Sequence record: PP695294.1
Reading direction: 5' to 3' (one strand)
DNA: 64,000 nt
Part shown: piece by piece, positions 1 through 64,000 of the stretch
Position numbering within the stretch: the stretch's first letter is position 1
How the letters are laid out: every line of letters starts with the position of its first letter
The notes under the pieces: generated by a model
The model's input: the letters and a program-made list of their open reading frames with translations, nothing else
What the model was told of the DNA's origin: nothing
Databases searched by the model: none
Program-made: the position numbers and the translations under genes

Positions 1-234
1 GGACTTGATAGCCTGACGCCACATCTGCGGGTTCGGCATGTAATCCACCCAACGAGGGAATTCCATGACACGCGCAATGACGTTACGACGCAGACGAGAG
101 GCGTTAGTAACGAACTTGCCAACCTGTCCAACCGGGCCGTTTTGGCCCGAGGAGAACGCGTTGACCATATCGTACTGGCCGCCGTCGACGTGCAGACCCT
201 GATCAGGCAAAATGAGACGATCTTTGATTGCCAT
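1..234 (-). CDS. Tail tube protein, N-terminal 78 aa (runs off the window; not in the ORF track)
   Basis: ATG at 234-232 after GGAG, 4 nt past the sheath stop. Frame is open to position 1 (MAIKDRLILPDQGLHVDGGQYDMVNAF...). The tube gene follows the sheath gene in phiKZ-like phages (phiKZ gp30). Confidence 0.7.
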   Translation of the reverse strand, partial: MAIKDRLILPDQGLHVDGGQYDMVNAFSSGQNGPVGQVGKFVTNASRLRRNVIARVMEFPRWVDYMPNPQMWRQAIKS

Positions 235-237
235 CTA

Positions 238-2283
238 TTAGCTCTCCCGACGGTAAACTTTGATAGTGGTGTTGAACTGGGTGAGCAGCACACCGCCTTC
301 AGCGATCAGGTCCAGCGTCACAGAGTAACCATTGGATTTATCGTCTGCAGTGAAGTACGCCTTCGGAGTGACGACAGCAACGTTATCGAGACGGCCTTCC
401 AGACGTTCGATAATTTTGTTCTCAATCATCTTCGCACGTTCATCATCCGTCATGGCCGCTTCGCCAGACATGTCCGCCCATACACGGTCGGAAACACGAT
501 AGACGTAGGTCATCATGAAGTTGAACAGGGCGTTGTTCAGTACAGAACGATCTTCGCTGTAGATTGACTGAATCGCCGGAATGAACAAGCGATAGTAGTC
601 GTAGGAACGGGCAGTGATCAGCGACACATCCCAGTCAGACGCATACACTTCGTTGCCTTTCCACGGCATACTCAGGTCAGTCAGATCTTCGATAATCGTC
701 AGTTCGCCACGGCTGAAACGATAAGCCGGTTTTGCACGACCGTCGCCTGCACCCAGGTACTTCGAGAAGAAGTTCGCCAGGGAGTAGTTCATCGGAACAG
801 GCTTCTTGTAGGAAGAGTTCTTGATGAACGCCGATTGGCCGGTGACCATACCACGTGCAGCCGGAGTGCCGTAATAGGCAGATTCCGGTACCGCTGTGAT
901 CAATTCGATCAGGGCGATTTTTGCACTTTCTTCTGTCTGCTCATCGTTACGACCTTGGTTGTAAACGTGAGTCGCCAGCGTCAAGAAGGTGTTACGTGAA
1001 CGACCGATGAAGTTCACGAGCGCAGCTTTAGTATCGAAGCTAAAGCCAGAGTCCCAGAAACAACCCAGCGAGTATTTCAGCTCGTTGTCGTAACGGACTT
1101 TACCGCCATCCGGGAACAGCAGCATTTCACGGCGAACGAGTTCGTCGTAAACGTCGTTGTTCATGGTACCATCGCTACCACCTTGCAGGTAGTGGATGTT
1201 GGATGCGGAGAACACAACTTTACCGGTTTCAGTAGCCGGGTTTACCTGAAGACCATCGTAAGGCTGGCCCAGTAAATCATAGCCGCCAAAGATGTCAACC
1301 ATATACGGGTCAGCAGGCGCATCAGTTGTGATAGCGGCCTGAGCCAAGCCCAGTACAGTTTCCAGGTTCTCGCGATACAGATAGAACTGCTCGAAAGGAC
1401 CATAATCTGGCAGCTCGCCAATGTCAGGCATCGTCTGACGATATGCATCCGCAACAACAACTTCGAAGTCGAGTTGCGTTCTCATCGGCTGATAGTATGC
1501 ATCGGGCTTAAAGCTAAAATTGATGCTACTCATGCCAGTGAGAGTTTTCCACACTACCGGAGAAGTCACGCCTGCCAGGGTTTCGAACCATTGCAGGGTG
1601 TAAACACGACCACCGACTTCATTTTGATAGGAGGAGGTCAGAGCCGGGCTGGATTTCTCGCTGAGTGGGATCAGTTTGAAACCGAAACCGTTGACGTCAG
1701 CACCCGCATACGGGCCTGCGATATCGAACAACGGATACAGCTTCGATTTCGTGCCGCCTTCGCCAGTCATCGTCCCCTCGATAACCACACCTGCGCCGAT
1801 GGCCGGGGTAGTTTCGTCGATTACGACAGAACGGAAGACGATTACCAAACCGTCAACTTGTTCTTTGATCTTGGGCTTGCCCGAGTTGTCGTACTGAACG
1901 ATCCCGTTGCTGTCGCGTTCGTAGGACGGAACTTTCGTTTCGAGTACGTCGGCGAATACGCGAACACTTGCGGTTTTCGCATCTTCAGGGATCAAGCGCT
2001 GATACATACACTCGTTTGCGTTAGCGTTGAACATCGCCTGATAGGGCGTGTTGAACGTCGCGTAGGGGCCTCGCAAGTCAAAGACATTGCGACCAAGCAG
2101 AGACAGTGCATTATCCCCGGTTAACGGGAACGCCTCGTTGTCTACCCCGCGCGCGGCAAAGGTGAAGATCAGCGGCTTATGAATTGCGTCACCCGTAGGG
2201 GTACGCACAAGCTCGGGGACAGAGTTATCCTGCCAACCTTGCTTGTTATTCAACGGCGCGCCGTTTCGTGGAATAAAAGTCAT
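238..2283 (-). CDS. Contractile tail sheath protein (phiKZ gp29-like)
   Basis: 681 aa with a sheath-like C-terminal region (WDSGF..DTK..L.NF...R; IE.RL.GR). Divergent from the virion-terminase operon as in phiKZ-like phages. Confidence 0.82.
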   Translation of the reverse strand: MTFIPRNGAPLNNKQGWQDNSVPELVRTPTGDAIHKPLIFTFAARGVDNEAFPLTGDNALSLLGRNVFDLRGPYATFNTPYQAMFNANANECMYQRLIPEDAKTASVRVFADVLETKVPSYERDSNGIVQYDNSGKPKIKEQVDGLVIVFRSVVIDETTPAIGAGVVIEGTMTGEGGTKSKLYPLFDIAGPYAGADVNGFGFKLIPLSEKSSPALTSSYQNEVGGRVYTLQWFETLAGVTSPVVWKTLTGMSSINFSFKPDAYYQPMRTQLDFEVVVADAYRQTMPDIGELPDYGPFEQFYLYRENLETVLGLAQAAITTDAPADPYMVDIFGGYDLLGQPYDGLQVNPATETGKVVFSASNIHYLQGGSDGTMNNDVYDELVRREMLLFPDGGKVRYDNELKYSLGCFWDSGFSFDTKAALVNFIGRSRNTFLTLATHVYNQGRNDEQTEESAKIALIELITAVPESAYYGTPAARGMVTGQSAFIKNSSYKKPVPMNYSLANFFSKYLGAGDGRAKPAYRFSRGELTIIEDLTDLSMPWKGNEVYASDWDVSLITARSYDYYRLFIPAIQSIYSEDRSVLNNALFNFMMTYVYRVSDRVWADMSGEAAMTDDERAKMIENKIIERLEGRLDNVAVVTPKAYFTADDKSNGYSVTLDLIAEGGVLLTQFNTTIKVYRRES

Positions 2284-2320
2284 GGAACGTCTCCATATAT
2301 TCGTCTTAAAGACCTGATGG

Positions 2321-2339
2321 TCATACTAAGGATCATACT
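2321..2339 (-). promoter_or_regulatory. Tandem TATG late-promoter-like motifs ahead of the sheath gene
   Basis: Minus strand reads AGTATGATCCTTAGTATGA in the 57-nt divergent gap. TATG is the nvRNAP late promoter core in phiKZ. Confidence 0.45.
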
Positions 2340-2340
2340 C

Positions 2341-3246
2341 ATGGCACTCGAAAACGCTTACAGCGGTAATCCCTTTAATGCACTTGACCTTACTCGCACC
2401 AAGGCAGACCTGGAATTAGCCCGTAAACTTAACCAAACTGTCTCACAGTCCGATGAAGTTCATTACGTTGTTGAGACCGCTGATGTAAAACCGTTTCCTT
2501 TGCCGATTGTTATCGGCGACGACGTTTATGTATACGCAGCCACGTTTACCACGCTGGATAAGACCAACGAGCTAAAAATACGAAACCCAGTCGAACACGC
2601 ATTGCGTCTCGACCAGGCTCGCTGGGAATTGGTGTGGAAACGGAGTAATGGTAAGCTTGCTGCACTGATGGCACAGATGCCCTACCACCATGAGATTTTC
2701 AGCAAATGGGTGTCGGATGCGATTACCCACACGTTTGCACTTGCTCCATATCAAAGTGGGCAAATCAAAGCGTTGGCTGCATTGTTCTCTGTGGGACAGT
2801 TCTATAATCACGTCGAAGATGATGTGAAAGCTTTACGTTTGCAGCAGATGCTGGAGCAACAATTAGGCTTACCTGCGGAACTGTTTGAATCAGTGACAGG
2901 CCACACAGAATATCTTTTCCCGCGTAATATCGCAGAATTCGTCGAAATGGTGCAGGCTGCAGATATCACTCCGCGGGTGCGTGACCTGAGCATTCTGTCT
3001 CTGCAGCAGATGTTGAATACCAGCTTCTTCGGGGTGAGTTATGAAAAACAACTCGCTACTAGCGCCATCGAATATCCGCCTAGTCTCTTCGTTATGATTA
3101 AGGCTTGTCTGGATAATAACATGTTTAACCGCAGTCGGTTAGGTGGGATTGTGAAGAAGTCAGACACCGCTAAGAAACGCGATAAGTTTGAATTCACTTA
3201 CAACCTTCTGTTGAATCAAAACACCAAACCACTGAACATCAAGTAA
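2341..3246 (+). CDS. Conserved virion structural protein (start revised to 2341, 301 aa)
   Basis: AAGGA SD before ATG 2341. The track start at 2179 overlaps the sheath gene. Syntenic with phiKZ gp28. Confidence 0.65.
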   Translation: MALENAYSGNPFNALDLTRTKADLELARKLNQTVSQSDEVHYVVETADVKPFPLPIVIGDDVYVYAATFTTLDKTNELKIRNPVEHALRLDQARWELVWKRSNGKLAALMAQMPYHHEIFSKWVSDAITHTFALAPYQSGQIKALAALFSVGQFYNHVEDDVKALRLQQMLEQQLGLPAELFESVTGHTEYLFPRNIAEFVEMVQAADITPRVRDLSILSLQQMLNTSFFGVSYEKQLATSAIEYPPSLFVMIKACLDNNMFNRSRLGGIVKKSDTAKKRDKFEFTYNLLLNQNTKPLNIK

Positions 3247-3256
3247 GAGGCCCACT

Positions 3257-5770
3257 ATGGAGAACTGGCTGGTCGCTCACGCCGTTAAAAATGCGTGGCA
3301 GCGTCCGTACCTCGATGGGGTGTTGAACATTGCGCCTTTTCGATTAACTGAAAAGACCGGAGCGATCGGGTTTTTCAAGCACGGGCGTAATCCGATTCCT
3401 TTACCGGGCGAGGGGTGGTGGCACGCGTTTGTAATTGACAAGCTCCACCTCAACTACGGCAACTTGAGTATCCCTCCTGAGCGCTGGAAGAAACTTACTA
3501 CGTGTGTAAATAACTTCCATGCGTGGATGCAGGTGTACAACGAAGATGGGACAATTATCCCGTCGAACTCTGTGTATTTCTGGCGGACACTCTCTGGTCA
3601 GATTTACATGGCGATTCCGCAAACGGAACGCTACAAGTGGTTAGACGACACGCCGTGTTATCTGCGCATTTATGCTGGTAATGATGGCGGCGAAAACGCT
3701 CCTGTTGTTAAACCGACGTTCATCGAACCGTATAATCCGCCGAACCCACAACAGATCCAGATCGTCTTAGACCGTTATAATCTGTTGAAAGGCCAGAAAA
3801 TCGGCTATGTCGATTTCTGGGTAAACGGAAAGATGATTGCTGATCCTAAGCCCGCGGATATCAAAGCGTGGGACGATGTTGAAATCCGTGTCGATGGGCG
3901 TATTCGTCGTGTGATTGAATACCGTTGTGGGGATTTGCAAACGTTCTACTCAACGCTTGACCAAACACGAAAATACCTGCTGCACATTCCAAAAGGGGAT
4001 GGCATTTGGATTTTCAACAGCGATTGTGAAATTCAGTTGTTGTGGAAAGGCGAGGGACGTTACTACCATCGCCACCGCCATCTGGCCGTACGACAATTGA
4101 CGTGGAACGATCTATCGATTCCTTCGATGCGGATTTCGAAGTACCGCACCGCGTTCAACACCCCGATGAATGATATCGACGAACTAACGATTCGTTTATT
4201 GATACGCGACGATTTCCTTGACCTGAAGCCGCTGTATAATTCCACCCACACGCATGATCTCTATCGTCTTAGCGACGAGCAAATCATCGGTGCGATGGTG
4301 GGGGCAAACTCCAACGTACCAGAGTGGACCGCAGCAGCGCTCGAAGAATCGGCAGCGAATCGGTTAGCGGCGGCCAAACTCCGGAACATCACGCGCGATC
4401 TTTGCACTGATGCGTACGGCTACAACGCTGCTGCACGTTACAGCGCCGACACACCGCAGCGTCTGGAACTTACCTCTGGCGGTTATCGTGGTATTTTGCC
4501 TGACCTACTGGCAACATTGTCGACTGTATACGAATACGATGCCGATGGGTTGCTGTTAGAGCATCACCGTAATGCAGGCTACGATGTTTACATCCCTCGC
4601 AATCCGGAAGCACGAATCATTGAGGCAATTGCAGGTGAAGTCTCAGATGCGGTGAAGATTGTTGACAACGCTCCCGACTTTGAAATTGAGCCAGGTTCGA
4701 ACGTTGGACTGTGGATTCGAATGGTCATCGGGGAGGTTCCAACTAACGACTACTACAAAGCCGAGGAAGGAACGGATTATACCCGCGACGGAAATAAAAT
4801 CACCTGGACCGTAGATCGGACACGACGTCACCCGACAGTGATTTACGACGACTTCCATCTGTTCTTCGAAGTGGATGTTAAGGTGTCGGAAGGTCAGATA
4901 CGTATTCCGATTGTAGCACGTAACCAAGACGGGCAGCAGCGCACGCTGTGGCTACCGATGGAAACGGTTGAAGTGTGGTTGAACAACCACCCACTGGTGC
5001 ACGGTATCGATTACCACACCCGCTGGCCGGAAATTGTGGTGGTTTGTAAAGCATGGATGGCGGACGGGGATACAAATAAAATCTCAGTGCGTTGTCGTGG
5101 CGTGACCGGTGAACTCCGTATTCCTAAACACGGTTTCGTGTCAAGCGGACTGCTGTCTAATAACAGCCAGTTTGATTGCCGTGACGACAAAGTGATTCGT
5201 GTCGTGGGTGGTGGTTCACTGTTACTGCGTGACGAAGTCGTGTTCCGTGAAGACAACACTGTAGGTGTCGATATCGTACAAGACGGGTTCCCGTACTCAG
5301 TCGACGATCCGACTATTCCGTTACGGACGTTGGTAAGCGGCGATACTTACAAGTTGCGCGACACTGCCCGCGATTTGGACACACGCGTTGAGGCTTATTT
5401 GTCTAACTGGTTCCCAACACCACCGCCGGTTAACCCGGTACCGTTGCCGTATCTGTATCACCTCTATTCGCCAACCCTGAACAAGATCTTGTGGGACTAC
5501 TTACAAGGTATTCTGATTCTACGGGAAGACGATCCGGAGTATCGTATCTCGACGTCACAGCTGGATAACATCATGGAGCGTTATAAAGACCTCCTGCCGT
5601 TTGACCCGGCTTATATCGGTTACGATAAAGCGTTTGTGAAACTGCATCCGCATGTGAAGTACGAAACGGTAGAAATCAACGAACTTGGCTTTGCTTTCTT
5701 AGACCGCGTCAATGAACGTTATCTGAATGGCGAAGTGCAGCTTAATCAGTATCTGATAATCAAGGGTTAA
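3257..5770 (+). CDS. Large virion structural protein (tail/baseplate-associated, phiKZ gp27-like position)
   Basis: 837 aa, GAGG SD, tightly packed in the operon before the terminase. Confidence 0.6.
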   Translation: MENWLVAHAVKNAWQRPYLDGVLNIAPFRLTEKTGAIGFFKHGRNPIPLPGEGWWHAFVIDKLHLNYGNLSIPPERWKKLTTCVNNFHAWMQVYNEDGTIIPSNSVYFWRTLSGQIYMAIPQTERYKWLDDTPCYLRIYAGNDGGENAPVVKPTFIEPYNPPNPQQIQIVLDRYNLLKGQKIGYVDFWVNGKMIADPKPADIKAWDDVEIRVDGRIRRVIEYRCGDLQTFYSTLDQTRKYLLHIPKGDGIWIFNSDCEIQLLWKGEGRYYHRHRHLAVRQLTWNDLSIPSMRISKYRTAFNTPMNDIDELTIRLLIRDDFLDLKPLYNSTHTHDLYRLSDEQIIGAMVGANSNVPEWTAAALEESAANRLAAAKLRNITRDLCTDAYGYNAAARYSADTPQRLELTSGGYRGILPDLLATLSTVYEYDADGLLLEHHRNAGYDVYIPRNPEARIIEAIAGEVSDAVKIVDNAPDFEIEPGSNVGLWIRMVIGEVPTNDYYKAEEGTDYTRDGNKITWTVDRTRRHPTVIYDDFHLFFEVDVKVSEGQIRIPIVARNQDGQQRTLWLPMETVEVWLNNHPLVHGIDYHTRWPEIVVVCKAWMADGDTNKISVRCRGVTGELRIPKHGFVSSGLLSNNSQFDCRDDKVIRVVGGGSLLLRDEVVFREDNTVGVDIVQDGFPYSVDDPTIPLRTLVSGDTYKLRDTARDLDTRVEAYLSNWFPTPPPVNPVPLPYLYHLYSPTLNKILWDYLQGILILREDDPEYRISTSQLDNIMERYKDLLPFDPAYIGYDKAFVKLHPHVKYETVEINELGFAFLDRVNERYLNGEVQLNQYLIIKG

Positions 5771-5772
5771 TC

Positions 5773-7416
5773 ATGGCGAAGATTGCGTCCAAATTAATCG
5801 ACAAGGATCGCGGGTTCGAAGTCTGGGACCCGAGTGAATTGTACGAACCAAACAAACCAACAGGTTACGTACCTAACCCACGCGACCTCATCGTGAACGA
5901 CATGACCTCCGGCTTTGACCGTGTGGTTAGCGTGAACTATTCGGTACCGTCGTGGGAAACAGAACCGTTCGGTGGCGTTGGTGTGGCAAACCAAGACGGG
6001 CGTCTTAATGGTCACTACCCACTACGCTCTGACAGATATCGCGTCTACGTGGACAGCACCAAACTTCCACCGACGATGGTTATCGATGATGCCGTCACTT
6101 TCAACGGTCCCGATATCGACGGTGTGCGTATCCTGCGTGGGTCATCTGTAAACGATGATGCGGAAATCCTGTCTGGTTATTACAAAGACGGGGTTCTGAA
6201 AAAGAACTATCTGCCGGTGCAGACTATCAGTGCGGCTGACGCAGAAACCGTGGTGAAGCAAGCGATTCCTGGGAGCTGCCTGGCCGAAGTCAGTAACGGC
6301 GAAGAGTGTACTTTCCTGGTTTACTCTGACACCGGTAACGTTGTTCAGATCGCCCACGGTCACATCATCAAGACCAATCTGGTGATGGCGCAAGAGACTC
6401 CGTCTCGCACTGTGCTAGGTATTAAACTGGTTTCACCGTTCCTGGTAGACGACAATGGTACTACGCTAACGCTGCCGATTAACATCCCGCTGGAATCTAT
6501 TCCGCTGTGGTGTGACATCCAGTACAGCGACGGAACCAAACGCCTACCTATCGATGGTTCGCGTGTGAAGTTTAACGGTCTGCGTAACTCTGGTGCACAT
6601 GACACGTTTTACATCGCTTCAAATGCCGGTAATGAGTTACCTTGCCAGTTAAGCTATCAGTTGGCTCGCGGTGAAACCTACGGTGGTACTGACATTGTTA
6701 AAGATACAATTGTCAAAGACTACACCGCTGTAACCGAAACAGTCGATGGTGCTTATTCCATGAAGCTGTTTGTGGTTCCGCGTTGGTTGGATGCGAACCG
6801 TGGTTATCGTCTGTCGTTCCTGCTGTACAACCTGACACGCGGCCAAGTCTACGACGCGACCGCAAACATCCAGTACACCACAGGGACTACATTCGACCCA
6901 CTGTTGATGGGTGTGAAACAGCGTCTGAATGTGCAGGTGGATATCAGCAAAGTAAATCCACAATTCCGCGCATTCATCCAGGCGCAGTCTTTCGCCATCA
7001 CGTTAGTGAACCCAGGTAACGAGTTGAATACCAACTTCCTTATCGAATACCTGCCCGATGGGCTGGTCTACGGTAATGAAATTTGGGCGGAGTTCAAATA
7101 CTCTAACGTCAACTACTCCACGCTGAACCTTCGTTGTGGTTGTGCCTCTAAAGCCGAGTGGCTTAAAGCGTTGTACGAGCCGATTTATCCGCTCTACGAT
7201 CGTCGTAATGAATCTGAGGCTCCCGAGCCTACACACTTTGAGGTGCATGTCGGTGGTAAGGTTTACACCCACAGCATCGATGAGTGGTTAAATGAGCAAA
7301 CGGTAGATTATCGTATCGCTCTGGACGATTCGTTAGTTATTCGCTGGATTCGTCGCACTCCTACGGATACGCTTAACCTCGCGGCTACGCCAATGCTGGC
7401 GCACCACATCGAGTAA
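5773..7416 (+). CDS. Virion structural protein (phiKZ gp26-like position)
   Basis: 547-aa beta-rich ORF starting 2 nt after the previous stop; synteny. Confidence 0.6.
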   Translation: MAKIASKLIDKDRGFEVWDPSELYEPNKPTGYVPNPRDLIVNDMTSGFDRVVSVNYSVPSWETEPFGGVGVANQDGRLNGHYPLRSDRYRVYVDSTKLPPTMVIDDAVTFNGPDIDGVRILRGSSVNDDAEILSGYYKDGVLKKNYLPVQTISAADAETVVKQAIPGSCLAEVSNGEECTFLVYSDTGNVVQIAHGHIIKTNLVMAQETPSRTVLGIKLVSPFLVDDNGTTLTLPINIPLESIPLWCDIQYSDGTKRLPIDGSRVKFNGLRNSGAHDTFYIASNAGNELPCQLSYQLARGETYGGTDIVKDTIVKDYTAVTETVDGAYSMKLFVVPRWLDANRGYRLSFLLYNLTRGQVYDATANIQYTTGTTFDPLLMGVKQRLNVQVDISKVNPQFRAFIQAQSFAITLVNPGNELNTNFLIEYLPDGLVYGNEIWAEFKYSNVNYSTLNLRCGCASKAEWLKALYEPIYPLYDRRNESEAPEPTHFEVHVGGKVYTHSIDEWLNEQTVDYRIALDDSLVIRWIRRTPTDTLNLAATPMLAHHIE

Positions 7417-7424
7417 CAAACCTT

Positions 7425-7448
7425 CCTCCACCCCTTCGGGGGTGGAGG
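7425..7448 (+). other. 10-bp GC hairpin with cUUCGg loop and no U-tract, upstream of the terminase
   Basis: CCTCCACCCC-TTCG-GGGGTGGAGG, followed by TATGGAG and the terminase ATG. Confidence 0.7.
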
Positions 7449-7460
7449 TATGGAGATTGT

Positions 7461-9572
7461 ATGATACTGCGAAAAAACGATTGGCGACACTATCCGGGGG
7501 CGATTGTTGACGACGTCACACCAAACGTGCACTTCCTTCAATTCGCCACAACACTACAAGGATTAGGTGTCCAGCATTGGTACGTCCACCTGGCATTACA
7601 CAATCCCGAACTCCGTGGTGTTGATCCGTTTAGCCCGGATTTAACACTCGAACAAAAAGCGATGATTGTTACGGAGTGTGCGGAAAACCCATGGTACTTC
7701 TTCCGTGAATGTGTCCGTGTCCCTGCGGATGGTGTAAAGAACGGGATGCCGTTTCGTCTAGACCGCGGTAACTTTTCGATGTATTGGATTTTCTTCAACA
7801 ACATCGACGCCGCTATCGAGTTTCTCCGTCAGCATGGTAAAACTGTCGGGATGTCCGCATTGCTATTGTGGCTGATGCGCTTCCTGGAGAACTCACGTAC
7901 GATTCTTATCACGAAGGGTCCTGCCCTGCGTGAAGAAACTATCAACAAAATGAAACAACTGCGTAACGCGTTACCGGATTATCTCTGGCCACATCACCCG
8001 GACGATCCTGATAACCGTGAGACATTTGCATGTCTAGCGCAGGGTAACAAACTTATCACCGGCATCGGTCAAAACGATAAGGAAGCTGCGAACGGGGTAG
8101 GCCGTGGACTCACAGCCGGACGCCTGTTCTCGGATGAAGGACCGTTTACCAACAACATCCACCACATCCTCCCTGCTGCACTAGCATCGGGTACCGCGGC
8201 GCGTCGTATTAACGAAGCCGAAGGTGTTCCATACGGCAACGTCTTCGCAACAACGCCTGGGGATTTGGCGACAGAAGAAGGCGAGTACATGTACAGCCTG
8301 ATGACGTCGGGGATTTCGTGGGATGAACGGTATATCGACATTCCGACTCGTGCACAACTGATTGACATGATTCGCAAAGGCTCTACTGCGAAGATTCCAC
8401 GTATCATGTTCTACGTGAAATACAACCACCGCCAACTCGGTACCACGGACGAAGAACTCGCAGATATGATTGCGAACGCCCCAGGTACACCAGACCAAAT
8501 CCGCCGTGACTTCGGTGGTGAATGGACAACCGGTGGTTACAACAAACCGTTCTCAGGCGATGATGCAAGACGTATGAACGCCTCGCGTATTCGGGCAGCA
8601 CAGAAAATTATCTCTGCTTCCAACTACGTAACGGATTGGTATTACACCGAAGAACAGATGCTGGTTAAAATGCAAGACCGCCACATCATCGGTTTGGATA
8701 CTTCCGAAGCCGTGGGACGTGACGCCATTGCCATGTCAATCGTCAACTCTGTCACTGCCGAATATGCCGGCAAGCTCACCGTGAACGAAACAAACGTCAT
8801 CGGGTTTGCGATTCACTTAGCAGACTTCATGATCGAATATCCGAACACGGTACTCATTCTGGAACGACGGTCTACCGGCTCCTCGGTAGCAGATGCCATC
8901 ATACTGCAGCTGCAATCTAAGGTTCGCGATTTGCATCGTCGTTTGTACGTGAAAGTGACCCAGGATTACTCAAGGAACGATGAACTTTACAAAGAGTTCC
9001 ATCGTGGCCCTGTGGGCAGTCCAGAGCGCTTCTGGGACAAATTCCGTAAATACATCGGTTTCTCAACCGACCAGGATAAACGCCGTAAGTTGTATGGTGA
9101 AGTATTTACCACGGCGTTGCGTCTTTCTGCGGACTTACTGCGGTCAGGCGAATTGATCGACCAAATCCTCGGTCTCGTCGAACGAAACGGGCGCATAGAC
9201 CACCGTGCATCCGGTCACGATGACCTGGTAATATCCTGGCTTCTGGCAATGTGGTTACTTCTGTTCGGCAACAACTTAGGCCACTACGGTATAAGTAACA
9301 GCCGACTGATGATGCGCAACCGCAATATGCTCGGGGGCATGGCAGGTGAATTCGATGAAGAGGCTGCAGTCGAGGAAGAAGAAAAGCAACAACAACTGAT
9401 GGGGCAAATTGAAACGATGATTAGACAGAGTCAAGTTGTGGCCGACCCGGTACAACAGCTCATGTACAAGAATCGTATTCAAGCGCTCGTCTCTCAACTC
9501 AACACTGACGTTCGTAACGTCGCATCGATGGAAAGCTTGAAAGAGCTAATCCAACGACAGAGGATGAAGTGA
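7461..9572 (+). CDS. terL: Terminase large subunit
   Basis: 703 aa. Walker A-like RQHGKT, Walker B LFSDEG, RNase H-like nuclease IIGLDTS...GRD and HDDLVIS. Confidence 0.9.
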   Translation: MILRKNDWRHYPGAIVDDVTPNVHFLQFATTLQGLGVQHWYVHLALHNPELRGVDPFSPDLTLEQKAMIVTECAENPWYFFRECVRVPADGVKNGMPFRLDRGNFSMYWIFFNNIDAAIEFLRQHGKTVGMSALLLWLMRFLENSRTILITKGPALREETINKMKQLRNALPDYLWPHHPDDPDNRETFACLAQGNKLITGIGQNDKEAANGVGRGLTAGRLFSDEGPFTNNIHHILPAALASGTAARRINEAEGVPYGNVFATTPGDLATEEGEYMYSLMTSGISWDERYIDIPTRAQLIDMIRKGSTAKIPRIMFYVKYNHRQLGTTDEELADMIANAPGTPDQIRRDFGGEWTTGGYNKPFSGDDARRMNASRIRAAQKIISASNYVTDWYYTEEQMLVKMQDRHIIGLDTSEAVGRDAIAMSIVNSVTAEYAGKLTVNETNVIGFAIHLADFMIEYPNTVLILERRSTGSSVADAIILQLQSKVRDLHRRLYVKVTQDYSRNDELYKEFHRGPVGSPERFWDKFRKYIGFSTDQDKRRKLYGEVFTTALRLSADLLRSGELIDQILGLVERNGRIDHRASGHDDLVISWLLAMWLLLFGNNLGHYGISNSRLMMRNRNMLGGMAGEFDEEAAVEEEEKQQQLMGQIETMIRQSQVVADPVQQLMYKNRIQALVSQLNTDVRNVASMESLKELIQRQRMK

Positions 9573-9811
9573 TGACTCAACTCTACTATGCAATCGTGAT
9601 GGTAATGTGGATTTGTCTGTACTTTGGCTTACGCCACACCATCGAAGTAATACGCATCCACGCACAAAGCCACGATGTCTGCACACGCACAATGCGGCTC
9701 GGACAGATCACCTGTAGCTTTGGCGTATTGCTTATCGGTGGACTATCGACCGCGGGGCTACACGTTGTGTATACCCTACATCAAGTTGCCGTATCTGGAG
9801 CACTCGCCTGA
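9569..9811 (+). CDS. Small membrane protein with two predicted TM helices
   Basis: 80 aa, overlaps the terminase stop, two hydrophobic stretches. Confidence 0.5.
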   Translation: MMTQLYYAIVMVMWICLYFGLRHTIEVIRIHAQSHDVCTRTMRLGQITCSFGVLLIGGLSTAGLHVVYTLHQVAVSGALA

Positions 9812-9841
9812 ATCAACTTTAACTCGAAAAAATACGACGTA

Positions 9842-9880
9842 GCCACCTCTCCGAAACTGGAGAGGTGGCACTTTATTTTA
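9842..9880. terminator. Intrinsic terminator between convergent genes, probably bidirectional
   Basis: GCCACCTCTC/GAGAGGTGGC stem with a T-rich tail on the + strand. Confidence 0.75.
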
Positions 9881-11254
9881 TTTCTGCAAAGAGCGGATCA
9901 AGAAGTACAACAACAACGCATTACGCAAAGCGGCCAACGCGGCTTCATGGCGGATATGTGTTTCACGTGCAGCCAGTTTCTCAATACGTTCACGTAACGA
10001 TAACACGTACGGATTGGGGGACTTCGAAGCCTGGTACAACGAACGCATACGCAGTAGAACCGTACTCGCATCGTTAAAGTTCAGACGAGAAGTAACAATT
10101 TCGTCGAACGCGTGCGATAGCGTGTCCTCCATGATAGCGTTAATCTCATCACGCTTTTTGCCAAGTGGTAGACTTGCAATATACGCCAGCAAAGTTTTCA
10201 GTGCCGCGGGAGATGCTTTGGGTACTAGCTCCAACACCACTTTTGCTAATTGCTCTTTGTAAAGATTGTTGATATCGTAAGACGCATCGAACAGATTCTG
10301 CTTAGCGATATCCAGTGCACCCACTTTGTCACGGATAATCGACTCACCATCTAACTCAATTCGGGTTGACTGCGTAATCACACGACTGTTATCACGACGC
10401 ACTTTGTCCAGCACCGCGTAATAGTCCTTCACGGTTTGTTTGGTACGGGTGTTCAGGTCGGTGATAAAACGCAATACCAGGTCTGGCGTATCAAAACGTT
10501 TAACCGCGTCGTAGTTTGGGTACTCCGGAGAACAGAAGTATTCTGAACGCTCCTGCATGTGCAGACCCCAATTGCCTAAACGACGGATATCGAACTTTAA
10601 CGACAACATCGAGTATGCGGCGTCGGCAGCGGCCATGTCGACCGGCTTGGGGAAGAAGTGATAATATATACTGGAGTAGAATTTGAATTGCAGAAGCGTT
10701 ACTAACGATACCGCCGCGGCGTGGATTTCACGATCGGCGAATTTCGACATCATTCGATGTAGAGTATACACCGTAGAGAGGTTATACGGATCACCCGCCA
10801 CTGCCCAGTCGGTGTTAATCGTACCCGATTCTTTAATCATCTCGAACAGATAATCTTCATCCACTTTCAAGACATCTTCAAAAAAGCGGTTACGGTCAGA
10901 ATCGTAGAAACGAATGGTGTGGACGCCTAATAGATTAGACCCTAGCCACTCCACATTGCCTTCACGTTTAAGAATGTTATCCACGTGAAGTTGAATTTGC
11001 TTTGCAAAACGACGATCGATAACGACGTGTTTAAAACATTCGTCAAACACTTTACGTAATCGGTCATTCTTCATGGCTTCTGCAGCAACTACCAACCCCA
11101 TCGGAACGTAGCCGCCAAAACCGTAGTCGTAATACAAGCCCGTAGAATACGTGTCATCGTCGAAGAATGGGTCACGTCCGAATGATTCGACGGCAACCTT
11201 CACTCCGGTATCACGATAACAACCGGCACTGAAATCATAAACCAATTCAGACAT
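9878..11254 (-). CDS. Conserved hypothetical protein, helical (458 aa)
   Basis: GAGG SD. Minus-strand AGTATGA late-type motif near 11291-11297. Confidence 0.65.
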   Translation of the reverse strand: MSELVYDFSAGCYRDTGVKVAVESFGRDPFFDDDTYSTGLYYDYGFGGYVPMGLVVAAEAMKNDRLRKVFDECFKHVVIDRRFAKQIQLHVDNILKREGNVEWLGSNLLGVHTIRFYDSDRNRFFEDVLKVDEDYLFEMIKESGTINTDWAVAGDPYNLSTVYTLHRMMSKFADREIHAAAVSLVTLLQFKFYSSIYYHFFPKPVDMAAADAAYSMLSLKFDIRRLGNWGLHMQERSEYFCSPEYPNYDAVKRFDTPDLVLRFITDLNTRTKQTVKDYYAVLDKVRRDNSRVITQSTRIELDGESIIRDKVGALDIAKQNLFDASYDINNLYKEQLAKVVLELVPKASPAALKTLLAYIASLPLGKKRDEINAIMEDTLSHAFDEIVTSRLNFNDASTVLLRMRSLYQASKSPNPYVLSLRERIEKLAARETHIRHEAALAALRNALLLYFLIRSLQK

Positions 11255-11269
11255 GGCGCTAAACCTCTA

Positions 11270-11278
11270 AAAATTTAC
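11270..11278 (+). promoter_or_regulatory. AAAATTTAC middle-promoter-like motif
   Basis: Same 9-mer occurs in intergenic DNA at 14699 and 38089. Resembles the phiKZ middle promoter consensus AAanntTAC. Confidence 0.55.
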
Positions 11279-11326
11279 GGATATATGTTATCATACTGAG
11301 AGTATACCTGAAGGAGATTTTACCCA

Positions 11327-12460
11327 ATGATGAACTATGAACGTAAGCACGCGTGGCAAGAAAAGCTACGCACGGGACAGATACATTCTGCCCAACAAGT
11401 GAAGATGTGGGTGCTGCCACACGGCGTCATCTGCGAAATGGTCCAGGTCGGAGGATTACCTATTCTTCGAAATGGTAAATACGATTCGATGAACACGGTA
11501 CTCGCACGCTTGCTGGCCGATGCAGGCATAATGGGTACCGTGATTTTATATTCAACCGCAACGATTCCTCAGAACCTTTCTCGCTGGTTAACACATTGGC
11601 TTTCCAATGACCCTAGCGAGGACGATCCGTGGCTACGTTCGATGACAGTGACAACAATGGGTCAACGGCCGACGAAACCCCTCCCATTCCAGGTCAATGT
11701 AATTGAACCAGCCATTCTGGAAGCGGGTGAAGTGTTTGAAGCAATCAAACATCGATCTCGCGATGTTAGCATCAGTCAGTTTCTTATCGAAGCGAATGAT
11801 GTGACTTACCGGCTGGAGCCCGTACGACGTATGGACGCTCGTATCATCGACTGCACAGAGTTTGGGTATGTCTTGCGCACACAGGGCAACCACACGTTCC
11901 TGGCATCGATGCTTTCTCGCCGCGTGCAGGGACAATTAGCACACTACAAAGTGTCCCCTGCTGACCTCGTCGGTACCGACGTTAAGGTCGAATACACAAT
12001 GTTTACCGAAGGGAATCGACTGTGTAATTTTAAGTCTCCGGTAGTCTATCGGAGTAAGGCACTTGATGCCTTAGGCGACCAGAATGTCCCGACATACGAT
12101 GGCCCCTATCCGTTTAAATCGCAAGCATCTGCAAACCGTGCGCTCCTTACGGTAACTCGGTGTAAACGCGCAGCGATCACACGGACCGATGGGGAAATCT
12201 ATGGTAAGGACACTGAGTCTGACGCAAAACTCTTTTCGTTCCGGCGTGGTGTAAAACCTGGATTGTATGCCGCAACGTTTGAAAAGGGGGATGACGTCGA
12301 GTTCTGGCAGTTCGACAGTGATTTTGCGGTAGATGCAATAGACCCAGAAGCGTTAGTGAGTGTCATCACAGACCAAATCTTTTACGCGACGGGTATGAGC
12401 CTGCTGGAAATCTTTTTAATGTACGATGCCAGATTACCTTCACAGTCAGTCAAAACGTAA
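11327..12460 (+). CDS. Hypothetical protein with a degenerate ATP-dependent DNA ligase-like fold
   Basis: 377 aa, GGAG SD. Ligase-like spacing (LRNGK; YRLEPVRRMDARIID; LVGTDVKVEY...FKSPV) but no KxDG motif. Confidence 0.5.
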   Translation: MMNYERKHAWQEKLRTGQIHSAQQVKMWVLPHGVICEMVQVGGLPILRNGKYDSMNTVLARLLADAGIMGTVILYSTATIPQNLSRWLTHWLSNDPSEDDPWLRSMTVTTMGQRPTKPLPFQVNVIEPAILEAGEVFEAIKHRSRDVSISQFLIEANDVTYRLEPVRRMDARIIDCTEFGYVLRTQGNHTFLASMLSRRVQGQLAHYKVSPADLVGTDVKVEYTMFTEGNRLCNFKSPVVYRSKALDALGDQNVPTYDGPYPFKSQASANRALLTVTRCKRAAITRTDGEIYGKDTESDAKLFSFRRGVKPGLYAATFEKGDDVEFWQFDSDFAVDAIDPEALVSVITDQIFYATGMSLLEIFLMYDARLPSQSVKT

Positions 12461-12470
12461 GGAGCATCCT

Positions 12471-12980
12471 ATGTTTACTGCGCCAACCATGCGGGTGGGG
12501 CAAGGTCTTAACCTGGTGGTACACGACCAGCGGTTAATCGACCTCTGTGACACAAGCATAATTACTGCGATGATGGACCATAACCCTTTAGGTGACTACG
12601 GAAATACCAGCGAGATTTTGGCTGTTGCTGCCGTCCTCCGTCGTATTTACGGTCAAATAACCATCGTAGATCTCTGTAACTTCATTGACAACCACAGAGA
12701 TTTAACTAAAGGGTTGGTCGCACTTACTCAAGATGGTGTGTCAAGTTTTGACAGTTCTCTTGGTAATTTCTTAGACATCGGTTCCGGGTTCGACTCCGGG
12801 TTAATGTTCATCACACGTGAACGCTACGTCGCCGTCTGGGAATTTCTGCAACGCATGGGTGTGCATGTTCCTGCAAAGATCATGCATTACCAAACTTACG
12901 ACCTGAATATTTTCGGGGAGCCAGGGTTATGGATAAAACCAGTACACCTTGGCCTTGATGGCTATACCATCAAGTGTTAA
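12471..12980 (+). CDS. Hypothetical protein (start revised to 12471, 169 aa)
   Basis: AAGGAG SD before ATG 12471; followed by a terminator. Confidence 0.65.
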   Translation: MFTAPTMRVGQGLNLVVHDQRLIDLCDTSIITAMMDHNPLGDYGNTSEILAVAAVLRRIYGQITIVDLCNFIDNHRDLTKGLVALTQDGVSSFDSSLGNFLDIGSGFDSGLMFITRERYVAVWEFLQRMGVHVPAKIMHYQTYDLNIFGEPGLWIKPVHLGLDGYTIKC

Positions 12981-12987
12981 GTCACTA

Positions 12988-13030
12988 GGCGTACTCTCTT
13001 CGGGGAGTACGCCAATCTTATTTTTTTTAT
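12988..13030 (+). terminator. Intrinsic terminator
   Basis: GGCGTACTCTC-TTCG-GGGAGTACGCC plus a long T-tract. Confidence 0.85.
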
Positions 13031-13671
13031 TTTTTTGATTATTTTTTAACCGGCCGGTTAAAGGGGGTCTAGGAGACGTCAGAAAATGATTAAGTGGTCT
13101 GGATGTAGGGTAGCTCGTTTTTGGCAGTTTATCGTTTTCTAGGGTCGGTTACGTGCGTTTTAGAGGGGGTTATGCATCGAGACAGAGAATTTATTTTTGT
13201 CGGGGCGAGGAAATTCAGGGAATGGGGATTCAGGATTGTATGTTTTTTAACCAGTTATTAAAAACGCTCTAGAAAGCGCTAGAACGAGATTTATACCTGA
13301 CCCAGTACACTTGGGTTCCCCCTACCGGAAAATCGCGCCAGCGGGCCGTTGAGAGCGCGAGAGTGCCATTCCCGTTTCGGTTCCGAGGTGACGGTCGCGG
13401 CCGGCGACGACGATCACACGTTGGGTAGCACTTCGTGCCATGTCTGGGTGAAAACTGGATCGTTCTGTAACCGACACACACTGTCGGTTACTTACGAGTT
13501 CTTTGGGTTGTTTAACTCGCTCTAAAATCCCCCTTAGGGGATAATTTAATCTAATTCTCAAAATTTCTTTTTAAAACAATCACTTAGATTGTTTTTTAGA
13601 TTGATCCTGTGGATCGGGTCGAAGACCCTTTCCTTATACGCGTGCGCGTGCGCACACCCGTATCCTCCAGG

Positions 13672-13781
13672 ATCTTTTAAAAGATATATAATAATATTAA
13701 ATATAATAATACCTTTAGGTATTATATTTAATTATTATAATTATTTATATAAATAAATATATTAATATATTAAGATCTTAA
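13672..13781. other. Extremely AT-rich element built from chained palindromes (candidate replication origin / DNA unwinding element)
   Basis: Perfect palindromes at 13672-13685, 13741-13756, 13756-13771 and 13770-13781; hairpin 13706-13725; flanked by ACGCGTGC boxes. Confidence 0.6.
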
Positions 13782-13869
13782 AACGCGTGCAGGCGCGCGC
13801 GTGATCCTTATTAAGAGATCGTGATCGGACGGAAGTCCTAGTTTGGGTACCCTGTGTATTTTTTACGTG

Positions 13870-13997
13870 GTTTCCCTATCGTGTGTTCAGACCACCACAC
13901 GACGTCCAAAACCCATAGCTTCGGTGGCCGCCTCCCTGGACGGCAGACTCTGACAAGTCGACCCACACCACCAACCCGTCCGGGGACGGATTTTTAT
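13870..13997 (+). ncRNA. Putative small structured RNA ending in a terminator
   Basis: Hairpins CGTGTG/CACACG and GCCG/CGGC; terminator CCGTCC/GGACGG plus TTTTT; no credible ORF. Confidence 0.35.
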
Positions 13998-14017
13998 TCC
14001 AACGACAAGCTCCACGA

Positions 14018-14093
14018 AAATCCCCGCAGAGGGACTCACTGCTGTGTGACTCACCGGCTCCTGGACGCCTACGCCTCGAGCCGGTAATTTTTT
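14018..14093 (+). ncRNA. Putative small structured RNA or terminator
   Basis: ACCGGCTC (14053-14060)/GAGCCGGT (14078-14085) stem plus TTTTTT, with small upstream hairpins. Confidence 0.35.
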
Positions 14094-14109
14094 GATTACG
14101 TGAGTTTGT

Positions 14110-14690
14110 TGTTATATGCGAATAGCGATTGACCGCGCCAATGGTCCAATCACTTTTAAACCCTGCACGCTAGGGCTCCAAGTCCTGGGACTGATACCCA
14201 GGACGCTTTTTCGAAAATACCTACCGTGGTGTCTTCGACAAAGCGCAATCTAACACTGCGTGATTTATTATGTTCTGGAAAACTTTCGCCGTGGAACAGA
14301 ACCGGTGAGCGTCGGCGGGGATTCCGACAATCACCACCCATTCAGGTACTCGGTAAATAACCGACCTGCCGACGGTGCTACGTCGGGCGTAGTTCGGTTT
14401 GCGAGAGTGTCGAGAAAGTCGACTGCGCACCCATGACAAAATCCGAGTTGACCGTGGCAGCGCCAGAGGACTGGGCAGCGGAGAGACGTCGTTGAACTTA
14501 CCTCCGATAGTTATCGCTGATTCCGCTCTGGCGTCGGGCCAAAACTGATTCGAATTCGGCGTTGCGTCGAAAAGGGGTCTGCGTGTAGAACCGCAGACTT
14601 GGGGGATAACTCCAAAGTGGGGTGATCGGATCTTGACGGCTCGGAATAGACGAGAGGGGCGGGTACTCCCGTTGAGAAACGACGGTACCT
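14110..14690 (+). ncRNA. Putative large (~580 nt) multi-domain structured ncRNA
   Basis: No SD-supported ORF. Nested helices 14442-14449/14638-14645, 14461-14468/14526-14533, 14182-14189/14197-14204 and 14577-14583/14592-14598. Confidence 0.6.
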
Positions 14691-14698
14691 GGCTGATT

Positions 14699-14707
14699 AA
14701 AATTTAC
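14699..14707 (+). promoter_or_regulatory. AAAATTTAC middle-promoter-like motif
   Basis: 44 nt upstream of the ATG at 14751; recurrent motif. Confidence 0.55.
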
Positions 14708-14750
14708 AGATTCTGCGTGAGGTATGATAAACCAAACGGAGAATTAAACC

Positions 14751-15326
14751 ATGAACTTGTATCGCGTCGGGTTTTACCGAAACGAGATGCCTGAATCGGT
14801 TTTGGTTGTCTTAGCCGAAAACGAGGAGCAGGCCAAATCCTTCTGGCCGGTTAGCGCAGAGCGTCCAGCGGTTGCGTGCTGCTACGACGGCGCTGTGTCT
14901 ACCCCGATGGTTACGCCTGGGGTGGTTCTGAAGCAAGGCCGTTGGGATGATTATTCCCATCCCGGTTTGGAATTTGTTTCCGAATCCGCCAGACACACCT
15001 GGAATCTTACCACGGGTAAAACCAGAGTGTACTTCGGCTACCAAGCCAAGCAACCGTCGATCATCAAGCTGTACCTGGTTTACAGCGACGTCGCTACCGA
15101 AGACTATGTCGACGCCGGAATCATCGTCGGGGCAACAACCCCCGAGGCGGCATTCGCACATTGGGACGGTGATAAACCCGGAATCGTTTCGGTCTGTGAG
15201 CTACCACTTGAAGCCGGTTTGGTTACGAACATCAAGTGTGAGCAAGGCCAGGAGCTGACTTGGATGCGCCAGGATTACCTGACGGAAACGACATTCGAGT
15301 ACACACCGAGGAAGGTGGCCCAATGA
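14751..15326 (+). CDS. Hypothetical protein with two copies of a small domain also found in 16048-16290
   Basis: GGAG SD. Repeats NLYRV...VLVVLAENEEQA and KLYLV...GIIVGATTPEAA. Confidence 0.7.
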   Translation: MNLYRVGFYRNEMPESVLVVLAENEEQAKSFWPVSAERPAVACCYDGAVSTPMVTPGVVLKQGRWDDYSHPGLEFVSESARHTWNLTTGKTRVYFGYQAKQPSIIKLYLVYSDVATEDYVDAGIIVGATTPEAAFAHWDGDKPGIVSVCELPLEAGLVTNIKCEQGQELTWMRQDYLTETTFEYTPRKVAQ

Positions 15327-15814
15327 CGACGATAGCGTTCGATGGAAAAGTCTTAGCTGCTGACGGCCAGTTAACCCGTGGGTCGAATATCTGCAACCTG
15401 AATACCCAGAAGTTATTCGTCTGCCCTTCTGACGAGGAATGGTGGATTACTGGTGAACGGATTGTGGCGTTCGGAGTAAGCGGCGACATCACAGGACAAT
15501 TGGCCCTGCTGGAAACTATCCGCTTGAGACCTGGTTACAAGGGGTTAACGCAAAGCTCGCAGTTACCTGCGAAGATGGATTTTACTTTCCTGATGCTTTT
15601 GGCCTCAGGAAAAGCGATAGTCGGCGGAAAACGTGAAGACGACGTGACGTTGTGGTGGAGTGAAGCCACACCACCTCTGGCAACCGGAAGCGGTTACGAG
15701 TACGCGTTGGGTGCGATGAAGATGGGCGCGAATGCGGTTCGTGCTGTTGAGATTGCGTCCGAATGCGATATCTACACCGGTGGTGAGATTAGCACTTACG
15801 AACTACGGAGGTGA
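15323..15814 (+). CDS. Ntn-hydrolase, HslV/proteasome beta-type threonine peptidase (start revised to 15323, 163 aa)
   Basis: ATGA overlap with the upstream gene. N-terminus M-TTIAFDGKVLAADGQ.T; conserved K in QKL; ATGSG; DIYTGG. Confidence 0.8.
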   Translation: MTTIAFDGKVLAADGQLTRGSNICNLNTQKLFVCPSDEEWWITGERIVAFGVSGDITGQLALLETIRLRPGYKGLTQSSQLPAKMDFTFLMLLASGKAIVGGKREDDVTLWWSEATPPLATGSGYEYALGAMKMGANAVRAVEIASECDIYTGGEISTYELRR

Positions 15815-15907
15815 ATCATGCGGGAGTCAGAAGCACGCAAGCTTGACCCCATCAATCGCCTGCGATAACGGGGTAGCGCATCCGTATAAACACGTTTAAA
15901 GAATTCT

Positions 15908-15983
15908 GGGGGTATGGCGCAATTGGTAGCGCACCGGTCTCCAAAACCGAAGGTTCGAGGTTCGAAACCTCGTGCCCCCGCCA
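15908..15983 (+). tRNA. trnW: tRNA-Trp(CCA)
   Basis: 76-nt cloverleaf: acceptor GGGGGUA/UGCCCCC, anticodon loop CU-CCA-AA, T-loop UUCGAAA, encoded 3' CCA. Confidence 0.93.
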
Positions 15984-16047
15984 CATTTAGCCAACGAATT
16001 CAGGTTCAACACAGAAGACACAGATTTGTCAACTGTTGGAGAACAAC

Positions 16048-16290
16048 ATGAATTTGTACTTGCTAGAACGAACTGACGATATCGGGTATGATGAATTTGA
16101 TTCCATAATCGTGGCGGCTCCTACGGAGCAAGCCGCGTGTGCAATTCCTCCCGACCGTGGTTATTGGATGGACTGCCGCTGGTTACCGAAAGAGCGCTGG
16201 GATGAAGGGCTTACCCTGACCGTTACTCTTATCGGCACTACGCACTATCCTGCTGGGACCGTCGTTCATGAATCGTTCAATGCTGGCTAA
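16048..16290 (+). CDS. Small hypothetical protein (80 aa), paralog of the 14751 domains
   Basis: GGAG SD before ATG 16048; MNLYLL...SIIVAAPTEQAA. Confidence 0.7.
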   Translation: MNLYLLERTDDIGYDEFDSIIVAAPTEQAACAIPPDRGYWMDCRWLPKERWDEGLTLTVTLIGTTHYPAGTVVHESFNAG

Positions 16291-16292
16291 AC

Positions 16293-16310
16293 AGTGGGCT
16301 TCGGCCCACT
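16293..16310 (+). other. cUUCGg hairpin with no U-tract at the start of the ncRNA array
   Basis: AGTGGGC-TTCG-GCCCACT. Confidence 0.6.
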
Positions 16311-16321
16311 AACCCTATTCG

Positions 16322-16470
16322 AGCCATGATACTTACTCAGATTGTGCGGGTTGATGTCCCGCATGAGCCGGTAGCAGCTCAGACCTACGGTAAACCGATA
16401 AATCCGTAGCAGCCAGGTACACAAAGCACCAGGTCGCTTGTACAGGATGCTGGGTATCTGACCGGTCATA
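16322..16470 (+). ncRNA. Putative structured ncRNA A (~150 nt)
   Basis: Helices TGCGGG/CCCGCA, TCAGA/TCTGA (16379/16457), CTACGG/CCGTAG, CAGC/GCTG and CCGGT/ACCGG. Confidence 0.5.
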
Positions 16471-16565
16471 ACCTCATTCGATACGAGACACGTTTATGCA
16501 TGAAATACTCCAGTACATCAGGATGTTGATTTCCAACGTCCGGTTCTGGGTATTCAATCATGTTT

Positions 16566-16687
16566 GGTTTACAGGCGATGGGTTTTCCCGTAAGGGCCCC
16601 ACTTACAGACTGGCGTCTCCACGACAACCGTCCCTAGGGGACAGGCAAGCACCGGCCCATTAAGCCGCCATGCTACGCCTGTAAATC
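16566..16687 (+). ncRNA. Putative structured ncRNA B (~120 nt)
   Basis: Perfect 10-bp closing stem TTTACAGGCG (16568-16577)/CGCCTGTAAA (16676-16685) enclosing CCC-GTAA-GGG, TGGCG/CGCCA and GTCCC/GGGAC. Confidence 0.6.
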
Positions 16688-16691
16688 CACA

Positions 16692-16893
16692 ATCTGATAA
16701 CCGAATGGGATTGAGTTCCCAGTGTTAGGGTGACTGTGTGTCACCGTAGGCGCGGTACCTCATACGGCCGGTACGCCACGAATGTACGTGATAGCGGGTG
16801 GTGCTTGGAGACGCTAAGACCTGACCTTGCGGCCAGGCTCAGAAGAAGAAGTCCATCACCTGCAATCAGAAATGAATTTAGGTTAATTATCGG
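16692..16893 (+). ncRNA. Putative structured ncRNA C (~200 nt)
   Basis: Closing pairing 16694-16702/16881-16893; GGTGAC/GTCACC; 10-bp helix 16794-16803/16854-16863 with G-U pairs. Confidence 0.5.
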
Positions 16894-16934
16894 AAGCGGC
16901 GAAATCGCTTACGTGATAACTTAGTAGTATGCAA

Positions 16935-17320
16935 CGAACAATACCAGAGTGACTTTACGAGGTTACTGTGGTATATGTCGGTGCTCCGGGCAACGTGTTG
17001 CCGCAGATAGGCCCGAGGGAGCTGAGTGCACTAACACACGCCGGGATGCACCGGCACCTTACAATGGGAGCGCTGTCACCATCAGTGATGACAGGAGTGA
17101 AGGATTCGTACCTCACTCGACTGGGCGGAAGCCTGGGCGTTCCCCCATCTTCACATCATGGCCGGCTTGCCGGTTCAACGTTGACGTCTCGTAAGAGATT
17201 TCCAGTCAGGCAACTGATAACACACCTAAGCGTCGACCTTGGACGTATGGTGTCTGGTTAAGTCCCCCGAAACGGAAACCAGTAGGGGTGTGGTACGTTG
17301 AGTGTAACTATCATGATGCC
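16935..17320 (+). ncRNA. Putative structured ncRNA D (~380 nt) directly upstream of a tRNA-like element
   Basis: Back-to-back helices ATACCA/TGGTAT, GGCAAC/GTTGCC, GCCGG/CCGGC, CTGTCA/TGACAG, GAGTGA/TCACTC, GACTGG/CCAGTC, TCTC-GTAA-GAGA and CTGGTT/AACCAG. Confidence 0.6.
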
Positions 17321-17329
17321 ATGAACAAT

Positions 17330-17399
17330 GGCTTTGTAGCTCAGGTAGGTAGAGCAACCTCTTCGAGGAAGGTCGCCGGTTCGAGTCCGGTCAAAGCAA
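17330..17399 (+). ncRNA. tRNA-like RNA with a 13-nt anticodon arm (tRNA mimic or pseudo-tRNA)
   Basis: Canonical U8A9, GCUC/GAGC D-arm, AGGUC variable loop and GCCGG-UUCGAGU-CCGGU T-arm; anticodon arm 4 nt short; G1-A72 mismatch; no CCA. Confidence 0.75.
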
Positions 17400-17476
17400 G
17401 AGCAGCGAAGTTAGAGGAATTAACACCCGACTCATAATCGGATATTTCGCGGGTTCGAATCCCTGCCACTTGCTCG
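17400..17476 (+). tRNA. Degenerate tRNA with CAU anticodon (Met or Ile2; possible pseudogene)
   Basis: Anticodon arm CCCGA-CUCAUAA-UCGGA and T-loop UUCGAAU. T-stem bulged, acceptor stem imperfect, no CCA. Confidence 0.6.
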
Positions 17477-17486
17477 CCCTATGTAA

Positions 17487-17505
17487 ACTCAGATATATTT
17501 TACCT
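17487..17505 (+). promoter_or_regulatory. Variant early (vRNAP) promoter-like motif before the HNH gene
   Basis: CAGATATATTTTACCTAAG resembles AGATATTACCTAAG at 19434. Confidence 0.45.
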
Positions 17506-17538
17506 AAGAGAATAGGTAAACGTATTTGAGAGGTAATA

Positions 17539-18078
17539 ATGAAAGATTTAACCCTACCACCAGGCGACTGGGCACCGTGTCCGGATGCGCCCGATTACTT
17601 CATGGTTTCGAGAAAAGGTGAATTATATTCACTTCGTTCAAACCGTATTGTTTCTCAAAATGTGGTTGGAAATGGGTATTTAGCCCACGTTACAAAAATA
17701 GGCGGAAGGAAAGGTGTTAATGTGGTGCTTAAAACGCACATACAGGTCGCCAAAGCTTTCCACCCTAATCCTGAGAACAAGCCAGAAGTGAACCACAAAA
17801 ACGGTATTAAGTCCTGTAATGAGGACTGGAACGTTGAATGGTCGACGCGACGTGAAAATCACGAACATGCTGTCGAACATGGGCTTTTCTCTTGTATAAA
17901 TGACCATCGTGGTCAACGTTCTCCGAAGATGACTGGAATGGAGATTCGCGAACTCTTAGAAAACCCGAGCGGCAGCCTTAAGCAATGCGCGGAAGAGTAT
18001 AACGTGGATCGTAAAACTATCCAGAACATTCGGAGTAACCCAGCACGTTACTTGTCAATGACATTGACTAAAAAGTAA
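17539..18078 (+). CDS. Free-standing NUMOD4/HNH homing endonuclease
   Basis: Y.VS..G...S N-terminal motif; HIQVAKAF.PNPENKPEVNHKNGIK..N...NVEW.T..EN..HA; C-terminal HTH-like segment; GAGG SD. Confidence 0.9.
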   Translation: MKDLTLPPGDWAPCPDAPDYFMVSRKGELYSLRSNRIVSQNVVGNGYLAHVTKIGGRKGVNVVLKTHIQVAKAFHPNPENKPEVNHKNGIKSCNEDWNVEWSTRRENHEHAVEHGLFSCINDHRGQRSPKMTGMEIRELLENPSGSLKQCAEEYNVDRKTIQNIRSNPARYLSMTLTKK

Positions 18079-18084
18079 CCATCA

Positions 18085-18375
18085 ATTTGTGTTATCCTTA
18101 TCCCGAAGGCATTCGAAATAAGACGCGTATCCACACACGGGTCAAGGATAACACGAACCACTTCCGCGGTCACCGTGTCCATTGCCGCCTACCTGCATGG
18201 GCTGTCCTCCGACACGGTGACTTCGGGCCAACTTACAGGCCAGGGCCGTTTGGGTTTTTCTTACGCATCCATCCAGAGCCACCTCGCGCCCTAGTCTGTA
18301 TACCCCTTTTCTGTTCCTGGTTTGCCAACTAAATCAATTAAGCCTGGTGCGTTGCCCTGGGAACAGAAAACTTAT
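18085..18375 (+). ncRNA. Putative structured ncRNA E (~290 nt)
   Basis: Perfect 11-bp stems 18089-18099/18144-18154 and 18169-18179/18211-18221; 14-bp stem 18307-18320/18357-18370 with G-U pairs. Confidence 0.55.
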
Positions 18376-18458
18376 TCGGTTACACACCGAACCCACCCAC
18401 GAGGGATATGTCGTGGACTACCAATAGAAGCAGCAATAGTAGTAAGAAGGAAAGCAAC

Positions 18459-19280
18459 ATGTTTACAGTTAAACGTGTAATTGATGGTGACCGCATTATT
18501 ACCGAACATGAAAAAGTTCGTATCGGTGACCGTAAGTCTCGTGTATTCCGCGAGGCATTAAAAATGCTCGAGAACGAGCGCTTCGACATCGTTGTCGATG
18601 ATGAAAAGTTAGCCCTTAATCCGGGGTTAAAACGCATTGCCCCTGATGTGCCTGATCCGAACACCATGCTTTTGTCTGATTATTGTAGCTGGTCGCACAG
18701 ATTATATAAAAGTCAGGTTTATGCACACGCGTATTTGCGGCAGCTTTTCCCCAACCTTATTATCCCCGATTTGGAAACGGTCGAGGTGTTTAACTGCAAC
18801 GCACGCGAGTTTATTAGCTACGTGCTAGATAATAAGGGCAACGCTATCTTGGTACTGGCGACAAATTTATGTGAACCAGAAGCCATGGATAGTATCTGCG
18901 GCGAACTCGTTGGTTTCGGTACTCCCCCAGAGAAATTAGGCTGGTACAAACCATCTCCTGATAGCGACATGGCGATCATTGTCTACACTCAGGAAGAACT
19001 GCAACAAGTCGAATTAGAGCCTGGTCCATCTATCGAGTTCACTGGTGTCCAGGAGCAGTCGCAGTGGATTAACGGTGAGTCTGTTGTTACTGTTTTAAAA
19101 GGCGCTCGCCCTGGCGACCGGTCAGTCGATGAACTGATTGGCGCAATGTGCATCGAAGAAGAATCTGGATACGATCCTGATAACCAGATCAGTACCGGTG
19201 CGTTGTACGAACTGTTTTATAAAGGCGACGAAGTCTACGTGGTTAACTCTCACGGTAAGACTACCGACGTCCTTCGCTGA
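18459..19280 (+). CDS. Hypothetical protein (start revised to 18459, 273 aa)
   Basis: AAGGA SD; acidic ORF; followed by a terminator. Confidence 0.7.
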   Translation: MFTVKRVIDGDRIITEHEKVRIGDRKSRVFREALKMLENERFDIVVDDEKLALNPGLKRIAPDVPDPNTMLLSDYCSWSHRLYKSQVYAHAYLRQLFPNLIIPDLETVEVFNCNAREFISYVLDNKGNAILVLATNLCEPEAMDSICGELVGFGTPPEKLGWYKPSPDSDMAIIVYTQEELQQVELEPGPSIEFTGVQEQSQWINGESVVTVLKGARPGDRSVDELIGAMCIEEESGYDPDNQISTGALYELFYKGDEVYVVNSHGKTTDVLR

Positions 19281-19370
19281 ATTAGCTAACGCCCAGTAGC
19301 TATGTTCCTGACGATTAGCCCTCGTCTGACCTTGTAAGACCTTGTAGATTTACATGCCAACACCAGGGAA

Positions 19371-19412
19371 GTCCTCACTCTTCGGAGTGAGGACAACTCT
19401 TTTATTTTTTTT
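19371..19412 (+). terminator. Intrinsic terminator
   Basis: GTCCTCACTC-TTCG-GAGTGAGGAC plus T-tract. Confidence 0.85.
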
Positions 19413-19429
19413 GTATTCCAAATATTCAC

Positions 19430-19444
19430 AGATAGATATTACCT
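19430..19444 (+). promoter_or_regulatory. Early (vRNAP) promoter-like motif
   Basis: AGATAGATATTACCT; family motif related to the phiKZ early promoter TATATTAC. Confidence 0.65.
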
Positions 19445-19503
19445 AAGTGAGATGAGAAAGCCTCATCTGAATTCCCCCAACTCGACTATAAAAGGTAAGC
19501 ATC

Positions 19504-20451
19504 ATGTACAGACCAAGTAATCCTAGTGCTATTGAAGGATTAAACCAGGATGGCTTCAGCCTCGCAGAAGCAACCCGCATTCGACCTTTCTTACCTCGCA
19601 GATTCTTCCCTTTCGGTTCGTTATACAGAACGAATTTCGACGCTTGGGAAGCGATACGTGCTGTAAAAGATGCACTACAGTACAAGAACTTCGAATTCCG
19701 ATTTGTTTTCAAATGGGGCAACGGCGAATTGCTCCACCACTTCGGATTCCAACAGAACGAGTTCATTGAGTATACCTCACCTACGTACCACACCAGGTTC
19801 TTAAGTATCGAATTCGTTCGCCATTTCGGCGATGCACTCTTTACGGAACGGGCTACAGATGAAAACCACGGACGTAGGCTGATGTTAACGAACGGCGCAC
19901 TGCGCATCAAGATGAATCGTTTACGGGAAGCGTATAACCAGCTTATCAATCCTGAACCGGTAATGTTTCCAACTGTAGCTGATTTGAACATTACACCGCT
20001 CCAGTTACCTGTGGATGTGGATAGACCGATTCTGGCAATCCACGCTCTCCAGGCAGGCTATGCAAACTGGTATAAAGAGCACAGTCTCCCGAACACCAGA
20101 TTGAACATCGCACCGTTTGAGTTGTGCCTGTTCTTAACGTTACGCAAACAACTCGAGCCAGAAAACTTAGACTTACGTTATCTGGCTAAAACAGATAGCG
20201 GTAGTTACTACCCAACGACCTGGATGCTAGCGGCTGTACTACCCGGCGGTGAAATTATCGGTAACCCAGTCACCGATGTTCAACAGTTACCATCACCGTT
20301 AGCACCACCGAAAGATTCAATCTATCCGTACGCTTCGTGGTACGCGAGCAGTATTGGCGTGAGATGGTTAATGTTACACGTTCCTGAAGAGGTCTATAAT
20401 TTATTCCCGCATGAGCAATGGCTCCGTGCGTATGAAAATCGGTTTGGTTAG
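19504..20451 (+). CDS. Early hypothetical protein (315 aa)
   Basis: Own promoter and terminator; no recognisable motif. Confidence 0.7.
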   Translation: MYRPSNPSAIEGLNQDGFSLAEATRIRPFLPRRFFPFGSLYRTNFDAWEAIRAVKDALQYKNFEFRFVFKWGNGELLHHFGFQQNEFIEYTSPTYHTRFLSIEFVRHFGDALFTERATDENHGRRLMLTNGALRIKMNRLREAYNQLINPEPVMFPTVADLNITPLQLPVDVDRPILAIHALQAGYANWYKEHSLPNTRLNIAPFELCLFLTLRKQLEPENLDLRYLAKTDSGSYYPTTWMLAAVLPGGEIIGNPVTDVQQLPSPLAPPKDSIYPYASWYASSIGVRWLMLHVPEEVYNLFPHEQWLRAYENRFG

Positions 20452-20465
20452 TAGTCGATGCTTTT

Positions 20466-20500
20466 GAGGGAACTTCGGTTCCCTCTTTTTTTTTCTTTTT
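20466..20500 (+). terminator. Intrinsic terminator
   Basis: GAGGGAAC-TTCG-GTTCCCTC plus a T9 tract. Confidence 0.85.
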
Positions 20501-20537
20501 TCACGACTGCCTCAGAATCTTATAGGAGGAAGTTACC

Positions 20538-20954
20538 ATGATTACGCAGTGCTACTACCAGACGCAAGATTTATTTAAAGCATTGGAAGAAAATAAGCTA
20601 CCCACGACTTTAAGACCGCAGTGCAGTTATTCAAGAATGCTTGCAAGTGAGGTCTTTCCGGTGCTAATGCAGTTACCTCAATTCCAACCGTGGCTCGACT
20701 CGCTAGATGTGGTAGATGTTGTGGCTATCTACACTGGGTCAGACACACCAACAATAAATACAAGCGAGTGTTTATCCCGTAGCGAATCGTCGGCGATAAA
20801 TGAAATGCCGCAGCTAATGCCTTCTTTATTCGATTCGATGTGCGCTGCTGTTATGCAGAAACGACTACCTTATGAGGAAGTATTCGCCATTGTGTTAGAC
20901 AGCATCCACGCAATGAATTATAAACACTATAAAACCCTCGGAACCTTACACTGA
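20538..20954 (+). CDS. Hypothetical protein (138 aa)
   Basis: GGAGG-like SD upstream. Confidence 0.6.
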   Translation: MITQCYYQTQDLFKALEENKLPTTLRPQCSYSRMLASEVFPVLMQLPQFQPWLDSLDVVDVVAIYTGSDTPTINTSECLSRSESSAINEMPQLMPSLFDSMCAAVMQKRLPYEEVFAIVLDSIHAMNYKHYKTLGTLH

Positions 20955-21021
20955 CTTTTTTACGGCAGGCACCTATCTTGTAGGGAGTCTGTGCTGTAAT
21001 AGATTCCAAAGGAGATGCTCG

Positions 21022-21411
21022 ATGAAAAACAAACTGCGTCCGCTGGACGTGATTATGGCGCATCCGGATACCCTCAAGAAAATTAAAGTGGTCAATGAAC
21101 TTGACCGTGGTCTCCTGGATACTATTCAATGGGGTTTTACTTTCCACCCCGATGAAGAGAACAACACGCGTCAATTAGATGTCTGCGACGGCGTAGAAAT
21201 TGATTGGTCTTCTAACGAAGGCTTCAACGATGTCGTCGATTATGTCAAACAAGCCACCGTTCCACCTGTGTTTCCCGTAGCTGGTTTAGCGGAACACACA
21301 ATTTCTCTCCGCCGACTGGTTAACGCTCAACCAGAAATCGTGCGTGAAGGCGAGGCGTGGACGTCAGGCATTACCCATCATCTTAAGGATGTGCTGGGTG
21401 TTGCCGGTTAA
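21022..21411 (+). CDS. Hypothetical protein (129 aa)
   Basis: AAGGAG SD. Confidence 0.65.
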   Translation: MKNKLRPLDVIMAHPDTLKKIKVVNELDRGLLDTIQWGFTFHPDEENNTRQLDVCDGVEIDWSSNEGFNDVVDYVKQATVPPVFPVAGLAEHTISLRRLVNAQPEIVREGEAWTSGITHHLKDVLGVAG

Positions 21412-21461
21412 AAAAGAAGAAGTACCTCTACTCACGTAGAGGTACTGAATCTTTCTTTTTT
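21410..21461. terminator. Bidirectional terminator
   Basis: AGTACCTCTA/TAGAGGTACT stem with an A-tract before and a T-tract after, between convergent genes. Confidence 0.8.
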
Positions 21462-21462
21462 G

Positions 21463-22275
21463 TTACGACTTGAAGCGTCCACCGTTCATGTAGTTCCAAC
21501 GGTTTCCGATGTTGTCGTTGTGGACCAGACAACGTTGCATTTTCGGTAAGGTGTCTTCGAACATTTGACCCGCGTCCGAGTAACCTTCAATAACGTTTCT
21601 GAAGGCACCGAACTCCATACCATTTTCCAGTTTACCGGAGTCCATGTCGAAGATCATGGTGTTGTAAATATATTGCTTAACAGCCATGACTGCCAGCTCA
21701 CCTACAACCGGATAGAATGCTGGTTTGATTTCGTTCATCTCCTGGGATAGTTCGTACTTCACCACGAGTTTGGTAGAGTAAACGAACATGCCTGGGTCTT
21801 TGATACGGATGGTATTCGGGCCGAGTACCTCGACCTCTGGTGAGGCGATACGTGGCATCGCCGACTGACTATCAACCACTTGCTGGGTGGATGCTAATAC
21901 GCCAGAGGTGGCACCGTCCAGATATGAACCTGCGGGAGGCATGGTGTACGCCTGTCCGGCAACGGGTGTTACAGAAATGTGGGCATCCAGAATAGGACGA
22001 CCGCCTGTTTTGATGTCGTCGAGATAATACACGCGACTGAAATAATCTTGCGTGTCGTTATCCCAAGGGACACCTTGCAAATCTACTTCTTGATACTGCC
22101 CCATTCTGGAGATTTCAGGGACCAGAATCTCACGAATAACACGTTGTTGGATTTCGTTATCTACAGAGCTTGCAATTCCCAGTAACTTGAGGTTTTCTGG
22201 AACAAAAGCCGCCTGTAGAATCGGGGCAGGAATATGCTGTCTGATTTTACGCAGACAGTAGTCGATAACATTCAT
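21463..22275 (-). CDS. Conserved protein, probably virion-associated (start revised to 22275, 270 aa)
   Basis: GGAG SD before MNVIDYCLRKI. The longer track start crosses a promoter region and overlaps the + strand gene. Confidence 0.6.
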   Translation of the reverse strand: MNVIDYCLRKIRQHIPAPILQAAFVPENLKLLGIASSVDNEIQQRVIREILVPEISRMGQYQEVDLQGVPWDNDTQDYFSRVYYLDDIKTGGRPILDAHISVTPVAGQAYTMPPAGSYLDGATSGVLASTQQVVDSQSAMPRIASPEVEVLGPNTIRIKDPGMFVYSTKLVVKYELSQEMNEIKPAFYPVVGELAVMAVKQYIYNTMIFDMDSGKLENGMEFGAFRNVIEGYSDAGQMFEDTLPKMQRCLVHNDNIGNRWNYMNGGRFKS

Positions 22276-22393
22276 TCTAAGGCTCCTATGAAGCTCGTAG
22301 GACAACTCATACCATCGGGTAATGCTATCCCATTGCCTGACATTAAAATACGTTTTACGACCTTTATGTGCGCACCATACTCGAAGAAATTTT

Positions 22394-22408
22394 GCATAGA
22401 TATTATCT
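22394..22408 (+). promoter_or_regulatory. Early (vRNAP) promoter-like motif
   Basis: GCATAGATATTATCT heads the 22439-26457 operon. Confidence 0.65.
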
Positions 22409-22438
22409 TCGTGAATTATCCTTAAGGAGCATTTCTCG

Positions 22439-22759
22439 ATGACGCGCATGTTCTTTAATTTCTCTCCAGGGACAAATGAACAGATTGTGCCTGCGGACAT
22501 GTTACTGTGCGCGATACAAGAAGTCATTTATCCCGGCACGCATGAGTTTCCACGCGAGTGGACACGCATTGCCGAAAGTTATTTTGGCACGGAAGCGTGG
22601 TTTGTTATTTCGGCGTTGGGCCGAAACCATAGCTATCCCTTTCATTACAAAAATGGAGTTGTGCAAACGTGGTCAGAATATACCTCGAACCAGCTGCGGT
22701 TCATTCTAGCTTCTGGGGGCCTGTCGATGCTTCCCAGTACGCTACCGCTCTGCGGATGA
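22439..22759 (+). CDS. Hypothetical protein (106 aa)
   Basis: AAGGAG SD. Confidence 0.6.
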   Translation: MTRMFFNFSPGTNEQIVPADMLLCAIQEVIYPGTHEFPREWTRIAESYFGTEAWFVISALGRNHSYPFHYKNGVVQTWSEYTSNQLRFILASGGLSMLPSTLPLCG

Positions 22760-23319
22760 GCCAAAAAGAACGCGAGATGTTAACTGTACAACTGTTACAC
22801 ACTGCGCTCGAAGATATCTTTTACTCCGTTCCGGAAATGCCTAATGCACGTATGGAACCTTTGCTGGAACCTTATACTGACGCTTTTAATCTCACGATGA
22901 TGTTGGTGGCTGACCAGATCATACTTCCACCGAAAACAGTTCCTGTGGAACGTACACACGTTTCCAGTGGCGGTTTGGGTACTCCGGTTAATAAGACGAA
23001 AGAGACCGTAGCGATTTTACGTTCTACCGAATATCTTATCGGATTAGCATTCGAAGACTGTTACAACAGTTTCCTGGACAGTATCCATGCGCTTGTGGAG
23101 AATGCTGTGAAAGCCGCCAAACACCCGTTTAATCGTTATGCGACGATTAAACTGGAACCACACATAACCCGTCGTGGGCAGGTGCAATCTCTGGAGTTAC
23201 AAATTGGAGAAGACATCAGATTCATCCACTACCGCCAATGCTTCCCAAACAAACGATATCGTCCGTCTGGTACTGATCGATCACATTGCCTCGACGGCAT
23301 ACGTCAGGATATTGAATGA
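22756..23319 (+). CDS. Hypothetical protein (start revised to 22756)
   Basis: ATGA overlap with the preceding stop. Confidence 0.6.
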   Translation: MSQKEREMLTVQLLHTALEDIFYSVPEMPNARMEPLLEPYTDAFNLTMMLVADQIILPPKTVPVERTHVSSGGLGTPVNKTKETVAILRSTEYLIGLAFEDCYNSFLDSIHALVENAVKAAKHPFNRYATIKLEPHITRRGQVQSLELQIGEDIRFIHYRQCFPNKRYRPSGTDRSHCLDGIRQDIE

Positions 23320-23641
23320 CCCCAGCGACATCATGTTCAGCATGTATGATGTTAACACGGGGTTGAAGCATATCATTCTCTGTATGCTCGAATACATGAT
23401 TCCGACATTTACAGAACACGGTGCGTGGGACACAGAAACAGTCTCACTGATTGTTAGGTGTTATCGTCCCAGAAGTCATTCGCGGGAAATCCACACCATC
23501 GCGTCACACGTTCATCGTGCTATCTGTGAGGAAATGGGCATTCCTCCGAAAGGGTATCGGTATCATTATAATCAAGCAGACAGAATTCTCCGTTTCATTC
23601 CACGTAAGGTAACAGATGTCTATGATGACGGTTTATACTGA
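23312..23641 (+). CDS. Hypothetical protein (start uncertain: TTG 23312 or ATG 23333)
   Basis: Fills the gap in a tightly packed operon. Confidence 0.45.
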   Translation: MNDPSDIMFSMYDVNTGLKHIILCMLEYMIPTFTEHGAWDTETVSLIVRCYRPRSHSREIHTIASHVHRAICEEMGIPPKGYRYHYNQADRILRFIPRKVTDVYDDGLY

Positions 23642-24023
23642 GTTCGTGCGATTGACTTGCCGACTCACCGCACTCGTCAAAGAGAATCTCGGCATCGATT
23701 ACCAGGATGCTGCGGTAGAGCTTGACGACTATATCGAGCAAATTGTTCGGTTGCATGTTCTGCGGAAAAAATATGGCGTTATCGATAGCATGATACGCCA
23801 GTTCTTTATGGAGTATGTTCACGATAACCCAATCATTACTCCAACCACGTCGGCAAAATACTGGGCTCTTTGTCGATTTGAGTTGTTGATACGGGACACC
23901 GATTGCATCTGGCAAGCAATCGACGAGGACATGACTTATTTACCACAATCCGACTTTCTCCTCTGGCATGTAGGAGACGGTGTCTGGAAAATGTTAACTA
24001 CAGGGGTTACTTACAATGATTGA
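23616..24023 (+). CDS. Hypothetical protein (135 aa)
   Basis: AAGG SD; overlapping operon gene. Confidence 0.6.
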   Translation: MSMMTVYTEFVRLTCRLTALVKENLGIDYQDAAVELDDYIEQIVRLHVLRKKYGVIDSMIRQFFMEYVHDNPIITPTTSAKYWALCRFELLIRDTDCIWQAIDEDMTYLPQSDFLLWHVGDGVWKMLTTGVTYND

Positions 24024-24525
24024 GCGATCTCATTTTTATATCCCCGGCTATCAGTTATTGGCTGGGCCGTTAACGGAGTTTTCGCCAAACGATGTGCTCC
24101 GCGAAGTGAATGACGATTTGAACTCGATAATCAATACCGCCATGAGCTTCGTGGAACGTGGAACCATTGGTAGTGAGTTAAAGTTTATGATGAACAATAC
24201 CTTTGGGTTTGTTTCTCGTACACTGAACGCCCATGGTGTTGTGTTGGAAAATGAGCAAGTAATCACCTACGGCACCGCAATTCAAAACATCGGTCGTGCG
24301 TATATGACCGCCGTATCGCAGTCTCCTTATTGGTTTACTCACTACGGTCGTTGGGTCGGTGCACAATACACAACGCGCAATCCGGCGGATGTCGAATTCT
24401 TATTAGACTATAATGGTGGTGATAAATTCCCACAGTTTGCCAGCCAGGAAGCGTACGAGCGCATTACCCCACAGCTTCTGCCTGTTATCGATTTGCTTAT
24501 CGGTAATCTCGGAGGCCGTGTATGA
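24016..24525 (+). CDS. Hypothetical protein (169 aa)
   Basis: Overlapping operon gene. Confidence 0.6.
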   Translation: MIERSHFYIPGYQLLAGPLTEFSPNDVLREVNDDLNSIINTAMSFVERGTIGSELKFMMNNTFGFVSRTLNAHGVVLENEQVITYGTAIQNIGRAYMTAVSQSPYWFTHYGRWVGAQYTTRNPADVEFLLDYNGGDKFPQFASQEAYERITPQLLPVIDLLIGNLGGRV

Positions 24526-25010
24526 GTGTTCTGTTTGATGTGGCGGATATTGCGAACCAATATAGCGCGACTCGGTTTTACGAGCACGTTCGCGAAGCAG
24601 CATTGCGTGTATTGGAAGCCAGTAACCTGGAGATTGATGAAACGCAGATACGTGATTTTTATCAACGTTTTGCGTTTGCGTATATCATCGGTGTGAAAAC
24701 TCGTGACCCATCGACAATGGTTGATTTGTTACAGGAAGACACGCTTGAACCTCTGGGCAATTGGGAGTTGGTGACCGATGGTCTGTCCGTTGACCAGTTC
24801 GCTAAAGAAACGTCTGTCGATACGACGTTTCTGGCAGCACAAGGTTCGCCCGAACAACATCAAGCTGCCTTCGGCGCTGCGGTAAGTTTGTTGGTCGAAG
24901 AGTTAACAAACTTAACTGGTTTCGCTGGATTGATAGAGTCGCTGTATCCGGGTCGATATCAAACGTATGTAGGTGATAGTTTTAACGATGTGGTGTTAAT
25001 CTGCGAATGA
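24522..25010 (+). CDS. Hypothetical protein (162 aa)
   Basis: GGAGG SD; ATGA coupling. Confidence 0.65.
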   Translation: MSVLFDVADIANQYSATRFYEHVREAALRVLEASNLEIDETQIRDFYQRFAFAYIIGVKTRDPSTMVDLLQEDTLEPLGNWELVTDGLSVDQFAKETSVDTTFLAAQGSPEQHQAAFGAAVSLLVEELTNLTGFAGLIESLYPGRYQTYVGDSFNDVVLICE

Positions 25011-25438
25011 AACTGTACATGACCATAGGCGAAGTCTTCAAATATGAGTCGTTGTTGGCACGGGCCGAGATTGCTGATACTAGCGAGATCGAGCCCGCTG
25101 TCGCTTATTTGTTTCTGGCCAGTTACGCCGAATTAACGGTACGTTCTATTGTTAATGGGCTAGGTAAGGGTAAGAACTTTCTTACTTTTATTCCCCCAGA
25201 CCCTGCGTTGATACTGGAACAGTTGCGCGGGATGTGGGGTACTGAAAAGGTGCTGCCTCTAAACTGCTACAGCATGAGCAGTGGGATTAAGGATGATGTT
25301 CGGTTCTATGAAATCCTTTCCGTGATAGAACGTGTGTGGGGCATGGCTGGCTTGACTCCAGAAGACGGAGCAAAAAAGACAAAGGTTTCACTCCTTATGA
25401 ATGAAATTGGCAACGCACTCATCTGTGTTGAATGTTAA
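25007..25438 (+). CDS. Hypothetical protein (143 aa)
   Basis: ATGA coupling. Confidence 0.6.
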   Translation: MKLYMTIGEVFKYESLLARAEIADTSEIEPAVAYLFLASYAELTVRSIVNGLGKGKNFLTFIPPDPALILEQLRGMWGTEKVLPLNCYSMSSGIKDDVRFYEILSVIERVWGMAGLTPEDGAKKTKVSLLMNEIGNALICVEC

Positions 25439-25447
25439 GGAGTACGA

Positions 25448-26047
25448 ATGATCTACAAGGTGATCGCCAACCACTTGATTAATGTGGACTTGGGGGTCGT
25501 GGGGTATCTTCCGGACGGTATGCGGTTTTTGGATTTGGTGGTTGACACCGTGGTCCGCCTACCGCGTATCACCGTGGAGATACCCGTAAAAGAATTGGAC
25601 CAGGACGAGATACACGAACTTATACGTGAAACGCTGACTAGCTATACGTACGAGTTTCGTTGCATGTTGCCTCGCACCGACCTTACGTTCTTGCACGACT
25701 TCTTTACGTTACTGACTGACGAGTACCGTCGGTGGAAGTTTAATGTTGCAATGGAAGCCAGCACTGAGTCACATTTTAACGGGCTGACACCATTGTTAGA
25801 TTTAGCGTTGGTGTACAAAGAGCAAGACAGTTCACACTGGGCTACGCTCAAGCACTACACGTTGGATCTAATGGCGACCGCCGTAACGGAGGCAGTTATG
25901 GCGCATTATGTTGAGCCGGTGAAGATGTTCTTAGAGGCGCATAATGGCGCTATCCGTACGTTGGTTCTCAAGGTGGACTTCCCGAAAACACCAGTGACCA
26001 ATGCTTTGGATATGAGGCTGCTTATTGATGTTCCTGAGGAGGAATAA
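25448..26047 (+). CDS. Hypothetical protein (199 aa)
   Basis: AAGGAG SD. Confidence 0.65.
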   Translation: MIYKVIANHLINVDLGVVGYLPDGMRFLDLVVDTVVRLPRITVEIPVKELDQDEIHELIRETLTSYTYEFRCMLPRTDLTFLHDFFTLLTDEYRRWKFNVAMEASTESHFNGLTPLLDLALVYKEQDSSHWATLKHYTLDLMATAVTEAVMAHYVEPVKMFLEAHNGAIRTLVLKVDFPKTPVTNALDMRLLIDVPEEE

Positions 26048-26457
26048 TGTTCGATTTACGCACACTGGTCGCTGGGCAAAAAGTTAACATTGTTTACGAC
26101 ACCCCTTTGAAAGGGCAAGAGACGCGTGTAATTATTCTGGCAACCGGCGTTGGCTATGAAATGGCCAAAAGCTATATGGATGTGATGGCGGAGCAGAAGA
26201 ATATCTACTCTTCCATTGTTTCTCAGCCGGAAGATAATGTGAACAAATACACGTATCTGATTTTCAAAGGTGTTGACGGCAAACCAAAAGTCGCTGCCGA
26301 TGCCTGGATTCGTGATGTTCAGATTATCGAAAACACGAAGGTGCGCTTCACCGTCACCCTGGATAACAAACAGGAGATTGACGACCTTAAACGCGCCCTG
26401 GCTGCCAATGGTTTCAATGACGTCGATTTTGAAATCGTTGAGAGTATTGCCGGTTAA
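26047..26457 (+). CDS. Conserved hypothetical protein preceding the DNA polymerase (136 aa)
   Basis: GAGGAGG SD, TAATG coupling, codon usage typical of highly expressed genes. Confidence 0.7.
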   Translation: MFDLRTLVAGQKVNIVYDTPLKGQETRVIILATGVGYEMAKSYMDVMAEQKNIYSSIVSQPEDNVNKYTYLIFKGVDGKPKVAADAWIRDVQIIENTKVRFTVTLDNKQEIDDLKRALAANGFNDVDFEIVESIAG

Positions 26458-26461
26458 AGTA

Positions 26462-26500
26462 AGCCCACTCTTCGGAGTGGGTTATTTTTTTTTCTTTTTT
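26462..26500 (+). terminator. Intrinsic terminator
   Basis: AGCCCACTC-TTCG-GAGTGGGTT plus T-tract. Confidence 0.85.
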
Positions 26501-26549
26501 CACGTATCCCGCAAGTCTTATAGCTGAGTAAAAAACCAAGGGGCCAGAC

Positions 26550-28829
26550 GTGGACTACAATTCACCATTTCGTCTTAGTCAAGACGAGTATCATCGCGAC
26601 ATTGACGTTATCGATGCGTACTACGAACAACTGGCGCTCTACATTCATACCGTCACCAACGGGAAATATTCTTTGGAGTTCTGTCGACAGCAGGTCGAAG
26701 AAATGTTCCAACCTGGTGGTGAGTTAGTACACGAATTCCCCGTGTGTAAGATGTGGGTGCGCAATCAAAAGACCGGCGATCGCGAAGAAAAATACACCAC
26801 GGTAGATAAACTGTTCCGTACAGTGATTGATAAGCAGATTATCTCTGCGCCGTCGCTGACCTTTTATCTGCCTGAGCACGTCAAGCGCTCTAAGCTTGCT
26901 GAATTTACCGCAGAGAACGTGCGTAAGCGTGCGGTTGTTAAGAAAGAGATGTACGCAGCAGGTGCTGCGGGTAATGAAGTTCTGCGTATTAACAAAAAGA
27001 ACGAACAGAACGCTGTTAAGACGTTGAACAACGGGATGTCGGGTGCATTCTCATCACCGTACACGGTAATCTTTAACCAGTCTTCGCACTCTGTATTGAC
27101 GTCAACCTGCCGTACGGCTACATCGTTCGGTAACGCGGGCAACGAACGTCTACTGGGCGGTAATCGTCACTACGACACGCCGTCCCGTGTTATCGACCAC
27201 TTACTGTCTATTGGTACACTGACTAACTTTGCGGAGTTCAAGAAGTGTATGGAACTCTATAACCTCCACTACCCAACAGTGGACGAGGTTATGGAAGTGG
27301 TTATGTACTCTGCAGAGTTTTACTTCCGTAACGACGAAGGGCTGGAGTTCATTCGTCACTACGTCGGTAATTGTAGCCCGCTGGTACGTGCAGCGTTTGT
27401 CTATATGGGTGACTTCTACCACCTGGCGAAATACAACGATGAATTCATGCGCGGATTTATCGGTGCGCTGATTGCCGAGGAGATGGAAGACGAGATCACC
27501 GATTGGGATGCTGCTGAGCGCTCTATCGATGGTGACATGCAGATCATTATCTCGCAGTTCCGTACTGATATCGTGCCGTTAGGTAAGTCGTTCTCTGACG
27601 TTAAACTCAAAGACGAAAACACGAACAAAGCGGAACCGTGGGATAAGCAGGAAAAATACAAAGAGCTGATTCGCTCAGCTGTGTATCTGCAGAAAACCAT
27701 CGGTAAGTACGCGTGCTTGATTCGTAATATCCTGACTACCAAAAACCTGCCGATTAACATTGCCAGGATGCCTGACGTGGTTCGTCGTGTCGGTGTGGTA
27801 TCTGATACCGACTCCACGATGATGACTGCACAGTGGTGGGCACAGTGGTATACCGGTCAACATTACGGTCGTGAAGCTACGCGCGTATCGGATGCGATAA
27901 TTTATATTGCAACCCAGCACTTACGTCATCTGATGGCGAGCATGTCGGCGAACATCGGTGTGGCGAAAGAGCGTCTGTTTTTGTACGCAATGAAGAACGA
28001 ATTTAAGTTCGACTCCTTTGCGTTAACCACGAAAGCAAAACACTATTTCTCCATCATCACTGGCCAGGAAGGACAATTGAAGTCCGACCCTGAGTTAGAA
28101 GTTAAAGGTGTGTCTCTACGTACGTCAAACATACCGCCTGTGGTCATGAAAGAGTTCAAACGCACGATTAAAGAACTCTGTGAGATTGTAGCGCGCGGCG
28201 ATAAGATTAAGATTCTGCCTCTGCTGGAAAAGGTTGCTGCAATTGAGCACGTTGTGGTGGACTCTATTCGTGCTGGTAAAGCAGGCTACCTGAAAACAAC
28301 CAACGTCAAAGACCGTAGTGCGTACTCTGAAGATGATGAAAAGAGCTACCACTACCACCGCATGTACAACGCCATCTTTGGACCGAAGTACGGCTACCTG
28401 GACGAACCGCCTTATGACGCCGTGAAGCTTCCGGTAAACCTGGAGAACAAAACAGCCGTTAAAGAGTGGCTGGAAAACATTAAAGACCCGATGATTAAGA
28501 CCACTGCAACACGGTGGTTCGAAGAAAACAACTATCGTACCTATCGTACTCTGATACTGCCAGAGTTCTTGGTGGAAAACTTCGGTATTCCGCCGGAGCT
28601 GATTGATGCTGCAGACACACGTCGAAGCGCATTCTCCACAGTAGAACCTTACTATCACATCCTGGAATGTCTGGGTGTGTTCATGATGGACAAGAATAGA
28701 ACTCGTCTGCTTTCGGATTACTACGGCGAATCTGTAGACTCGGTCAAGGAAGAATTAGGTAGCGGTGAGTACGTTAAGAAATCTGAACGTGATGGAGAGG
28801 AAGAAGATGGGGAAGAGGCGGAAGAATAA
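26550..28829 (+). CDS. Family B DNA polymerase, fingers/palm/thumb subunit (phiKZ gp50-like)
   Basis: Motif B KTLNNGMSG; motif C VSDTDS; TTKAKHY and KGV thumb motifs; acidic C-tail. Confidence 0.88.
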   Translation: MDYNSPFRLSQDEYHRDIDVIDAYYEQLALYIHTVTNGKYSLEFCRQQVEEMFQPGGELVHEFPVCKMWVRNQKTGDREEKYTTVDKLFRTVIDKQIISAPSLTFYLPEHVKRSKLAEFTAENVRKRAVVKKEMYAAGAAGNEVLRINKKNEQNAVKTLNNGMSGAFSSPYTVIFNQSSHSVLTSTCRTATSFGNAGNERLLGGNRHYDTPSRVIDHLLSIGTLTNFAEFKKCMELYNLHYPTVDEVMEVVMYSAEFYFRNDEGLEFIRHYVGNCSPLVRAAFVYMGDFYHLAKYNDEFMRGFIGALIAEEMEDEITDWDAAERSIDGDMQIIISQFRTDIVPLGKSFSDVKLKDENTNKAEPWDKQEKYKELIRSAVYLQKTIGKYACLIRNILTTKNLPINIARMPDVVRRVGVVSDTDSTMMTAQWWAQWYTGQHYGREATRVSDAIIYIATQHLRHLMASMSANIGVAKERLFLYAMKNEFKFDSFALTTKAKHYFSIITGQEGQLKSDPELEVKGVSLRTSNIPPVVMKEFKRTIKELCEIVARGDKIKILPLLEKVAAIEHVVVDSIRAGKAGYLKTTNVKDRSAYSEDDEKSYHYHRMYNAIFGPKYGYLDEPPYDAVKLPVNLENKTAVKEWLENIKDPMIKTTATRWFEENNYRTYRTLILPEFLVENFGIPPELIDAADTRRSAFSTVEPYYHILECLGVFMMDKNRTRLLSDYYGESVDSVKEELGSGEYVKKSERDGEEEDGEEAEE

Positions 28830-28921
28830 ATCTGTTCCACGGAAGCCAGAGCCGCAAGCGATAACCTTTATGTTTGAAGATCGGACTTTAGTGGGCGGGA
28901 TGAACATTCGGGTGGAAGGGT

Positions 28922-29122
28922 ATGTATCGCAATAGCGGGAAATCCACAGAGATGATAACCACAATCCGTCGCGACCTCGAAGAACGGGGTTGTGTGGATA
29001 TTGAGTTACATCAAGCAGGCGAAACAGTGCACATCACGGCATTGGACGCCAAACGTAAACGCAAAATCACCGTGTGGGGTAAACCATACGCAAGTGACTT
29101 CACGGAGACGATAAAATACTAG
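28922..29122 (+). CDS. Small hypothetical protein (66 aa)
   Basis: Purine-rich SD-like sequence; ends just before a terminator. Confidence 0.5.
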   Translation: MYRNSGKSTEMITTIRRDLEERGCVDIELHQAGETVHITALDAKRKRKITVWGKPYASDFTETIKY

Positions 29123-29127
29123 ACAGA

Positions 29128-29171
29128 CAAAAAATAAAAAAAAGAACTACACACCGAAGTGTGTAGTTTTT
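29128..29171. terminator. Bidirectional terminator
   Basis: AACTACACAC-CGAA-GTGTGTAGTT (UUCG loop on the - strand) with flanking A- and T-tracts. Confidence 0.8.
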
Positions 29172-29220
29172 GTATATAGTATGAATACTCGAAAGAGTGT
29201 TCGCGAGGAGAGAGTAAGTC

Positions 29221-30288
29221 TTATTTTTCTTCTAGCTCTGTCGTCAACGGGATAATCAAATCCCGTTGGATAAAGTTATAGAAGGATTTGGTCAAACGTG
29301 TGAGGACTTTAGAGTCCACATAACGCGCCAAATCAACCAACATCGTACGTTTATGCTTTTCCATATTCCCCTGGTTGTATTGAAGACAAAACAGTGCCCA
29401 GTACCAGTTCACCATGTTCTGGTGCCAGGTGTTCTGCAGCGTTTGACCTGGTTCTCGAAAGACAATCAGTTCCAGTGCTGTGTGGCCTTCTTCATCAGGG
29501 TGTTGGAAGAACAATGGGATGTTGTTTAAGACTTGTCCCGGTAACGGGTTGGCAGCCAGTAGTTTACTACGGATGCCTTTTGCGTGCTTCACAGCTAAAG
29601 CTTGAAGCGGCGGAACAGGAATGACACGTAATGTTTCATCCGGTTCAATCTCTTTCCCGAAGGCTATCGCACGATGTATATTTACAAAGGCGATATCCAT
29701 GTAGCTCGGCAACATGCGAGAGATCACATGTCGTTGGAGATACACAGGTGTGGCAATAGGTTCGGTACCGCGACTGTAGTGCTGCTGACCTTTGACATAT
29801 TGCCAAAGCAAAGCAACCAGGTTGATTTCGATCACCGTAACACCTCGGGGCCGTCCGTCACCGAACTTCCAATTGAGGTTGGTATACTCATGGTAGAGGT
29901 AACGGGCGGGGGTGTAGTCGCGGAACGAAAGGTCTGGATTTACTGGGCGGGCTACGAGAGAGATTACCTCATCTTGGCCCTGGATAAACTTGCTATTAAA
30001 GATTTGACCGTACTCACCAACAGACGTCAAGCGTAAGGCGTTACCGATCTGAACAAGTTTGCGACGGCAAGCCCATTCGATGTCTTCGTACTCTGGTTCA
30101 CCGGCATAGCCGATGGCAGACAACACCTCTTGCAACAAATGGCCATTACCAGCACTGCGATTAAGCTGTTCGTAGTAGTTGCGTATACGCTGGCTGTTGT
30201 TTTTTACGTGAGCCGCTAATGTTATAGCGGAGGGGTCCGTGTTGTGACCCTTTATGGCCACTTGGTTTAACTCGGCTTGGCTGAACAT
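29221..30288 (-). CDS. Conserved protein, probably virion-associated (start revised to 30288, 355 aa)
   Basis: AAGGAG SD before MFSQAELNQ; divergent from chimallin as in the phiKZ-like core block. Confidence 0.6.
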   Translation of the reverse strand: MFSQAELNQVAIKGHNTDPSAITLAAHVKNNSQRIRNYYEQLNRSAGNGHLLQEVLSAIGYAGEPEYEDIEWACRRKLVQIGNALRLTSVGEYGQIFNSKFIQGQDEVISLVARPVNPDLSFRDYTPARYLYHEYTNLNWKFGDGRPRGVTVIEINLVALLWQYVKGQQHYSRGTEPIATPVYLQRHVISRMLPSYMDIAFVNIHRAIAFGKEIEPDETLRVIPVPPLQALAVKHAKGIRSKLLAANPLPGQVLNNIPLFFQHPDEEGHTALELIVFREPGQTLQNTWHQNMVNWYWALFCLQYNQGNMEKHKRTMLVDLARYVDSKVLTRLTKSFYNFIQRDLIIPLTTELEEK

Positions 30289-30340
30289 GGCAGACTCCTT
30301 AGATTCCACATAGGAAGTCAGTCACAGTCAAAAATATCTC

Positions 30341-30355
30341 AGATTGATATTATCT
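30341..30355 (+). promoter_or_regulatory. Early promoter-like motif (distal, chimallin)
   Basis: AGATTGATATTATCT. Confidence 0.55.
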
Positions 30356-30433
30356 ATGTGACAGTTCCTGAGAAATGTCTGGACTATGTGCCTTGTAAGT
30401 AAGCGACGGCGTACTTGCATTCCATGAAATTAC

Positions 30434-30448
30434 AGGCAGATATTATCT
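30434..30448 (+). promoter_or_regulatory. Early promoter-like motif (proximal, chimallin)
   Basis: AGGCAGATATTATCT. Confidence 0.6.
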
Positions 30449-30494
30449 CTGCGAACCGAACTATGATTGCAATCACTATTAAGGAATATTTAAA

Positions 30495-32348
30495 ATGGTA
30501 AAAATCGTTGACTCTAACAACAACGCTCAGCAGAACAACACTCAGACTCAAGACACCGCACCACTGGGCGGTCTGGGCAACGAGACTGTAAAAGTGCAAA
30601 CTGCTGTGCCGGGTACTTCTACTGTCAGCCAATTCGATAACGCATTTGGCATCCGCAACATCAGCACCTATGCAATGCACTTCGTCAACCTCCTGGACGA
30701 GCTGAAGAAAAGCAACGAATACCTCAACGCGTTCCGCTGGGGCACCATCGCCGGCGTGGGTAACGAAATGGGTTCCGCGGCGTATGTCGCAGGCCAATGG
30801 CAGGGCCACTGGCTGTACGGTATTATCTTCTTTGAACGCGGTCAGTCTCTGCGTCTGAAAGAAACTACCAACAACGGCCAGGAAGACTACTACACCATCA
30901 CTGAACTGTTCAACAAAGACGTGCTGGCAGTAGTACAGAAAAACATCATGGAAGCGCATGGTCTGACCAATGCGAACTTCATGATCATCAACTCCGTACC
31001 AGACCTGGGTAAAGTTCTGGATGCTGAGTGGGCACGTACTCTGATGGGTCAGATGATGATGGGCATCTTCGGTCGTATCGCAGGCTACCTGGGTACGCTG
31101 AACCTGCGTAAGCATGACCGTTATCAGGCTGCAGTAATGCCGCTGGAAGATGGTGCGGTTGTGGATGCTAACGGCCACGCACAACGTGCTGATTTCGCAA
31201 TCACCGTTGAGCACAGCCCAAGCAACGTATCCGACGCCACTCCGACTCTGCTGGACACCAATCAGGTACAGGTGTATCCGCGTGTATCCGGTACTGGTTT
31301 CGTCAACATGCGTTTCACCGGTCAGAAGCCTGTCGTTAACGGCGTCTACGACCTGAAACAGCTGCAGGCTGAAATCGTAGTAAGTCTGGTCGATTCTCAA
31401 ACTGAAGGTGCAATGGCACCGTATGAACGTCAACTGCTGCTGCTGGCTGCATTTGCAGAAATCGCGGCAATCGGTGGCTGGCGTGACCTGTTTGTGAAAC
31501 GTCTGAACAAACAAGATCGCAAGTTCTCCCGTGTGGCAGAATACCTGTCCTGGGGTGCTGACGCTCGTCCTGATGTATCCAAAATCGACGGTAGCCGTGA
31601 AGCTATCGAAGGTTGCCTGGATATGTTCGCACCGCGTGAAGCAGCACTGGTAGTTAGCCATCGTGCCGGTAACGGTCTGGGTGGTCTGTCTACTATGCTG
31701 TCTGAAATTGCGGTCGGTTACGACAACTCTCTGAAACAGCTGCTCGCTATTCTGAATTCCATGTCCCCGCGTGATCAGAACGGCGAAGTTGTTGCAGCGA
31801 CCAGCTTCACTGCAGTATTTGCTTCTGCACTGAAAGCACAGCTGGGCGATGCCTTCAATGGTACCATCCATTGCAGCCACATCGTGAAAGCAGCCGTACC
31901 GACTGTTTCCGGTGTTTACACCGGTACTGCACAGAAACGTAGCTTCCAGGATATGGACCTGATTTCCGTTGTTACCAAACTGGGTGATAACGCGAACGAC
32001 GTCTATAGCTACCTGAACGCACAGTCCTACAGCCACCGTGAACTGAACGAGCGTCAACAGCGTATCTACATGCTGAAACTGGCCGCTTCTCTGTTCGCAT
32101 CCAAAGCACCGCAAGCTACCGGTGAATCTCTGGATATGGCTATCAACCCGATCTTCGGTAAATGCCTGCTGGACTTCGTCCGTAACAATTGCACCTGGTC
32201 TATGACTGGTGTAAATGCCTACAACACGATGGCGACCTCTCTGTTCTTCAACAACGGTGGGGAAGACTTCACGCTGTCTGGCAACGGCCTGTCTGCAAGC
32301 GGTTCCGATTTCGGTCTGGGCGTGTCTCTGAGCAACTTCAAACTGTAA
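30495..32348 (+). CDS. chmA: Chimallin, phage nuclear shell protein (phiKZ gp54-like)
   Basis: 617 aa with extended N/Q-rich N-arm and low-complexity C-tail. Extreme high-expression codon bias, tandem early promoters, own terminator, and position directly before the nvRNAP gp55-like gene. Assigned by size and synteny. Confidence 0.78.
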   Translation: MVKIVDSNNNAQQNNTQTQDTAPLGGLGNETVKVQTAVPGTSTVSQFDNAFGIRNISTYAMHFVNLLDELKKSNEYLNAFRWGTIAGVGNEMGSAAYVAGQWQGHWLYGIIFFERGQSLRLKETTNNGQEDYYTITELFNKDVLAVVQKNIMEAHGLTNANFMIINSVPDLGKVLDAEWARTLMGQMMMGIFGRIAGYLGTLNLRKHDRYQAAVMPLEDGAVVDANGHAQRADFAITVEHSPSNVSDATPTLLDTNQVQVYPRVSGTGFVNMRFTGQKPVVNGVYDLKQLQAEIVVSLVDSQTEGAMAPYERQLLLLAAFAEIAAIGGWRDLFVKRLNKQDRKFSRVAEYLSWGADARPDVSKIDGSREAIEGCLDMFAPREAALVVSHRAGNGLGGLSTMLSEIAVGYDNSLKQLLAILNSMSPRDQNGEVVAATSFTAVFASALKAQLGDAFNGTIHCSHIVKAAVPTVSGVYTGTAQKRSFQDMDLISVVTKLGDNANDVYSYLNAQSYSHRELNERQQRIYMLKLAASLFASKAPQATGESLDMAINPIFGKCLLDFVRNNCTWSMTGVNAYNTMATSLFFNNGGEDFTLSGNGLSASGSDFGLGVSLSNFKL

Positions 32349-32377
32349 TCGAATCGGTTACTGAGTAGTTAGGAAAC

Positions 32378-32414
32378 GGACGGGGGCTAACGCCTCCGTC
32401 CTTCCCTCTTTTTT
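32378..32414 (+). terminator. Intrinsic terminator
   Basis: GGACGGGGGC-TAAC-GCCTCCGTCC plus T-tract. Confidence 0.75.
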
Positions 32415-32430
32415 TGTTGAGGTTGACAGA

Positions 32431-33798
32431 GTGAGAAAGGTACCAAAATTCTACGGAATATCCGGCCGGTTGGTTAGTCAGGATAACTATTTGTCCGATT
32501 TGCAAATAGAAGCTGCAGCCAAAGGTATTAAACCACCCACTATTATTAACGATGTCGCCGTTAACGGGGATGCGATCGAGGTTGCTGAACTTATCGATCG
32601 CATGGTACAGAACAGAATCGTTGACGAAGAACTGAACTCTGCACCGATTTGTAGTTTGGATTGTCCGGCACCGATCGCGCATCGTTACAATCTCGGTTGT
32701 AAGTGTCCGACGTGTGGCTATGTTGTAACTGAACATCGAATTGAATCCGATGTCTGGTTACGTGCACCTGATGAAATGGGTAACTTCGTCAACCCACGAT
32801 TCTGGGCAATGTTCAATGCTTTCTTTAATAGCAAGTTGAAGAAGTTTGAACGTAACAAGGTCACTATCGAACGTGGTAATGACTTGATGATGTGGATGAT
32901 TGACCCGTATTACCGTATAGAAGAACCAGACGGTAAACGCGCACATGCTGTGAAACGTGTATTGGAAGAACATGGTTTCGTTCGTGGCTTGCGCAATCTG
33001 GTTGATAACCACGTTAGTATCTTTAACATCCTTACCACGCCAGAAGCCTGGAAGGAAATCTTCGCACCTAATCGGCATAACGCCGCTGAAGGTGAACGCT
33101 TACGTTTACAATGGAAGGAGCTATTCGAAACGCAACGTCACGCATTCTTCCCAAGACATTTACCGCTAATCTCCTCTAAACTTATCGTTACTGAGGAAGG
33201 TCGTCGTGGTGTCATGGTAGACCCAGTGTTCACGGGTGCTATTGACGCGGTGAAAAATATCGCGTTGCTCTATACGCGGCGTAAAGCGATCGAACCACGT
33301 TTTCTGATTAGTCGTGCTTTGAAAGCGAACCGTCAGTTAACGTACTTCCACATGGACTTCCGTCGTGAGTCTATGGAAGGTAAACCGGGTGACTATCGTG
33401 CGAAATTGGGTTCTACCCATATCCCGTTCGGTGGTCGTGCAACCATCTCACCTATCTCAGAACCACACGATGCCTGGAAGTTAAAAGCACCATGGCGTTG
33501 GATGGTTGGGTTGATGTCGACCCACATCGAGAACAAACTGCTACGACGGGGTTATTCGTCACGGCAATGTGAGCGTATCGTTGCAAAAGCGGCAATGCAG
33601 TATGACCCGCTTGTAGACGAAATCTTTAAAGAACTGATTCGTGAATCCCCAGGCGGTCTTGGGATCATGGTCATACCGTTACGTAACCCAACGCTGGTAC
33701 AGTTGTCTATTCAAACGCTGTACATCGATGAAGTTGTTACCGATGTTAACCAGTGTTCGCTGCGTATCTCTGACCGTGTGATCAAGATGGCTAACGGT
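32431..33798 (+). CDS. nvRNAP beta-prime N-terminal subunit, exon 1 (phiKZ gp55-like)
   Basis: Zn-ribbon CSLDC...CKCPTC; GKPGDYRAKLG; GGRATISP; LRNPTL; ends ...KMANG at the predicted 5' splice site. Confidence 0.88.
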
Positions 33799-34154
33799 TC
33801 GAAAAGAGCCCCATCGGACGGGAAACCTCTGATGCGTATTCTCCTGAAATGCTGGGAAACCCTAAAGCGTATCTACCAGAAATGGGGACGAAAGTCTGAA
33901 ACAACAGATACGATGGCCTACGCTAAACAATACTGCTAACGGTTGTGATAATGGGTAATCAGCAGCGAAGCCTCGTGAGAGGAACGTTCAACGACTATCG
34001 CTGAAATGCGAGTAGGGGTCCCAGTGGACTTCGAAGTGGGAGAACACCTAAGGCGATAGCTATGGTGAAGATATAGTCTGTGCCTTATCGAGAGATAAGG
34101 AGGGTGTCTTAGCACACCTGCTGTATACGGAAACGGTATACGGTGGACAAACAG
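33799..34154 (+). mobile_element. Group I self-splicing intron, 356 nt, no internal ORF
   Basis: P1 GGUUC-GAAAA-GAGCC with a U-G wobble at 33798; P AAAUGCUGGGAA (33847); Q AAUCAGCAGC (33957); R GUUCAACGACUA (33986); S AAGAUAUAGUC (34068); P3 UUCUCC/GGAGAA; terminal G 34154. Splicing restores MANG-DFDGD in frame. Confidence 0.93.
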
Positions 34155-34382
34155 GATTTCGATGGCGACCAGTTCCAGGTACGTTTGCCAGTCGATGAAA
34201 CTGAGATGAAGTTGGCGCTCCAATTCCGTCCAGATAACGGCTTTATGTCTTCTACTGATGTGGACCGCGTAGAACACGGCATGGTTTTACATAACGAGCT
34301 AATCAGTATGCAGAACCAGTTCCTTATTGAAGCAGATGAGGATGATGAAGAAGGCATTCCGTTGGAAGCGGTGATGGGCTAA
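34155..34382 (+). CDS. nvRNAP beta-prime N-terminal subunit, exon 2 (catalytic DFDGD); spliced product 531 aa
   Basis: Begins GAT TTC GAT GGC GAC (DFDGD), in frame with exon 1 after splicing. Confidence 0.9.
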   Translation, partial: DFDGDQFQVRLPVDETEMKLALQFRPDNGFMSSTDVDRVEHGMVLHNELISMQNQFLIEADEDDEEGIPLEAVMG

Positions 34383-34395
34383 TAGGAGTATTGTA

Positions 34396-34977
34396 ATGTG
34401 GCTACAAGGTAGCACGGTGTGGACGAAACAGACCGAAGGTAGCGGGGCACTCAGCGTATTCAAAGAATCGTTTTCGCTGTCTAGCCTGGCACCCGATCTC
34501 GTTGACCGTGTAAAAGAACATTGTCAGGACTTAATCTCACTGGAGCGTTTCCGTGAAACATTCAGTACCGCACGTAAATTACGTTATAGCGATGCGGTAG
34601 AGATGGTAAGACAGATCGAAGAGTTGGGTGAATTCCAGTTCGCCAATGCTGCTTTACAGCCATTCCTCGTTGCCATGCCGGAATATCGTAAGTTGTATAA
34701 TGACGGTATGGCGACTGGTTATGAGAACGGCTTTTCTCGGTTGGATGTGTTCAAAGGCAATGCGTATATGCGTACCGATGACCACTTCCGCGAAGCAACA
34801 TCGGGCATTTCGACGAAGTACGATGAAGATAAGATTTGGCAATGGGCTACCAATGAAGATCGTGCAGTACGACTGAGTCGAATCGATAAAGTGGATATTC
34901 AACTTAACTGGGCACGCATGTCAGCTTTCGACTGGGAAGATGGTGATCCCTGTTCGGAACTTGGCGCGACGTGTTAA
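34396..34977 (+). CDS. Conserved hypothetical protein (193 aa)
   Basis: AGGAG SD; core-block gene. Confidence 0.7.
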   Translation: MWLQGSTVWTKQTEGSGALSVFKESFSLSSLAPDLVDRVKEHCQDLISLERFRETFSTARKLRYSDAVEMVRQIEELGEFQFANAALQPFLVAMPEYRKLYNDGMATGYENGFSRLDVFKGNAYMRTDDHFREATSGISTKYDEDKIWQWATNEDRAVRLSRIDKVDIQLNWARMSAFDWEDGDPCSELGATC

Positions 34978-34984
34978 AAAAGAT

Positions 34985-35010
34985 GGGGCTTCGGCCCCTC
35001 TTTTTTTCTT
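34985..35010 (+). terminator. Intrinsic terminator
   Basis: GGGGC-TTCG-GCCCC plus T-tract. Confidence 0.8.
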
Positions 35011-35059
35011 CACTGGGGGCTGTATGCAGCATCCTACCTTGAATTTGACAGGAGCTAAC

Positions 35060-35446
35060 ATGATTGCGGTAGGAACCTTATCCACACGTGGCTGGGCACG
35101 TACACCCCAGGAAAAGGCGCGTGAGTTGATGAACCATTACACCGAGTCTGGCTATAGCCAATCGGTGGTTTATCGTGGGAACATTAAATCACTTGCGTAT
35201 ACGCAAGCTGTGTTTGCACAAGATCCCGACGGGATGGTTGCCCAGATTAAAATGGATTTGGAGAACCTCTACGGGAACGTATTTCCTGCTGGCGTTGAAG
35301 TTGAAACCAGCTGGGAGTTTTTAAAAGATTCAGATGTGCGTTACCGCATCTTCATTAGTGTCCGTGTGCAAGAAGTTGTAGACGGTGAATGGTACGATGT
35401 TGAGCGGTACGTGGATACCGAGTCGAGTGCGATTGAGGATATGTAA
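35060..35446 (+). CDS. Probable baseplate protein, possibly T4 gp25-like fold (start revised to 35060, 128 aa)
   Basis: AGGAG SD; TGTATG late-type motif at 35021-35026. A helix pair followed by beta strands resembles gp25 (inference). Confidence 0.5.
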   Translation: MIAVGTLSTRGWARTPQEKARELMNHYTESGYSQSVVYRGNIKSLAYTQAVFAQDPDGMVAQIKMDLENLYGNVFPAGVEVETSWEFLKDSDVRYRIFISVRVQEVVDGEWYDVERYVDTESSAIEDM

Positions 35447-36120
35447 TGAGCCAGGAACCTACATTTAACGGTGTACCGTTAAGTCAGATGAATGAGCAGA
35501 TGCGCTTTGAGTATAACAAACTCAAAGAGATTGAAAACGATTTGGCGGAAAGCCAGAACGTCTGTAGTGTCTTCACCGAAGCACAGTTCCGTCGACAGGG
35601 CTTACCACTGCTGTCCGGGATGCTGGATGGTACTTTTAACGAAGAGACCTGGACGGCTTACGTAGGAAGTCCATTTGTACCCCTACAGATTGTGGACGAT
35701 GCTGATAACAGCAAACTGCTATTTACCATCCCTGCTCTGTTGAACACCGGTCGCTCGTTAATCACCGTTGACGGCGAACCCTCCCTCTCCGATGAGACTG
35801 AGTACATCCGTCGTCAGGTTGATGTGATTGCAACCGTCGGTGAAACCCAGATGTACAAGATGATCGATTACACCTTAACCGGGATCGAAAATATGTCTCT
35901 GGCTGAAAATTCAGTTCGTGCGAAGTACATTATTGACTTGCTGAACTGGATTTTCCGACGCTACGGTGTGGGTGGTCAATTGCCATATCCGGAAGGGTTG
36001 GTTGAATACGTCGATAAAATTACCGGCGGTAAAAACACGGCGACAGCTGCAGAGACTTCGGTGCAAGCCCCAGCTCAAACGCAGCCAATCGTAGGGATCG
36101 GTGATGGAGAAGATTACTAA
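35446..36120 (+). CDS. Conserved hypothetical protein (224 aa)
   Basis: TAATG coupling; GAGG SD. Confidence 0.65.
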   Translation: MSQEPTFNGVPLSQMNEQMRFEYNKLKEIENDLAESQNVCSVFTEAQFRRQGLPLLSGMLDGTFNEETWTAYVGSPFVPLQIVDDADNSKLLFTIPALLNTGRSLITVDGEPSLSDETEYIRRQVDVIATVGETQMYKMIDYTLTGIENMSLAENSVRAKYIIDLLNWIFRRYGVGGQLPYPEGLVEYVDKITGGKNTATAAETSVQAPAQTQPIVGIGDGEDY

Positions 36121-37252
36121 ACCTCCTAAGAAACCAGAAGGTGTTAAGCGCCTTTTGAACACTAACGATATCCATTTGTTGCATAAGCGTGTGCCTACTT
36201 GGCACATCGTGGATGTGATACGTGAGGTACTCATTAGCTGCGAAAATACGCTTGATGCCTTTTATATAGCAGGGGATTTATTTGATGATTCCCGACATCT
36301 TCGCCAGGAAGATTCTCAAGAAGCTGTGGGCTTCTTGACGTGGTTGCTCCAGTGGTCTAAGGCCACTAATACCGCAGTTCGCATCGTTGAGGGAACACCG
36401 TCCCATGACCATGGCCAGTCCAAAATAGTTGAGTCGCTGAACATCAGTATAGGCGCAGACTGTTTGTATTTGGCAGGGATCGGGATATTTTACGATCCGG
36501 CTCTCGATGCGATGGTAGGTTGGGTGCAGGACGAATATAAAGCTGCTGGCGTCGATGAAATTAATGCTGCTGCCACTGAGGCAGAAATGGCAGAACTGAT
36601 GGCGACACGAGGCTTGGAGAAGTTAGACTTTATCTTCATGCACGGCTGCTTCCAGTTTCAACTCCCTGTCGAGTCCCCTCGTTCTTTCCACGAGGAGTTC
36701 TGGTTGCCGAGAGTCAAGCACCTGATATTTATCGGACATGACCATCGACCCAAGGAATTAGACAAGATAAGAGTTGTAGGTAGTCCTGAGCGACTATCTC
36801 AAGGTGAAGAGGAGGACAAAGGCGTAGCTCTTGTCGATTTCACCGATACGGTTGCCAGGGATTATTTCCTGGTTAATCCACGCGCGTGCCCGCAGAAAAA
36901 GATTCGGGCACAGGAAGACTTTGATGCGCAGTTAGCAGCTTGTCTTTCTGCATTAGAATACATCGACAATCATCCCTCGTCCGCTATTGGGCGATTTGAG
37001 GTCGAGTATTACGCAGGCTCACCGATGGCCGAATACGTCAGTCGGTGGAAAAAAGAATACACGTTCCACATATCTGGAGAACGTGTGCGCTCCTCTGAAG
37101 AGGAGGAGTTGTTAGTGAAGAGTTTTTCGAACGAAGCCCCAGTGTACGAAAAACCTACTCCTGAGAACTTCGAACGGTTGGTTCTCGAAGAGCTAACATC
37201 AGTGAAGTACGACCCTGATGTTGTTACTGCAATCATTAGGAAAATAGAATGA
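36101..37252 (+). CDS. sbcD: SbcD/Mre11-like metallophosphoesterase nuclease
   Basis: Motifs NDIH, AGDLFD, GTPSHD, MHG and GHDH. Confidence 0.85.
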   Translation: MMEKITKPPKKPEGVKRLLNTNDIHLLHKRVPTWHIVDVIREVLISCENTLDAFYIAGDLFDDSRHLRQEDSQEAVGFLTWLLQWSKATNTAVRIVEGTPSHDHGQSKIVESLNISIGADCLYLAGIGIFYDPALDAMVGWVQDEYKAAGVDEINAAATEAEMAELMATRGLEKLDFIFMHGCFQFQLPVESPRSFHEEFWLPRVKHLIFIGHDHRPKELDKIRVVGSPERLSQGEEEDKGVALVDFTDTVARDYFLVNPRACPQKKIRAQEDFDAQLAACLSALEYIDNHPSSAIGRFEVEYYAGSPMAEYVSRWKKEYTFHISGERVRSSEEEELLVKSFSNEAPVYEKPTPENFERLVLEELTSVKYDPDVVTAIIRKIE

Positions 37253-38085
37253 ATCCAATCAGTGTTGATCGCACTTTCGGGTTCTATTCAGTGTCAATCG
37301 CCAGTTCGCTGGCGTTTGAAGGTCTGCTGCATACCGGCGAATACGCCGACTGGAAAGGCGAATTGCCTATCCATTCCTATCAGGAAATATACCTGAATCT
37401 CCGGACATTGTTCCGTAACGCCTTCTATGCGTTTGAAGAGAATAGAGAACGGTTAACACCCGACGTGATGCTAACATCGATTGAAGAAGATATTAATAAT
37501 CTTACGGCTACCGCGAGAGCGGTAGCCCCTTCGGTGTTATGCGTTCCGTACCTTTGTAGCTATCGTAGCGCTAACAAAGTGTTTCCCGAAGCCTCGTTCA
37601 AAAACATTGCAGGCGGTCAGGATAAGATGACGCCAAACCAGCTGCACTATAATGCACTGGAACACGACACCTTAAAAATGTACGGTGAGAAACACGAAAA
37701 TGACTTCCGTCAATTCGATGTTTTCCCAGAGGGTAGCCGCGACACACTGTTACTGACCCACATGCCAGCTGATCTCCTGGCACGTAAAGATTTCCCTAAA
37801 CTGGGTTTGTTGGAATCGCACACCGGTAAAGTGAAAACACAACTGGAGTGGTACACCAAACTTAACGGGAAACCCCAACATATTCCGTTTAACAAAGCGT
37901 TCCTGACGTTGTTTGGCGACGGGATAATGTTTTCACCCCTCGATCGCAAAACGCGTGGAGTGGTGTTAAAAACCGCAGAGAAGTACAGCTGGAAACAGGA
38001 TACCACAATGGACCGTATTTATAACTGTCTAAAACTGGTGAATGAGCCATTTGTAATTGAACTGCTCCGCAGGCTTATGAAGTAA
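37249..38085 (+). CDS. Conserved hypothetical protein, weak PIN/FEN 5'-nuclease-like pattern
   Basis: 278 aa, ATGA coupling; YLNLRTLFRN and LLTHMPADLL segments. Confidence 0.5.
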   Translation: MNPISVDRTFGFYSVSIASSLAFEGLLHTGEYADWKGELPIHSYQEIYLNLRTLFRNAFYAFEENRERLTPDVMLTSIEEDINNLTATARAVAPSVLCVPYLCSYRSANKVFPEASFKNIAGGQDKMTPNQLHYNALEHDTLKMYGEKHENDFRQFDVFPEGSRDTLLLTHMPADLLARKDFPKLGLLESHTGKVKTQLEWYTKLNGKPQHIPFNKAFLTLFGDGIMFSPLDRKTRGVVLKTAEKYSWKQDTTMDRIYNCLKLVNEPFVIELLRRLMK

Positions 38086-38088
38086 GTT

Positions 38089-38097
38089 AAAATTTAC
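38089..38097 (+). promoter_or_regulatory. AAAATTTAC middle-promoter-like motif
   Basis: Recurrent intergenic 9-mer. Confidence 0.55.
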
Positions 38098-38150
38098 GTT
38101 AGTGGGACATCATGTGTGAACCACTAGACTGCTTTTCCGAAAAGGATGAA

Positions 38151-38810
38151 ATGATGATTAACCAAGAAATTTTCAAAGACAAATGGCTTTACCCGCAGAC
38201 CGAACCGGATCAGCAAAACCGTACGCGTAAACTCAACATCGAACCGAATGATTTCAACGGTGATGTTGAAACTATGAAATTTAGCTACTCCTTTGGTAAG
38301 GGCGAAGGTCTCTATTTCTCTGCGCCGATTACGGTTTGCCGTACCATTATCGAAGCTCTGCAGGATTGTCTGCGTAAGAGCGAAAAGAGTATGCTGAAGT
38401 TTACTAACGAAAACGGCAACAAACCGCCCGTTAGTCTGATTGTTGGCCGTGAAGACAACCTGGTACCGTTCATCGCTATTGCCGGTGAAATCCAGGGCGT
38501 TGGTGCCCGCCAGAAGAAGTTCTACTTCTCCTACCCGAAAGGTTTCCGTATTTTCCGCGACGGCCAGCAGGTTTCTGATTTAGAACTTGCCGAGCGCTGC
38601 GCACGTGCGTTTATCACTAACTTCGAGAAGTTCTTACAGAACCTGGAAGAGAAATATAAGCCGCGTGAATTCCAGCAAGGTGGCGGTAGCTTCGGTCGTG
38701 GTGGATACGGCGGTGGCCAGGGTGGTGGTCAGCGTAGCGGCGGCGGTTATCAACAGCAGCAACAATCTGCACCTCCAGCAACCACTGATTCTTACGACGA
38801 ATTCCTCTAA
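38151..38810 (+). CDS. Single-stranded nucleic-acid binding protein, ChmC-like (start revised to 38151, 219 aa)
   Basis: AAGGA SD; beta-rich core, G/Q-rich disordered tail and acidic end (SYDEFL). Lies just before the gp68-like and PicA-like genes. Assigned by synteny. Confidence 0.55.
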   Translation: MMINQEIFKDKWLYPQTEPDQQNRTRKLNIEPNDFNGDVETMKFSYSFGKGEGLYFSAPITVCRTIIEALQDCLRKSEKSMLKFTNENGNKPPVSLIVGREDNLVPFIAIAGEIQGVGARQKKFYFSYPKGFRIFRDGQQVSDLELAERCARAFITNFEKFLQNLEEKYKPREFQQGGGSFGRGGYGGGQGGGQRSGGGYQQQQQSAPPATTDSYDEFL

Positions 38811-38829
38811 GAAACAAAATAAAAAATAC

Positions 38830-38849
38830 GCCCAAGGGAAACCTTGGGC
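38830..38849. terminator. Terminator-like hairpin
   Basis: GCCCAAGG-GAAA-CCTTGGGC preceded by an A-tract. Confidence 0.55.
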
Positions 38850-38896
38850 TATTAACGCTTATGCGTGGTCCTGCAACACACACTGTAAGAAGATTG

Positions 38897-38911
38897 AGAT
38901 AGATATTATCT
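38897..38911 (+). promoter_or_regulatory. Early promoter-like motif
   Basis: AGATAGATATTATCT. Confidence 0.7.
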
Positions 38912-38945
38912 CAGTGCAATCGACTATTCGCGGAGTTCAACTATA

Positions 38946-40580
38946 ATGAAAATTATGAAGATTAAAGACCGGATGACAATCGAGCATCATGGTCAAGAGG
39001 TCACATTTATTGGCTTACGTTATCGGAAGGATAACAACGCACCTGACTACATCACTGTTAAAGGTAAACAGATTGCACGCGACAACATTCTCTTCATGGA
39101 ATTACAACGCGTGTGGGATTATTTAACGCCAGACGAACAAGATGAACTGTTCATGGCGTATCTGATGCTGGACGAGCTGGCAAACGAATCGACGGAAACG
39201 CAGCGTAAGCACATGCCGAAGATTGTGCAGACGATTGCGAAGTTCCACAAGGCCGAAGTGTATCGTAAGCTGTATCCCATCGATAAGCTGTGGATTCCGC
39301 AGAACATGGAAGATACGCACGATGAAATGAACAGTAATTATCCGGAAGCGATGACGTACATTCGTCCGGACTATTACGAGTTGTTGATACTGGTCCTGAT
39401 GATTAAACCGTATATTCCGGTGTTCCTCACCATGGGGACGTTCCCGATAGGTAAGAACTTGCCAATCGAAACACATCGGAAAATGGTGTACAATCTGACA
39501 TACTGTCTGGAGATGCTTCAAGACACAGAAGTCATGTCTTTACCTGCTATTCCGAAACTGCGTGGGTTCCTACAGACAGTGATGGAAAAGGTAGAAAAAG
39601 AACTGGCAAACAAAGGTACGAACAGCACCAGTTTGTCGGTACTAGCTACGGTACGGGGCTATGGCACGGATATGATGGAAGATTATATCCTGGCGTATGC
39701 TATTATTAAATTGTTGGCTGTCCGTGAAGTCGGTGGTGAATTACCGGTTGAAATCATGGTTAACAACAATATCGTCACCGGCATGTATTTTCTGGTTAAA
39801 CAAGAGATTGAAACAGGTTTTGCAAACAAAATCTCTAACCAGCCGGTGCTGTTAAAAGCGCATCCGGAAAGTGTGGTATTCAATGGCGAAAAGGGTAAGA
39901 TAAACGCCATGGATTTGGTGCAGGCACGTTCTCCTGCACAGATGAAAGAATACGTCCGTACCGAGTACGTATTTAAAGAATACCGCTCTTTCTTGAAAAC
40001 AATGCGTCTGGATAATGCCGCTCCAGCAGATGTTAAGTTATTGATTGATTCGCAACTGGCAACACATGACGGTCCTGTCTATACGTTGCACGAATGGTTA
40101 GTCGCATTAGCACTCCATCGTAGCGCGCATTATAAGACGTATACTGAATGTGGACCAGAAGCGTTTCGCTACGGTATGGCGTTGGCACAGGCAACTTATC
40201 TCAATTATGGAATGTATGACGTTGCGCAACTGTTAAGTTGCAATATGGTGCGTTCTGAGATGTCTGCCGGTTATGCAGCCGACCCAATTCGATCTGAACT
40301 CAAAGCAGATTTAGATAGATATTATCTTCAGGAGTATCGCAACCCGCGTAATCTCGAACCGCAATCTACACCACGGGAATCACTGACCTTGTTACACAAG
40401 GATCACATCAACCCGTATCTGTTCCATCTCAGGGCTACACCAGAAGCAGCTGCGCTGCTGAAGTGTGAGACGGATCAGCCAAACTATATACCTCACTTGT
40501 CACTGCACAATAGCCTGGCGGAGTTTATGGTGTTGAATGCACGTCGCAAGTTAGAAGAAGTTGAATGGTTTAATTCTTAA
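38946..40580 (+). CDS. nvRNAP promoter-specificity (sigma-like) subunit, phiKZ gp68-like
   Basis: 544 aa helical protein with an early promoter; position two genes before the nvRNAP beta block. Assigned by synteny only. Confidence 0.6.
   Translation: MKIMKIKDRMTIEHHGQEVTFIGLRYRKDNNAPDYITVKGKQIARDNILFMELQRVWDYLTPDEQDELFMAYLMLDELANESTETQRKHMPKIVQTIAKFHKAEVYRKLYPIDKLWIPQNMEDTHDEMNSNYPEAMTYIRPDYYELLILVLMIKPYIPVFLTMGTFPIGKNLPIETHRKMVYNLTYCLEMLQDTEVMSLPAIPKLRGFLQTVMEKVEKELANKGTNSTSLSVLATVRGYGTDMMEDYILAYAIIKLLAVREVGGELPVEIMVNNNIVTGMYFLVKQEIETGFANKISNQPVLLKAHPESVVFNGEKGKINAMDLVQARSPAQMKEYVRTEYVFKEYRSFLKTMRLDNAAPADVKLLIDSQLATHDGPVYTLHEWLVALALHRSAHYKTYTECGPEAFRYGMALAQATYLNYGMYDVAQLLSCNMVRSEMSAGYAADPIRSELKADLDRYYLQEYRNPRNLEPQSTPRESLTLLHKDHINPYLFHLRATPEAAALLKCETDQPNYIPHLSLHNSLAEFMVLNARRKLEEVEWFNS
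40313..40327 (+). promoter_or_regulatory. Early promoter-like motif inside the gp68-like CDS, 265 nt before the PicA-like gene
   Basis: AGATAGATATTATCT, identical to the intergenic copies at 38897 and 44056. Confidence 0.5.
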
Positions 40581-40592
40581 GGAGTATTTAAA

Positions 40593-42293
40593 ATGCAGCT
40601 TGTAAATCTACTGATGTATCCGGTCTACGATGTTCCAGAGCAAGTTCGTCGCCGCATCGGCTTTAACGCATCGACGGGTGCACTGGATGACTTAGCAGCA
40701 GCGGTTGAACTGGGCGGGGAAAAAGCTGTGGGAACACAGCAGTATCAAGAAGCATTATCTGCCATCGTGGGCTTCGATGGCACCCAGAATGGTTTTGAGC
40801 GTCCATTCATCAACGTGTCCGATGATGACAATCGTCCTGTACAGTTCCAATGGGAATCACGTGATACCGGTATCTTTAACTTCGTGGCGGTGTTTATTGC
40901 TAAACCTCTGAATGCAACACGCACTCAGGAAACGCAATACATCGTATCCGGTTATACCAGTCAGGCAGAAACCAGCCTGGGTAGCTTGCTGCCGGACGAT
41001 ATGGTGTTGTACATTAACGACATCTACGGCTTACAGGCAACGTATACACACGATGCCTTGGGCGGCAAAACATTGAACCCAGACTCATTCCGTCTACTGG
41101 ATAACTACGTTTTATCGAAAGCGTTGTCTGTTGAAGGTCAAACAGAAAGTACGGTAGATATCATTTCGATCGCGAAAGCGGCGGACATGGTAAAACGTAT
41201 TGAAATGAACAGCGGTGAGAAGTTCGTTCCAACGAGCGACTCTGTACTGTCCGCAACCAGTAGCTCTGCACCACAGTTGATGGTATCCCAACTCCAGCGT
41301 CCAGAAAACTACGTATCTGCCATCAGTAATGCGTATCTGGCAAGCTCTGGGGTAGATACCGAACTCGGTAGCGTGGAAAGCTTCTTTGCAGGTAATAACT
41401 CCATCGGCGTTGAATCTGAATTGAAGCAACGTGGTGTTATCCGTAACTACAGCAACCACGAACTGATTGCTGCGATGCGTCAAGCACTCCAGAACGGGAT
41501 GTCTGATGTATCTGGCGGCTGGAAAGCAACCAGTAAGGCGACGTTCCGTTTGGCTGATTTGCGTAATGCGATTGTCAACCCAATGCGGTTGGATGAATGT
41601 ATCCGTGAATCGCTGGCGCTGGCAAGTCGCCGTGGGTTGGGTGCAGGGCTGGTTAACCAAACCGACCACTGGATTGGACGTAATGGCTTCTCCACGCAGG
41701 GTAGTCTAGTTGCGTATGATCTGGCTATGTCTATCGGGCCGATTATGTCACGTAACCTGATTGGTGAAGTGAGCTTTGTCTTTGATAACCGCAACACAGA
41801 TATCATGATAGAGCCTACGCTGGAAGTTATTCCTAACTCAGTCAGCAGCATCACGCACCATCAGTTACCTGCTGCGTTAGGTCGTCGTTTCTTGCAGAAC
41901 ATGAAAGAAGCGATGGTTCAGGTTACTAAACATAACCATATTCGCTGCCACATGCTGGTCACCGCATTGTTGGGGACCGTTACTCGTATTGAAATCCGTG
42001 TCGACGACGAACCGCTGGAATATTACACCTACGCGTCGTTTATGCAATTCCGTCTCCATACCGGCAACACCACCGATCTCAAATACGTTGGTGAGCTGGC
42101 ACAGAACACCGCAACGCTGTTGAAAGCCGTGGAAGAAGGTTATACAGAATTCGAGAAAGGCCAAGGCCGGGGTCGAATGCTATCTAACATTCCAACTAAC
42201 ACAGGTGGCTTAGATCCTCTTGGAGGTCTTGACCTGGGTGGTGGCTTAGGCGGTATAGGCGGAAACGGACTCGGCAACGGTCTCATTGATTAA
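40593..42293 (+). CDS. Nuclear import factor PicA/Imp1-like (phiKZ gp69 position)
   Basis: 566 aa, AAGGAG SD; synteny only; Gly/Leu-rich C-tail. Confidence 0.55.
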   Translation: MQLVNLLMYPVYDVPEQVRRRIGFNASTGALDDLAAAVELGGEKAVGTQQYQEALSAIVGFDGTQNGFERPFINVSDDDNRPVQFQWESRDTGIFNFVAVFIAKPLNATRTQETQYIVSGYTSQAETSLGSLLPDDMVLYINDIYGLQATYTHDALGGKTLNPDSFRLLDNYVLSKALSVEGQTESTVDIISIAKAADMVKRIEMNSGEKFVPTSDSVLSATSSSAPQLMVSQLQRPENYVSAISNAYLASSGVDTELGSVESFFAGNNSIGVESELKQRGVIRNYSNHELIAAMRQALQNGMSDVSGGWKATSKATFRLADLRNAIVNPMRLDECIRESLALASRRGLGAGLVNQTDHWIGRNGFSTQGSLVAYDLAMSIGPIMSRNLIGEVSFVFDNRNTDIMIEPTLEVIPNSVSSITHHQLPAALGRRFLQNMKEAMVQVTKHNHIRCHMLVTALLGTVTRIEIRVDDEPLEYYTYASFMQFRLHTGNTTDLKYVGELAQNTATLLKAVEEGYTEFEKGQGRGRMLSNIPTNTGGLDPLGGLDLGGGLGGIGGNGLGNGLID

Positions 42294-42305
42294 GGATTAT
42301 TAACC

Positions 42306-43673
42306 ATGAAATTGATTGAATTCTACCGTTCGTTTCTGACCTCGCTCGGATACGGATTCGAAGGTGACATGCTGACTATCGATGATGGTCATCCGGCAAT
42401 GTTCACCTACAACAAAGTGAAGCGCCGCTTGGTGCTTCCAACTGCAGCGATGATTAAGCGTGGGTTGGAAGATGACGAAGGTAGTGAATGTCATGCGTTC
42501 CACCCACTGTGTGAATCGGTACTGGCTGGCGAATCTGGAACGATTCGTTTCCTGAAGAAAGCCATCAACGCGAACCTCTTCCTGAAAAGCTTCGAGTTAA
42601 TCGATGCGATTTTGGAAACAGCAGCCGAAGGAAAAAATATCCGTCTGGCAGCGTACAAGAAGTTTTTAAGCGATGTGGTTTGTGCTGACCTGAAAGATCC
42701 AACGATGGATAAGAAACTGGTTCAGAGCTGGCACGCAGTGAAGAACTACGTTTACGGGTTGCTGGAAGAAGATAAAAAGACAAAGATCACCAGTATCTTC
42801 ATCTCCAGCGATATGACCATTGAAGGTATCAAATATATCCGTGTGGCGAACTACAAACACATGTTTGAAGAAGAGTCACTGGATGGTACGGCAACATTCT
42901 TCGGTGCCAAGCTCCAGCGTAAGCAGGATAAGGTCATTATCTTTAACCTGCTAACTGCAGTGTTTGGTTGGTATCCTTCGGTTACGGGTTCTAACGATCC
43001 GCGTCCGTACTTCGGTTCTTTGGCACGCGGTTGGGCACAATACGTGACCAACTACAATCAAGTGGTTCGTGGTCTGCGTGACCACACTCCACTGCGTCCG
43101 TTAGAAGAAGAATGGATTGGCCAACTGGATAACATGAGCGTTTATGATAACGTTATCCAAACTCTGCCGTATAATACCGGCCCACGCACCGATCAGGCAA
43201 CAGACACCACCGCAACGGATTTCCGTATCGGGCGTACACCTGCCGGCACAAAGCCGGTCGTTGCTTTAGCTTCTCAACAAGCTCCGCAGGAAAATCTTGA
43301 TCTCAACGATCCGGTAAACTATTTCCGCGCGAAGAAAGCGCAACAGGCGTCTTCAGCTAATAGCTTCAATGCGTTAGCACCGAAGATTCAGGAAGCGCTG
43401 CGTGAGAACAACGGCCATTTACCGAAAGGGACAATTAAAGAACTGTCTCTCGGTGAAGCGCTGCGTGGTAATGCGGTGACGAAAGAAAGTGGTCTGGGTT
43501 CTGGTTTGCTGGGAAGTAGTAATAATCTCTTGGGGGGTAGCACGCAGTTGGGCGGCGGTAGCACCAACCTCTTAGGAGGGAGTAGTGACGTGTTAGGTGG
43601 TCTGGGTGGTTTAGGTGGCGGAAGTAGCAGCAGTTTAGGCAACCTACCATTCTCATCAGCTAATTTACGTTAA
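42306..43673 (+). CDS. Conserved core protein (phiKZ gp70 position) with a long LGG-repeat tail
   Basis: 455 aa, AAGGA SD; followed by a terminator. Confidence 0.65.
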   Translation: MKLIEFYRSFLTSLGYGFEGDMLTIDDGHPAMFTYNKVKRRLVLPTAAMIKRGLEDDEGSECHAFHPLCESVLAGESGTIRFLKKAINANLFLKSFELIDAILETAAEGKNIRLAAYKKFLSDVVCADLKDPTMDKKLVQSWHAVKNYVYGLLEEDKKTKITSIFISSDMTIEGIKYIRVANYKHMFEEESLDGTATFFGAKLQRKQDKVIIFNLLTAVFGWYPSVTGSNDPRPYFGSLARGWAQYVTNYNQVVRGLRDHTPLRPLEEEWIGQLDNMSVYDNVIQTLPYNTGPRTDQATDTTATDFRIGRTPAGTKPVVALASQQAPQENLDLNDPVNYFRAKKAQQASSANSFNALAPKIQEALRENNGHLPKGTIKELSLGEALRGNAVTKESGLGSGLLGSSNNLLGGSTQLGGGSTNLLGGSSDVLGGLGGLGGGSSSSLGNLPFSSANLR

Positions 43674-43679
43674 GCGTTA

Positions 43680-43711
43680 GAAAGAAGGGACTGGGCGTCC
43701 CTTCTTTTTTT
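43680..43711. terminator. Bidirectional terminator
   Basis: AGAAGGGAC/GTCCCTTCT plus T-tract, between convergent genes. Confidence 0.8.
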
Positions 43712-44034
43712 CAAGATTCTACGATAGTCGATAAGATGTTACTTACCACACCGACACTAGGAACCAATAAGGTTCTTATCTCTGGCGTGAAATCAAACGG
43801 AGTAGAAATTCCGTTCATTAACATCATCGGATAAATAATACTATTATCGTACTGTTTGAGACGACAGTACGCGTAGAAACTGTGTACCTCTGGGTAGGCA
43901 TATTTTGGGTCAACAACTTCTTCTGTAGTATCTGGGTGTTTGCGAAGGAAGTCTGTATAGTCATGCAACACCTTATACTTGGTCGAATCAGGCGAAGGTA
44001 TTATTTCGGATAAGGTAGCAAATTTATCTAGCAT
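43711..44034 (-). CDS. Small LysM-like / T4 gp53-like baseplate wedge protein
   Basis: AAGGAGGA SD; YPMMLMNGISTPFDF...LLVP resembles the I...N.I.dP...L.IP LysM/gp53 pattern. Confidence 0.5.
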   Translation of the reverse strand: MLDKFATLSEIIPSPDSTKYKVLHDYTDFLRKHPDTTEEVVDPKYAYPEVHSFYAYCRLKQYDNSIIYPMMLMNGISTPFDFTPEIRTLLVPSVGVVSNILSTIVES

Positions 44035-44055
44035 CGTCTCTCCTTAAAATAAAAC

Positions 44056-44070
44056 AGATAGATATTATCT
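44056..44070 (+). promoter_or_regulatory. Early promoter-like motif
   Basis: AGATAGATATTATCT, 30 nt before the nvRNAP beta gene. Confidence 0.7.
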
Positions 44071-44100
44071 TACCGAGGTAACCAAAAGGAGCATTTACGA

Positions 44101-46338
44101 ATGAAAACACCAGTCGAACTCATGTCAAGCGTTGCTGACCGTGAGGTGAATATCACTGGCGTATCTGGGGCACGTGCCTCAATGGTGGGTGGACATATGA
44201 AGTCGGCGGTACCACTGGACAATCCAGATCCGACTATCCATTTTACCGGCGCTGATGTGAACTACCACGATTATTGTTTTAACGATATCGTGGAAGACAG
44301 TGGTACCGTGTGCAGTTACACAACCAAAGAAGGTGTTACTCGTGCAGCTGTTTTTGCACGCTATGGTCGTGAAGGGGATCACGATCCGCTCCAACATGTT
44401 ATCTTCTTCACGCGCGCAGATTTAACCAACCAGCGCAAAGTGATGATTGATGTAATCGATATCAAGTATTACACCAACCACGATAACATTTTCTCGTCTA
44501 AGAAAGAGGCTACTGGGAAACTTCAGGCGTTGCTGCGCGGGCAGACTCAGCACCTGGAAAAAGATGAAATGCTTACCGTGCTGCCGGCACAGAAAGACGG
44601 TGAGTTTGTCGATGGGGTCAACCTGCACACCGTGACAATGTCGCACCCGGACATTATCGAGGACTCGTACACCATCTCCGAAACTGCAGCGAAGGCGATG
44701 CACGCTTATGGTTTGCGTGCAATTGACTTTACCCTGCGCGACGACGAGTACCTGCTTGACACGTATGGGACAACGGGTATTGATGGCGTTCGTCGACCAC
44801 AGTACCTGCCCAATAAAGGACAGGCAATTCGTGATGATGGGTTGGTTATTGCCGCGCGCCGTTTCGATAAGCTATGGGCAGCCATTGACTCGCACGTAGG
44901 TGAAACACAACATATCTCTCCGCACTTCGACCGTTGTGAGTATGTTGATGCTGACCCTGAGCATTACAAAGCGCGTCAGGCTGGCGACTTTGAAAAGATG
45001 GAACGTACTGGTTCTCGTGTCGTTGATATTCAGGTATGGCGGGACGAAACCAAATGCGATCGTGGTGTTAACAATATCGCATGTACCGAAGAGAACAAAC
45101 GCGAGTTAGATCACTACGCGAACGCTTTGAAACGTTTTTACAATGATATCGTGCGATTCTATTTTGCGATGTCCAAGGACAAGAATATTGTCTGGTCACC
45201 GAAAGCGTTTGAGATTCTTGACAAGGCGTTCTGTTCTGAGACGTATGAAGTCTATAACGACTTCCGTGAAGAGATTGGTCGTGAATACGATGAAGCCATG
45301 CGTAAAGGTGAGTATAACCGTTCTGCTGATAAGAACGTGTTGAACAAACTGGCGCAGCCGGTTCAGCGTGGTCTCTGGGACCCAATTGGTAGCTACACGA
45401 TACGCATCGTGGTACGTTATCCAATCCCAGTTACCGTCTCATCGAAAATCACCGACCGTTCAGGTACAAAAGGTATCGTGGGCGCAGTGCGGCCTGATGA
45501 AGAAATGCCGATTAACGAGTTCGGAGAACGTGTGCATGTCATTCGTTCCATGAACGCCGTAATTCGTCGTTCGACTTATGCTGCGCTGTTCCACATGTAT
45601 TGGTCTGCTGCATCCGAGCAGTTGAAGATGCGGTTGAAACCATTACTTGCTGCCAACCAGGTTGATGAAGCCTGGGAAATCCTGATGGACTATATCGATC
45701 GCTATAACCCACGCTGGACATTCTATCTCAATGCCAGTCACCCAGATACTGAGTCACGTCTGGAACTCTTTAAAGAGATTTACGACTTCACGATTCGTAT
45801 CTGGCTTCCCCACGAATTGAATGCCACCCAGGTAGAAATCTGCCGTGCTCTAGGCGAGTATGCACCACGCAAGTCTAAGCTACTGATTACTAACTATCAG
45901 GGTGAGAAAGAGTGGACGAAGAACCAGTTCTACGTCGGCATGGTAGAGACTCTGCGCCTGGATAAAACCGGTCGTGAGTTCTCCAGTATCTCGTCGATGT
46001 ACACGAACTATTTGGGTTGTATTGATGCATCCAACCAAGGACGTGGTTCATATCCGATTAACCTGAAAGGGTTGAAGTGGGGTGGTCCTTCCGAGCAGCG
46101 TCTTACCGACGGCTTTGGTCCGGGCAACTTCCCCGAAACTCATGACCGCGCTAATAACCCTGCGGTACACCGTGCGATCGTAACGGGGTTGTATAACTCG
46201 CCAACACCAACCAATCCGGGGGTGCTGGTCGATCGTAAGAAACTGCCAATGGGAGATTCGCAGATTGACAGGATGATACGTAACATCCATCGCTGTGAAG
46301 GTTTTGAATTAGTGCGTCCAATTCGGGAGGATAAATAA
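44101..46338 (+). CDS. nvRNAP beta subunit, C-terminal part (phiKZ gp71-73-like), uninterrupted
   Basis: RASM...HMKSAVPL; IIEDSYTISE; SKITDRSGTKGIV; NAVIRR; GLKWGGPSE. Confidence 0.88.
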   Translation: MKTPVELMSSVADREVNITGVSGARASMVGGHMKSAVPLDNPDPTIHFTGADVNYHDYCFNDIVEDSGTVCSYTTKEGVTRAAVFARYGREGDHDPLQHVIFFTRADLTNQRKVMIDVIDIKYYTNHDNIFSSKKEATGKLQALLRGQTQHLEKDEMLTVLPAQKDGEFVDGVNLHTVTMSHPDIIEDSYTISETAAKAMHAYGLRAIDFTLRDDEYLLDTYGTTGIDGVRRPQYLPNKGQAIRDDGLVIAARRFDKLWAAIDSHVGETQHISPHFDRCEYVDADPEHYKARQAGDFEKMERTGSRVVDIQVWRDETKCDRGVNNIACTEENKRELDHYANALKRFYNDIVRFYFAMSKDKNIVWSPKAFEILDKAFCSETYEVYNDFREEIGREYDEAMRKGEYNRSADKNVLNKLAQPVQRGLWDPIGSYTIRIVVRYPIPVTVSSKITDRSGTKGIVGAVRPDEEMPINEFGERVHVIRSMNAVIRRSTYAALFHMYWSAASEQLKMRLKPLLAANQVDEAWEILMDYIDRYNPRWTFYLNASHPDTESRLELFKEIYDFTIRIWLPHELNATQVEICRALGEYAPRKSKLLITNYQGEKEWTKNQFYVGMVETLRLDKTGREFSSISSMYTNYLGCIDASNQGRGSYPINLKGLKWGGPSEQRLTDGFGPGNFPETHDRANNPAVHRAIVTGLYNSPTPTNPGVLVDRKKLPMGDSQIDRMIRNIHRCEGFELVRPIREDK

Positions 46339-48443
46339 TGGCGGGTCGTTCTGTACACGTGCGTGATTTGCGTATGCTTAACTCTGATCAGGTGTGGAAA
46401 CTACGCGGGCGTTATTACGTGACATTCGACGATGGTAAGTCGTTGGAAATGTCTAGTCGCCACATCAAACTCAGCTGGCCGTATTGGGGTGTGTCGCGTC
46501 TGTATCCGCAGGTGCCCACTCCATCGACCATGGCGTATCGTCCAGGTCAGGTAGCAACAGATGACTTGCATCTGGACTTTATGTCGGAAGCAGCGGTACT
46601 GGCCCGTAAAGCAGGTGTCGACCTTGCTGAAACGCGTTATATCCTGAGTCAACATGTCTACGCCGATGCGTTCAACATGACAGTGAAGAACTTGCTGTCG
46701 TATTGTACGACAATCGACTTTGATACGATGATGGAGATCTACGACCACCCGAACTTCGAACTCATCCGTCAGTGGGAAGTGCAATACCCTACTGGCTACG
46801 ATGAAGATGGTCAGGATATGGTTGAAGAAGCGTACAAGCTTATCGAGAAAATCTTCAAAGACCCTGCGCTACGGTATAACCCGGTCGTGATGTCGGTACT
46901 GGACGGTACTGTGAAGATGAACCAGGTACTGCAAGCCTTCGTGCGTGGTAAAACGTCAGAAATTGACTCACGTGTATACACCAATCAGGTGTGGGAAGGC
47001 TTCTTTACCGGAATGCACTCGGTTATTTCGCGTTTGAAAGAATCCGGTGCAACATCACGTTCCCACTTGTACAACACTGACAAGATTGCCGAAGCAGAAT
47101 ACGCCTCACGTAAACTGCAGCTGGCAGCAAACGTACTGATGTATTTCACGTACGACGACTGCGGTACAACTCACGCACACCGCTACACGTTTAAGGATAC
47201 GCAGCTGGATGAGCGTGCCTATAAAGCGATGGTGGGGATGCGTTATCGTTTAGAAGGCGATAATGGTCCGTGGTTGAGATTTGAGAAAGGTGGATACGCA
47301 GACCTGGTTGGTAAACCGCTGGTCTTCCGTAGTGCAATGACCTGTAAAGAGATGGCGAATCAGTCCATCTGTGCGACCTGCATGGGGGATTTGATTTATA
47401 ACCTCTCTGAAGGCACGTCACCGGGTCACCTGGCATCCACGTCCATCTCAGAAAAGGGTACACAGGGAATTCTCTCCACCAAGCACCTTGACTTCTTGCG
47501 TTATCTGCTCAACCTGGTACTCACGCCGAGAATGCGTGAGTACATGACCGAATACAAACATAACTCTCTGAAAGGGTTGTGCTTGCTACCAAAACCACAG
47601 CGTGGTAATTGGTCAGAATACGAGTTGGTCGTTACCGACAAAGTTTATTCGGAGCTGAGCCAGATTGCGTATCATGAAGATCTCGATGCAATCGATGAAA
47701 CAGCATTGCCGGAAATCACCGACTTGACATTCCAGCGTCGTTTAGAAGATGGGCAAATCATCGCTGCAGATTCTATCGATGTGCGAATGGGTGTTTGTGG
47801 GAACTTCTCTAAACCGTTCTTGCATTACTTCTTGAAACAACGTGCGAACATTCGTATCGAGAAGAAGACGGTTCAGATTCCTTTGAAAGGATGGAACCCG
47901 AAACACCCGGTACTGGTCTACACCAACCGTTCTGAATCGATGGCAGAATTCGTGGCAGGGTTAGAAACCAAGCTACGTTCAATCGCAGCCGATAAGAACG
48001 AAGACATTGTGGAAATCATCAACACAGCCTCGACTGTGAAGTTGAACAAGAAACAAGGTCGTGTGAAACCGGTAACGTTGGTTGAAATGGGTGGTGCTAC
48101 AGAGAAACAGTGTACTTATGCGTTGATGGATACGTTTAAGTACATCCAGCGTAAGCTGAGCGGTATACCGATGACGCACATTGCGATTATGTTGGCGATA
48201 TCTCGTGTAGAGTCACCAACCAATCCGTTCCCGGCAGTAGGATTTGACAGTGAGGATTCTACTAATGCCACCGGGAAACGGTTTGTCGATCACAACACGC
48301 TCATTAGTTTGCGCTCGGCAATTCCGATGTTGTTGTTTGAAGGACAGCAGGGGAATATCGATCGCGTTGGTTTTTATACCGAGTACAAAATCCCGGCATC
48401 GTTGTACGATGACCTAGGAGCCGCTGTGGTAATTGAGTTGTAA
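46338..48443 (+). CDS. nvRNAP beta-prime C-terminal subunit (phiKZ gp74-like)
   Basis: EYASRKLQ; DDCGT; RSAMTC......ICATC; GHLASTSISEKGTQGILSTKH. Confidence 0.88.
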   Translation: MAGRSVHVRDLRMLNSDQVWKLRGRYYVTFDDGKSLEMSSRHIKLSWPYWGVSRLYPQVPTPSTMAYRPGQVATDDLHLDFMSEAAVLARKAGVDLAETRYILSQHVYADAFNMTVKNLLSYCTTIDFDTMMEIYDHPNFELIRQWEVQYPTGYDEDGQDMVEEAYKLIEKIFKDPALRYNPVVMSVLDGTVKMNQVLQAFVRGKTSEIDSRVYTNQVWEGFFTGMHSVISRLKESGATSRSHLYNTDKIAEAEYASRKLQLAANVLMYFTYDDCGTTHAHRYTFKDTQLDERAYKAMVGMRYRLEGDNGPWLRFEKGGYADLVGKPLVFRSAMTCKEMANQSICATCMGDLIYNLSEGTSPGHLASTSISEKGTQGILSTKHLDFLRYLLNLVLTPRMREYMTEYKHNSLKGLCLLPKPQRGNWSEYELVVTDKVYSELSQIAYHEDLDAIDETALPEITDLTFQRRLEDGQIIAADSIDVRMGVCGNFSKPFLHYFLKQRANIRIEKKTVQIPLKGWNPKHPVLVYTNRSESMAEFVAGLETKLRSIAADKNEDIVEIINTASTVKLNKKQGRVKPVTLVEMGGATEKQCTYALMDTFKYIQRKLSGIPMTHIAIMLAISRVESPTNPFPAVGFDSEDSTNATGKRFVDHNTLISLRSAIPMLLFEGQQGNIDRVGFYTEYKIPASLYDDLGAAVVIEL

Positions 48444-48446
48444 ACC

Positions 48447-48472
48447 GAGGGGCCTTGCGCCCCTCTTTTTTT
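48447..48472 (+). terminator. Intrinsic terminator
   Basis: GAGGGGC/GCCCCTC plus T7. Confidence 0.8.
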
Positions 48473-48489
48473 GTGCGAAGAGGGGCAGC

Positions 48490-50196
48490 ATGGTAGAAAT
48501 TCAAATGACTTACACGAGTATGGGGGTACGGGTTGAAGTCCCCATCCGCCAGGCTGAAAGGGCCATACTCGCGTGGGCCGAAGAGAATATGCACGCCCCA
48601 AAGATGGGCAAGCAACATGGACGAATAACCACGGAACGCGGCGATGCGTACTACGCCCACATTCCGTCTTTAAGGACATTCATTTTCCATAAAGTGTTCG
48701 CTGAGAAGATTAAACATATCCTCCAACGGGCAGCAATTGAATACGCTTTTCAGTACAAGCTTACAGAGCACCATCCTGAACGAGGAACACCTTACAGCTG
48801 TACATTTGATAACTACGGTTTCTCGATGGTAGAAAGCGATCCGGAGTCGCGGTTCTATTATCAGAACGAGGTTGTGGATGCAGCATCCGATCCAAACCGA
48901 CCACAGACAATCTTTGCCATTCAGACAGGTCGTGGGAAGACGAAATCGTGTATGAAGTCGATGGTTAAACGGGGAACCCGTACCGCATTGATTCACCGTC
49001 CGTCATACGTTCCCAAATGGCTGTTTGACGTCTGTGATGATGAAACAGGACTTCGTATACTTCGTGACGAGGTGTTAGTTTGTACAGGCGTACAGGCGAT
49101 TTACGACGCGCTGGAGATGGGTAAGTCGGGAGAGCTAGATAGACGCGGTATTAAGGTAATAATCCTCCCCACGGTCTCTCTACAGCGTTTCCTGAAGGAG
49201 TACATTAACACTGCTGCGACTAACCCTGTAGACCTGGATACGTTTTATGATGTTCTGGGTGTGGGTCTGGTGGCGATGGATGAGGTGCACGAGCATTTTC
49301 ACCTCGTTTACATGGCTGGTATAATGTTGAACCCGCCAGCATCGATAGAGATGTCTGCAACTCTTAAACCGGGTAGCAGTAAAGCCTTTATCGCGGAGCG
49401 GTATTTAGAACGTTTCCCAATGGAGTACCGAATCAGTATTCCAATCATTCCGGTGGTTGACGTGAAAGCGTTGTACTATCGACTGGATGATAAGAAGTTC
49501 GCGTGGTGGGCGTCGAAGATGACGCCGTATAACCACAAACTCTTCGAAGGGAAGCTGATTAAAGAGAACTTGCATTTAGAATACGCGAACATGATCTGGG
49601 ATGTGGTTGAGAAATCGTTCCTTAAACGGTATCAACCCGGCCAGAAGTGTTTGCTGCTATTTGCCACGGTTGCAATGTGTGAGTTCTTTACCGAGTATGT
49701 GAAAGATAAGTTATCGCGTGACCCTGTATTCCATCCACTGATGGTGGCGAAATATAATGCAGGCGATTCGTATGACGACTTTATCCAAGCAGACTTCTCT
49801 ATCTCCACACCGGGGAAAGCGGGGACTGCGGTCGATAAACCTGGGTTGGTGCACATGTACATTTCAACCCCGGTAGAAGACCAGCAACTGAACGAACAGA
49901 TGGCCGGTCGTCCACGTAAGATTCTCCACAACGAGTGGGGTGAAATAGACCCAACGGTGTGGTTATTCCATGCGTATAACGTACCGAAGCATTGCAATTA
50001 CTTGAATGCCCGCCAGAAATCACTCAAGGATGTCGTATTGTCGTTCCGTATCGCGACATCCCCCTACGTTGTAAGGAAATCACATGCTCACTCCGCCGCG
50101 TCCAGCAGAGCCACTGCCGCCCTACATCGGAATGACTTTAGCAAGTTTTCTCGAAAACATTCTAAAGGCGTATCCCGGCGTAGAAGACGTCGCTAA
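48490..50196 (+). CDS. SF2 DExH helicase (phiKZ gp75-like; start revised to 48490)
   Basis: Walker A QTGRGKT; DEVH; MSATL; STPGKAGTAVD; QMAGR. The track start lies inside the terminator. Confidence 0.85.
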   Translation: MVEIQMTYTSMGVRVEVPIRQAERAILAWAEENMHAPKMGKQHGRITTERGDAYYAHIPSLRTFIFHKVFAEKIKHILQRAAIEYAFQYKLTEHHPERGTPYSCTFDNYGFSMVESDPESRFYYQNEVVDAASDPNRPQTIFAIQTGRGKTKSCMKSMVKRGTRTALIHRPSYVPKWLFDVCDDETGLRILRDEVLVCTGVQAIYDALEMGKSGELDRRGIKVIILPTVSLQRFLKEYINTAATNPVDLDTFYDVLGVGLVAMDEVHEHFHLVYMAGIMLNPPASIEMSATLKPGSSKAFIAERYLERFPMEYRISIPIIPVVDVKALYYRLDDKKFAWWASKMTPYNHKLFEGKLIKENLHLEYANMIWDVVEKSFLKRYQPGQKCLLLFATVAMCEFFTEYVKDKLSRDPVFHPLMVAKYNAGDSYDDFIQADFSISTPGKAGTAVDKPGLVHMYISTPVEDQQLNEQMAGRPRKILHNEWGEIDPTVWLFHAYNVPKHCNYLNARQKSLKDVVLSFRIATSPYVVRKSHAHSAASSRATAALHRNDFSKFSRKHSKGVSRRRRRR

Positions 50197-50467
50197 GAAA
50201 CTCTGCACCGACGCCACTATCAACCAGGCGTTTCATTACTACATGGTCACTGAACATTACAGCGGCCTGTTCCTTAACCAACGCGGGTTGACGTATTACG
50301 TCACCCGCACGTCAAGTATCCGTAACACTTCGTCGTACGAGTTATATACGTACGTGTTGTGGAATGAGAACCCGGCCGGTAGTGTCGATCAGAATCCAAA
50401 GATGGCTTATCGTCTTTACTCTGAAAAATGGCACGATTGGGTGACTGTTCCACACGATGCAAGTTAA
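50084..50467 (+). CDS. Hypothetical protein overlapping the helicase 3' end
   Basis: AAGGA SD before ATG 50084 (alternative ATG 50132); fills the gap to 50528. Confidence 0.5.
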   Translation: MLTPPRPAEPLPPYIGMTLASFLENILKAYPGVEDVAKKLCTDATINQAFHYYMVTEHYSGLFLNQRGLTYYVTRTSSIRNTSSYELYTYVLWNENPAGSVDQNPKMAYRLYSEKWHDWVTVPHDAS

Positions 50468-50527
50468 TCACGTTTTGGGTGTATATTGTGTATACACCCA
50501 ACCCCTAATTGCAAAAGGATTATTACG

Positions 50528-51148
50528 ATGAGTCGTCGCAAAAAGAAACCCGCTTATAACCCACGTAAAGACGCACGCGATTTCGTCAAGGCGATGATGC
50601 AGTCTGTGTTGAAAAAACAAGCTGTGTTTATCGAAAGTACCGAATTCCTGTCAGGCAAAATTGATCGGGAGCGTGAAGTAACTGAAGCCATTGCGCACGA
50701 AGAGCTGAAAGCTTTCACGTTGAAAGCGCTGGATGAAGCACAAGCGGCATTCCTCGGCATGTGCCAACAAGGCAAAGAGCTGTTCGGTAAACTGATTGTT
50801 GAGGCAGATGCTAAGGCTGTGCCGGTGTTTGACATGCTGAACGATAGCAGCAAAACCTGGAAAGAGGTTAAAGACCAGTTCCACGTCGACCACACCGAGC
50901 TGTCTTTGATTGACCAGCGGGCGAATATGCTCGCGATGGATATCCAGGGCACCAGTATCGAAATCTTCTCTACGTATAACGCGAAAGTGAAGTTCGTGAA
51001 GCAGGCGCTGAATAACGGGCATACCGTGGAACAAGCCGAAGTTCTGTTGGCCGAAGCTCTGGCTAATAATTCGAAAGAACTCCCTAAAAACGCCATCGTC
51101 GATCACAACGACGTTGTAGTAGAAACCGAGGAAGCGGCACATGTCTGA
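50528..51148 (+). CDS. Coiled-coil hypothetical protein with a basic N-terminus (start revised to 50528)
   Basis: AAGGA SD; MSRRKKKP start. Confidence 0.65.
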   Translation: MSRRKKKPAYNPRKDARDFVKAMMQSVLKKQAVFIESTEFLSGKIDREREVTEAIAHEELKAFTLKALDEAQAAFLGMCQQGKELFGKLIVEADAKAVPVFDMLNDSSKTWKEVKDQFHVDHTELSLIDQRANMLAMDIQGTSIEIFSTYNAKVKFVKQALNNGHTVEQAEVLLAEALANNSKELPKNAIVDHNDVVVETEEAAHV

Positions 51149-53108
51149 GATCCAAGATCAGCGTCCGGGTAATGCCCGTCGCCCTAATCCCGATCAGCCA
51201 GCCCCTGTGGCGGCTGCTACCCAACAAGAGATGATTCTTCCGACCGTGCCTGATGACGCGAATCCGGATGCAATCATCATGGCTATTAAACAAGCCAACC
51301 CCGATTTTTCTTTTGCCCGTGCAGAAGAAGTTTATCACCAACATTATCATCAGCCGGAGCCTAAGCTCGAGCGTCCGACGTTTGTAGAAGAAGCTTTGCC
51401 CGAACCGGCACCGGTACAGCCTGTAGCCCAGACCTTCTCTGAACAGGTGCACGAGCATATTCATCACGCCCCAGAACCGGTGGTAGAGAAAGCGCCTGCG
51501 GTAGAACCTGCTCCGCAGCCAAAAGCTCCGGAAGCGGTTGCACCGGCACAGCCGGCTGTAAAAGAAATGGAAGACGCAGCACCGAAGGTTCCGGAACAAC
51601 AACAGGTCCGTGAGATTGACTTCGGTAATACCCATTTAGCTGAAACCGCCGAAATGGGTGAAGATGAAGCTGATCGTATCCTGACACAGTCGAAGATGTT
51701 GATTGGTCTGAAACAAGACCCTAACATCATTGCAGACTCTCTGCAAAAGTTCCTCGGTAACATTAAACGTTCACCGAAAGACGGTCGGCTGCTGTTCGAA
51801 AGCCCTGAACAACAACAGGTTTACGACGACATCTATCGTGCTTTGAACATGACACCGCCACGTCTACAGGACGGCGTACCGGCATTCGCTGGTGCACTGG
51901 ACCGTGGTGACACCGCTTGGGAACAGCGTGTGATGTTGCCGGACGGTAAGGCATCTGGTGCTATTGCACCGCGTGACAATATGCACACTGGCGCGCTGGC
52001 TGCTTTGCGTCGTGTACGTAAGTCGGGTATTCCGAACATGGTTTGGTTGCCGGCCACAGGTATCTACGTGGGCTTCCGCGCACCGCATGAACGCGACCTT
52101 TGTGATTTCGACATGCGTCTAACGCTGGAAACTGCGACCATCGGTATGCAGACCTACGGATTGATGCTGTCGTCGTCTTCTGGCGTGTACATGCGTCACA
52201 TGGTTGAATTCGCACTTCAGTTTGTTACCGAAGCAACCATCGATTGTGCAGGTAACGATCTGCGTACGGTGCTGTTGGATACCATTGATCTGGCTGACTA
52301 CTGGCTGGTTATTCTGGGTCCGTTGCAGGCGAAGTGGCCGTCTGGTATTCCATGGACGCTGATGTGTGGCGAAGACGGTTGCACTCAGCAGGAAGATGTG
52401 AAGCTGAATATCGCACGTTGTATCCGTTTTGGTTCCGGTCTGTTTAGCGACCTGCAGAAACAACTGTGGGCACGTCAGCGCGGTACTGAGCGTCCAGTGA
52501 TTTCTATTGCTGAACAGCGCGAATATATCGCGGCGCATCAGGTTGACCCATCCTCGGTATTTGAATACCACGACGTGCGTGTTGAATTTGGCCGTTCTAC
52601 CCTGGGTAGCTTCTTTGACTCCACTGAGAAGTGGATTGAAGACGTTAACGCGTCAACTACGGCAGCGCTGTCTGAATTTGCTACCGAGCGTGAACGTGAA
52701 TCCCATATGCGTTTAACTGCGGAAGCCCGTCGCTTAACGCGCTATGCTCACATGGTGAAATCTATCACTGTTAACGAGCAACGTGAAGTAAACGGTGAAA
52801 TGCAGGTTATCCCACAAACTGAAACCGACACAGCGAAAATCGTTGAGATGCTAGAAGAGCTGTCTTCCGACCGTATCTACGTTGGCCAGTTTGAAAACGC
52901 AATTGCTGAATACAACGAACGTACACGTTTAGCGGTATTCGGTTACATGGGTAAACGCTGCCCGGCGTGCGGTAAAACACACGGCGAGAAAGACGGTCTG
53001 TATCGTGGTATTGTTACCATCTCACCGGACAGGGTTTTTTTCGTGCTCTCTCGAGTGGTGTCCGAGATTCAGAAATTCTTGCTGGATCAATACGCCGATA
53101 TTGGCTAG
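51141..53108 (+). CDS. Probable tail/baseplate-hub assembly chaperone (T4 gp26-like region) with a P/A/E-rich N-terminal linker
   Basis: 655 aa; LMCGEDGC and KRCPACG cysteine motifs; ends just after a slippery heptamer. Confidence 0.55.
   Translation: MSEIQDQRPGNARRPNPDQPAPVAAATQQEMILPTVPDDANPDAIIMAIKQANPDFSFARAEEVYHQHYHQPEPKLERPTFVEEALPEPAPVQPVAQTFSEQVHEHIHHAPEPVVEKAPAVEPAPQPKAPEAVAPAQPAVKEMEDAAPKVPEQQQVREIDFGNTHLAETAEMGEDEADRILTQSKMLIGLKQDPNIIADSLQKFLGNIKRSPKDGRLLFESPEQQQVYDDIYRALNMTPPRLQDGVPAFAGALDRGDTAWEQRVMLPDGKASGAIAPRDNMHTGALAALRRVRKSGIPNMVWLPATGIYVGFRAPHERDLCDFDMRLTLETATIGMQTYGLMLSSSSGVYMRHMVEFALQFVTEATIDCAGNDLRTVLLDTIDLADYWLVILGPLQAKWPSGIPWTLMCGEDGCTQQEDVKLNIARCIRFGSGLFSDLQKQLWARQRGTERPVISIAEQREYIAAHQVDPSSVFEYHDVRVEFGRSTLGSFFDSTEKWIEDVNASTTAALSEFATERERESHMRLTAEARRLTRYAHMVKSITVNEQREVNGEMQVIPQTETDTAKIVEMLEELSSDRIYVGQFENAIAEYNERTRLAVFGYMGKRCPACGKTHGEKDGLYRGIVTISPDRVFFVLSRVVSEIQKFLLDQYADIG
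53036..53042 (+). other. -1 ribosomal frameshift slippery site T-TTT-TTC
   Basis: In-phase X-XXY-YYZ heptamer; the -1 frame is open from 52976 to 53524. Confidence 0.7.
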
Positions 53109-53524
53109 ACCAGGAAGACGTTCCGTCCGAGCAAATCATTACAACGCTCAAGATGGATACCACCTCTCTCTTCAAGCAGCGTAGCACACGTCCTATTACG
53201 TATCAGGAAGCCCATAACGAGCTTCTGGAAGCGTATGACCGTACACTGGCTCTTAATACCGGCGACCATCAGGTAGGGTTGTCGGATTTTGAAAACCCGG
53301 TATACGGTAGTCTTTACGATATCTGGTACGCCACTTACTTACGTGAAGAGGTCGGTGAAAACTACCGGATGTCGATAGACGAGTTCCTCGACCGTCCCCG
53401 CTGGCAGATACTGCTGATGCTCGACAATATCCGTCGACGCAAAGCGATTATCGCCAAAGCCGGCGAACAGGTGGCAGGTGAACGTGCGCTAAAGGAGCTG
53501 GAGAAAGATCTGACGGGACATTAA
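53039..53524 (+). CDS. -1 frame extension of the 51141 gene (track ORF 53153-53524; T4 gp51/lambda T-like)
   Basis: No SD before ATG 53153. 38 sense codons link the slip site to that ATG. YRMSIDEFLDRPRWQ..LML resembles T/gp51-type chaperone tails. Confidence 0.65.
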   Translation, partial: FRALSSGVRDSEILAGSIRRYWLDQEDVPSEQIITTLKMDTTSLFKQRSTRPITYQEAHNELLEAYDRTLALNTGDHQVGLSDFENPVYGSLYDIWYATYLREEVGENYRMSIDEFLDRPRWQILLMLDNIRRRKAIIAKAGEQVAGERALKELEKDLTGH

Positions 53525-53532
53525 TAGAAATT

Positions 53533-53562
53533 CGGGGCTTCGGCCCCGTTTTCTTTTTTTTT
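53533..53562 (+). terminator. Intrinsic terminator
   Basis: CGGGGC-TTCG-GCCCCG plus T-tract. Confidence 0.85.
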
Positions 53563-53605
53563 ATTCGCCTTGGTATGAATGCCCTTTTCACTATGGAACA
53601 GAGCC

Positions 53606-54463
53606 ATGATTGATATTTATACCGACTATGCGGCTGTATTGACAGTCAACCGTCACGAAGGTCGTGCAGCACCGATGCTAGATTTAGTGACGCTCGGTAT
53701 GGATTACGGTTACGATGTGGCGTTATCCGATGTTTATAGCAACCCGTTGTCTGACCCCGCGGACGAAACTGTCCGTCTGGAATCCATTATCGTGAAGGTA
53801 GCGGTTGGATTAGGCAACCGCCTCGGTATCGGACTTAATCCACAAATCGTCTTCCAGAAACCGAAAGAAACCGTACGTATCCTTCACGGTGTGTTGGAAG
53901 CCTTCGAAGAGTTCGAAGACAGTGATGCCCTTTACGGGATTGTCTCCTCTGGTGAGACACCAGAGTATATCCTGGAGAACATGTGTCGTTATGTTTACGG
54001 CGACGAAAACCTGCACTTCGAAGACCTGATTACTGTTGTCAGCCCACGCGTGCTTACCGTGATGGAAAACTTCTTAGCGGCAGAGTCGTTGGAAAGCCAG
54101 AAAAGAAATGGCGATGATGAGCGCCAAGAGCGTATCGTCACTTACTTGCGGTTGTTCCCTGAGAACCCGTCAGCGTTTGTCTTTATGAATCTGCCTGCTG
54201 AACCAGACTTAACAGTGGTGCAACAATCGTTAGAATTTCGCGTAGAGGACATTAGCGAAATTGATTTGCTGACGATGTATGCGGTAGGTTTATCGATTAT
54301 TCCTCATGCGGAGTTTGACGGGGCTTACGGTGACTTAGAAAAGAACCTTGCCTTGTTGAACGTCGACAACGTCCCGCCTGGAGAAATCTTGCGGAAAGGA
54401 TTGGAAGCGTTGAAAGTCATATACGCTAGTGGGGACGCGGAGGTAGATGATGAACAAGATTGA
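53606..54463 (+). CDS. Conserved acidic protein, probably virion-associated (start revised to 53606)
   Basis: GGTATG late-type motif near 53572; precedes the vRNAP subunit gene. Confidence 0.6.
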   Translation: MIDIYTDYAAVLTVNRHEGRAAPMLDLVTLGMDYGYDVALSDVYSNPLSDPADETVRLESIIVKVAVGLGNRLGIGLNPQIVFQKPKETVRILHGVLEAFEEFEDSDALYGIVSSGETPEYILENMCRYVYGDENLHFEDLITVVSPRVLTVMENFLAAESLESQKRNGDDERQERIVTYLRLFPENPSAFVFMNLPAEPDLTVVQQSLEFRVEDISEIDLLTMYAVGLSIIPHAEFDGAYGDLEKNLALLNVDNVPPGEILRKGLEALKVIYASGDAEVDDEQD

Positions 54464-55745
54464 TTATCTGGTTGCTGCGTGTAAAGCAGAAGCTTGGCGT
54501 AGACTGGTGTGGCGTATTGCGGTTTTCAACGTGGCTATCTTTAATGAAAAAGGTGAGCCGCCTGAGCAATACGACCTGAACTATATTGACGGCTTACCCC
54601 ACTACTGGGAAAACGAAGAAACCAAGTGGGTGCCGATTGAAGGGTGCAAAAAAGATGAAGAGCTGTTCGTGCCGGAAGAGCAGTTTGAATTGCGTCCTGA
54701 GATGTACCCAGGTTTAGCTGGTCCCATTCCGACTACCGTGGGTCGCTATGTCTTTAACTGGATTGCTATCTACTACGCTTTCGGTACCCGTCTCCCGTAT
54801 CTGGCAGAGTCTCGTGACCCGCTAGCCTACCGTAAAGAGATGTATGAGCGTTGTGTGGAATATAATGACACCGATCCAGACAACGAAGACGCGATTCGAC
54901 CGTACATGATAGGACGCTTTGTAGGGGGTCTACACGAGCTTGCTCCGTTGTGTCGTGGGATTGCCCCAACAGGAACTATTAGAAGCCTTACAACGCATCC
55001 TGACGCGTATAAGGTACGAGATGCGTTGCTGTTGAAGCACAAAGACGAACTGGATAACCCTGCGGTTATCGTTATGATTGAAAAAGCTCTCGACGAACTT
55101 GATAAAGAGTGGTTGAGTGGCGACCAGTCCGTTGAGTTCTACAGCTCTCCTAAAGCGCGTATGCGTCGCCGTAAGCTGATGCTGATGTATGGTATTCAGA
55201 CCGCTTTTAAAGAAGGTGCAGATTTTACCTTAATCCCAACGAGTCTGATGGAAGTTGATCAGACCGGGATGAAGTATCTGGTAGAGAAGTTCAATGATAC
55301 GCGAGAAGGTTCCTTCATGCGTGGTGCAGAAACTGCCAAGGGCGGGGAGCAAGTACGTATCATCCAGATGATCTTCCAGAACCACAAAATCGTACCTGGT
55401 GATTGCGGGACAAAACTGACACATGCACTTGTAATTAACCAGTATAACTACAAGCGTTATGTTGGCATGAACGCGATGATTAACGGTAAAGTTACCCAAC
55501 TCACCGAAGAGTATTTGAAAACACAATTTGGTAAAGTTGTTCGACTCCGCCGACCCATCTTATGTCAGCAAGGTCACGTAGACTGTTGTGCGGCGTGCGC
55601 CTCTGCACACAAAGCAGAAGAGCCACGGGCAATCGCTGCGGATATCTCTTCCGGCTTCTCGAACGTTATGACCACTGCAATGGGTGCGATGCACGGTCGT
55701 GAAACCGTGGTTAAAGAGTACATCCCTAAATTCCACATCACCTAA
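54447..55745 (+). CDS. Virion RNA polymerase beta-prime middle subunit (phiKZ gp80-like)
   Basis: REGSFMRGAETAKGG; GDCGT; LRRPILC......CCAAC; TAMGAMH. Confidence 0.85.
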   Translation: MMNKIDYLVAACKAEAWRRLVWRIAVFNVAIFNEKGEPPEQYDLNYIDGLPHYWENEETKWVPIEGCKKDEELFVPEEQFELRPEMYPGLAGPIPTTVGRYVFNWIAIYYAFGTRLPYLAESRDPLAYRKEMYERCVEYNDTDPDNEDAIRPYMIGRFVGGLHELAPLCRGIAPTGTIRSLTTHPDAYKVRDALLLKHKDELDNPAVIVMIEKALDELDKEWLSGDQSVEFYSSPKARMRRRKLMLMYGIQTAFKEGADFTLIPTSLMEVDQTGMKYLVEKFNDTREGSFMRGAETAKGGEQVRIIQMIFQNHKIVPGDCGTKLTHALVINQYNYKRYVGMNAMINGKVTQLTEEYLKTQFGKVVRLRRPILCQQGHVDCCAACASAHKAEEPRAIAADISSGFSNVMTTAMGAMHGRETVVKEYIPKFHIT

Positions 55746-55758
55746 GGATTGTTTCCTC

Positions 55759-56259
55759 ATGACTAAGAAAGACACTACTACCCTTGACCCGCGTACAGAA
55801 GGCGTGGTCCGTGATAGCGCTTCTTACAGCAACGACGACCAATATCGTGTTAAACTGATCACCACGATGCTCGATGAAGCAGGTAACAATGCCGGCCCAC
55901 GTAAAGCATCTGGTACCCAGGCTGAGAAAGATGCGTATAATAAGCTGCATCACTCTTTCCGTGAGCTGTTTAAACTGCGCGGCCAGGCATTCCTGGACGG
56001 TTTCTACGCCTTTGTAGAAGCGGCTAATAAGCACCGTAACGGTATTTTCTACGCACCGGCTGCTAATAACCGTATCAGTGAGAACTTCCCGAATCGCGAC
56101 GAGCGTGAAGTCTTCGTTATCTTTATTAACATGCTGATTCGTTACGCACGTTGCGCCGACAAAGGCCGTTTCCGCGATACCAACGATGTTGACCGTCTGG
56201 CTCGTCGCTTGAACGACCCGGACCTGCGTTCGCTGGTTATGCACGCCTTTGGCGGTTAA
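55759..56259 (+). CDS. Conserved hypothetical protein (start revised to 55759, 166 aa)
   Basis: AAGGA SD. Confidence 0.65.
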   Translation: MTKKDTTTLDPRTEGVVRDSASYSNDDQYRVKLITTMLDEAGNNAGPRKASGTQAEKDAYNKLHHSFRELFKLRGQAFLDGFYAFVEAANKHRNGIFYAPAANNRISENFPNRDEREVFVIFINMLIRYARCADKGRFRDTNDVDRLARRLNDPDLRSLVMHAFGG

Positions 56260-56308
56260 ATAAAAGTACCTCTCTACCCTAGGGTAGAGAGGCCTTTCTT
56301 TTTTTTGT
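56260..56308. terminator. Bidirectional terminator
   Basis: CCTCTCTACC-CTAG-GGTAGAGAGG with flanking A- and T-tracts. Confidence 0.8.
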
Positions 56309-56309
56309 T

Positions 56310-58094
56310 TTAGAACCCGCAGATGTACTCCATAGGCTCTGTCACTACTTCCCCTTGCTTACGTAAGAACGTGGACAGGACAGTGTCTTTGTCCGGTAAG
56401 CAGAAGAAGTCTGTCGCTATTTCCATGGCATTAACTCGCCCAGCAGTTAAGTTGACGCCCGTGCGACGTCGAATCTCTTCACTAACCCCATTGATGGACA
56501 GTAGTTCGATGAGTGTGGTCTCACGAGACTGGTTCATCATGTTTGTGGCCGAAGGGTAGGCCTGGGTTAAGTCCGCATCCGCAGTTTGTCCACGGAACGC
56601 AGAGTAATATTCGTCAATCTCCTCCAGAATGTTGTTCAGACCGTTCTCAGCATTCATACATGCTGTCAGGGTAACAATCCAACCGTCCGTACCGATAACT
56701 TCTTCATCGTAATCGTTACGCATTGCAGACCCTACGGAACCGATGACGTATCCTTTGTCATACAGATAATAGGTAAAGGCCACGCAGATACGTTTTGGTA
56801 GCGACGGGAAGATATCGTACATCGAGAAACCTGCCAGAATGGATATTGCCGAAGACAAGTCGTTCGTCTTCTTATCCAACAACACGATTAACAAGTTATC
56901 CATCATGTTGTATACGGCATATTCGGCAGGGTAGTCCCGTTGTGCTTTTATGTGCCATTGCAGGTTATCTTCATACGGCAGTCCGGGAATGTCGAGTTTG
57001 TGTAAACCGAGTTCGGTGTACAGTATGGCAGATAACTTGTACGAAGGACGTTGCCCTTCGTGGACACGCAACGAACGGAATAACACCATGGCATCCACAC
57101 AGTAGAAAGACGCAGTACAGTAGAGTACGTGCCACTGTTGTGACGGTGCTTTGGTGAGTGACTTGGATTCCGTCTTTTTGTTCGCCTGGTCTTCTTTAAA
57201 CCACAGACGACGGTATTTCTCCGGCACATCCGGATGGTTAAAGACGCCCAGTGGATCGATACCTTCTTTCTGCAAGGTTTCCAACATGCGTGAAATATCG
57301 AACTGGTGGTTCCATGCGACCAGCAAATCAGGAAGACGCGGATGAATCTCTTCGAACATTCTGACGATGCACTGCCCTGCCGTAGCGCAGGTATAGGTGA
57401 AGATTTTATAACCACTGATAATGTCTTTGGTCTTTGTCACCTTTTCGCCAGTCTTTTTGTCTTTCTCATCGAATTCGATTTTGCTTAAGAGTTCCTGCGC
57501 TTTTTTGAGAATGACTTCTTCCGCGTTTTTACCGATGCGGTCCATGTAGTTCTTAGCACCAAAGAAATGGATTTCGTCGTCTAAGATAAATGACACGATC
57601 CACGGTTCCTTCGTGCCGTCCATTTCGTTAGTCTCCACGTCGTATACGCAAAGACGGTTAGGACTGATATTGTTCGGCCAGCGCTTTAAGTATTTCTGTT
57701 TAATCCAGCTGGTAATCGGTAAGTCGGCCCAATAAACGTACGGGCTAGTACAGACACGACGCAGGTTCTTTTTCGGGTCAGGGAAACGTGCACCTAAACC
57801 CATCTGCAACGTCTTCGCCATTTGTGCATCGGTGGTCCAGAGTTCTTGACATTTTCCTTTTTCTTCGAACTCTTTTTTCTCCTGGTGGTTACGATATTCT
57901 TCACGGGTAACGTACACCGGACGCTTTAAATTCTCACGCATTACCAAGCGCGGGATAAGCCTGCCATCCTTAGTATGGATGACCTCTTTGATGAGGACAA
58001 AGTCATTTTCTTTTTCTTCGTCCGTCGCATAAGCGACGTGTTTGCACTCTTTAGCGATGACATCCTCGGGTGCGTAATAGGTATTGATTTCCAT
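56310..58094 (-). CDS. Family B DNA polymerase, 3'-5' exonuclease subunit plus motif A (phiKZ gp82-like)
   Basis: ExoI YDVETNE; ExoII WNHQFD; ExoIII YNMMD; polymerase motif A DADLTQAYPS. Confidence 0.87.
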   Translation of the reverse strand: MEINTYYAPEDVIAKECKHVAYATDEEKENDFVLIKEVIHTKDGRLIPRLVMRENLKRPVYVTREEYRNHQEKKEFEEKGKCQELWTTDAQMAKTLQMGLGARFPDPKKNLRRVCTSPYVYWADLPITSWIKQKYLKRWPNNISPNRLCVYDVETNEMDGTKEPWIVSFILDDEIHFFGAKNYMDRIGKNAEEVILKKAQELLSKIEFDEKDKKTGEKVTKTKDIISGYKIFTYTCATAGQCIVRMFEEIHPRLPDLLVAWNHQFDISRMLETLQKEGIDPLGVFNHPDVPEKYRRLWFKEDQANKKTESKSLTKAPSQQWHVLYCTASFYCVDAMVLFRSLRVHEGQRPSYKLSAILYTELGLHKLDIPGLPYEDNLQWHIKAQRDYPAEYAVYNMMDNLLIVLLDKKTNDLSSAISILAGFSMYDIFPSLPKRICVAFTYYLYDKGYVIGSVGSAMRNDYDEEVIGTDGWIVTLTACMNAENGLNNILEEIDEYYSAFRGQTADADLTQAYPSATNMMNQSRETTLIELLSINGVSEEIRRRTGVNLTAGRVNAMEIATDFFCLPDKDTVLSTFLRKQGEVVTEPMEYICGF

Positions 58095-58164
58095 GGTCTA
58101 CTCTCAAATATGGTGTCTGCTATACTGATTTGTGGGTAACGTATTTTCTAAAAGGAACGTCTAA

Positions 58165-59517
58165 ATGGGACACTGGCAAAAGCACATAACCTCGTTGGCC
58201 GACGCGAAAGCCGTGGCCTCGGAGTCCATCGGATTCCAAGATAAAAAGAAACTCGCCTCTTTGGCGGAAGTGGTACGTAAGTTCCGTGATGCGGGCGACT
58301 TCTCGCCAGCGGGTTATCAGAGTTCTGGTATTGCTGCCTGGGTCTTTGACAACAACGGTATTACGGTCCTGCCTCGTAACGGGTCCGACTTAGGTGTGGC
58401 GGACGTTGTGTTTGCGGGTGTGGAGCCACCGAAGCTCGACGCGAACAACCCAATTATCGCCGACCTGCAACGCAAAATGGTGCAGGGTAACACCGACCTG
58501 GATGTCTACAGTAAGTTCTTAAAAGAGAACGAACTGAACGGCGAGTTCGACGATAAAAATGCGAAGCTTTCAGGCGAACTCAGCAAGGTGCCGTCCCCAC
58601 TTTGGCTGACCCCGAAACTACTGACCAGTATCGACTTAACGGATTTAGAAGTCGCGGCGATTATTCTACATGAAGTCGGCCACGTCTATTACTATTTCCG
58701 TACCTTGATGCGTACGGTGGTAACGAACCTGATTGCGGATGCTGCAGCGAACCGCATGATGCAAACCGAAGACCCGACAGTGCGTTTGAAAGTCGTAAAA
58801 GACGTTGAACGTATGCTGAACACCAAAGTGAATCAGCCGGAAACTATCTGCAAAGAGATGTCTAAAGAGAACATCTACATGCATCTGGTGACGGACATTC
58901 TGCTTGAGCGTCCGTTTGTTACCGGTTCGGAAGGGTTCGCTAACCGTACCTGGGAACGTGCTGCAGATGACTTCGCAGCTCGTTTTGGTGCAGCCCCGTA
59001 CCTGGCGTCAGCCCTGTACAAAATCGAAACGTCCCAATTCTATCTCTGCCGGAACGCGTCGTACATGAACTACGGTGTGCATCTGATGCTGGAAATGCTT
59101 AACGTTTCGCTGCTGATTGTGGCTTCGACTAATCCAGTTGGCCTGTTCTTCACGACTATCTCGGTGGCGTTCGGTCTGATTGTGAACGACCCACGCAACA
59201 CCATCTACGATCCGCCGCAGGAACGTTTTGAGACGATGCGTCGTAACTTAGTGGAGGAGCTGAACACCTTAAAAGGCAGTACCACGAAAGAAGCGAACGA
59301 ACATCGTAAACGTATTCTGCAGGGCATTGCGTCTATCGACGAACTACTGAAAACCGTGAAAGACAAAGACAACGTCTTTAGCTTCATCATGAAAACGCTG
59401 ACCCCTGGCGGTCGCCGTGAGCGTGCTGGGGTGGATTATCAGCGTACGATGGAGCGCTATCTTTCTAATGACCTGCGTGTGGCTTCTGCGAAGCTTAGTC
59501 AGGCGACTTCTTCCTAA
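58165..59517 (+). CDS. Head/ejection protein with a zincin HExxH motif
   Basis: 450 aa; A-S-E at residues 18-20 (prohead-protease-type site); LHEVGH and ERAAD motifs. Confidence 0.6.
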   Translation: MGHWQKHITSLADAKAVASESIGFQDKKKLASLAEVVRKFRDAGDFSPAGYQSSGIAAWVFDNNGITVLPRNGSDLGVADVVFAGVEPPKLDANNPIIADLQRKMVQGNTDLDVYSKFLKENELNGEFDDKNAKLSGELSKVPSPLWLTPKLLTSIDLTDLEVAAIILHEVGHVYYYFRTLMRTVVTNLIADAAANRMMQTEDPTVRLKVVKDVERMLNTKVNQPETICKEMSKENIYMHLVTDILLERPFVTGSEGFANRTWERAADDFAARFGAAPYLASALYKIETSQFYLCRNASYMNYGVHLMLEMLNVSLLIVASTNPVGLFFTTISVAFGLIVNDPRNTIYDPPQERFETMRRNLVEELNTLKGSTTKEANEHRKRILQGIASIDELLKTVKDKDNVFSFIMKTLTPGGRRERAGVDYQRTMERYLSNDLRVASAKLSQATSS

Positions 59518-59532
59518 GTAAGGGTACTTAAC

Positions 59533-59976
59533 ATGACGCATAAAGTTTCTTTAAATAACCTGGTACTGGATTTCAAACGTACCAACGAAGGGAAAGGCGT
59601 ACACGCCCAGCGTGCTTTGACCGGCCTGGTTGCTTTCTCACTGGCGTATAACGCGGTACTGGCTGATAATGGCCAATATGGCGCTGCAGAGGCCGCTGGG
59701 ACGTTTTTACGTCCGGTAATGCGTAATATCGTCTCTGACGTTAACGAGCTGTACTGTGTTGATTTGGGCGTGATTGAGGACATGACCGTGGGTCTGTACT
59801 GCAATCGTTACTGCAACGTGTATGGCGGCGCTAAAGCCCTGGAAAGTTTCTCTGTTCGTGAAATCTTCAACCAGGCGCTCGGTGAAGATATCTGGGAAAC
59901 CGTCGGTCTGTGGATTAGCCGCTTTATGGAGGTGGTTGGTTTCTACATGGCAGAACTGAAAGGGCAAATTTCATGA
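59533..59976 (+). CDS. Probable head protein (147 aa)
   Basis: Packed between two head-protein genes. Confidence 0.55.
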   Translation: MTHKVSLNNLVLDFKRTNEGKGVHAQRALTGLVAFSLAYNAVLADNGQYGAAEAAGTFLRPVMRNIVSDVNELYCVDLGVIEDMTVGLYCNRYCNVYGGAKALESFSVREIFNQALGEDIWETVGLWISRFMEVVGFYMAELKGQIS

Positions 59977-61706
59977 GCATGGAAATGACAGGTAACGCCA
60001 CCCACCCCAAATGGCGTTTGGGGGAGATCGGTGAAGTCCTGCGTTCACGTATGGCCGAGCGTATTGATTCTGTCAACCAGCTCAATCTGTACATGCAACG
60101 CAACGAAGCTGACTTAATCTACGGCTCTCGACTGATTCTGCAAATTGACGCGATTCTTGACGAAGTGCGTCGCGCAGGTCTGTCGAAAGATGTCGCTGTC
60201 GCTGTTGAATCTTCTCGCCCAGGTACAATTCCCGAAGCCGTTCGCAAAATCCTGACTTCGAACTATACCCGCACGCACCAGAAAGAGACTATTGTTGCGC
60301 TCGAATCCTGGGCAAATGCAGGTAAAGTGGGATTGGTTGTGCTGATCATGACCGCGATTATCAAAATCATCGGTTGGATTATCAGCAACGGTAACGGGTT
60401 TGCTGGTAATGGCGAATTCGACGGCGAAGGTTACGCTGAGAAAGTCGGCGAAAAAGCAGAGAGTTTCTCCCAGACCGAAAATACCATCATCGGTCAGCTG
60501 AAAATCAGCGCAGTGAAAGATGCATACATCGAAGCCTCTAAGGGTCTGAAAGGTCGTGACCTGGAAAACCTGAACTTGGCTATCGCGATGGCCGACGAAG
60601 TGTTTACGAACATGAACGCGGAAGAGTATCTGAACGACTTGAGCAGCGCGCTGGGTCGTTCGCCGTTCACTGAGTTGTTCAAAGGCTACACTAAGAAACG
60701 TCAGTCAAGCCAGCAGGTTATTCACGATCTGTTAGACACCCTGTTACAACACAACGTGACGTACGGTATCTACCCGATTGAAGTGGGTAAGAAAGCCTGG
60801 CAGGCGTTACCGAAGTCTGCTCGCGAAGCCGGTGTGCGTATTCCGAACCTGTTGAACTTCCAACAGATGTCGAATGTTGCCAGCGAACTTATCGGCTACT
60901 TTGGCTCCCTCCAAAGTGCCTTTAAAGCAATGATCGACCCAAGCGTCGCCGAAGGTTTTAAGAACCAGCAAGGTTCAACCACCACGCACAACGGTAAGCA
61001 AGTTAACAAAGCAGCACACGACACCGCGCTTATTTTCGGTCAGGCGTTAGCGCAGCTGAACACCACGATGAACTTCATCATCAGCGACGTTTCCCGCAAA
61101 GGATTCGAATACGCTACTGCACCTTTGGTCGTTATCCCAGAAAACAAAGTTCGTGGTTTGGTGGGTCATGACGATGGTGTGGACTTCGTGCCTGGTAAGG
61201 TATTGGTCAACGCACAAGCATCTGCGTTCTTGGGACGCGAGTGCTTAGAGCAAATGCGTCAGGCAGGCACGTTATCGGTTGGTGACGAACGTGAGTTGCT
61301 GGCTGTAGTGGTAACGTTAGGTAAACAAGGCTTTACCAACGACACCGCTGCGACTAACCTGAATCGTTACAGTGCACTGGATAAGGCGGTTAACAACACG
61401 ATTAAAGTGTTGGAGCAGTTCCAGAAAGCAACCAAGGATAACGTTGAATACGTTAACCTGATTAGCGAAGTCATCATGAATGAGCTTAATCAGCCTTCTG
61501 GCCTGCGTACCGACGGTCGTGAACTCTCGATGGTGTTATTCTCCCCAGACGGGGATGAAGACCTCTTCGTCGGCTTGCGACGTAACCTGTCTTTGGTGCG
61601 CCGTTGTTGCGGTGCTGCCGCTACACTGCAGACGATACTGAACCTGGCCAAACGTAACCCGTTGGTGAAAGGTAATAATCGCAAAAACATGCTTGACGGC
61701 GAATAA
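59973..61706 (+). CDS. Head/ejection protein (577 aa) with AxE propeptide sites
   Basis: AVE ending at residue 79 and ALE at 111, followed by a hydrophobic segment; ATGA coupling. Confidence 0.6.
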   Translation: MSMEMTGNATHPKWRLGEIGEVLRSRMAERIDSVNQLNLYMQRNEADLIYGSRLILQIDAILDEVRRAGLSKDVAVAVESSRPGTIPEAVRKILTSNYTRTHQKETIVALESWANAGKVGLVVLIMTAIIKIIGWIISNGNGFAGNGEFDGEGYAEKVGEKAESFSQTENTIIGQLKISAVKDAYIEASKGLKGRDLENLNLAIAMADEVFTNMNAEEYLNDLSSALGRSPFTELFKGYTKKRQSSQQVIHDLLDTLLQHNVTYGIYPIEVGKKAWQALPKSAREAGVRIPNLLNFQQMSNVASELIGYFGSLQSAFKAMIDPSVAEGFKNQQGSTTTHNGKQVNKAAHDTALIFGQALAQLNTTMNFIISDVSRKGFEYATAPLVVIPENKVRGLVGHDDGVDFVPGKVLVNAQASAFLGRECLEQMRQAGTLSVGDERELLAVVVTLGKQGFTNDTAATNLNRYSALDKAVNNTIKVLEQFQKATKDNVEYVNLISEVIMNELNQPSGLRTDGRELSMVLFSPDGDEDLFVGLRRNLSLVRRCCGAAATLQTILNLAKRNPLVKGNNRKNMLDGE

Positions 61707-61750
61707 AATAAAAGGCTACCCTCTCCTTCGGGAGAGGGTAGTGCTTTTTA
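61707..61750. terminator. Bidirectional terminator
   Basis: CTACCCTCTCC-TTCG-GGAGAGGGTAG with flanking A- and T-tracts. Confidence 0.85.
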
Positions 61751-64000
61751 TTCTTTTTCGGTATCGTGACGGTTGTACGACAGTACGATGTCATCTTTCA
61801 AACCGATGTCGCCATTGGCTTCGATATCGAGCTTCTTACCAATCGTGGCACGTGCCGCTTCGGTAATGACAGTGAACAGTCGTAGGTCTTTATCTGGCCC
61901 CATGTCGTCGAGTTCAACACCGATAATGGCATCGTTAAGCGTGGTGCGTAGCGCATTACCAATCTCGGTTGCTGAAACGGTCAGATGTGTTGACAGATAA
62001 TCGTTAATGACTTGCGAAGTCCGTTTCCGGATTTGTGCCAGAAGCTCGCTGTTTGCGCGGTTCGCTGCCGTGAGGTAATATTTGACAGTGAACTGGTTTT
62101 CAGCAGGCAGTGGTGACACAACCCCGTCTTCGGTACGTACGTCGATATAACCCATCGTAGTGATAGGAACAAAGAAGCCTTCAGTTTGCTCCAACAGCAG
62201 CGGTTTCAGATTAGGCAGTACCACCGTAACATAGTTGATGATGTTGTCAATTACGCTATCAAGGTACGTTTTAACCGCTTTCGAGGTTGCGAACTTATAA
62301 CGGGCATCAAAGACAGCCATTTCACTACGGAACTTAATACTGCGCGGTTTCGCAATAATAGGCTGACCGTTCCCGTCGAAGATTTGTTCCCCAACGTGGT
62401 GTGCGATTTCTTGTTCACCGGTGACCGGGTCTATTTTCGGATCGCCTTTGCGATGCAGGTACGTGATTTGCAACGGTGGAACAGCATTAGGGTCGTACGT
62501 ATACTCAGGCGTTACACCATCTTCTTTGGTTTTAATAACATCCTTTTCCCAATACGCCAGAACGTCCTTCTGGTAGTATTCGTAGTTGATGCTGTCCGTT
62601 ACTGCACGTGCTTTTCGCCAGTAATAGGACATGGCTTTACCCAGCTCGATTTTGAAAATCTCATGAGTAATCCCAATACCATCGCGCGCAGGCGGTACAA
62701 TCATTGTATCCATTTCAGCGCGTTCGTAATTACCGGGGTAGTAACCCGTACAGCCGTAGAACACGTTATACTCGGTTAACAACGGTGCAGGTGTGTCCAC
62801 ATCCACTTCGGTGGTGATTCGGGTGTTGTTGATAATCAGCTCATCGTTACGGTCAACATCGAGATTGGTTTTCAACAAGAATTCCCATACACGCTCCGAA
62901 CCTTGACGACCCACTAAGGTGCCGTTGATGTACGCCAACTTACCGTCTGCGTTGCGTGGTGAGAAGGAAATCTGCGCAAAGACTTGGTCATCACTTAACG
63001 CCTGGTACGGCGGTTCTGACTTAGTCACAGTGCGCAGGATATAACCTTCGCTCGTTTTCTCAATCTGATAATCTGCAGTGACAACACTCAGCTCCGTTGT
63101 CACGTTGGTGCTAACGAAACGTTTTGAGTTCAACTGCGGTTTATCGAGTTGGTAAATACGAACATCGCAAGATTTGTTGTTAATGTCCACCACGTAATGG
63201 AACGGCGTGAACAGGTAACGGTTAGTGTTACCCGCGTTAACCAAATCTTCTTTACGCATGGTCTTCGCAAGAATGGTCATCTCCGCATCGATTTGCAGAC
63301 TGGTATCCGTAAAGCGATACAGCGTATCCGGCTCAATCGTCAAACGGTTGCCGTTAATACGGACCGTCGGCAGTTTCACCAGTTCATCCCAGCTAAAGTA
63401 CAGCGGGGCGGTGATGGTCCCGATAGGGGAACTCACTTTAGATAACGTGGACTCCGGCATCGGCGCAGTCAGGAAGTAAGTACGCCCAGTTACGTAATCG
63501 TTCGGCTTGGACAAGGTCAGGCCGTAATCCGATACTGTGGCTTCTAACTGTTTCTCTGTTACTGGCAGTTTGCGAATCCCCACTGCATTGTTTACCACAC
63601 GGTCACGCAACTCATCAAACGAAAGTTGTGTACGCCCCCCAGTGGCGTAACTGCCTTCTTCCGCAACCAACATTTTGATGGAGAATGATTTCAACGGGTT
63701 GATGTATCCCGCATCGTATTCACCGTTCAAGTCGCGCAATGAGAAGGTGTACTCGTCCGCCGGAAATGCAGAAACGTCGAGGTCGAGTGGCCCGATGGTC
63801 GTATATACGTCCATGCGGATTTCACCACTTACCAGGTTCTTCGCCATGTAGATAGACGGTATCGTACAGCGAATGGACTGGTTAACGACTTGAATCAGCG
63901 CCGTAGGCGTGTTTGGATCGTAAACGTCACGACTGTGCGTGTGGTGGATTTCTGTCCAGGTGTTTGAATTGGACGGTTTATTCCACACCCGTGCGTAGAA
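61748..64000 (-). CDS. Large baseplate/virion structural protein, C-terminal part (starts beyond the window)
   Basis: Frame is open to position 64000 (FYARVWNK...). ATGG......LRDR..NN pattern resembles baseplate J/gp6-type wedge proteins (inference). Confidence 0.6.
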   Translation of the reverse strand, partial: FYARVWNKPSNSNTWTEIHHTHSRDVYDPNTPTALIQVVNQSIRCTIPSIYMAKNLVSGEIRMDVYTTIGPLDLDVSAFPADEYTFSLRDLNGEYDAGYINPLKSFSIKMLVAEEGSYATGGRTQLSFDELRDRVVNNAVGIRKLPVTEKQLEATVSDYGLTLSKPNDYVTGRTYFLTAPMPESTLSKVSSPIGTITAPLYFSWDELVKLPTVRINGNRLTIEPDTLYRFTDTSLQIDAEMTILAKTMRKEDLVNAGNTNRYLFTPFHYVVDINNKSCDVRIYQLDKPQLNSKRFVSTNVTTELSVVTADYQIEKTSEGYILRTVTKSEPPYQALSDDQVFAQISFSPRNADGKLAYINGTLVGRQGSERVWEFLLKTNLDVDRNDELIINNTRITTEVDVDTPAPLLTEYNVFYGCTGYYPGNYERAEMDTMIVPPARDGIGITHEIFKIELGKAMSYYWRKARAVTDSINYEYYQKDVLAYWEKDVIKTKEDGVTPEYTYDPNAVPPLQITYLHRKGDPKIDPVTGEQEIAHHVGEQIFDGNGQPIIAKPRSIKFRSEMAVFDARYKFATSKAVKTYLDSVIDNIINYVTVVLPNLKPLLLEQTEGFFVPITTMGYIDVRTEDGVVSPLPAENQFTVKYYLTAANRANSELLAQIRKRTSQVINDYLSTHLTVSATEIGNALRTTLNDAIIGVELDDMGPDKDLRLFTVITEAARATIGKKLDIEANGDIGLKDDIVLSYNRHDTEKE

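Follow-up and report, generated by a model that had tools for sequence, protein, structure and literature searches.

The question raised by this locus is what positions 16926-17329 encode. The window, i.e., the whole stretch of 64,000 nucleotides from sequence record PP695294.1 that was analyzed, belongs to Salmonella phage 1252 (100% identity), an SPN3US-like jumbo phage. The interval forms part of a 1.25-kb gap in which there are no credible open reading frames (ORFs), at a locus occupied in relatives by tRNA arrays ranging from Tyr to Asn. A preliminary description had read it as one helix-dense RNA of ~380 nt with one global fold. As a whole, the plus strand indeed folds better than its shuffles (-154.8 kcal/mol, z -3.4, 0/100 shuffles; minus strand z -2.3). 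The signal is uneven, with z-scores of -4.6, -2.8, and -1.8 for the parts designated here as A, B, and C, and helix density in excess of shuffles holds for the interval as such and only marginally for C (7/200 shuffles). Our data show that 16926-17329 is non-coding, RNA-level sequence, present in RNA-seq contigs, and that it is composed of three independent RNA modules, not of one RNA gene. The anatomy of these modules is well supported (Table 1). We consider it likely that the interval represents the first ~400 nt of a reduced phage tRNA operon with three separable RNA modules.

Table 1. Features of the locus on the plus strand, in positions of the window.
Feature	Position	Strand	Remarks
Promoter-like box P1	16909-16931	+	TTAC 16909-16912, 15 nt, TATG 16928-16931
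Module A, two-hairpin leader	16931-17058	+	behind the TTAC-N15-TATG box
Leader hairpin 1	16941-16974	+	6 + 8 bp, UACG loop; z -5.8
Second box copy P2	16955-16977	+	46 nt downstream of P1, in register
Leader hairpin 2	16976-17056	+	81-nt irregular hairpin, base UGUCGG.../...CYGGCA; z -3.4
Direct repeat ACAATGG, left copy	17061-17067	+	flanks 264-nt presence/absence cassette
Module B	17066-17144	+	80-nt cloverleaf-shaped four-way junction; z -2.8
Module C	17148-17329	+	182 nt, from B to tRNA-like gene; lineage-specific
Direct repeat ACAATGG, right copy	17325-17331	+	other flank of cassette
tRNA-like gene	17330-17399	+	Rfam tRNA 40.9 bits; its 5' end sets the 3' end of C
Second, weaker tRNA-like gene	17402-17474	+	CAT anticodon, Met or Ile2 type
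Free-standing HNH homing endonuclease gene	17539-18078	+	Pfam HNH_3 25.3 bits, weak NUMOD4

Small ORFs do exist in the interval, e.g., at 16968-17261 (97 aa) and 16949-17194 (81 aa), and hypothetical proteins are annotated there in some GenBank records. That small proteins are made from it is nevertheless hardly credible: these ORFs start with GTG and, like the ORFs of the gap in general, have no Pfam match, the 264-nt deletion in SPN3US deprives both of their 3' part and stop codon, substitutions follow the RNA helices, and in Machina it is the structure of B that a homologous ORF overlaps. A cmscan search, suggested earlier as a check on the single RNA, assigned no Rfam family to the interval. 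Performed on three nested stretches (gathering thresholds for the window, E<=10 for 15800-18600 and 16900-17340), it returned only tRNA outside the interval and chance-level matches. Scans for sigma-70 promoters and intrinsic terminators gave none on the plus strand of the interval. Some SPFM GenBank records, recognizable by BLAST matches broken into ~20 pieces, have their sequence scrambled in 60-nt blocks and were left out of the comparisons. With the downstream protein as anchor in IMG/VR, SPN3US itself was the sole related locus.

The late-promoter-like TATG core at 16928-16931, pointed out in the preliminary description, is conserved in relatives, and the entire box P1 with its spacing is kept in SPAsTU, pEa_SNUABM_29, Caitlin, ChrisDB, and pEa_SNUABM_4. 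It combines TATG with an upstream TTAC motif, ~20 nt before the G of TATG, as expected of promoters of the phiKZ-type non-virion RNA polymerase. The late promoter of phiKZ is TATG with +1 at its G (PMC4666361), and in its middle promoter a TAC(T) motif precedes the start by about 22-24 nt (PMC8244752). Applied to P1, the phiKZ rule would place +1 at the G at 16931. The TATG of P2 (16974-16977) is the start of the universally conserved TATGTCGG, which is found without variation in 9 distinct phage sequences. Across the whole window, TTAC-N14-16-TATG shows no enrichment (6 found vs. 5.3 expected).

RNA-seq evidence was available as unstranded assembled contigs, whose ends are not mapped 5' or 3' ends of molecules. 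A contig of run X16 has its left end at 16920, where a coverage hole spanning 16813-16919 ends (the contig before the hole carries adapter at its end, 16812), and one of run X18 begins at 16966, the P2 counterpart of 16920 in P1. Each of these left ends precedes the G of its TATG by 11 nt, a mismatch to the phiKZ +1 rule. In run X15, the whole interval is covered at a depth of about 2,100-3,300 while nearby stretches range from 0 to 80,000, which argues against uniform DNA carry-over. Contig coverage across the interval is continuous in X15 and X16, and contigs of two culture transcriptomes reach, unstranded, from 16920 across B, C, and the tRNA-like genes. In the deeper run, one contig covers 16688-17195, showing that read-through from upstream exists; other contigs carry on into the downstream gene, so that the interval could be a mere part of a long 5' UTR. 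Judged from the motif, which is present in both copies, the two phiKZ-type boxes may well act as promoters and would start a plus-strand transcript at about 16920-16931 or, from the second copy, at 16966-16977.

Module A is a conserved two-hairpin 5' leader, located in relatives before the first tRNA gene of the array. Hairpin 1 displays two compensatory pairs between Seoulvirus and Caitlin-type Machinavirus sequences and no broken pair in 6 sequences; it is absent from Machina and pSal-SNUABM-04. The basal stem of hairpin 2 shows double-sided changes in 7 of its 14 pairs (9 phages), and this hairpin sits a few nucleotides upstream of tRNA-Tyr in pEa29, Caitlin, ChrisDB, pEa4, Machina, and pSal04. 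In pEa29 and the Machinavirus phages, A is found directly 5' of tRNA-Tyr without B or C, and in SPAsTU a 195-nt annotated ORF lies between A and tRNA-Tyr. A 5'UTR-derived sRNA immediately upstream of a tRNA is described for 201phi2-1 (and PAK_P3), and the tRNA-Leu of 201phi2-1 is transcribed from a middle promoter (PMC11512511). Like this sRNA, A is a short structured RNA directly 5' of a phage tRNA, a likeness drawn from description and placement rather than from sequence comparison. The sRNA of 201phi2-1 arises by premature termination according to long-read data, whereas the terminator scan of the interval found none after hairpin 2, and A would probably be freed as a leader fragment once RNase P cuts the next unit.

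Module B is built on the plan of a tRNA. An acceptor-like stem of 8 bp (7-8 bp among members) with a 2-nt linker is combined with three arms: a 5-bp stem with a 10-nt loop (4-5 bp and 6-10 nt in members), a second arm of 5 bp, a bulged A, 3 bp, and a UUCG cap (8-9 bp in members, with a 6-nt loop in some), and a 6-bp stem with an invariant GGAA cap. Our covariance model of B (R1) matched Seoulvirus, Erskinevirus, and Machinavirus phages as well as four metagenome contigs. Across 8 distinct sequences, pairing is kept in 96.7% of cells and 7 pairs are changed on both sides, a result matched by 0/500 shuffles. Searched for by DNA patterns, exact as well as degenerate, in IMG/VR, metagenome contigs, and GTDB genomes, A and B were detected only in SPN3US-, Asesino-, and Machina-like phages, the remaining matches being due to chance as checked with R1. 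Within Rfam, B has no match at E<=10 (17064-17148), RF00005 tRNA included. Its placement, in three phage genera, is that of a tRNA gene inside a phage tRNA array, as for species 1 and 2 of phage T4: in Asesino it stands by itself, separated by 7 nt from the preceding tRNA-Ile and by 10 nt from tRNA-His downstream, and in SPAsTU it follows tRNA-Gln at a distance of 6 nt. Between phages, B is 91-95% identical while the flanks are at 65-77%.

In common with canonical tRNA (RF00005), B has the cloverleaf with acceptor-like stem, D-arm-like stem, and tRNA-like linkers, its four helices following in order and covarying; the last arm meets the acceptor 3' strand without a gap, and U at -1 and G at +1 precede and open the unit. 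Unlike canonical tRNA, it has neither a UUCRANY T-loop, replaced by the GGAA tetraloop, nor the D-loop GG nor a 7-nt anticodon loop on a 5-bp stem, its “anticodon” arm being 8-9 bp long with a bulged A and a UUCG cap, and it gains no tRNA covariance score. With both the anticodon loop and the T-loop swapped for such caps, B cannot decode. It is probably the descendant of a tRNA gene and would probably be excised from the precursor in tRNA manner, between U -1 and G +1. As a counterpoint to RNase P processing, which we infer at 17066 and 17330, B is devoid of the T-loop/D-loop elbow that normally aids RNase P recognition. The complement of the invariant arm-1 loop of B gave 9 near-matches vs. 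3.7 expected and no exact site outside B. A hammerhead-like reading of B, suggested by GUGAUGA in arm 1, was rejected: the core C is a G, Machina-type members are without the motif, and Rfam gave no match.

The fold predicted for module C is a nested multibranch one with CUUG, GUAA, and GCAA caps; in 150-nt sliding windows, C is indistinguishable from nearby coding sequence. Eight sequences (~98-99% identical over 16900-17345) differ at 8 sites within C, all structure-neutral and two of them keeping the GNRA identity. No homologue of C was found by covariance model R2 in 12 related tRNA-array loci nor, beyond near-identical phages, by blastn (phages, E. coli genomes, plasmids), and the window holds no paralogue. 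C is confined to near-identical phages, and comparative support is absent. At the matching spacer, SPAsTU has about 44 nt and pEa29 about 4 nt, and C is probably an insertion specific to this lineage, placed in the spacer that separates B from the tRNA-like gene at 17330.

This tRNA-like gene is the tRNA mimic that the preliminary description had placed next to the 3' edge of the interval, and the junction is confirmed. Its acceptor, D, and T arms are intact and its anticodon arm is shortened; it is Glu(ttc)-like by relaxed ARAGORN, and annotated as tRNA-OTHER in SPN3US and as tRNA-Asp in Proteus phage 7. RNase P cleavage at the 17330 boundary is plausible and would set the 3' end of C. The gene at 17402-17474 scores 18.7 bits with Rfam tRNA vs. 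a threshold of 29, is called Met(cat) by relaxed ARAGORN, and aligns with tRNA-Ile2(cat) of pEa29 and tRNA-Met of Caitlin.

The independence of the modules became most evident from natural deletion variants. In SPN3US, 17064 is joined to 17325, and at least seven further phages (>=96% identical) are likewise without 17065-17324, i.e., two thirds of the RNA as proposed are gone. One wastewater metatranscriptome contains both alleles, the cassette-free joint being 17060>17325. As SPN3US lacks the cassette, B and C are dispensable for lytic growth. An ornate RNA of ~380-400 nt, extending from TATG at 16928 to an RNase P-released end at 17329, would agree with the z-score of the entire interval and with the unbroken contig coverage in X15 and X16, and the minimum free energy (MFE) structure contains a long-range closing helix (16928-16939 with 17293-17304), in which the sole substitution (17302 G>A) still pairs. 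With 17065-17324 missing in SPN3US, however, this helix cannot be conserved, the z-score stems from A and B taken separately, and A, B, and C differ in their phylogenetic distribution and are found apart. The multi-way junction formerly postulated, closed by GACTGG (17119) and CCAGTC (17203), has a pairing probability of 0, and forcing it costs +22 kcal/mol; it is in competition with a B helix kept in 8 phage sequences, and relatives have no CCAGTC downstream of B. Among the GNRA caps listed with it, GGAA (17127) and GUAA (17191) proved real and a further one, GCAA (17210), can be added, while “GAAA” at 17269 is located inside an 8-nt loop (CCCGAAAC) of the MFE structure. We regard a single RNA as very improbable.

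The borders of the cassette suggest how B and C might come and go. In SPAsTU, ACAAT likewise precedes B and the tRNA-like gene, and in our preferred explanation, the reduced operon, B and C behave as one 264-nt cassette and are gained or lost together by recombination between the short ACAATGG leaders before each unit. Alternatively, they could be selfish cargo spread between co-infecting phages by gene conversion initiated by a homing endonuclease, with ACAATGG as recombination or target site. The 7-bp direct repeat bordering a presence/absence polymorphism, both alleles of which coexist in one wastewater sample, would fit such a mobile element, as would the greater similarity of B than of its flanks between genera. 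An HNH endonuclease gene lies 210 nt downstream and another one in the pEa29 array, and SegB of T4 is known to promote inheritance of its own tRNA region. The insertion carrying the HNH gene spans 17483-18084 at the end of the array; the gene is missing from SPN3US and Proteus phage 7 as well as from RNA-seq strains showing the joints 17462/17479>18085, and MET_P1_082_240 has a tRNA-Asn at this site. Cassette and HNH gene are unlinked, though, since Proteus phage 7 and the RNA-seq strains possess the former without the latter. The repeat is the shared 5' leader of each unit, hence microhomology deletion is just as good an explanation of the polymorphism. In the outgroups SPAsTU and pEa29, the same tRNA-like gene is also preceded by B, which makes the absence in SPN3US look like a deletion, and the SPN3US junction reads ACAACGG and is no clean empty site. 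Overall, spread as mobile cargo appears improbable.

A different view would hold B and C to be functionless, decaying remnants of tRNA genes and spacers within a long 5' UTR, where only the promoter, the leader, and the downstream genes matter. Nearly all canonical tRNAs of the relatives' locus are gone in the SPN3US lineage, the cassette is dispensable, C has no homologues and a marginal structure, and relaxed ARAGORN makes a weak Val-like call at 17120-17193. Against mere decay stand the high identity of B between less similar flanks, the survival of its four helices through 7 double-sided pair changes in three genera, the retention of both tetraloop caps, and, in small numbers, the structure neutrality of 8/8 substitutions in C. 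On balance, we rate the remnant explanation as rather unlikely.

The closest analogues of the non-tRNA RNAs of the operon appear to be species 1 and 2 of T4 (rnaC, rnaD). The T4 tRNA cluster is transcribed from one middle promoter into a transcript yielding 8 tRNAs plus the stable RNAs species I and II. As proposed here, there is one precursor with the promoter upstream of the array, and the homing endonuclease gene segB lies inside. Like B, species 1 and 2 sit in tRNA-type slots without being tRNAs; they are small stable RNAs, 1-6 nt from their neighbors, and array content varies among related phages. The sequences differ: with filters off, R1 reached <=9.4 bits anywhere in the T4 cluster and nothing significant on rnaC or rnaD. 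T4 rnaC keeps a canonical T arm (GGGUUCGAAUCCC) where B has the GGAA cap, and in length (119 and 139 nt) the T4 species differ from both B (80 nt) and C (182 nt). T4 employs the host RNA polymerase, SPN3US-like phages presumably phiKZ-type phage polymerases.

As to B after its excision, our best guess is a stable RNA in the shape of a tRNA, acting on a tRNA-binding factor by occupying it or as a decoy. In the full version of this idea, B, with C as lineage-specific partner, would be a functional tRNA-shaped RNA made by hijacked host tRNA processing; it would bind or decoy a factor that recognizes tRNA, such as a defence nuclease directed at tRNAs or an enzyme of tRNA processing or modification, and would be carried as a swappable cassette of jumbo-phage tRNA arrays. 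This version is speculative and has a low probability. If it were true, it would add a new class of phage RNA effector among tRNA genes.

In the usual annotation of a phage tRNA array, whatever is not a tRNA appears as “spacer” or spurious small ORF. One such spacer holds a conserved family of probably tRNA-derived cloverleaf RNA that is absent from Rfam, masked by a hypothetical ORF in Machina-type records, and situated next to a conserved structured leader and the promoter motif of the array. It would constitute a second, independent case of the RNA type represented by the long-unexplained species 1 and 2 of T4. The locus further documents how a tRNA array shrank step by step within a single phage genus: SPAsTU still has about 7 tRNAs, SPN3US two tRNA-like remnants. 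Natural variants with (phage 1252, SPFM phages) and without the cassette (SPN3US) make a functional test straightforward.

Structured non-coding RNAs such as GOLLD and ROOL are encoded beside tRNA genes in phage genomes. Here, neither had an Rfam match at E<=10, and three small modules of differing distribution are present instead of one large RNA. The earlier statement that signatures of RNase P RNA and tmRNA are lacking holds true: cmscan, in the scope given above, matched neither, ARAGORN reported no tmRNA in the window nor, relaxed, in 16800-17520, and overall length is the sole likeness to the interval. A group I intron was also rejected as an explanation of the 264-nt cassette, as the interval has no Intron_gpI match and the ACAATGG register with U before the cassette gives U, not G, as last base. 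Elsewhere in the window, Rfam detects a real group I intron at 33779-34100.

The window is 100% identical to Salmonella phage 1252 (PP695294.1), a Seoulvirus jumbo phage resembling SPN3US. The interval 16926-17329, described preliminarily as one helix-dense ncRNA of ~380 nt, lies inside a 1.25-kb gap without annotated genes, bordered by a small gp2-like CDS (ending at 16290) and an HNH ORF. Relatives from four genera (Seoulvirus, Machinavirus, Erskinevirus, and Wellingtonvirus) carry tRNA arrays at the same locus, starting with tRNA-Tyr, ending with tRNA-Asn and differing between phages in content and spacer lengths; nearly all of these tRNAs are gone from the SPN3US group. The HNH insertion (17483-18084) is a free-standing gene closing the tRNA-like array. 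It is missing in SPN3US, Proteus phage 7, and the RNA-seq strains, its site is occupied by a tRNA-Asn gene in MET_P1_082_240, and a related ORF directly follows the tRNA-Tyr of pEa_SNUABM_29.

Features of the locus (modules, tRNA-like genes, and HNH ORF on the plus strand) and folding statistics of three segments of the interval
Feature	Position	Basis	z	Shuffles folding at least as well
tRNA-Trp	15908-15980	Rfam		
Module A, promoter box and leader	16909-17058			
Module B, four-way junction in cloverleaf order	17066-17144	alignment		
Module C	17148-17329			
tRNA-like gene, shortened anticodon arm	17330-17399	Rfam, 40.9 bits		
Second tRNA-like gene	17402-17474	Rfam, sub-threshold		
HNH homing endonuclease ORF	17539-18078	Pfam HNH_3, weak NUMOD4 match		
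Segment	16931-17064		-4.6	0/200
Segment	17064-17148		-2.8	0/200
Segment	17148-17329		-1.8	7/200

Comparison with related genomes revealed the interval to be a composite. At least seven close relatives (SPN3US, SEGD1, JN03, EC001, Lh1B, SaP7, and SPLA3) have no 17065-17324, their flanks being 96-98% identical. This indel comprises 264 nt bordered by ACAATGG at 17061-17067 and 17325-17331, and both alleles of the cassette occur in one wastewater metatranscriptome (joint 17060>17325). SPAsTU and pEa_SNUABM_29 are collinear with the window over 15898-17070, and in them the conserved block stops shortly upstream of tRNA-Tyr, with an annotated 195-nt ORF in between in SPAsTU. Elsewhere in those arrays 17061-17147 recurs, directly after tRNA-Gln in SPAsTU (95% identical), between tRNA-Ile and tRNA-His in Asesino (91%), and in pEa29 (81%), within flanks that are merely 65-77% identical. 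As a consequence of the indel and this separate recurrence, we treated the interval as three modules, i.e., a leader with two hairpins (A), a cloverleaf-shaped RNA (B), and a lineage-specific spacer (C), B and C forming the cassette; the interpretation as a single RNA is not supported. The cassette may have been gained or lost when ACAATGG leaders of consecutive units recombined with each other, and the natural cassette-free relatives allow an easy functional experiment.

The plus strand of 16926-17329 folds at -154.8 kcal/mol (z -3.4, 0/100 shuffles as good), the minus strand reaching z -2.3. This signal is uneven and weakest in the last segment, which was no different from neighbouring coding sequence in 150-nt sliding windows. 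The initial observation was partly confirmed: helices with GGAA and GUAA caps are real, as are GCAA caps, and the TATG core at the 5' edge is present at 16928-16931. The proposed junction helix GACTGG/CCAGTC does not hold up, having a pairing probability of zero, costing 22 kcal/mol when forced, and competing with a helix kept in relatives lacking a downstream CCAGTC. The interval was rejected as RNase P RNA, GOLLD/ROOL, and a group I intron by Rfam searches down to E<=10, and as tmRNA by both Rfam and ARAGORN, the latter also at a relaxed threshold. A group I intron with a full-length model match (Rfam Intron_gpI, 69.4 bits) is located elsewhere in the window, at 33779-34100.

Module B consists of an acceptor-like stem of 8 bp (GGGAGCG.../...CGUUCCC) and three arms. 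Arm 1 has a stem of 4-5 bp and a loop of 6-10 nt, arm 2 combines 5 bp, a bulged A, and 3 bp under a UUCG cap, its closing pair changing from A-U to U-A in Machina-type members, and arm 3 (5-6 bp) carries an invariant GGAA cap; all members have U at -1 and G at +1. In an alignment of eight distinct sequences fitted to the covariance model, pairing extends to 96.7% of cells, with double-sided changes at seven pairs, a result reached by none of 500 shuffles, and sliding the 3' partners by 1-3 columns lowered pairing to 35-53%. An independent MAFFT alignment of four sequences agrees with the fitted one. The covariance model of B matches Seoulvirus, Asesino (Erskinevirus), Machina, Huxley, and pSal-SNUABM-04 (Machinavirus) as well as four metagenome contigs from phages of these types, with no further members in loci from pattern scans of IMG/VR, metagenomes, and GTDB genomes. 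B was rejected by the tRNA model. It has neither T-loop nor D-loop GG, and no anticodon arm that could be used. We describe it as a new, uncatalogued family of tRNA-slot cloverleaf RNAs with covariation support in enterobacterial jumbo phages, a modest but real addition. Machina-type records carry an annotated hypothetical ORF over B; in Erwinia phage Machina, MACHINA_16 (4461-4757 in locus L042) overlaps the homologue at 4635-4710 (47.5 bits) and is probably a spurious call over an RNA gene.

Module A opens with a promoter-like box, TTAC-N15-TATG (P1, 16909-16931), that is conserved among Seoulvirus phages and Machinavirus phages of the Caitlin type. The box recurs in register 46 nt further downstream (P2, 16955-16977), with a TATGTCGG that is invariant in nine distinct phage sequences, and Wellington-type phages also have TATG ~16 nt upstream of tRNA-Tyr. 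Late promoters of phiKZ consist of TATG with +1 at the G (PMC4666361), and its middle promoters have a TAC(T) motif ~22 nt upstream of the start (PMC8244752), a spacing that fits the box. Behind P1, hairpin 1 (16941-16974; z -5.8) shows two compensatory pairs and hairpin 2 (16976-17056; z -3.4) double-sided changes in 7 of its 14 basal pairs across nine phages, ending a few nt upstream of tRNA-Tyr in pEa29 and the Machinavirus phages. Module A is a conserved leader with a putative promoter of enterobacterial jumbo-phage tRNA arrays, again new in a modest but real sense. A third box, TTACGTGAG...TATATGCGAA (14096-14118), is much like P1 and the box of pEa_SNUABM_4.

Transcription was evaluated using Logan contigs from two culture transcriptomes (X15 and X16), whose strain is ~97-98% identical, has the cassette, and is free of the HNH gene. 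Contigs cover the interval at a depth of ~2,100-3,300 in X15, depth nearby ranging from ~0 (13348-13745) up to ~80,000 (15935-16332), and this unevenness makes uniform DNA carry-over unlikely. In X16, one contig terminates in sequencing adapter at 16812, 16813-16919 is uncovered, and the next contig starts at 16920, spans B, C, and the tRNA-like genes, and reaches into the gene that follows; a wastewater contig has its left end at 16966. These left ends, which are ends of unstranded contigs and not true RNA ends, are 46 nt apart, equal to the P1-P2 offset, each lying 11 nt upstream of the G in its TATG. They support a 5' boundary close to the one first proposed, as far as unstranded contigs without true ends can, and leave the exact phiKZ start rule unsupported.

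The adapter-capped end at 16812 indicates a defined RNA end. The locus's most widely conserved non-coding segment lies at 16635-16858 (wider 16291-16812), being 66-80% identical in Seoulvirus, Machinavirus, Erskinevirus, and Wellingtonvirus phages. In combination, contig end and conservation make 16635-16858 look like a separate upstream RNA outside the present finding, either the gp2 3' UTR or an ncRNA of its own. Further upstream, 15935-16332 reaches an X15 depth of ~70,000-80,000 vs 2,000-8,000 in neighbouring bins, with many short adapter-capped contigs ending at 15999-16116, suggesting that a short and very abundant RNA covers the region immediately 3' of tRNA-Trp, where the gp2-like gene begins.

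Module C is confined to phages ~98-99% identical over this stretch. All eight variable sites are structure-neutral, two of them swapping GUAA and GCAA in one direction or the other, which is too little variation for testing its fold. A model of C found no counterpart in 12 related arrays, and blastn gave no match among E. coli genomes or plasmids. Since the equivalent spacers between B and the tRNA-like gene are short (~44 nt in SPAsTU, ~4 nt in pEa29), C is, judged from sequence comparison, a lineage-specific insertion.

We propose that a phage-polymerase promoter would start a tRNA-operon transcript with module A as its structured leader. B would be excised tRNA-fashion, presumably by RNase P, leaving C as the piece that separates B from the tRNA-like gene at 17330; any function of B or C in trans is putative. 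The best analogue is the T4 tRNA cluster, in which a ~1.75-kb middle-promoter transcript yields eight tRNAs and the stable RNA species I and II, and which harbours the homing endonuclease gene segB (PMC2330249). The model of B showed no homology to T4 rnaC or rnaD, and rnaC keeps a canonical T arm, whereas B has no T-loop. In phage 201phi2-1, a leader sRNA lies immediately 5' of a tRNA, and tRNA-Leu is expressed from a middle promoter (PMC11512511).

Salmonella phage SPFM records (LR535901 and others) were excluded from the alignments because they are apparently scrambled: aligned to the window, several break up into ~20 pieces, each of 60 nt, with their order reversed, and the deposits appear scrambled line by line near record ends. 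A second long non-coding stretch (12981-14750, 1.77 kb) folds with z -5 to -8 at 12850-13100 and -3 to -5 at 13450-13850 and 14000-14300; it has an adapter-capped contig end at 13900 in two runs and 13908 in a third, RNA-seq depth being almost nil at 13348-13745. The adjoining 191-aa ORF (14751-15322) is missing from the X15/X16 strain (joint 14750>15323) and represents another presence/absence segment of the region. Following the array, a non-coding stretch of ~320 nt (18085-18407) is 66-99% identical in SPN3US, SPAsTU, pEa29, Caitlin, and Asesino, with moderate folding z-scores of -2.5 to -3.2 at 18100-18300.

Follow-up and report, generated by a model that had tools for sequence, protein, structure and literature searches.

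The window analysed here (64,000 nucleotides from sequence record PP695294.1) carries on its + strand a largely non-coding island of ~2.4 kb, which starts with a tRNA-Trp gene and is interrupted by two ORFs, one of 84 aa and one encoding an HNH protein. The tRNA-Trp(CCA) at 15908-15983 (+), called by ARAGORN and scored at 65.6 bits with Rfam, is the only canonical tRNA in the window; the equivalent islands of relatives hold up to ten tRNAs. At 17330-17399 (+) lies an element, referred to here as the tRNA mimic, that was recognized by an Rfam tRNA match, a cloverleaf minimum-free-energy fold and conservation with compensatory changes. A tRNA(CAU)-like gene of the Ile2/Met type, the partner (17400-17476, +), starts immediately after the last base of the mimic, A73. 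The mimic region is 100% identical to that of Salmonella phage 1252 and 95-99% identical to that of some 30 SPN3US-like jumbo phages (genus Seoulvirus), and the window is, by its sequence, that of an SPN3US-like jumbo phage of this genus.

Other features of the island suggest that it encodes several small structured RNAs besides tRNAs. Upstream of the mimic and separate from it lies a conserved structured RNA of ~225 nt at 16640-16865 (+), with 70-80% nucleotide identity across Seoulvirus, Machinavirus, Erskinevirus and five uncultured viral contigs. RNAalifold predicted 39 pairs in this RNA; double changes occur in 11 of them, and a long-range helix, GGGUGGUGCUU/AAGUCCAUCACCC, covaries. None of the Rfam 15 families matched it, and its core motif had no match in a set of 185,579 bacterial and archaeal genomes, one per species. 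In Erskinevirus-like loci it stands directly upstream of a tRNA. It is regarded as a candidate new phage non-coding RNA. Following an ACAAU leader, a unit of 82 nt at 17066-17147 (+) folds into a cloverleaf-like structure without the D- and T-loop motifs; its end is of the tRNA-His type, with G-1 paired to C73 and then an encoded CCA, and conservation of the unit extends to SPAsTU and pEa29, the second arm showing compensatory changes. A scan for a 7-bp closing stem followed by NCCA gave about 14 candidates against roughly 10 expected by chance, and only this conserved one was retained. The unit is taken in by a segment of 262 nt (17068-17329) between ACAA(U/C)GG repeats, which is absent from SPN3US.

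Downstream of the partner, where relatives have tRNA-Asn or nothing, the window carries an HNH homing-endonuclease cassette (17481-18084, +; ORF 17539-18078, with Pfam HNH_3 and NUMOD4 domains), which is present in phage 1252 and missing from SPN3US and MET_P1. The uncultured contig L098 has a homologous cassette at the same insertion point, with a duplicated TCGTTCG from the 3' end of the partner, and homologues occur elsewhere in the island in pEa6 and pEa29. Between the cassette and the next gene, a hairpin-rich non-coding stretch of ~320 nt (18085-18400, +) is conserved within the clade, with 98% identity to SPN3US and 71% to pEa29. Related islands contain further units with a tRNA-type acceptor stem, a T arm and an encoded CCA, and with no recognisable anticodon arm (L004 2422-2501, L005 2346-2425 and L013 2236-2317; L004 1940-2042 and L013 2647-2749; L012 2290-2406). 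One type of such unit has a CYAAG-NCGG-CUURG hairpin replacing the D arm, and another, some 100 nt in length, combines a conserved body with acceptor stems that covary.

Sequence and fold of the mimic

The 5' strand of the acceptor stem (17330-17336, +) is followed by U8 and A9, the D arm GCUC-AGGUAGGUA-GAGC (17339-17355, +) and A26. In place of an anticodon arm there are 13 nt, A-CCUC-UUC-GAGG-A (17357-17369, +), forming a 4-bp stem with a 3-nt loop, UUC. A variable loop of 5 nt, AGGUC, connects this remnant to the T arm GCCGG-UUCGAGU-CCGGU (17375-17391, +), after which come the 3' acceptor strand CAAAGCA (17392-17398, +) and A73 (17399, +); CCA is not encoded. The acceptor stem has 6 of 7 pairs, G1.A72 being the sole unpaired position. 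The first-pass annotation had described a tRNA mimic with intact D and T arms, six of seven acceptor pairs and an anticodon arm of 13 nt, and the sequence reads exactly so.

Against the Rfam tRNA model RF00005 (gathering score 29 bits) the mimic scored 40.9 bits with E=2.5e-6, as searched in a 5-kb stretch on both strands, and the alignment spanned the whole element except for a 5-to-1 deletion in the anticodon loop. ARAGORN, run on the whole window, did not call it and returned tRNA-Trp as the sole call. Folded by minimum free energy, the mimic is a cloverleaf in which the 4-bp stem with its 3-nt loop replaces the anticodon arm. The energy of this fold is not unusual given the base composition (z = -1.05), so that the structure is supported by the model match and by conservation and not by thermodynamics. 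A comparison of the sequence with established tRNA structure shows that the nucleotides of the core and the elbow, U8, A14, G15:C48, G18G19, G46, U54-A58 and C56, are all present. Of the features of a decoding tRNA, the mimic thus has the cloverleaf, the D arm, the UUCRANY T loop and the elbow, bar G1.A72; it has neither the 5-bp anticodon stem nor the 7-nt loop with U33 and a purine at 37. As judged from these features, the mimic should be unable to pair with codons and is thus classed as non-decoding.

Annotation of the locus in GenBank is inconsistent. The mimic is labelled tRNA-Asp in Proteus phage 7 and tRNA-OTHER in SPN3US and carries no label in MET_P1; across the family described below, the names given by annotators are Asp, OTHER, Ile(aat)-with-intron and Pro, and in several other records an antisense hypothetical protein is annotated across it. 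In SPN3US-type genomes this protein, of 78-79 aa (VOG9117), covers both the mimic and the partner, for example at 2778-3014 (-) of L002. An antisense ORF could in principle account for the conservation of the mimic, just as its short arm could stem from an error of sequencing or from a deletion that a normal tRNA had suffered in one strain. However, the ORF is broken in the window, in MET_P1 and in EC001, and an ATG-started counterpart is absent in most of the distant relatives; it is probably a spurious call and was rejected as the cause of conservation. The 13-nt arm, for its part, is kept in all 12 SPN3US-clade sequences that were read, which are independently sequenced genomes and, in two cases, metagenome contigs. 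We consider the chance that the element is an artefact of any of these kinds to be negligible.

Conservation of the upper half and variation of the lower half

The retention of the short arm in the clade answers the question of the first-pass annotation whether relatives keep it. Six of the 70 sites of the mimic vary within the clade. Five of these are unpaired (one base of the D loop, position 27, two bases of the collapsed loop and the last base of the T loop), and the sixth lies in the T stem, where a C-to-U change leaves a G-U pair, so that none of the six breaks a pair. Position 27 is A or G and the collapsed-arm loop reads UUC, AUC or UUU, on a constant stem. The substitution density of the mimic is not below that of its flanks; constraint in the clade is therefore visible in where the changes fall and not in their number.

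Machinavirus, Erskinevirus, a further Seoulvirus lineage and contigs of uncultured viruses have units of the same type in unchanged position. Together with 24 sequences from relatives (23 loci and pEa43), the window element makes up a family of anticodon-less tRNA-like units of jumbo phages, defined in this analysis by the following features: a place directly 5' of a tRNA(CAU) with zero spacer, a leader of the ..ACAAU type, G1.A72, A73, no encoded CCA, pairing of 2-7 with 66-71, a 5-bp T stem, a UUCRANN loop and no standard anticodon loop. G1.A72 and A73 are invariant across the family, and the units are 65-108 nt long. When IMG/VR and JGI metagenomes were scanned by pattern and 50,697 phage records by BLAST, the unit turned up solely in the Seoulvirus/Machinavirus/Erskinevirus group, and tblastn with the neighbouring protein reached no further relatives; as far as these collections go, the family is restricted to SPN3US-like jumbo phages.

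The lower half of the unit is wholly different between lineages. The uncultured contig L087 has an arm of 16 nt with a 6-nt loop, and pSal-SNUABM-04 an arm of 17 nt with C33 and C37, which command-line ARAGORN reads as Pro(cgg). In SPAsTU a 58-nt hairpin capped by GAAA stands on the shared CCUCC/GGAGG stem, Huxley and pEa6 have a degenerate arm and a long extra arm (annotated as Ile(aat) with an intron), and pEa10 and pEa43 have one long hairpin. The units of Caitlin, ChrisDB, pEa4, phiEaH2 and pEa29 are without a D arm and carry CCCGG-UCGGU-CUGGG and a GUCGUC/GACGA hairpin. A 7-nt loop with U33 and a purine at 37 occurs in no member of the family. The short arm is thus one state of a freely varying lower half, and the single clean loss of 4 nt that the first-pass annotation had envisaged does not hold. 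Its suggestion of tRNA-Arg(UCG) ancestry fared no better, given the change of the loop among near-identical phages and the results of BLAST against 5,426 E. coli genomes, where the best matches were tRNA-Thr and tRNA-Arg with E of at least 2. An origin from the tRNAs of related islands was likewise tried and dropped, the similarity being generic and to Asn and Ile only. Nor does any relative carry a normal tRNA at the position of the mimic, where the first-pass annotation had thought that a normal tRNA-Arg might turn up.

The upper half, in contrast to the lower, is kept paired throughout. In 14 distinct top-half sequence variants, 154 of 154 pair cells of the acceptor and T stems were paired. 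When the 3' strands were shuffled among sequences, a mean of 78% and a maximum of 91% were paired, and none of 5000 shuffles reached 100%, a result that is not to be read as a probability, the sequences being related. One of the 14, L089, is truly of the pEa6 type, which makes one variant and one pair type fewer and leaves the result unchanged. In the RNAalifold consensus of 14 sequences both the acceptor stem and the T stem were recovered, all their pairs unbroken, and 11 of the 14 predicted pairs, which include three in a short inner hairpin, showed double changes. Pair types were replaced in a compensatory manner repeatedly at 2-7:66-71 and 49-51:63-65, and covariation was also found within the class that has neither a D arm nor an anticodon arm. 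For comparison, the neighbouring protein of 290 aa is only 27-47% identical between genera.

These data have to be weighed against the possibility that the mimic is a decaying tRNA pseudogene with no present function, whose stems were inherited from a functional ancestor and are still to be eroded. The islands contain other tRNA-derived fragments, and so much tRNA-like debris raises the prior for a relic; the tRNA content varies widely among relatives, homing endonucleases churn the region, and the clade substitution density is not reduced. In addition, some lineages lack the unit: it is missing with the partner present in L098 and L101, and both are missing in L099, L100 and L103, in which lineages the mimic is dispensable. 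On the other hand, not one pair is broken in the 154 cells, G1.A72 and A73 are invariant, and the 14 variants include bodies that are plainly not those of tRNAs. All six polymorphisms of the clade preserve the structure. Moreover, the decoding loop is lost in every lineage and yet the stems covary, for which selection after the loss is needed. The forms without a D arm cannot be recent derivatives of a working tRNA, and since they covary, selection has acted on a non-decoding RNA. A pseudogene is thus unlikely. The mimic would instead be a selected and maintained non-decoding tRNA-like RNA rather than a fresh deletion, and selection appears to keep the acceptor stem, the T arm and the elbow and to ignore the lower half. 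The claim of the first-pass annotation that the upper half is selected finds its support here, in stems kept by compensatory changes in distant relatives.

Leader, partner tRNA and possible role

The mimic is preceded by the leader ACAAU (17325-17329, +), with U(-1) before G1, and all members of the family have ..ACAAU, ..ACAAC, ..ACAAA or ..UUAA at this place. The CAAACAAU leader also stands ahead of some genuine tRNAs in related islands, which differ from the mimic in encoding CCA. ACAAUGG was considered as a phage promoter and rejected, as it matched the window 5 times with 3 matches expected; without such enrichment it is taken as a tRNA-type leader and not as a general promoter motif. No sigma-70-like promoters and no + strand terminators were found around the mimic.

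The partner is annotated as tRNA-Ile or tRNA-Met in relatives, where it scores 30-47 bits with the Rfam tRNA model, against 18.7 bits in the window. The window copy has a bulge in the T stem and an acceptor stem with 6 of 7 pairs. Three alternative 3' halves of the partner occur in the clade on one constant 5' half, and EC001 shares the mismatched version of the window; the mimic is intact in both. Two D-arm types of the partner occur in other genera, one with a long extra arm, and they are found in mosaic combinations with the classes of the mimic. In L098 and L101 the tRNA(CAU) directly follows a ..CAAU leader with no mimic between, and so the partner does not need the mimic for its processing. 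The mimic behaves like an accessory module of its own, which comes and goes as the surrounding tRNAs do.

The main rival to a function of the released RNA is that the mimic acts only in cis as a processing unit. Its upper half would then be kept merely as an RNase P site, the released RNA would be a by-product, and cleavage would part the upstream structured RNAs from the tRNA(CAU) and set their ends, much as in a plant mitochondrial t-element or the dimeric tRNA precursor of T4. Several observations fit this. There is no spacer to the partner, and the invariant unpaired A72 together with A73 would give RNase P a single-stranded leader of two nt at the partner; the leader of the mimic itself is of the same type as those of genuine island tRNAs, and conservation is limited to the RNase P recognition surface. 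E. coli RNase P alone can separate polycistronic tRNA transcripts (PMC2190699). An unstable acceptor end together with a 5' GG is a recipe for CCACCA tagging and RNase R decay (PMC10275265; PMC5824355), and most members of the family, with G1G2 and a frayed 1:72 end, fit this rule. The rule is not universal in the family and was rejected as a general feature, because pEa43 has A2-U71. Against a role in cis only speak also the two loci with a partner behind its own ..CAAU leader and the mimic that stays intact where the partner is damaged. Deletion of the unit would just join the upstream RNA to the RNase P site of the partner. All told, we regard a function confined to cis as rather unlikely.

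The explanation that we prefer, and to which we give about an even chance, is that the mimic is a gene for a non-decoding tRNA-shaped RNA, an accessory module of the island with a selected upper half, whose role is that of a competitor or decoy in trans. A role in trans is preferred over a purely cis one because the partner does not need the mimic and because the mimic is intact beside a mismatched partner. The mimic would be transcribed on the + strand together with the rest of the island. Host RNase P would cut after the ACAAU leader (17329/17330), and a second RNase P cut at the 5' end of the partner (17399/17400) would leave A73-OH as the 3' end of the mimic, free of any trailer. The discriminator base preferred for CCA addition is A73 (PMC4477674), and the host CCA-adding enzyme, with this preference, would add CCA to the mimic. 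As the core and elbow nucleotides are intact, the expected fold of the RNA is an L in which the elbow is intact and a stub replaces the anticodon arm, so that enzymes reading or cutting the anticodon loop would find nothing to act on. It might then act in trans through its acceptor/T-arm/elbow surface, competing for, or serving as decoy to, a factor that binds this surface. Recognition by RNase P, RNase Z and the CCA-adding enzyme and resistance to anticodon nucleases, all named in the first-pass annotation, are reasonable expectations and are taken here as such only. The decoy step is pure conjecture, with a hypothetical binding partner or defence system behind it, and a search of a literature collection for SPN3US tRNAs or transcriptomes found nothing relevant. 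Against a maintained RNA with a role in trans speak the absence of the unit from some contigs, the unreduced substitution density in the clade and the ordinary folding energy.

Comparison with known tRNA-like RNAs

Non-decoding RNAs of tRNA shape are known from several systems. The vertebrate mascRNA and MEN-beta RNAs (RF01684) are tRNA-shaped like the mimic, with a good acceptor stem and T arm and a reduced, non-decoding anticodon arm, and are excised by tRNA-processing enzymes and CCA-tailed (PMC10275265). They differ in being nuclear and in lying at the 3' end of long non-coding RNAs, whereas the mimic lies in a phage tRNA island and abuts a tRNA. The RF01684 model did not match the mimic at E up to 10 and gave, in relatives, weak matches to genuine tRNAs only. 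Plant mitochondrial t-elements are non-decoding tRNA-like signals for RNase P and RNase Z that define transcript ends (PMC1920247). The sequence prerequisites of this type are present in the mimic, namely a leader with U(-1), an acceptor/T minihelix and an abutting tRNA. T-elements, however, adjoin organelle mRNAs, whereas the mimic adjoins structured RNAs and a tRNA, and its partner exists without it.

Among phage RNAs, T4 RNAC and RNAD are small stable RNAs of no known function from a phage tRNA gene region (PMC3014915; PMC9697503); they are longer than the mimic and come from an unrelated phage family, and are likened to it by description. Phage tRNAs with altered anticodon loops evade host anticodon nucleases (PMC10264068). 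These are, like the mimic, encoded by phages, and conflict with tRNA-targeting defences has shaped them; they still decode, whereas the mimic without an anticodon loop cannot replace a cleaved host tRNA. The tRNA-like domain of tmRNA and the YrlA module consist of the upper half of a tRNA without an anticodon arm and are recognised by tRNA-processing enzymes (PMC3985003). tmRNA has in addition G3.U70 and a tag reading frame and YrlA a Ro-binding stem, and the mimic has none of these: position 3:70 is C-G or U-A in all members of the family, there is no reading frame, and ARAGORN found no tmRNA. The YrlA and tRNA-Sec models gave weak matches far below threshold; with the tRNA-Sec model (RF01852, threshold 47 bits) phiEaH2 scored 15.1 bits (E = 0.72), its anticodon arm being aligned to nothing. 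By model and by defining features the mimic belongs to none of the families compared, and it is a further instance of non-decoding tRNA-like RNAs, here as a family of jumbo phages.

The acceptor end invites one more reading, in which the RNA is an aminoacylated acceptor with a use outside the ribosome. It would be charged by a synthetase that does not inspect the anticodon, the terminal mismatch would bar it from translation, and its use would lie in donating an amino acid or in baiting toxins that modify CCA ends or charged ends. A mismatch at 1:72 weakens the binding of EF-Tu, the acceptor end (G1.A72, A73) is invariant, and neighbouring non-canonical units encode CCA, one of them with the His-type G-1:C73 end. 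The pair at 3:70, however, is not G3.U70, the mimic lacks G-1:C73, the version in the window is without a long variable arm, and no identity set was matched, for which reasons charging seems very improbable.

A wider proposal is that SPN3US-like jumbo phages encode a set of non-decoding RNAs with tRNA acceptor ends as bait for host immune enzymes. The set would comprise this mimic, the units with an encoded CCA and the His-type G-1:C73 unit, which would act after CCA-tailing or charging, and its targets may be enzymes that attack tRNA acceptor ends or tRNA bodies. We hold this proposal to be doubtful at best; if it were true, the set would be a class of RNA-based anti-defence distinct from replacement tRNAs.

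Discussion of tRNA genes in phages mostly treats them as supplementing codon usage or as replacing tRNAs that host defence systems have cut. The mimic would be a phage tRNA-like gene which is unable to decode and whose upper half compensatory changes have preserved in three genera, implying that within the tRNA islands of phages selection can target the body of a tRNA by itself. A warning for annotation comes with it, as one and the same locus is named tRNA-Asp, tRNA-Ile, tRNA-OTHER or hypothetical protein in GenBank. The mimic offers a compact and testable model in a phage-host pair amenable to genetics (SPN3US or EC001 on laboratory strains of Salmonella or E. coli), and raises the question whether an acceptor/T-arm/elbow surface serves, in the infection by a nucleus-forming phage, as a processing signal, as a sponge for an enzyme that binds tRNA or as bait for a defence system.

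Follow-up and report, generated by a model that had tools for sequence, protein, structure and literature searches.

What interrupts an RNA polymerase gene within its catalytic motif? This is the question raised by positions 32,431 to 34,382 of the stretch of DNA analysed here (the window, 64,000 nt of record PP695294.1), which is 100% identical to Salmonella phage 1252, a Seoulvirus. A sequence-only reading had proposed that an ORF-less group I intron with ends at 33799 and 34154 sits at the DFDGD motif, and that open reading frame calls split and mis-translate the gene. The group I model of Rfam (RF00028) indeed matches positions 33779–34100 on the + strand with a score of 69.4 bits, above the gathering score of 50 bits (E 1.6e-15, model positions 1–253 of 253). 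This match is the sole one, both in the window and across the entire 243-kb record of phage 1252. Exon read-through aside, the + strand of 33799–34154 contains no independent ORF that reaches 40 aa: the intron has no ORF of its own.

The ends of the intron could be assigned to the nucleotide by comparison with alleles that lack it. When the window gene is aligned to the intron-less SPN3US gene, a single clean gap of 356 nt appears and the reading frame is restored; the same exact gap, again with restoration of the frame, is obtained against SPLA1a and MET_P1_082_240. Base 33798 is a T and base 34154, the last base of the gap, is a G. We placed the junctions at 33798/33799 and 34154/34155 because with no other choice do a U at position −1 and a terminal G go together with an intact DFDGD motif. 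The 356-nt intron, supported by the RF00028 score, the clean gap and the covariation described below, therefore spans 33799–34154 on the + strand, exactly as predicted. Within the N-(A/G)-D-F-D-G-D motif of the active site, it separates the codon of the Gly from that of the first Asp. Across the junction, SPN3US reads ...AAT GGA/GAT TTC... (KMANG/DFDGDQ), and the junction AACGGT/GATTTC and the peptide MANGDFDGDQFQVR put forward for the spliced product are what the intron-less alleles encode directly.

By sequence comparison, the host gene is that of the beta-prime N-terminal subunit of the non-virion RNA polymerase (nvRNAP), the second RNA polymerase of this giant phage, and is orthologous to SPN3US gp23 and phiKZ gp55. 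Exon 1 (32431–33798, + strand; 456 codons ending in ...KMANG, last codon GGT) is 97.8% identical, without gaps, to codons 1–456 of SPN3US gp23, and exon 2 (34155–34382, + strand; 75 codons plus the stop, starting with DFDGDQFQVR) is 98.2% identical to codons 457–531: the exons are colinear with SPN3US gp23 without gaps and add up to its 531 codons. The profile of PHROG 2987 is likewise shared out between the exons with neither gap nor overlap, positions 1–417 matching exon 1 (E 6e-155) and positions 418–477 exon 2 (E 7.5e-17). The best PDB match of exon 1 is phiKZ gp55 in the solved nvRNAP (7OGP_A, E 3.2e-32, residues 52–455 of the query on 55–435 of the chain). Exon 2 alone has no PDB sequence match at E values up to 1, because it is too short and too divergent past DFDGDQ; it opens with the Mg-binding aspartate motif DFDGD of the beta-prime subunit, which lies near the C-terminus. 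With Pfam, the two exons, each searched on its own like in all the other searches, and the neighbouring genes had no match. The vRNAP (virion) subunits of SPN3US are gp240, gp42, gp244, gp241 and gp218 according to the literature (PMC5105663), a list that does not include the counterpart of the window gene, SPN3US_0023. The assignment to an RNA polymerase gene thus stands, and the reliance of middle and late transcription on splicing, also put forward by the sequence-only reading, would follow by homology with phiKZ.

The 502-aa ORF at 32431–33939 consists of the 456 aa of exon 1 followed by 46 aa of intron read-through, as had been proposed. The gene is split in GenBank as well: the exons are annotated as two separate hypothetical proteins in phage 1252 and as two 'beta subunit' genes in EC001 and SPLA3, and the annotated start of 'exon 2' differs among records. 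Note that a Vibrio phage record labels the gene upstream of its homologue 'nuclear shell protein'. In phiKZ, gp54 precedes gp55. On these grounds the 617-aa gene upstream of exon 1 (30495–32348) was considered as a candidate for chimallin, the nuclear-shell protein, but this found no support: a PDB search gave no match, and BLASTP detected no similarity between its product and the protein of the Vibrio phage.

Selection acts on the fold of the intron RNA. Indeed, in an alignment of 8 related introns from four phage lineages, in which compensatory 'cells' over-count independent events, 95.2% of the cells of 84 pairs (19 helices) are paired, as compared to about 40% with slid partners, and 38 of the 84 pairs display compensatory changes, as compared to 7–11 in the slid controls; none of 500 shuffles reached the observed values. 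RNAalifold independently gave 35 compensated pairs out of 80. The P1 hairpin (33796–33810), read from the sequence and backed by covariation across lineages, pairs GGU/UC with GAGCC around a 5-nt GAAAA loop; U33798, the base just ahead of the 5' splice site, is in a U-G wobble with G33808. The exon side of P1 has 3 bp only (GGU/GCC). Two more pairs on the intron side bring P1 to 5 bp, and these 5 bp are kept despite changes on both strands: GGUAA/UUGCC in SaP7, GCUAA/UUGGC in Raoultella VB_ZK_P1 and GAUAG/CUGUC in Vibrio phage 2 TSL-2019. P1 hence covaries with the exon sequence across lineages. The P2 hairpin (33812–33834, GAAA loop) has 9 pairs, 4 of them compensated, with 100% of cells paired. 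Rfam's own assignment of P1 and P2 (AAGAUGGC with GCCCCAUCG) was dropped, as only GGUUC/GAGCC and the 9-bp P2 covary in the Raoultella and Vibrio phage introns.

The remainder of the fold, on the + strand like P1 and P2, comprises the 5' strand of P3, P4, and P5 with its extensions P5a–c (33839–33964, covariation helices 2–8), a segment that contains the P and Q elements (at about 33847–33862 and 33953–33964); P6, J6/7 and the 5' strand of P7 (33965–33997, Rfam match and covariation helices 9–12), with the R element UCAACGACUA at about 33988–33997; P7.1 and P7.2 (33998–34032, covariation helices 13 and 14, 7 of 10 pairs compensated); the 3' strand of P3, P8, J8/7 and the 3' strand of P7 (34038–34078, covariation helices 2, 12, 15 and 16), with the S element AAGAUAUAGUC at about 34068–34078; and P9 (GAGA loop), P9.1, the terminal P9.2 hairpin (CUGUAUAC/GUAUACGG) and the terminal G 34154 (34083–34154, covariation helices 17–19, P9.2 and the G being assigned by reading the sequence). 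P3 and P7 form the core pseudoknot, and a U-A pair of P7 is changed to C-G in SaP7 and Proteus phage 7, a compensatory change. A putative P10 pairing (UUUCG/CGAAA) was read by eye only. All the elements announced by the sequence-only reading, namely the P/Q/R/S core, a P1 with a U-G wobble and the terminal G, were therefore located. The P7.1 and P7.2 hairpins (33998–34011 and 34015–34032) lie between the 5' strand of P7 and the 3' strand of P3; these two helices are the hallmark of subgroup IA, and the intron has the architecture of this subgroup. Since every core helix is kept and covaries, the intron is not a decayed relic, one of the two origins that had been envisaged for it.

We infer that the window copy splices. 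The primary transcript would fold into the P1–P9.2 ribozyme; free guanosine would attack after U33798, held in P1 by the U-G wobble, and the freed 5' exon would then attack after the terminal G34154. Joining of AACGGU to GAUUUC would yield a frame of 531 codons, colinear with the intron-less alleles and of the same length. This selfish intron would be tolerated in the Seoulvirus population because splicing removes it.

The distribution of the intron among relatives is that of an optional element. The ORF-less intron is present in 6 database records at 98.3–100% identity (phage 1252, EC001, JN03, Lh1B, SPLA3 and SPLA5c), and the approximately 34 closely related Seoulvirus records comprise, at this site, 6 alleles with the ORF-less intron, 3 with an endonuclease-carrying intron and about 25 with no intron. 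The intron-less sister phages are 98–99% identical to the window in the exons; in one of them, SPLA1a, the 120 nt upstream are identical to the window save for 3 synonymous bases at the insertion site. These differences (GCT AAC GGT with the intron, GCA AAT GGA without it) track the intron in 8 of the 8 alleles examined. As about 25 sister phages do without it, the intron is a dispensable mobile element.

At this same site, SaP7, Proteus phage 7 and, probably, SPFM1 have a 1404-nt intron, the endonuclease-carrying allele. Its ORF codes for a 332-aa protein with HNH_3 and NUMOD1 domains and is located in the P1 loop, which is closed by a 9-bp stem. The SaP7 and Proteus phage 7 intron resembles that of the window in its insertion (GCT AAC GGT/...G/GAT TTY), its helices and its internal guide sequence (IGS, GCC), but differs from it by the endonuclease ORF and by a core that is only 76.8% identical, whereas the exons are about 98% identical. 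The window intron did not, therefore, arise from the SaP7 intron by a recent deletion, and the SaP7-type intron represents a separate sister lineage rather than the immediate parent. The suggestion that the intron is mobilised in trans can be refined accordingly: relatives do have an intron with an HNH/NUMOD endonuclease at the very same site, but it is a sister of the window intron and not its parent. As for the features of a mobile intron, the window copy lacks a homing endonuclease ORF of its own and exhibits presence/absence polymorphism at one site. Elsewhere in phage 1252, the HNH motif was matched just once, over 46 residues of a free-standing 182-aa ORF. Altogether, we hold it as very probable that 33799–34154 is a structurally intact, endonuclease-less group I intron that splices, and a selfish mobile-element polymorphism.

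Could the intron instead be kept for the benefit of the phage? Rate-limiting splicing of the nvRNAP beta-prime transcript might set the time at which early transcription gives way to middle and late transcription, the 'timing checkpoint' of the sequence-only reading: the enzyme would make the middle and late transcripts, by homology with phiKZ gp55, an active polymerase requires exon ligation, and the fold is conserved. A conserved fold, however, is equally expected if the intron is selfish and the gene essential. No regulatory element was detected, and about 25 of the approximately 34 close relatives, SPLA1a with its near-identical upstream region included, lack the intron. We consider this proposal highly improbable and infer that the intron has no regulatory role. 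We give even less credit to the idea that the intron is dead and the gene truly split, with a 502-aa protein ending in a junk tail and a 79-aa peptide initiated at the GTG at 34143 assembling like split RNAP fragments. Jumbo-phage RNAPs are, it is true, already built from several gene fragments (PMC7598289), and the annotators of EC001 and SPLA3 did call two genes, but the break would sit within an invariant metal-binding motif, the ribozyme helices are all intact and covarying, and ends with U(−1) and a terminal G restore the frame exactly. Moreover, the GTG lies within the P9.2 hairpin with no clear ribosome-binding site as judged by eye, and the start annotated for the second protein varies by record.

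A third proposal bears on why the intron persists: by occupying the site, the ORF-less intron would destroy the target of the HNH endonuclease of SaP7-type relatives and confer immunity in mixed infections, a 'defence without a weapon'. Consistent with this, co-circulating Seoulviruses have the endonuclease-carrying intron at the identical site, the endonuclease of a jumbo-phage RNAP intron was shown to serve as a weapon when phages co-infect (PMC11620839), and the three site-adjacent synonymous differences track the intron perfectly. Against it, the target and its cleavage by the SaP7-type endonuclease are putative, co-conversion during homing explains the flanking differences equally well, and any intron brings occupancy immunity along as a by-product, which does not have to be the reason why this one is kept. 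We regard such protection as a possibility, though a rather doubtful one. Equally tentative is its extension, according to which the nvRNAP beta-prime N-A-D-F-D-G-D codons may be a contested site of intron-endonuclease warfare among nucleus-forming jumbo phages, with the ORF-less Seoulvirus intron kept as an immunity allele against the SaP7-type HNH enzyme.

The intron of the window is an unannotated addition to a kind already known from phiKZ gp55. This phiKZ homologue of the window gene has been reported to be intron-split (PMC11512511), and in the solved structure its chain bears the double name PHIKZ055 plus PHIKZ056.1; spliced products thus do exist in this gene family. The phiKZ gp55 introns, as seen in the phiKZ-like KTN4, share the host gene and the motif with the window intron. 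By contrast, the phiKZ-type site lies 3 nt upstream of the window's (before the Ala codon instead of after the Gly codon); an endonuclease gene (e.g. gp56) is present in the phiKZ-type intron, which is accompanied by a second intron further upstream, whereas the window copy is ORF-less and the only one in its genome. The second KTN4 intron, at N/ADFDGD, is a group I intron (Rfam, 74.7 bits) whose 334-aa HNH ORF is distantly homologous to that of the SaP7 intron (27% identity, E 2e-18); positions 185–281 of the window intron match the first KTN4 intron, just upstream of the second, at 76%. One Raoultella/Klebsiella phage lineage has a 12-nt micro-exon between two insertions. The second insertion, 311 nt long in Raoultella phage VB_ZK_P1 and with relatives in Aeromonas phages, has no match among the Rfam families and may be a divergent group I intron. 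Across genera, at least 4 insertion positions within 12 nt are occupied at the nvRNAP beta-prime N-A-D-F-D-G-D codons.

Other phage introns resemble that of the window more remotely. In PhiPA3, the gp210 intron lies in gp211/209, the gene of the beta subunit of the vRNAP (Birkholz et al. 2024, PMC11620839). It is also a group I intron inserted at conserved catalytic aspartates in an RNAP gene of a nucleus-forming jumbo phage, with an I-HmuI-like HNH nicking endonuclease in the intron family, but it concerns the virion polymerase, the beta subunit and a different motif, and it encodes the endonuclease itself, while the window copy encodes none. Subgroup IA2 phage introns (T4 td, nrdB and sunY; SPO1-type DNA polymerase) share with it P7.1/P7.2 between P7 and P3', near-consensus R and S elements and insertion at the catalytic motif of a nucleic-acid enzyme; the host gene differs. 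In Bacillus phiNIT1-type phages, an unannotated stretch is 89% identical over 54 nt to the core of the window intron; in phage BSTP3 it falls under a DNA polymerase CDS. We found no account of the Seoulvirus intron in the literature on SPN3US, on nvRNAP introns or on the phages that carry this intron.

A specialist would not find the presence of such an intron surprising. It has practical consequences. In 1252, EC001, Lh1B, JN03, SPLA3 and SPLA5c, several of which are candidates for biocontrol or therapy, the catalytic subunit of the nvRNAP is wrongly annotated as a pair of proteins, 'hypothetical' or 'beta subunit 1/2'. The codons of the polymerase active site are a recurrent intron target across Chimalliviridae genera. 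The Seoulviruses provide a natural set of three alleles at one such site (none, ORF-less and endonuclease-carrying) in exons that are 98–99% identical, and a genetic system exists for SPN3US. Such a set is suited to tests of intron homing and marker exclusion, and of the interference competition already demonstrated in PhiPA3 and phiKZ.

The Rfam group I intron model (RF00028) matched the window over the whole model at 33779–34100 (+), with 69.4 bits against a gathering threshold of 50 (E = 1.6e-15), and no other group I match occurred in the window or anywhere in the 243-kb record of phage 1252; SPN3US gave no group I intron match with the Rfam model. When aligned pairwise with the window, the intron-less gene of SPN3US, which reads ...AAG ATG GCA AAT GGA GAT TTC GAT GGT GAC... 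(KMANGDFDGD) at the site, showed one clean 356-nt gap, and 33799–34154 is the sole placement in which a U precedes the 5' splice site (base 33798 is T), the intron ends in G (base 34154) and the Asp codon stays intact. No independent ORF lies inside the intron, and the 502-aa ORF at 32431–33939 consists of 456 exon 1 codons followed by 46 codons of intron read-through. The sequence-only reading, which had proposed an ORF-less group I intron at the polymerase catalytic motif (before DFDGD), removal of 33799–34154 with the junction AACGGT-GATTTC, and read-through as the origin of the last 46 aa of that ORF, was thus right in every detail. Splicing itself we infer from structure, boundaries and homology.

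The elements of the intron follow one another on the + strand: P1 (33796–33810) pairs 5'-GGU-UC-3' (the hyphen marks the splice site) with 5'-GAGCC-3' around a GAAAA loop, U33798 standing opposite G33808, and P2 (33812–33834) is closed by a GAAA loop. The remaining 5' half, after P2, holds the 5' strand of P3, P4, P5 with extensions and P6; then come the R element with the 5' strand of P7 (33988–33997), P7.1 and P7.2 (33998–34032), the 3' strand of P3 and P8, the S element with the 3' strand of P7 (34068–34078), and finally P9, P9.1 and a terminal P9.2 hairpin, up to the terminal G34154. We take the presence of P7.1 and P7.2 to mark subgroup IA, to which the intron is therefore assigned. A candidate P10 (exon 2 UUUCG with intron CGAAA) was found by eye only.

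Is this fold maintained? The window intron was aligned, from guide sequence to 3' splice site, with seven relatives (SPLA3, SaP7, Proteus phage 7, Raoultella phage VB_ZK_P1, Klebsiella phage phiKp_32, Vibrio phage 2 TSL-2019 and Photobacterium phage PDCC-1). The consensus fold from RNAalifold contained the group I helices, and 35 of its 80 pairs were compensated. In the structure scored, which was hand-corrected and includes the P3/P7 pseudoknot and P9, standard pairs occupied 95.2% of cells, compared to 38–44% when partners were slid by 1–3 columns, and 38 of 84 pairs had changed on both sides, compared to 7–11 in the slid controls, cell counts that overstate the independent events because the eight introns represent only four lineages. 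None of 500 shuffles matched the observed pairing and compensation values. P1 covaries with the exon: GGUUC/GAGCC in the window, GGUAA/UUGCC in SaP7, GCUAA/UUGGC in the Raoultella phage and GAUAG/CUGUC in the Vibrio phage. Even with four lineages, such covariation excludes a decaying relic, one of the origins that had been suggested for the intron.

By megablast, window 32400–34400 is 100% identical to Salmonella phage 1252 (PP695294) and matches 37 further records, nearly all from SPN3US-like jumbo phages of the genus Seoulvirus. The interrupted gene, whose two exons GenBank records list as separate genes, is the equivalent of SPN3US_0023 (gp23; 531 codons, 17704–19299), annotated as 'putative DNA-directed RNA polymerase beta subunit 1'. 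Profile and structure searches were made with each exon separately: exon 1 covered positions 1–417 and exon 2 positions 418–477 of PHROG 2987 ('RNA polymerase beta subunit'), with neither gap nor overlap. Among solved structures, exon 1 had a single match, chain A of the phiKZ non-virion RNA polymerase (7OGP, 7OGR; E = 3.2e-32; molecule name 'PHIKZ055 | ... PHIKZ056.1'), the alignment stopping at ...KAPN, level with ...KMAN in the window. Since, in addition, gp23 is missing from the virion polymerase subunits of SPN3US (gp240, gp42, gp244, gp241 and gp218; PMC5105663), the gene is that for the N-terminal beta-prime fragment of the non-virion enzyme, with the intron directly in front of the metal-binding DFDGD. 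Upstream, a 617-aa ORF (30495–32348, +) belongs to PHROG 8316, of unknown function; chimallin, expected by position, was not supported, as the ORF had no PDB sequence match and did not resemble the Vibrio phage 'nuclear shell protein' by BLASTP.

The same site exists in three states among relatives. Six records (1252, EC001, JN03, Lh1B, SPLA3 and SPLA5c) carry the ORF-less 356-nt intron, 98.3–100% identical; three (SaP7, Proteus phage 7 and probably SPFM1) have an insertion about 1048 nt longer; and about 25, including SPN3US, SEGD1, SPLA1a, MET_P1_082_240 and most SPFM phages, have no intron, as is also the case for the more distant STsAS, SPAsTU and Erwinia phage pEa_SNUABM_29. About a dozen SPFM records (GenBank LR5359xx) match the gene in 25–28 short pieces rather than one or two, which points to numerous small errors or indels at the polymerase locus of the assemblies concerned. 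The SaP7 intron (1404 nt, at the identical site) contains, in a P1 loop closed by a 9-bp stem, a 332-aa ORF (2900–3960 of the SaP7 locus, L002) with HNH_3 and NUMOD1 domains, a putative I-HmuI-like homing endonuclease. Its core is only 76.8% identical to that of the window, compared to 97.8–98.5% for the exons; the two introns are therefore sister lineages at one homing site, and neither gave rise to the other. The site is preceded (33790–33798) by the codons GCT AAC GGT in 5/5 intron-carrying alleles and by GCA AAT GGA in 3/3 intron-less ones, i.e. three synonymous third-position differences directly 5' of the insertion, and other polymorphisms in these eight alleles do not follow intron presence. 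Either co-conversion in the course of homing or selection acting on the target of the endonuclease (a target-site variant) would be consistent with this. No cognate endonuclease was found in phage 1252: a search with the SaP7 protein gave only a 46-residue HNH-motif match (43%, E = 1.8e-5) in a free-standing 182-aa ORF (window ~17746–17889, +). That ORF adjoins the tRNA cluster; two tRNA-model matches lie at 15908–15980 (+, 65.6 bits) and 17330–17399 (+, 40.9 bits, anticodon region shortened).

Introns in jumbo-phage RNA polymerase genes are already established: phiKZ gp55 and gp180 are cited as intron-associated, with endonucleases gp56, gp72 and gp179 (PMC11512511); Fig. 7 of Thomas et al., a scheme of the polymerase subunits of SPN3US, phiKZ and 201phi2-1, includes introns and a homing nuclease (PMC5105663); and PhiPA3 gp210, an intron HNH endonuclease in the vRNAP beta gene, acts in competition of co-infecting phages (PMC11620839). 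The gp55 orthologue of phiKZ-like KTN4 (locus L016) has two group I introns by Rfam (~1925–3120 and 3274–4645; 87.5 and 74.7 bits), each adjoining or holding an ORF of roughly 270–335 aa, with an exon of only about 150 nt between them. The second, at ...KAPN-ADFDGDQ, lies 3 nt upstream of the window site; its ORF, for an HNH protein of 334 aa, shares 27% identity with the ORF of SaP7 (E = 2e-18). Our literature search found no paper describing the present intron in Seoulviruses; it is a new, unannotated and ORF-less example of this known class.

Within the nvRNAP beta-prime gene, the NADFDGD codons form a hot spot for introns: across genera of nucleus-forming jumbo phages, insertions occur at four positions within 12 nt, each with a matching guide sequence, namely N-ADFDGD (phiKZ type, KTN4), NA/G-DFDGD (Seoulvirus, Raoultella phage and Klebsiella phage), NAD-FDGD (Vibrio and Photobacterium phages) and NADFDG-D (a second insertion in the Raoultella and Klebsiella phages). 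This second insertion (311 nt, directly after DFDG, at 2860–3170 in VB_ZK_P1, L008, and at the same coordinates in phiKp_32, L010) isolates a micro-exon of 12 nt (GATTTTGACGGT), flanked by two intervening sequences (region 2848–3170 in both). Its features are U(-1), a terminal G, a 6-bp P1-like hairpin and an MFE z-score of -3.4; it had no Rfam match even at E up to 10 and resembles only short stretches in the Aeromonas jumbo phages CF8, ZPAH34, PS1 and PS2. It is an unclassified insertion, possibly a divergent group I intron. In the SaP7 and phiKp_32 lineages an HNH/NUMOD ORF sits in the P1 loop, with a closing stem of 9–14 bp. The first-intron cores of VB_ZK_P1 and phiKp_32 are 99.7% identical, and the HNH ORF in the P1 loop of phiKp_32 (L010:~1421–2489) is absent from VB_ZK_P1; the endonuclease cassette is thus gained or lost cleanly.

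By homology with phiKZ, middle and late transcription would need the spliced product, and the sequence-only reading had seen in this a potential timing checkpoint, against which speak the many nearly identical phages without the intron. Occupancy of the site may, in mixed infection, shield the gene against a SaP7-type endonuclease. The best-supported reading is that of a selfish intron, harmless because it splices.
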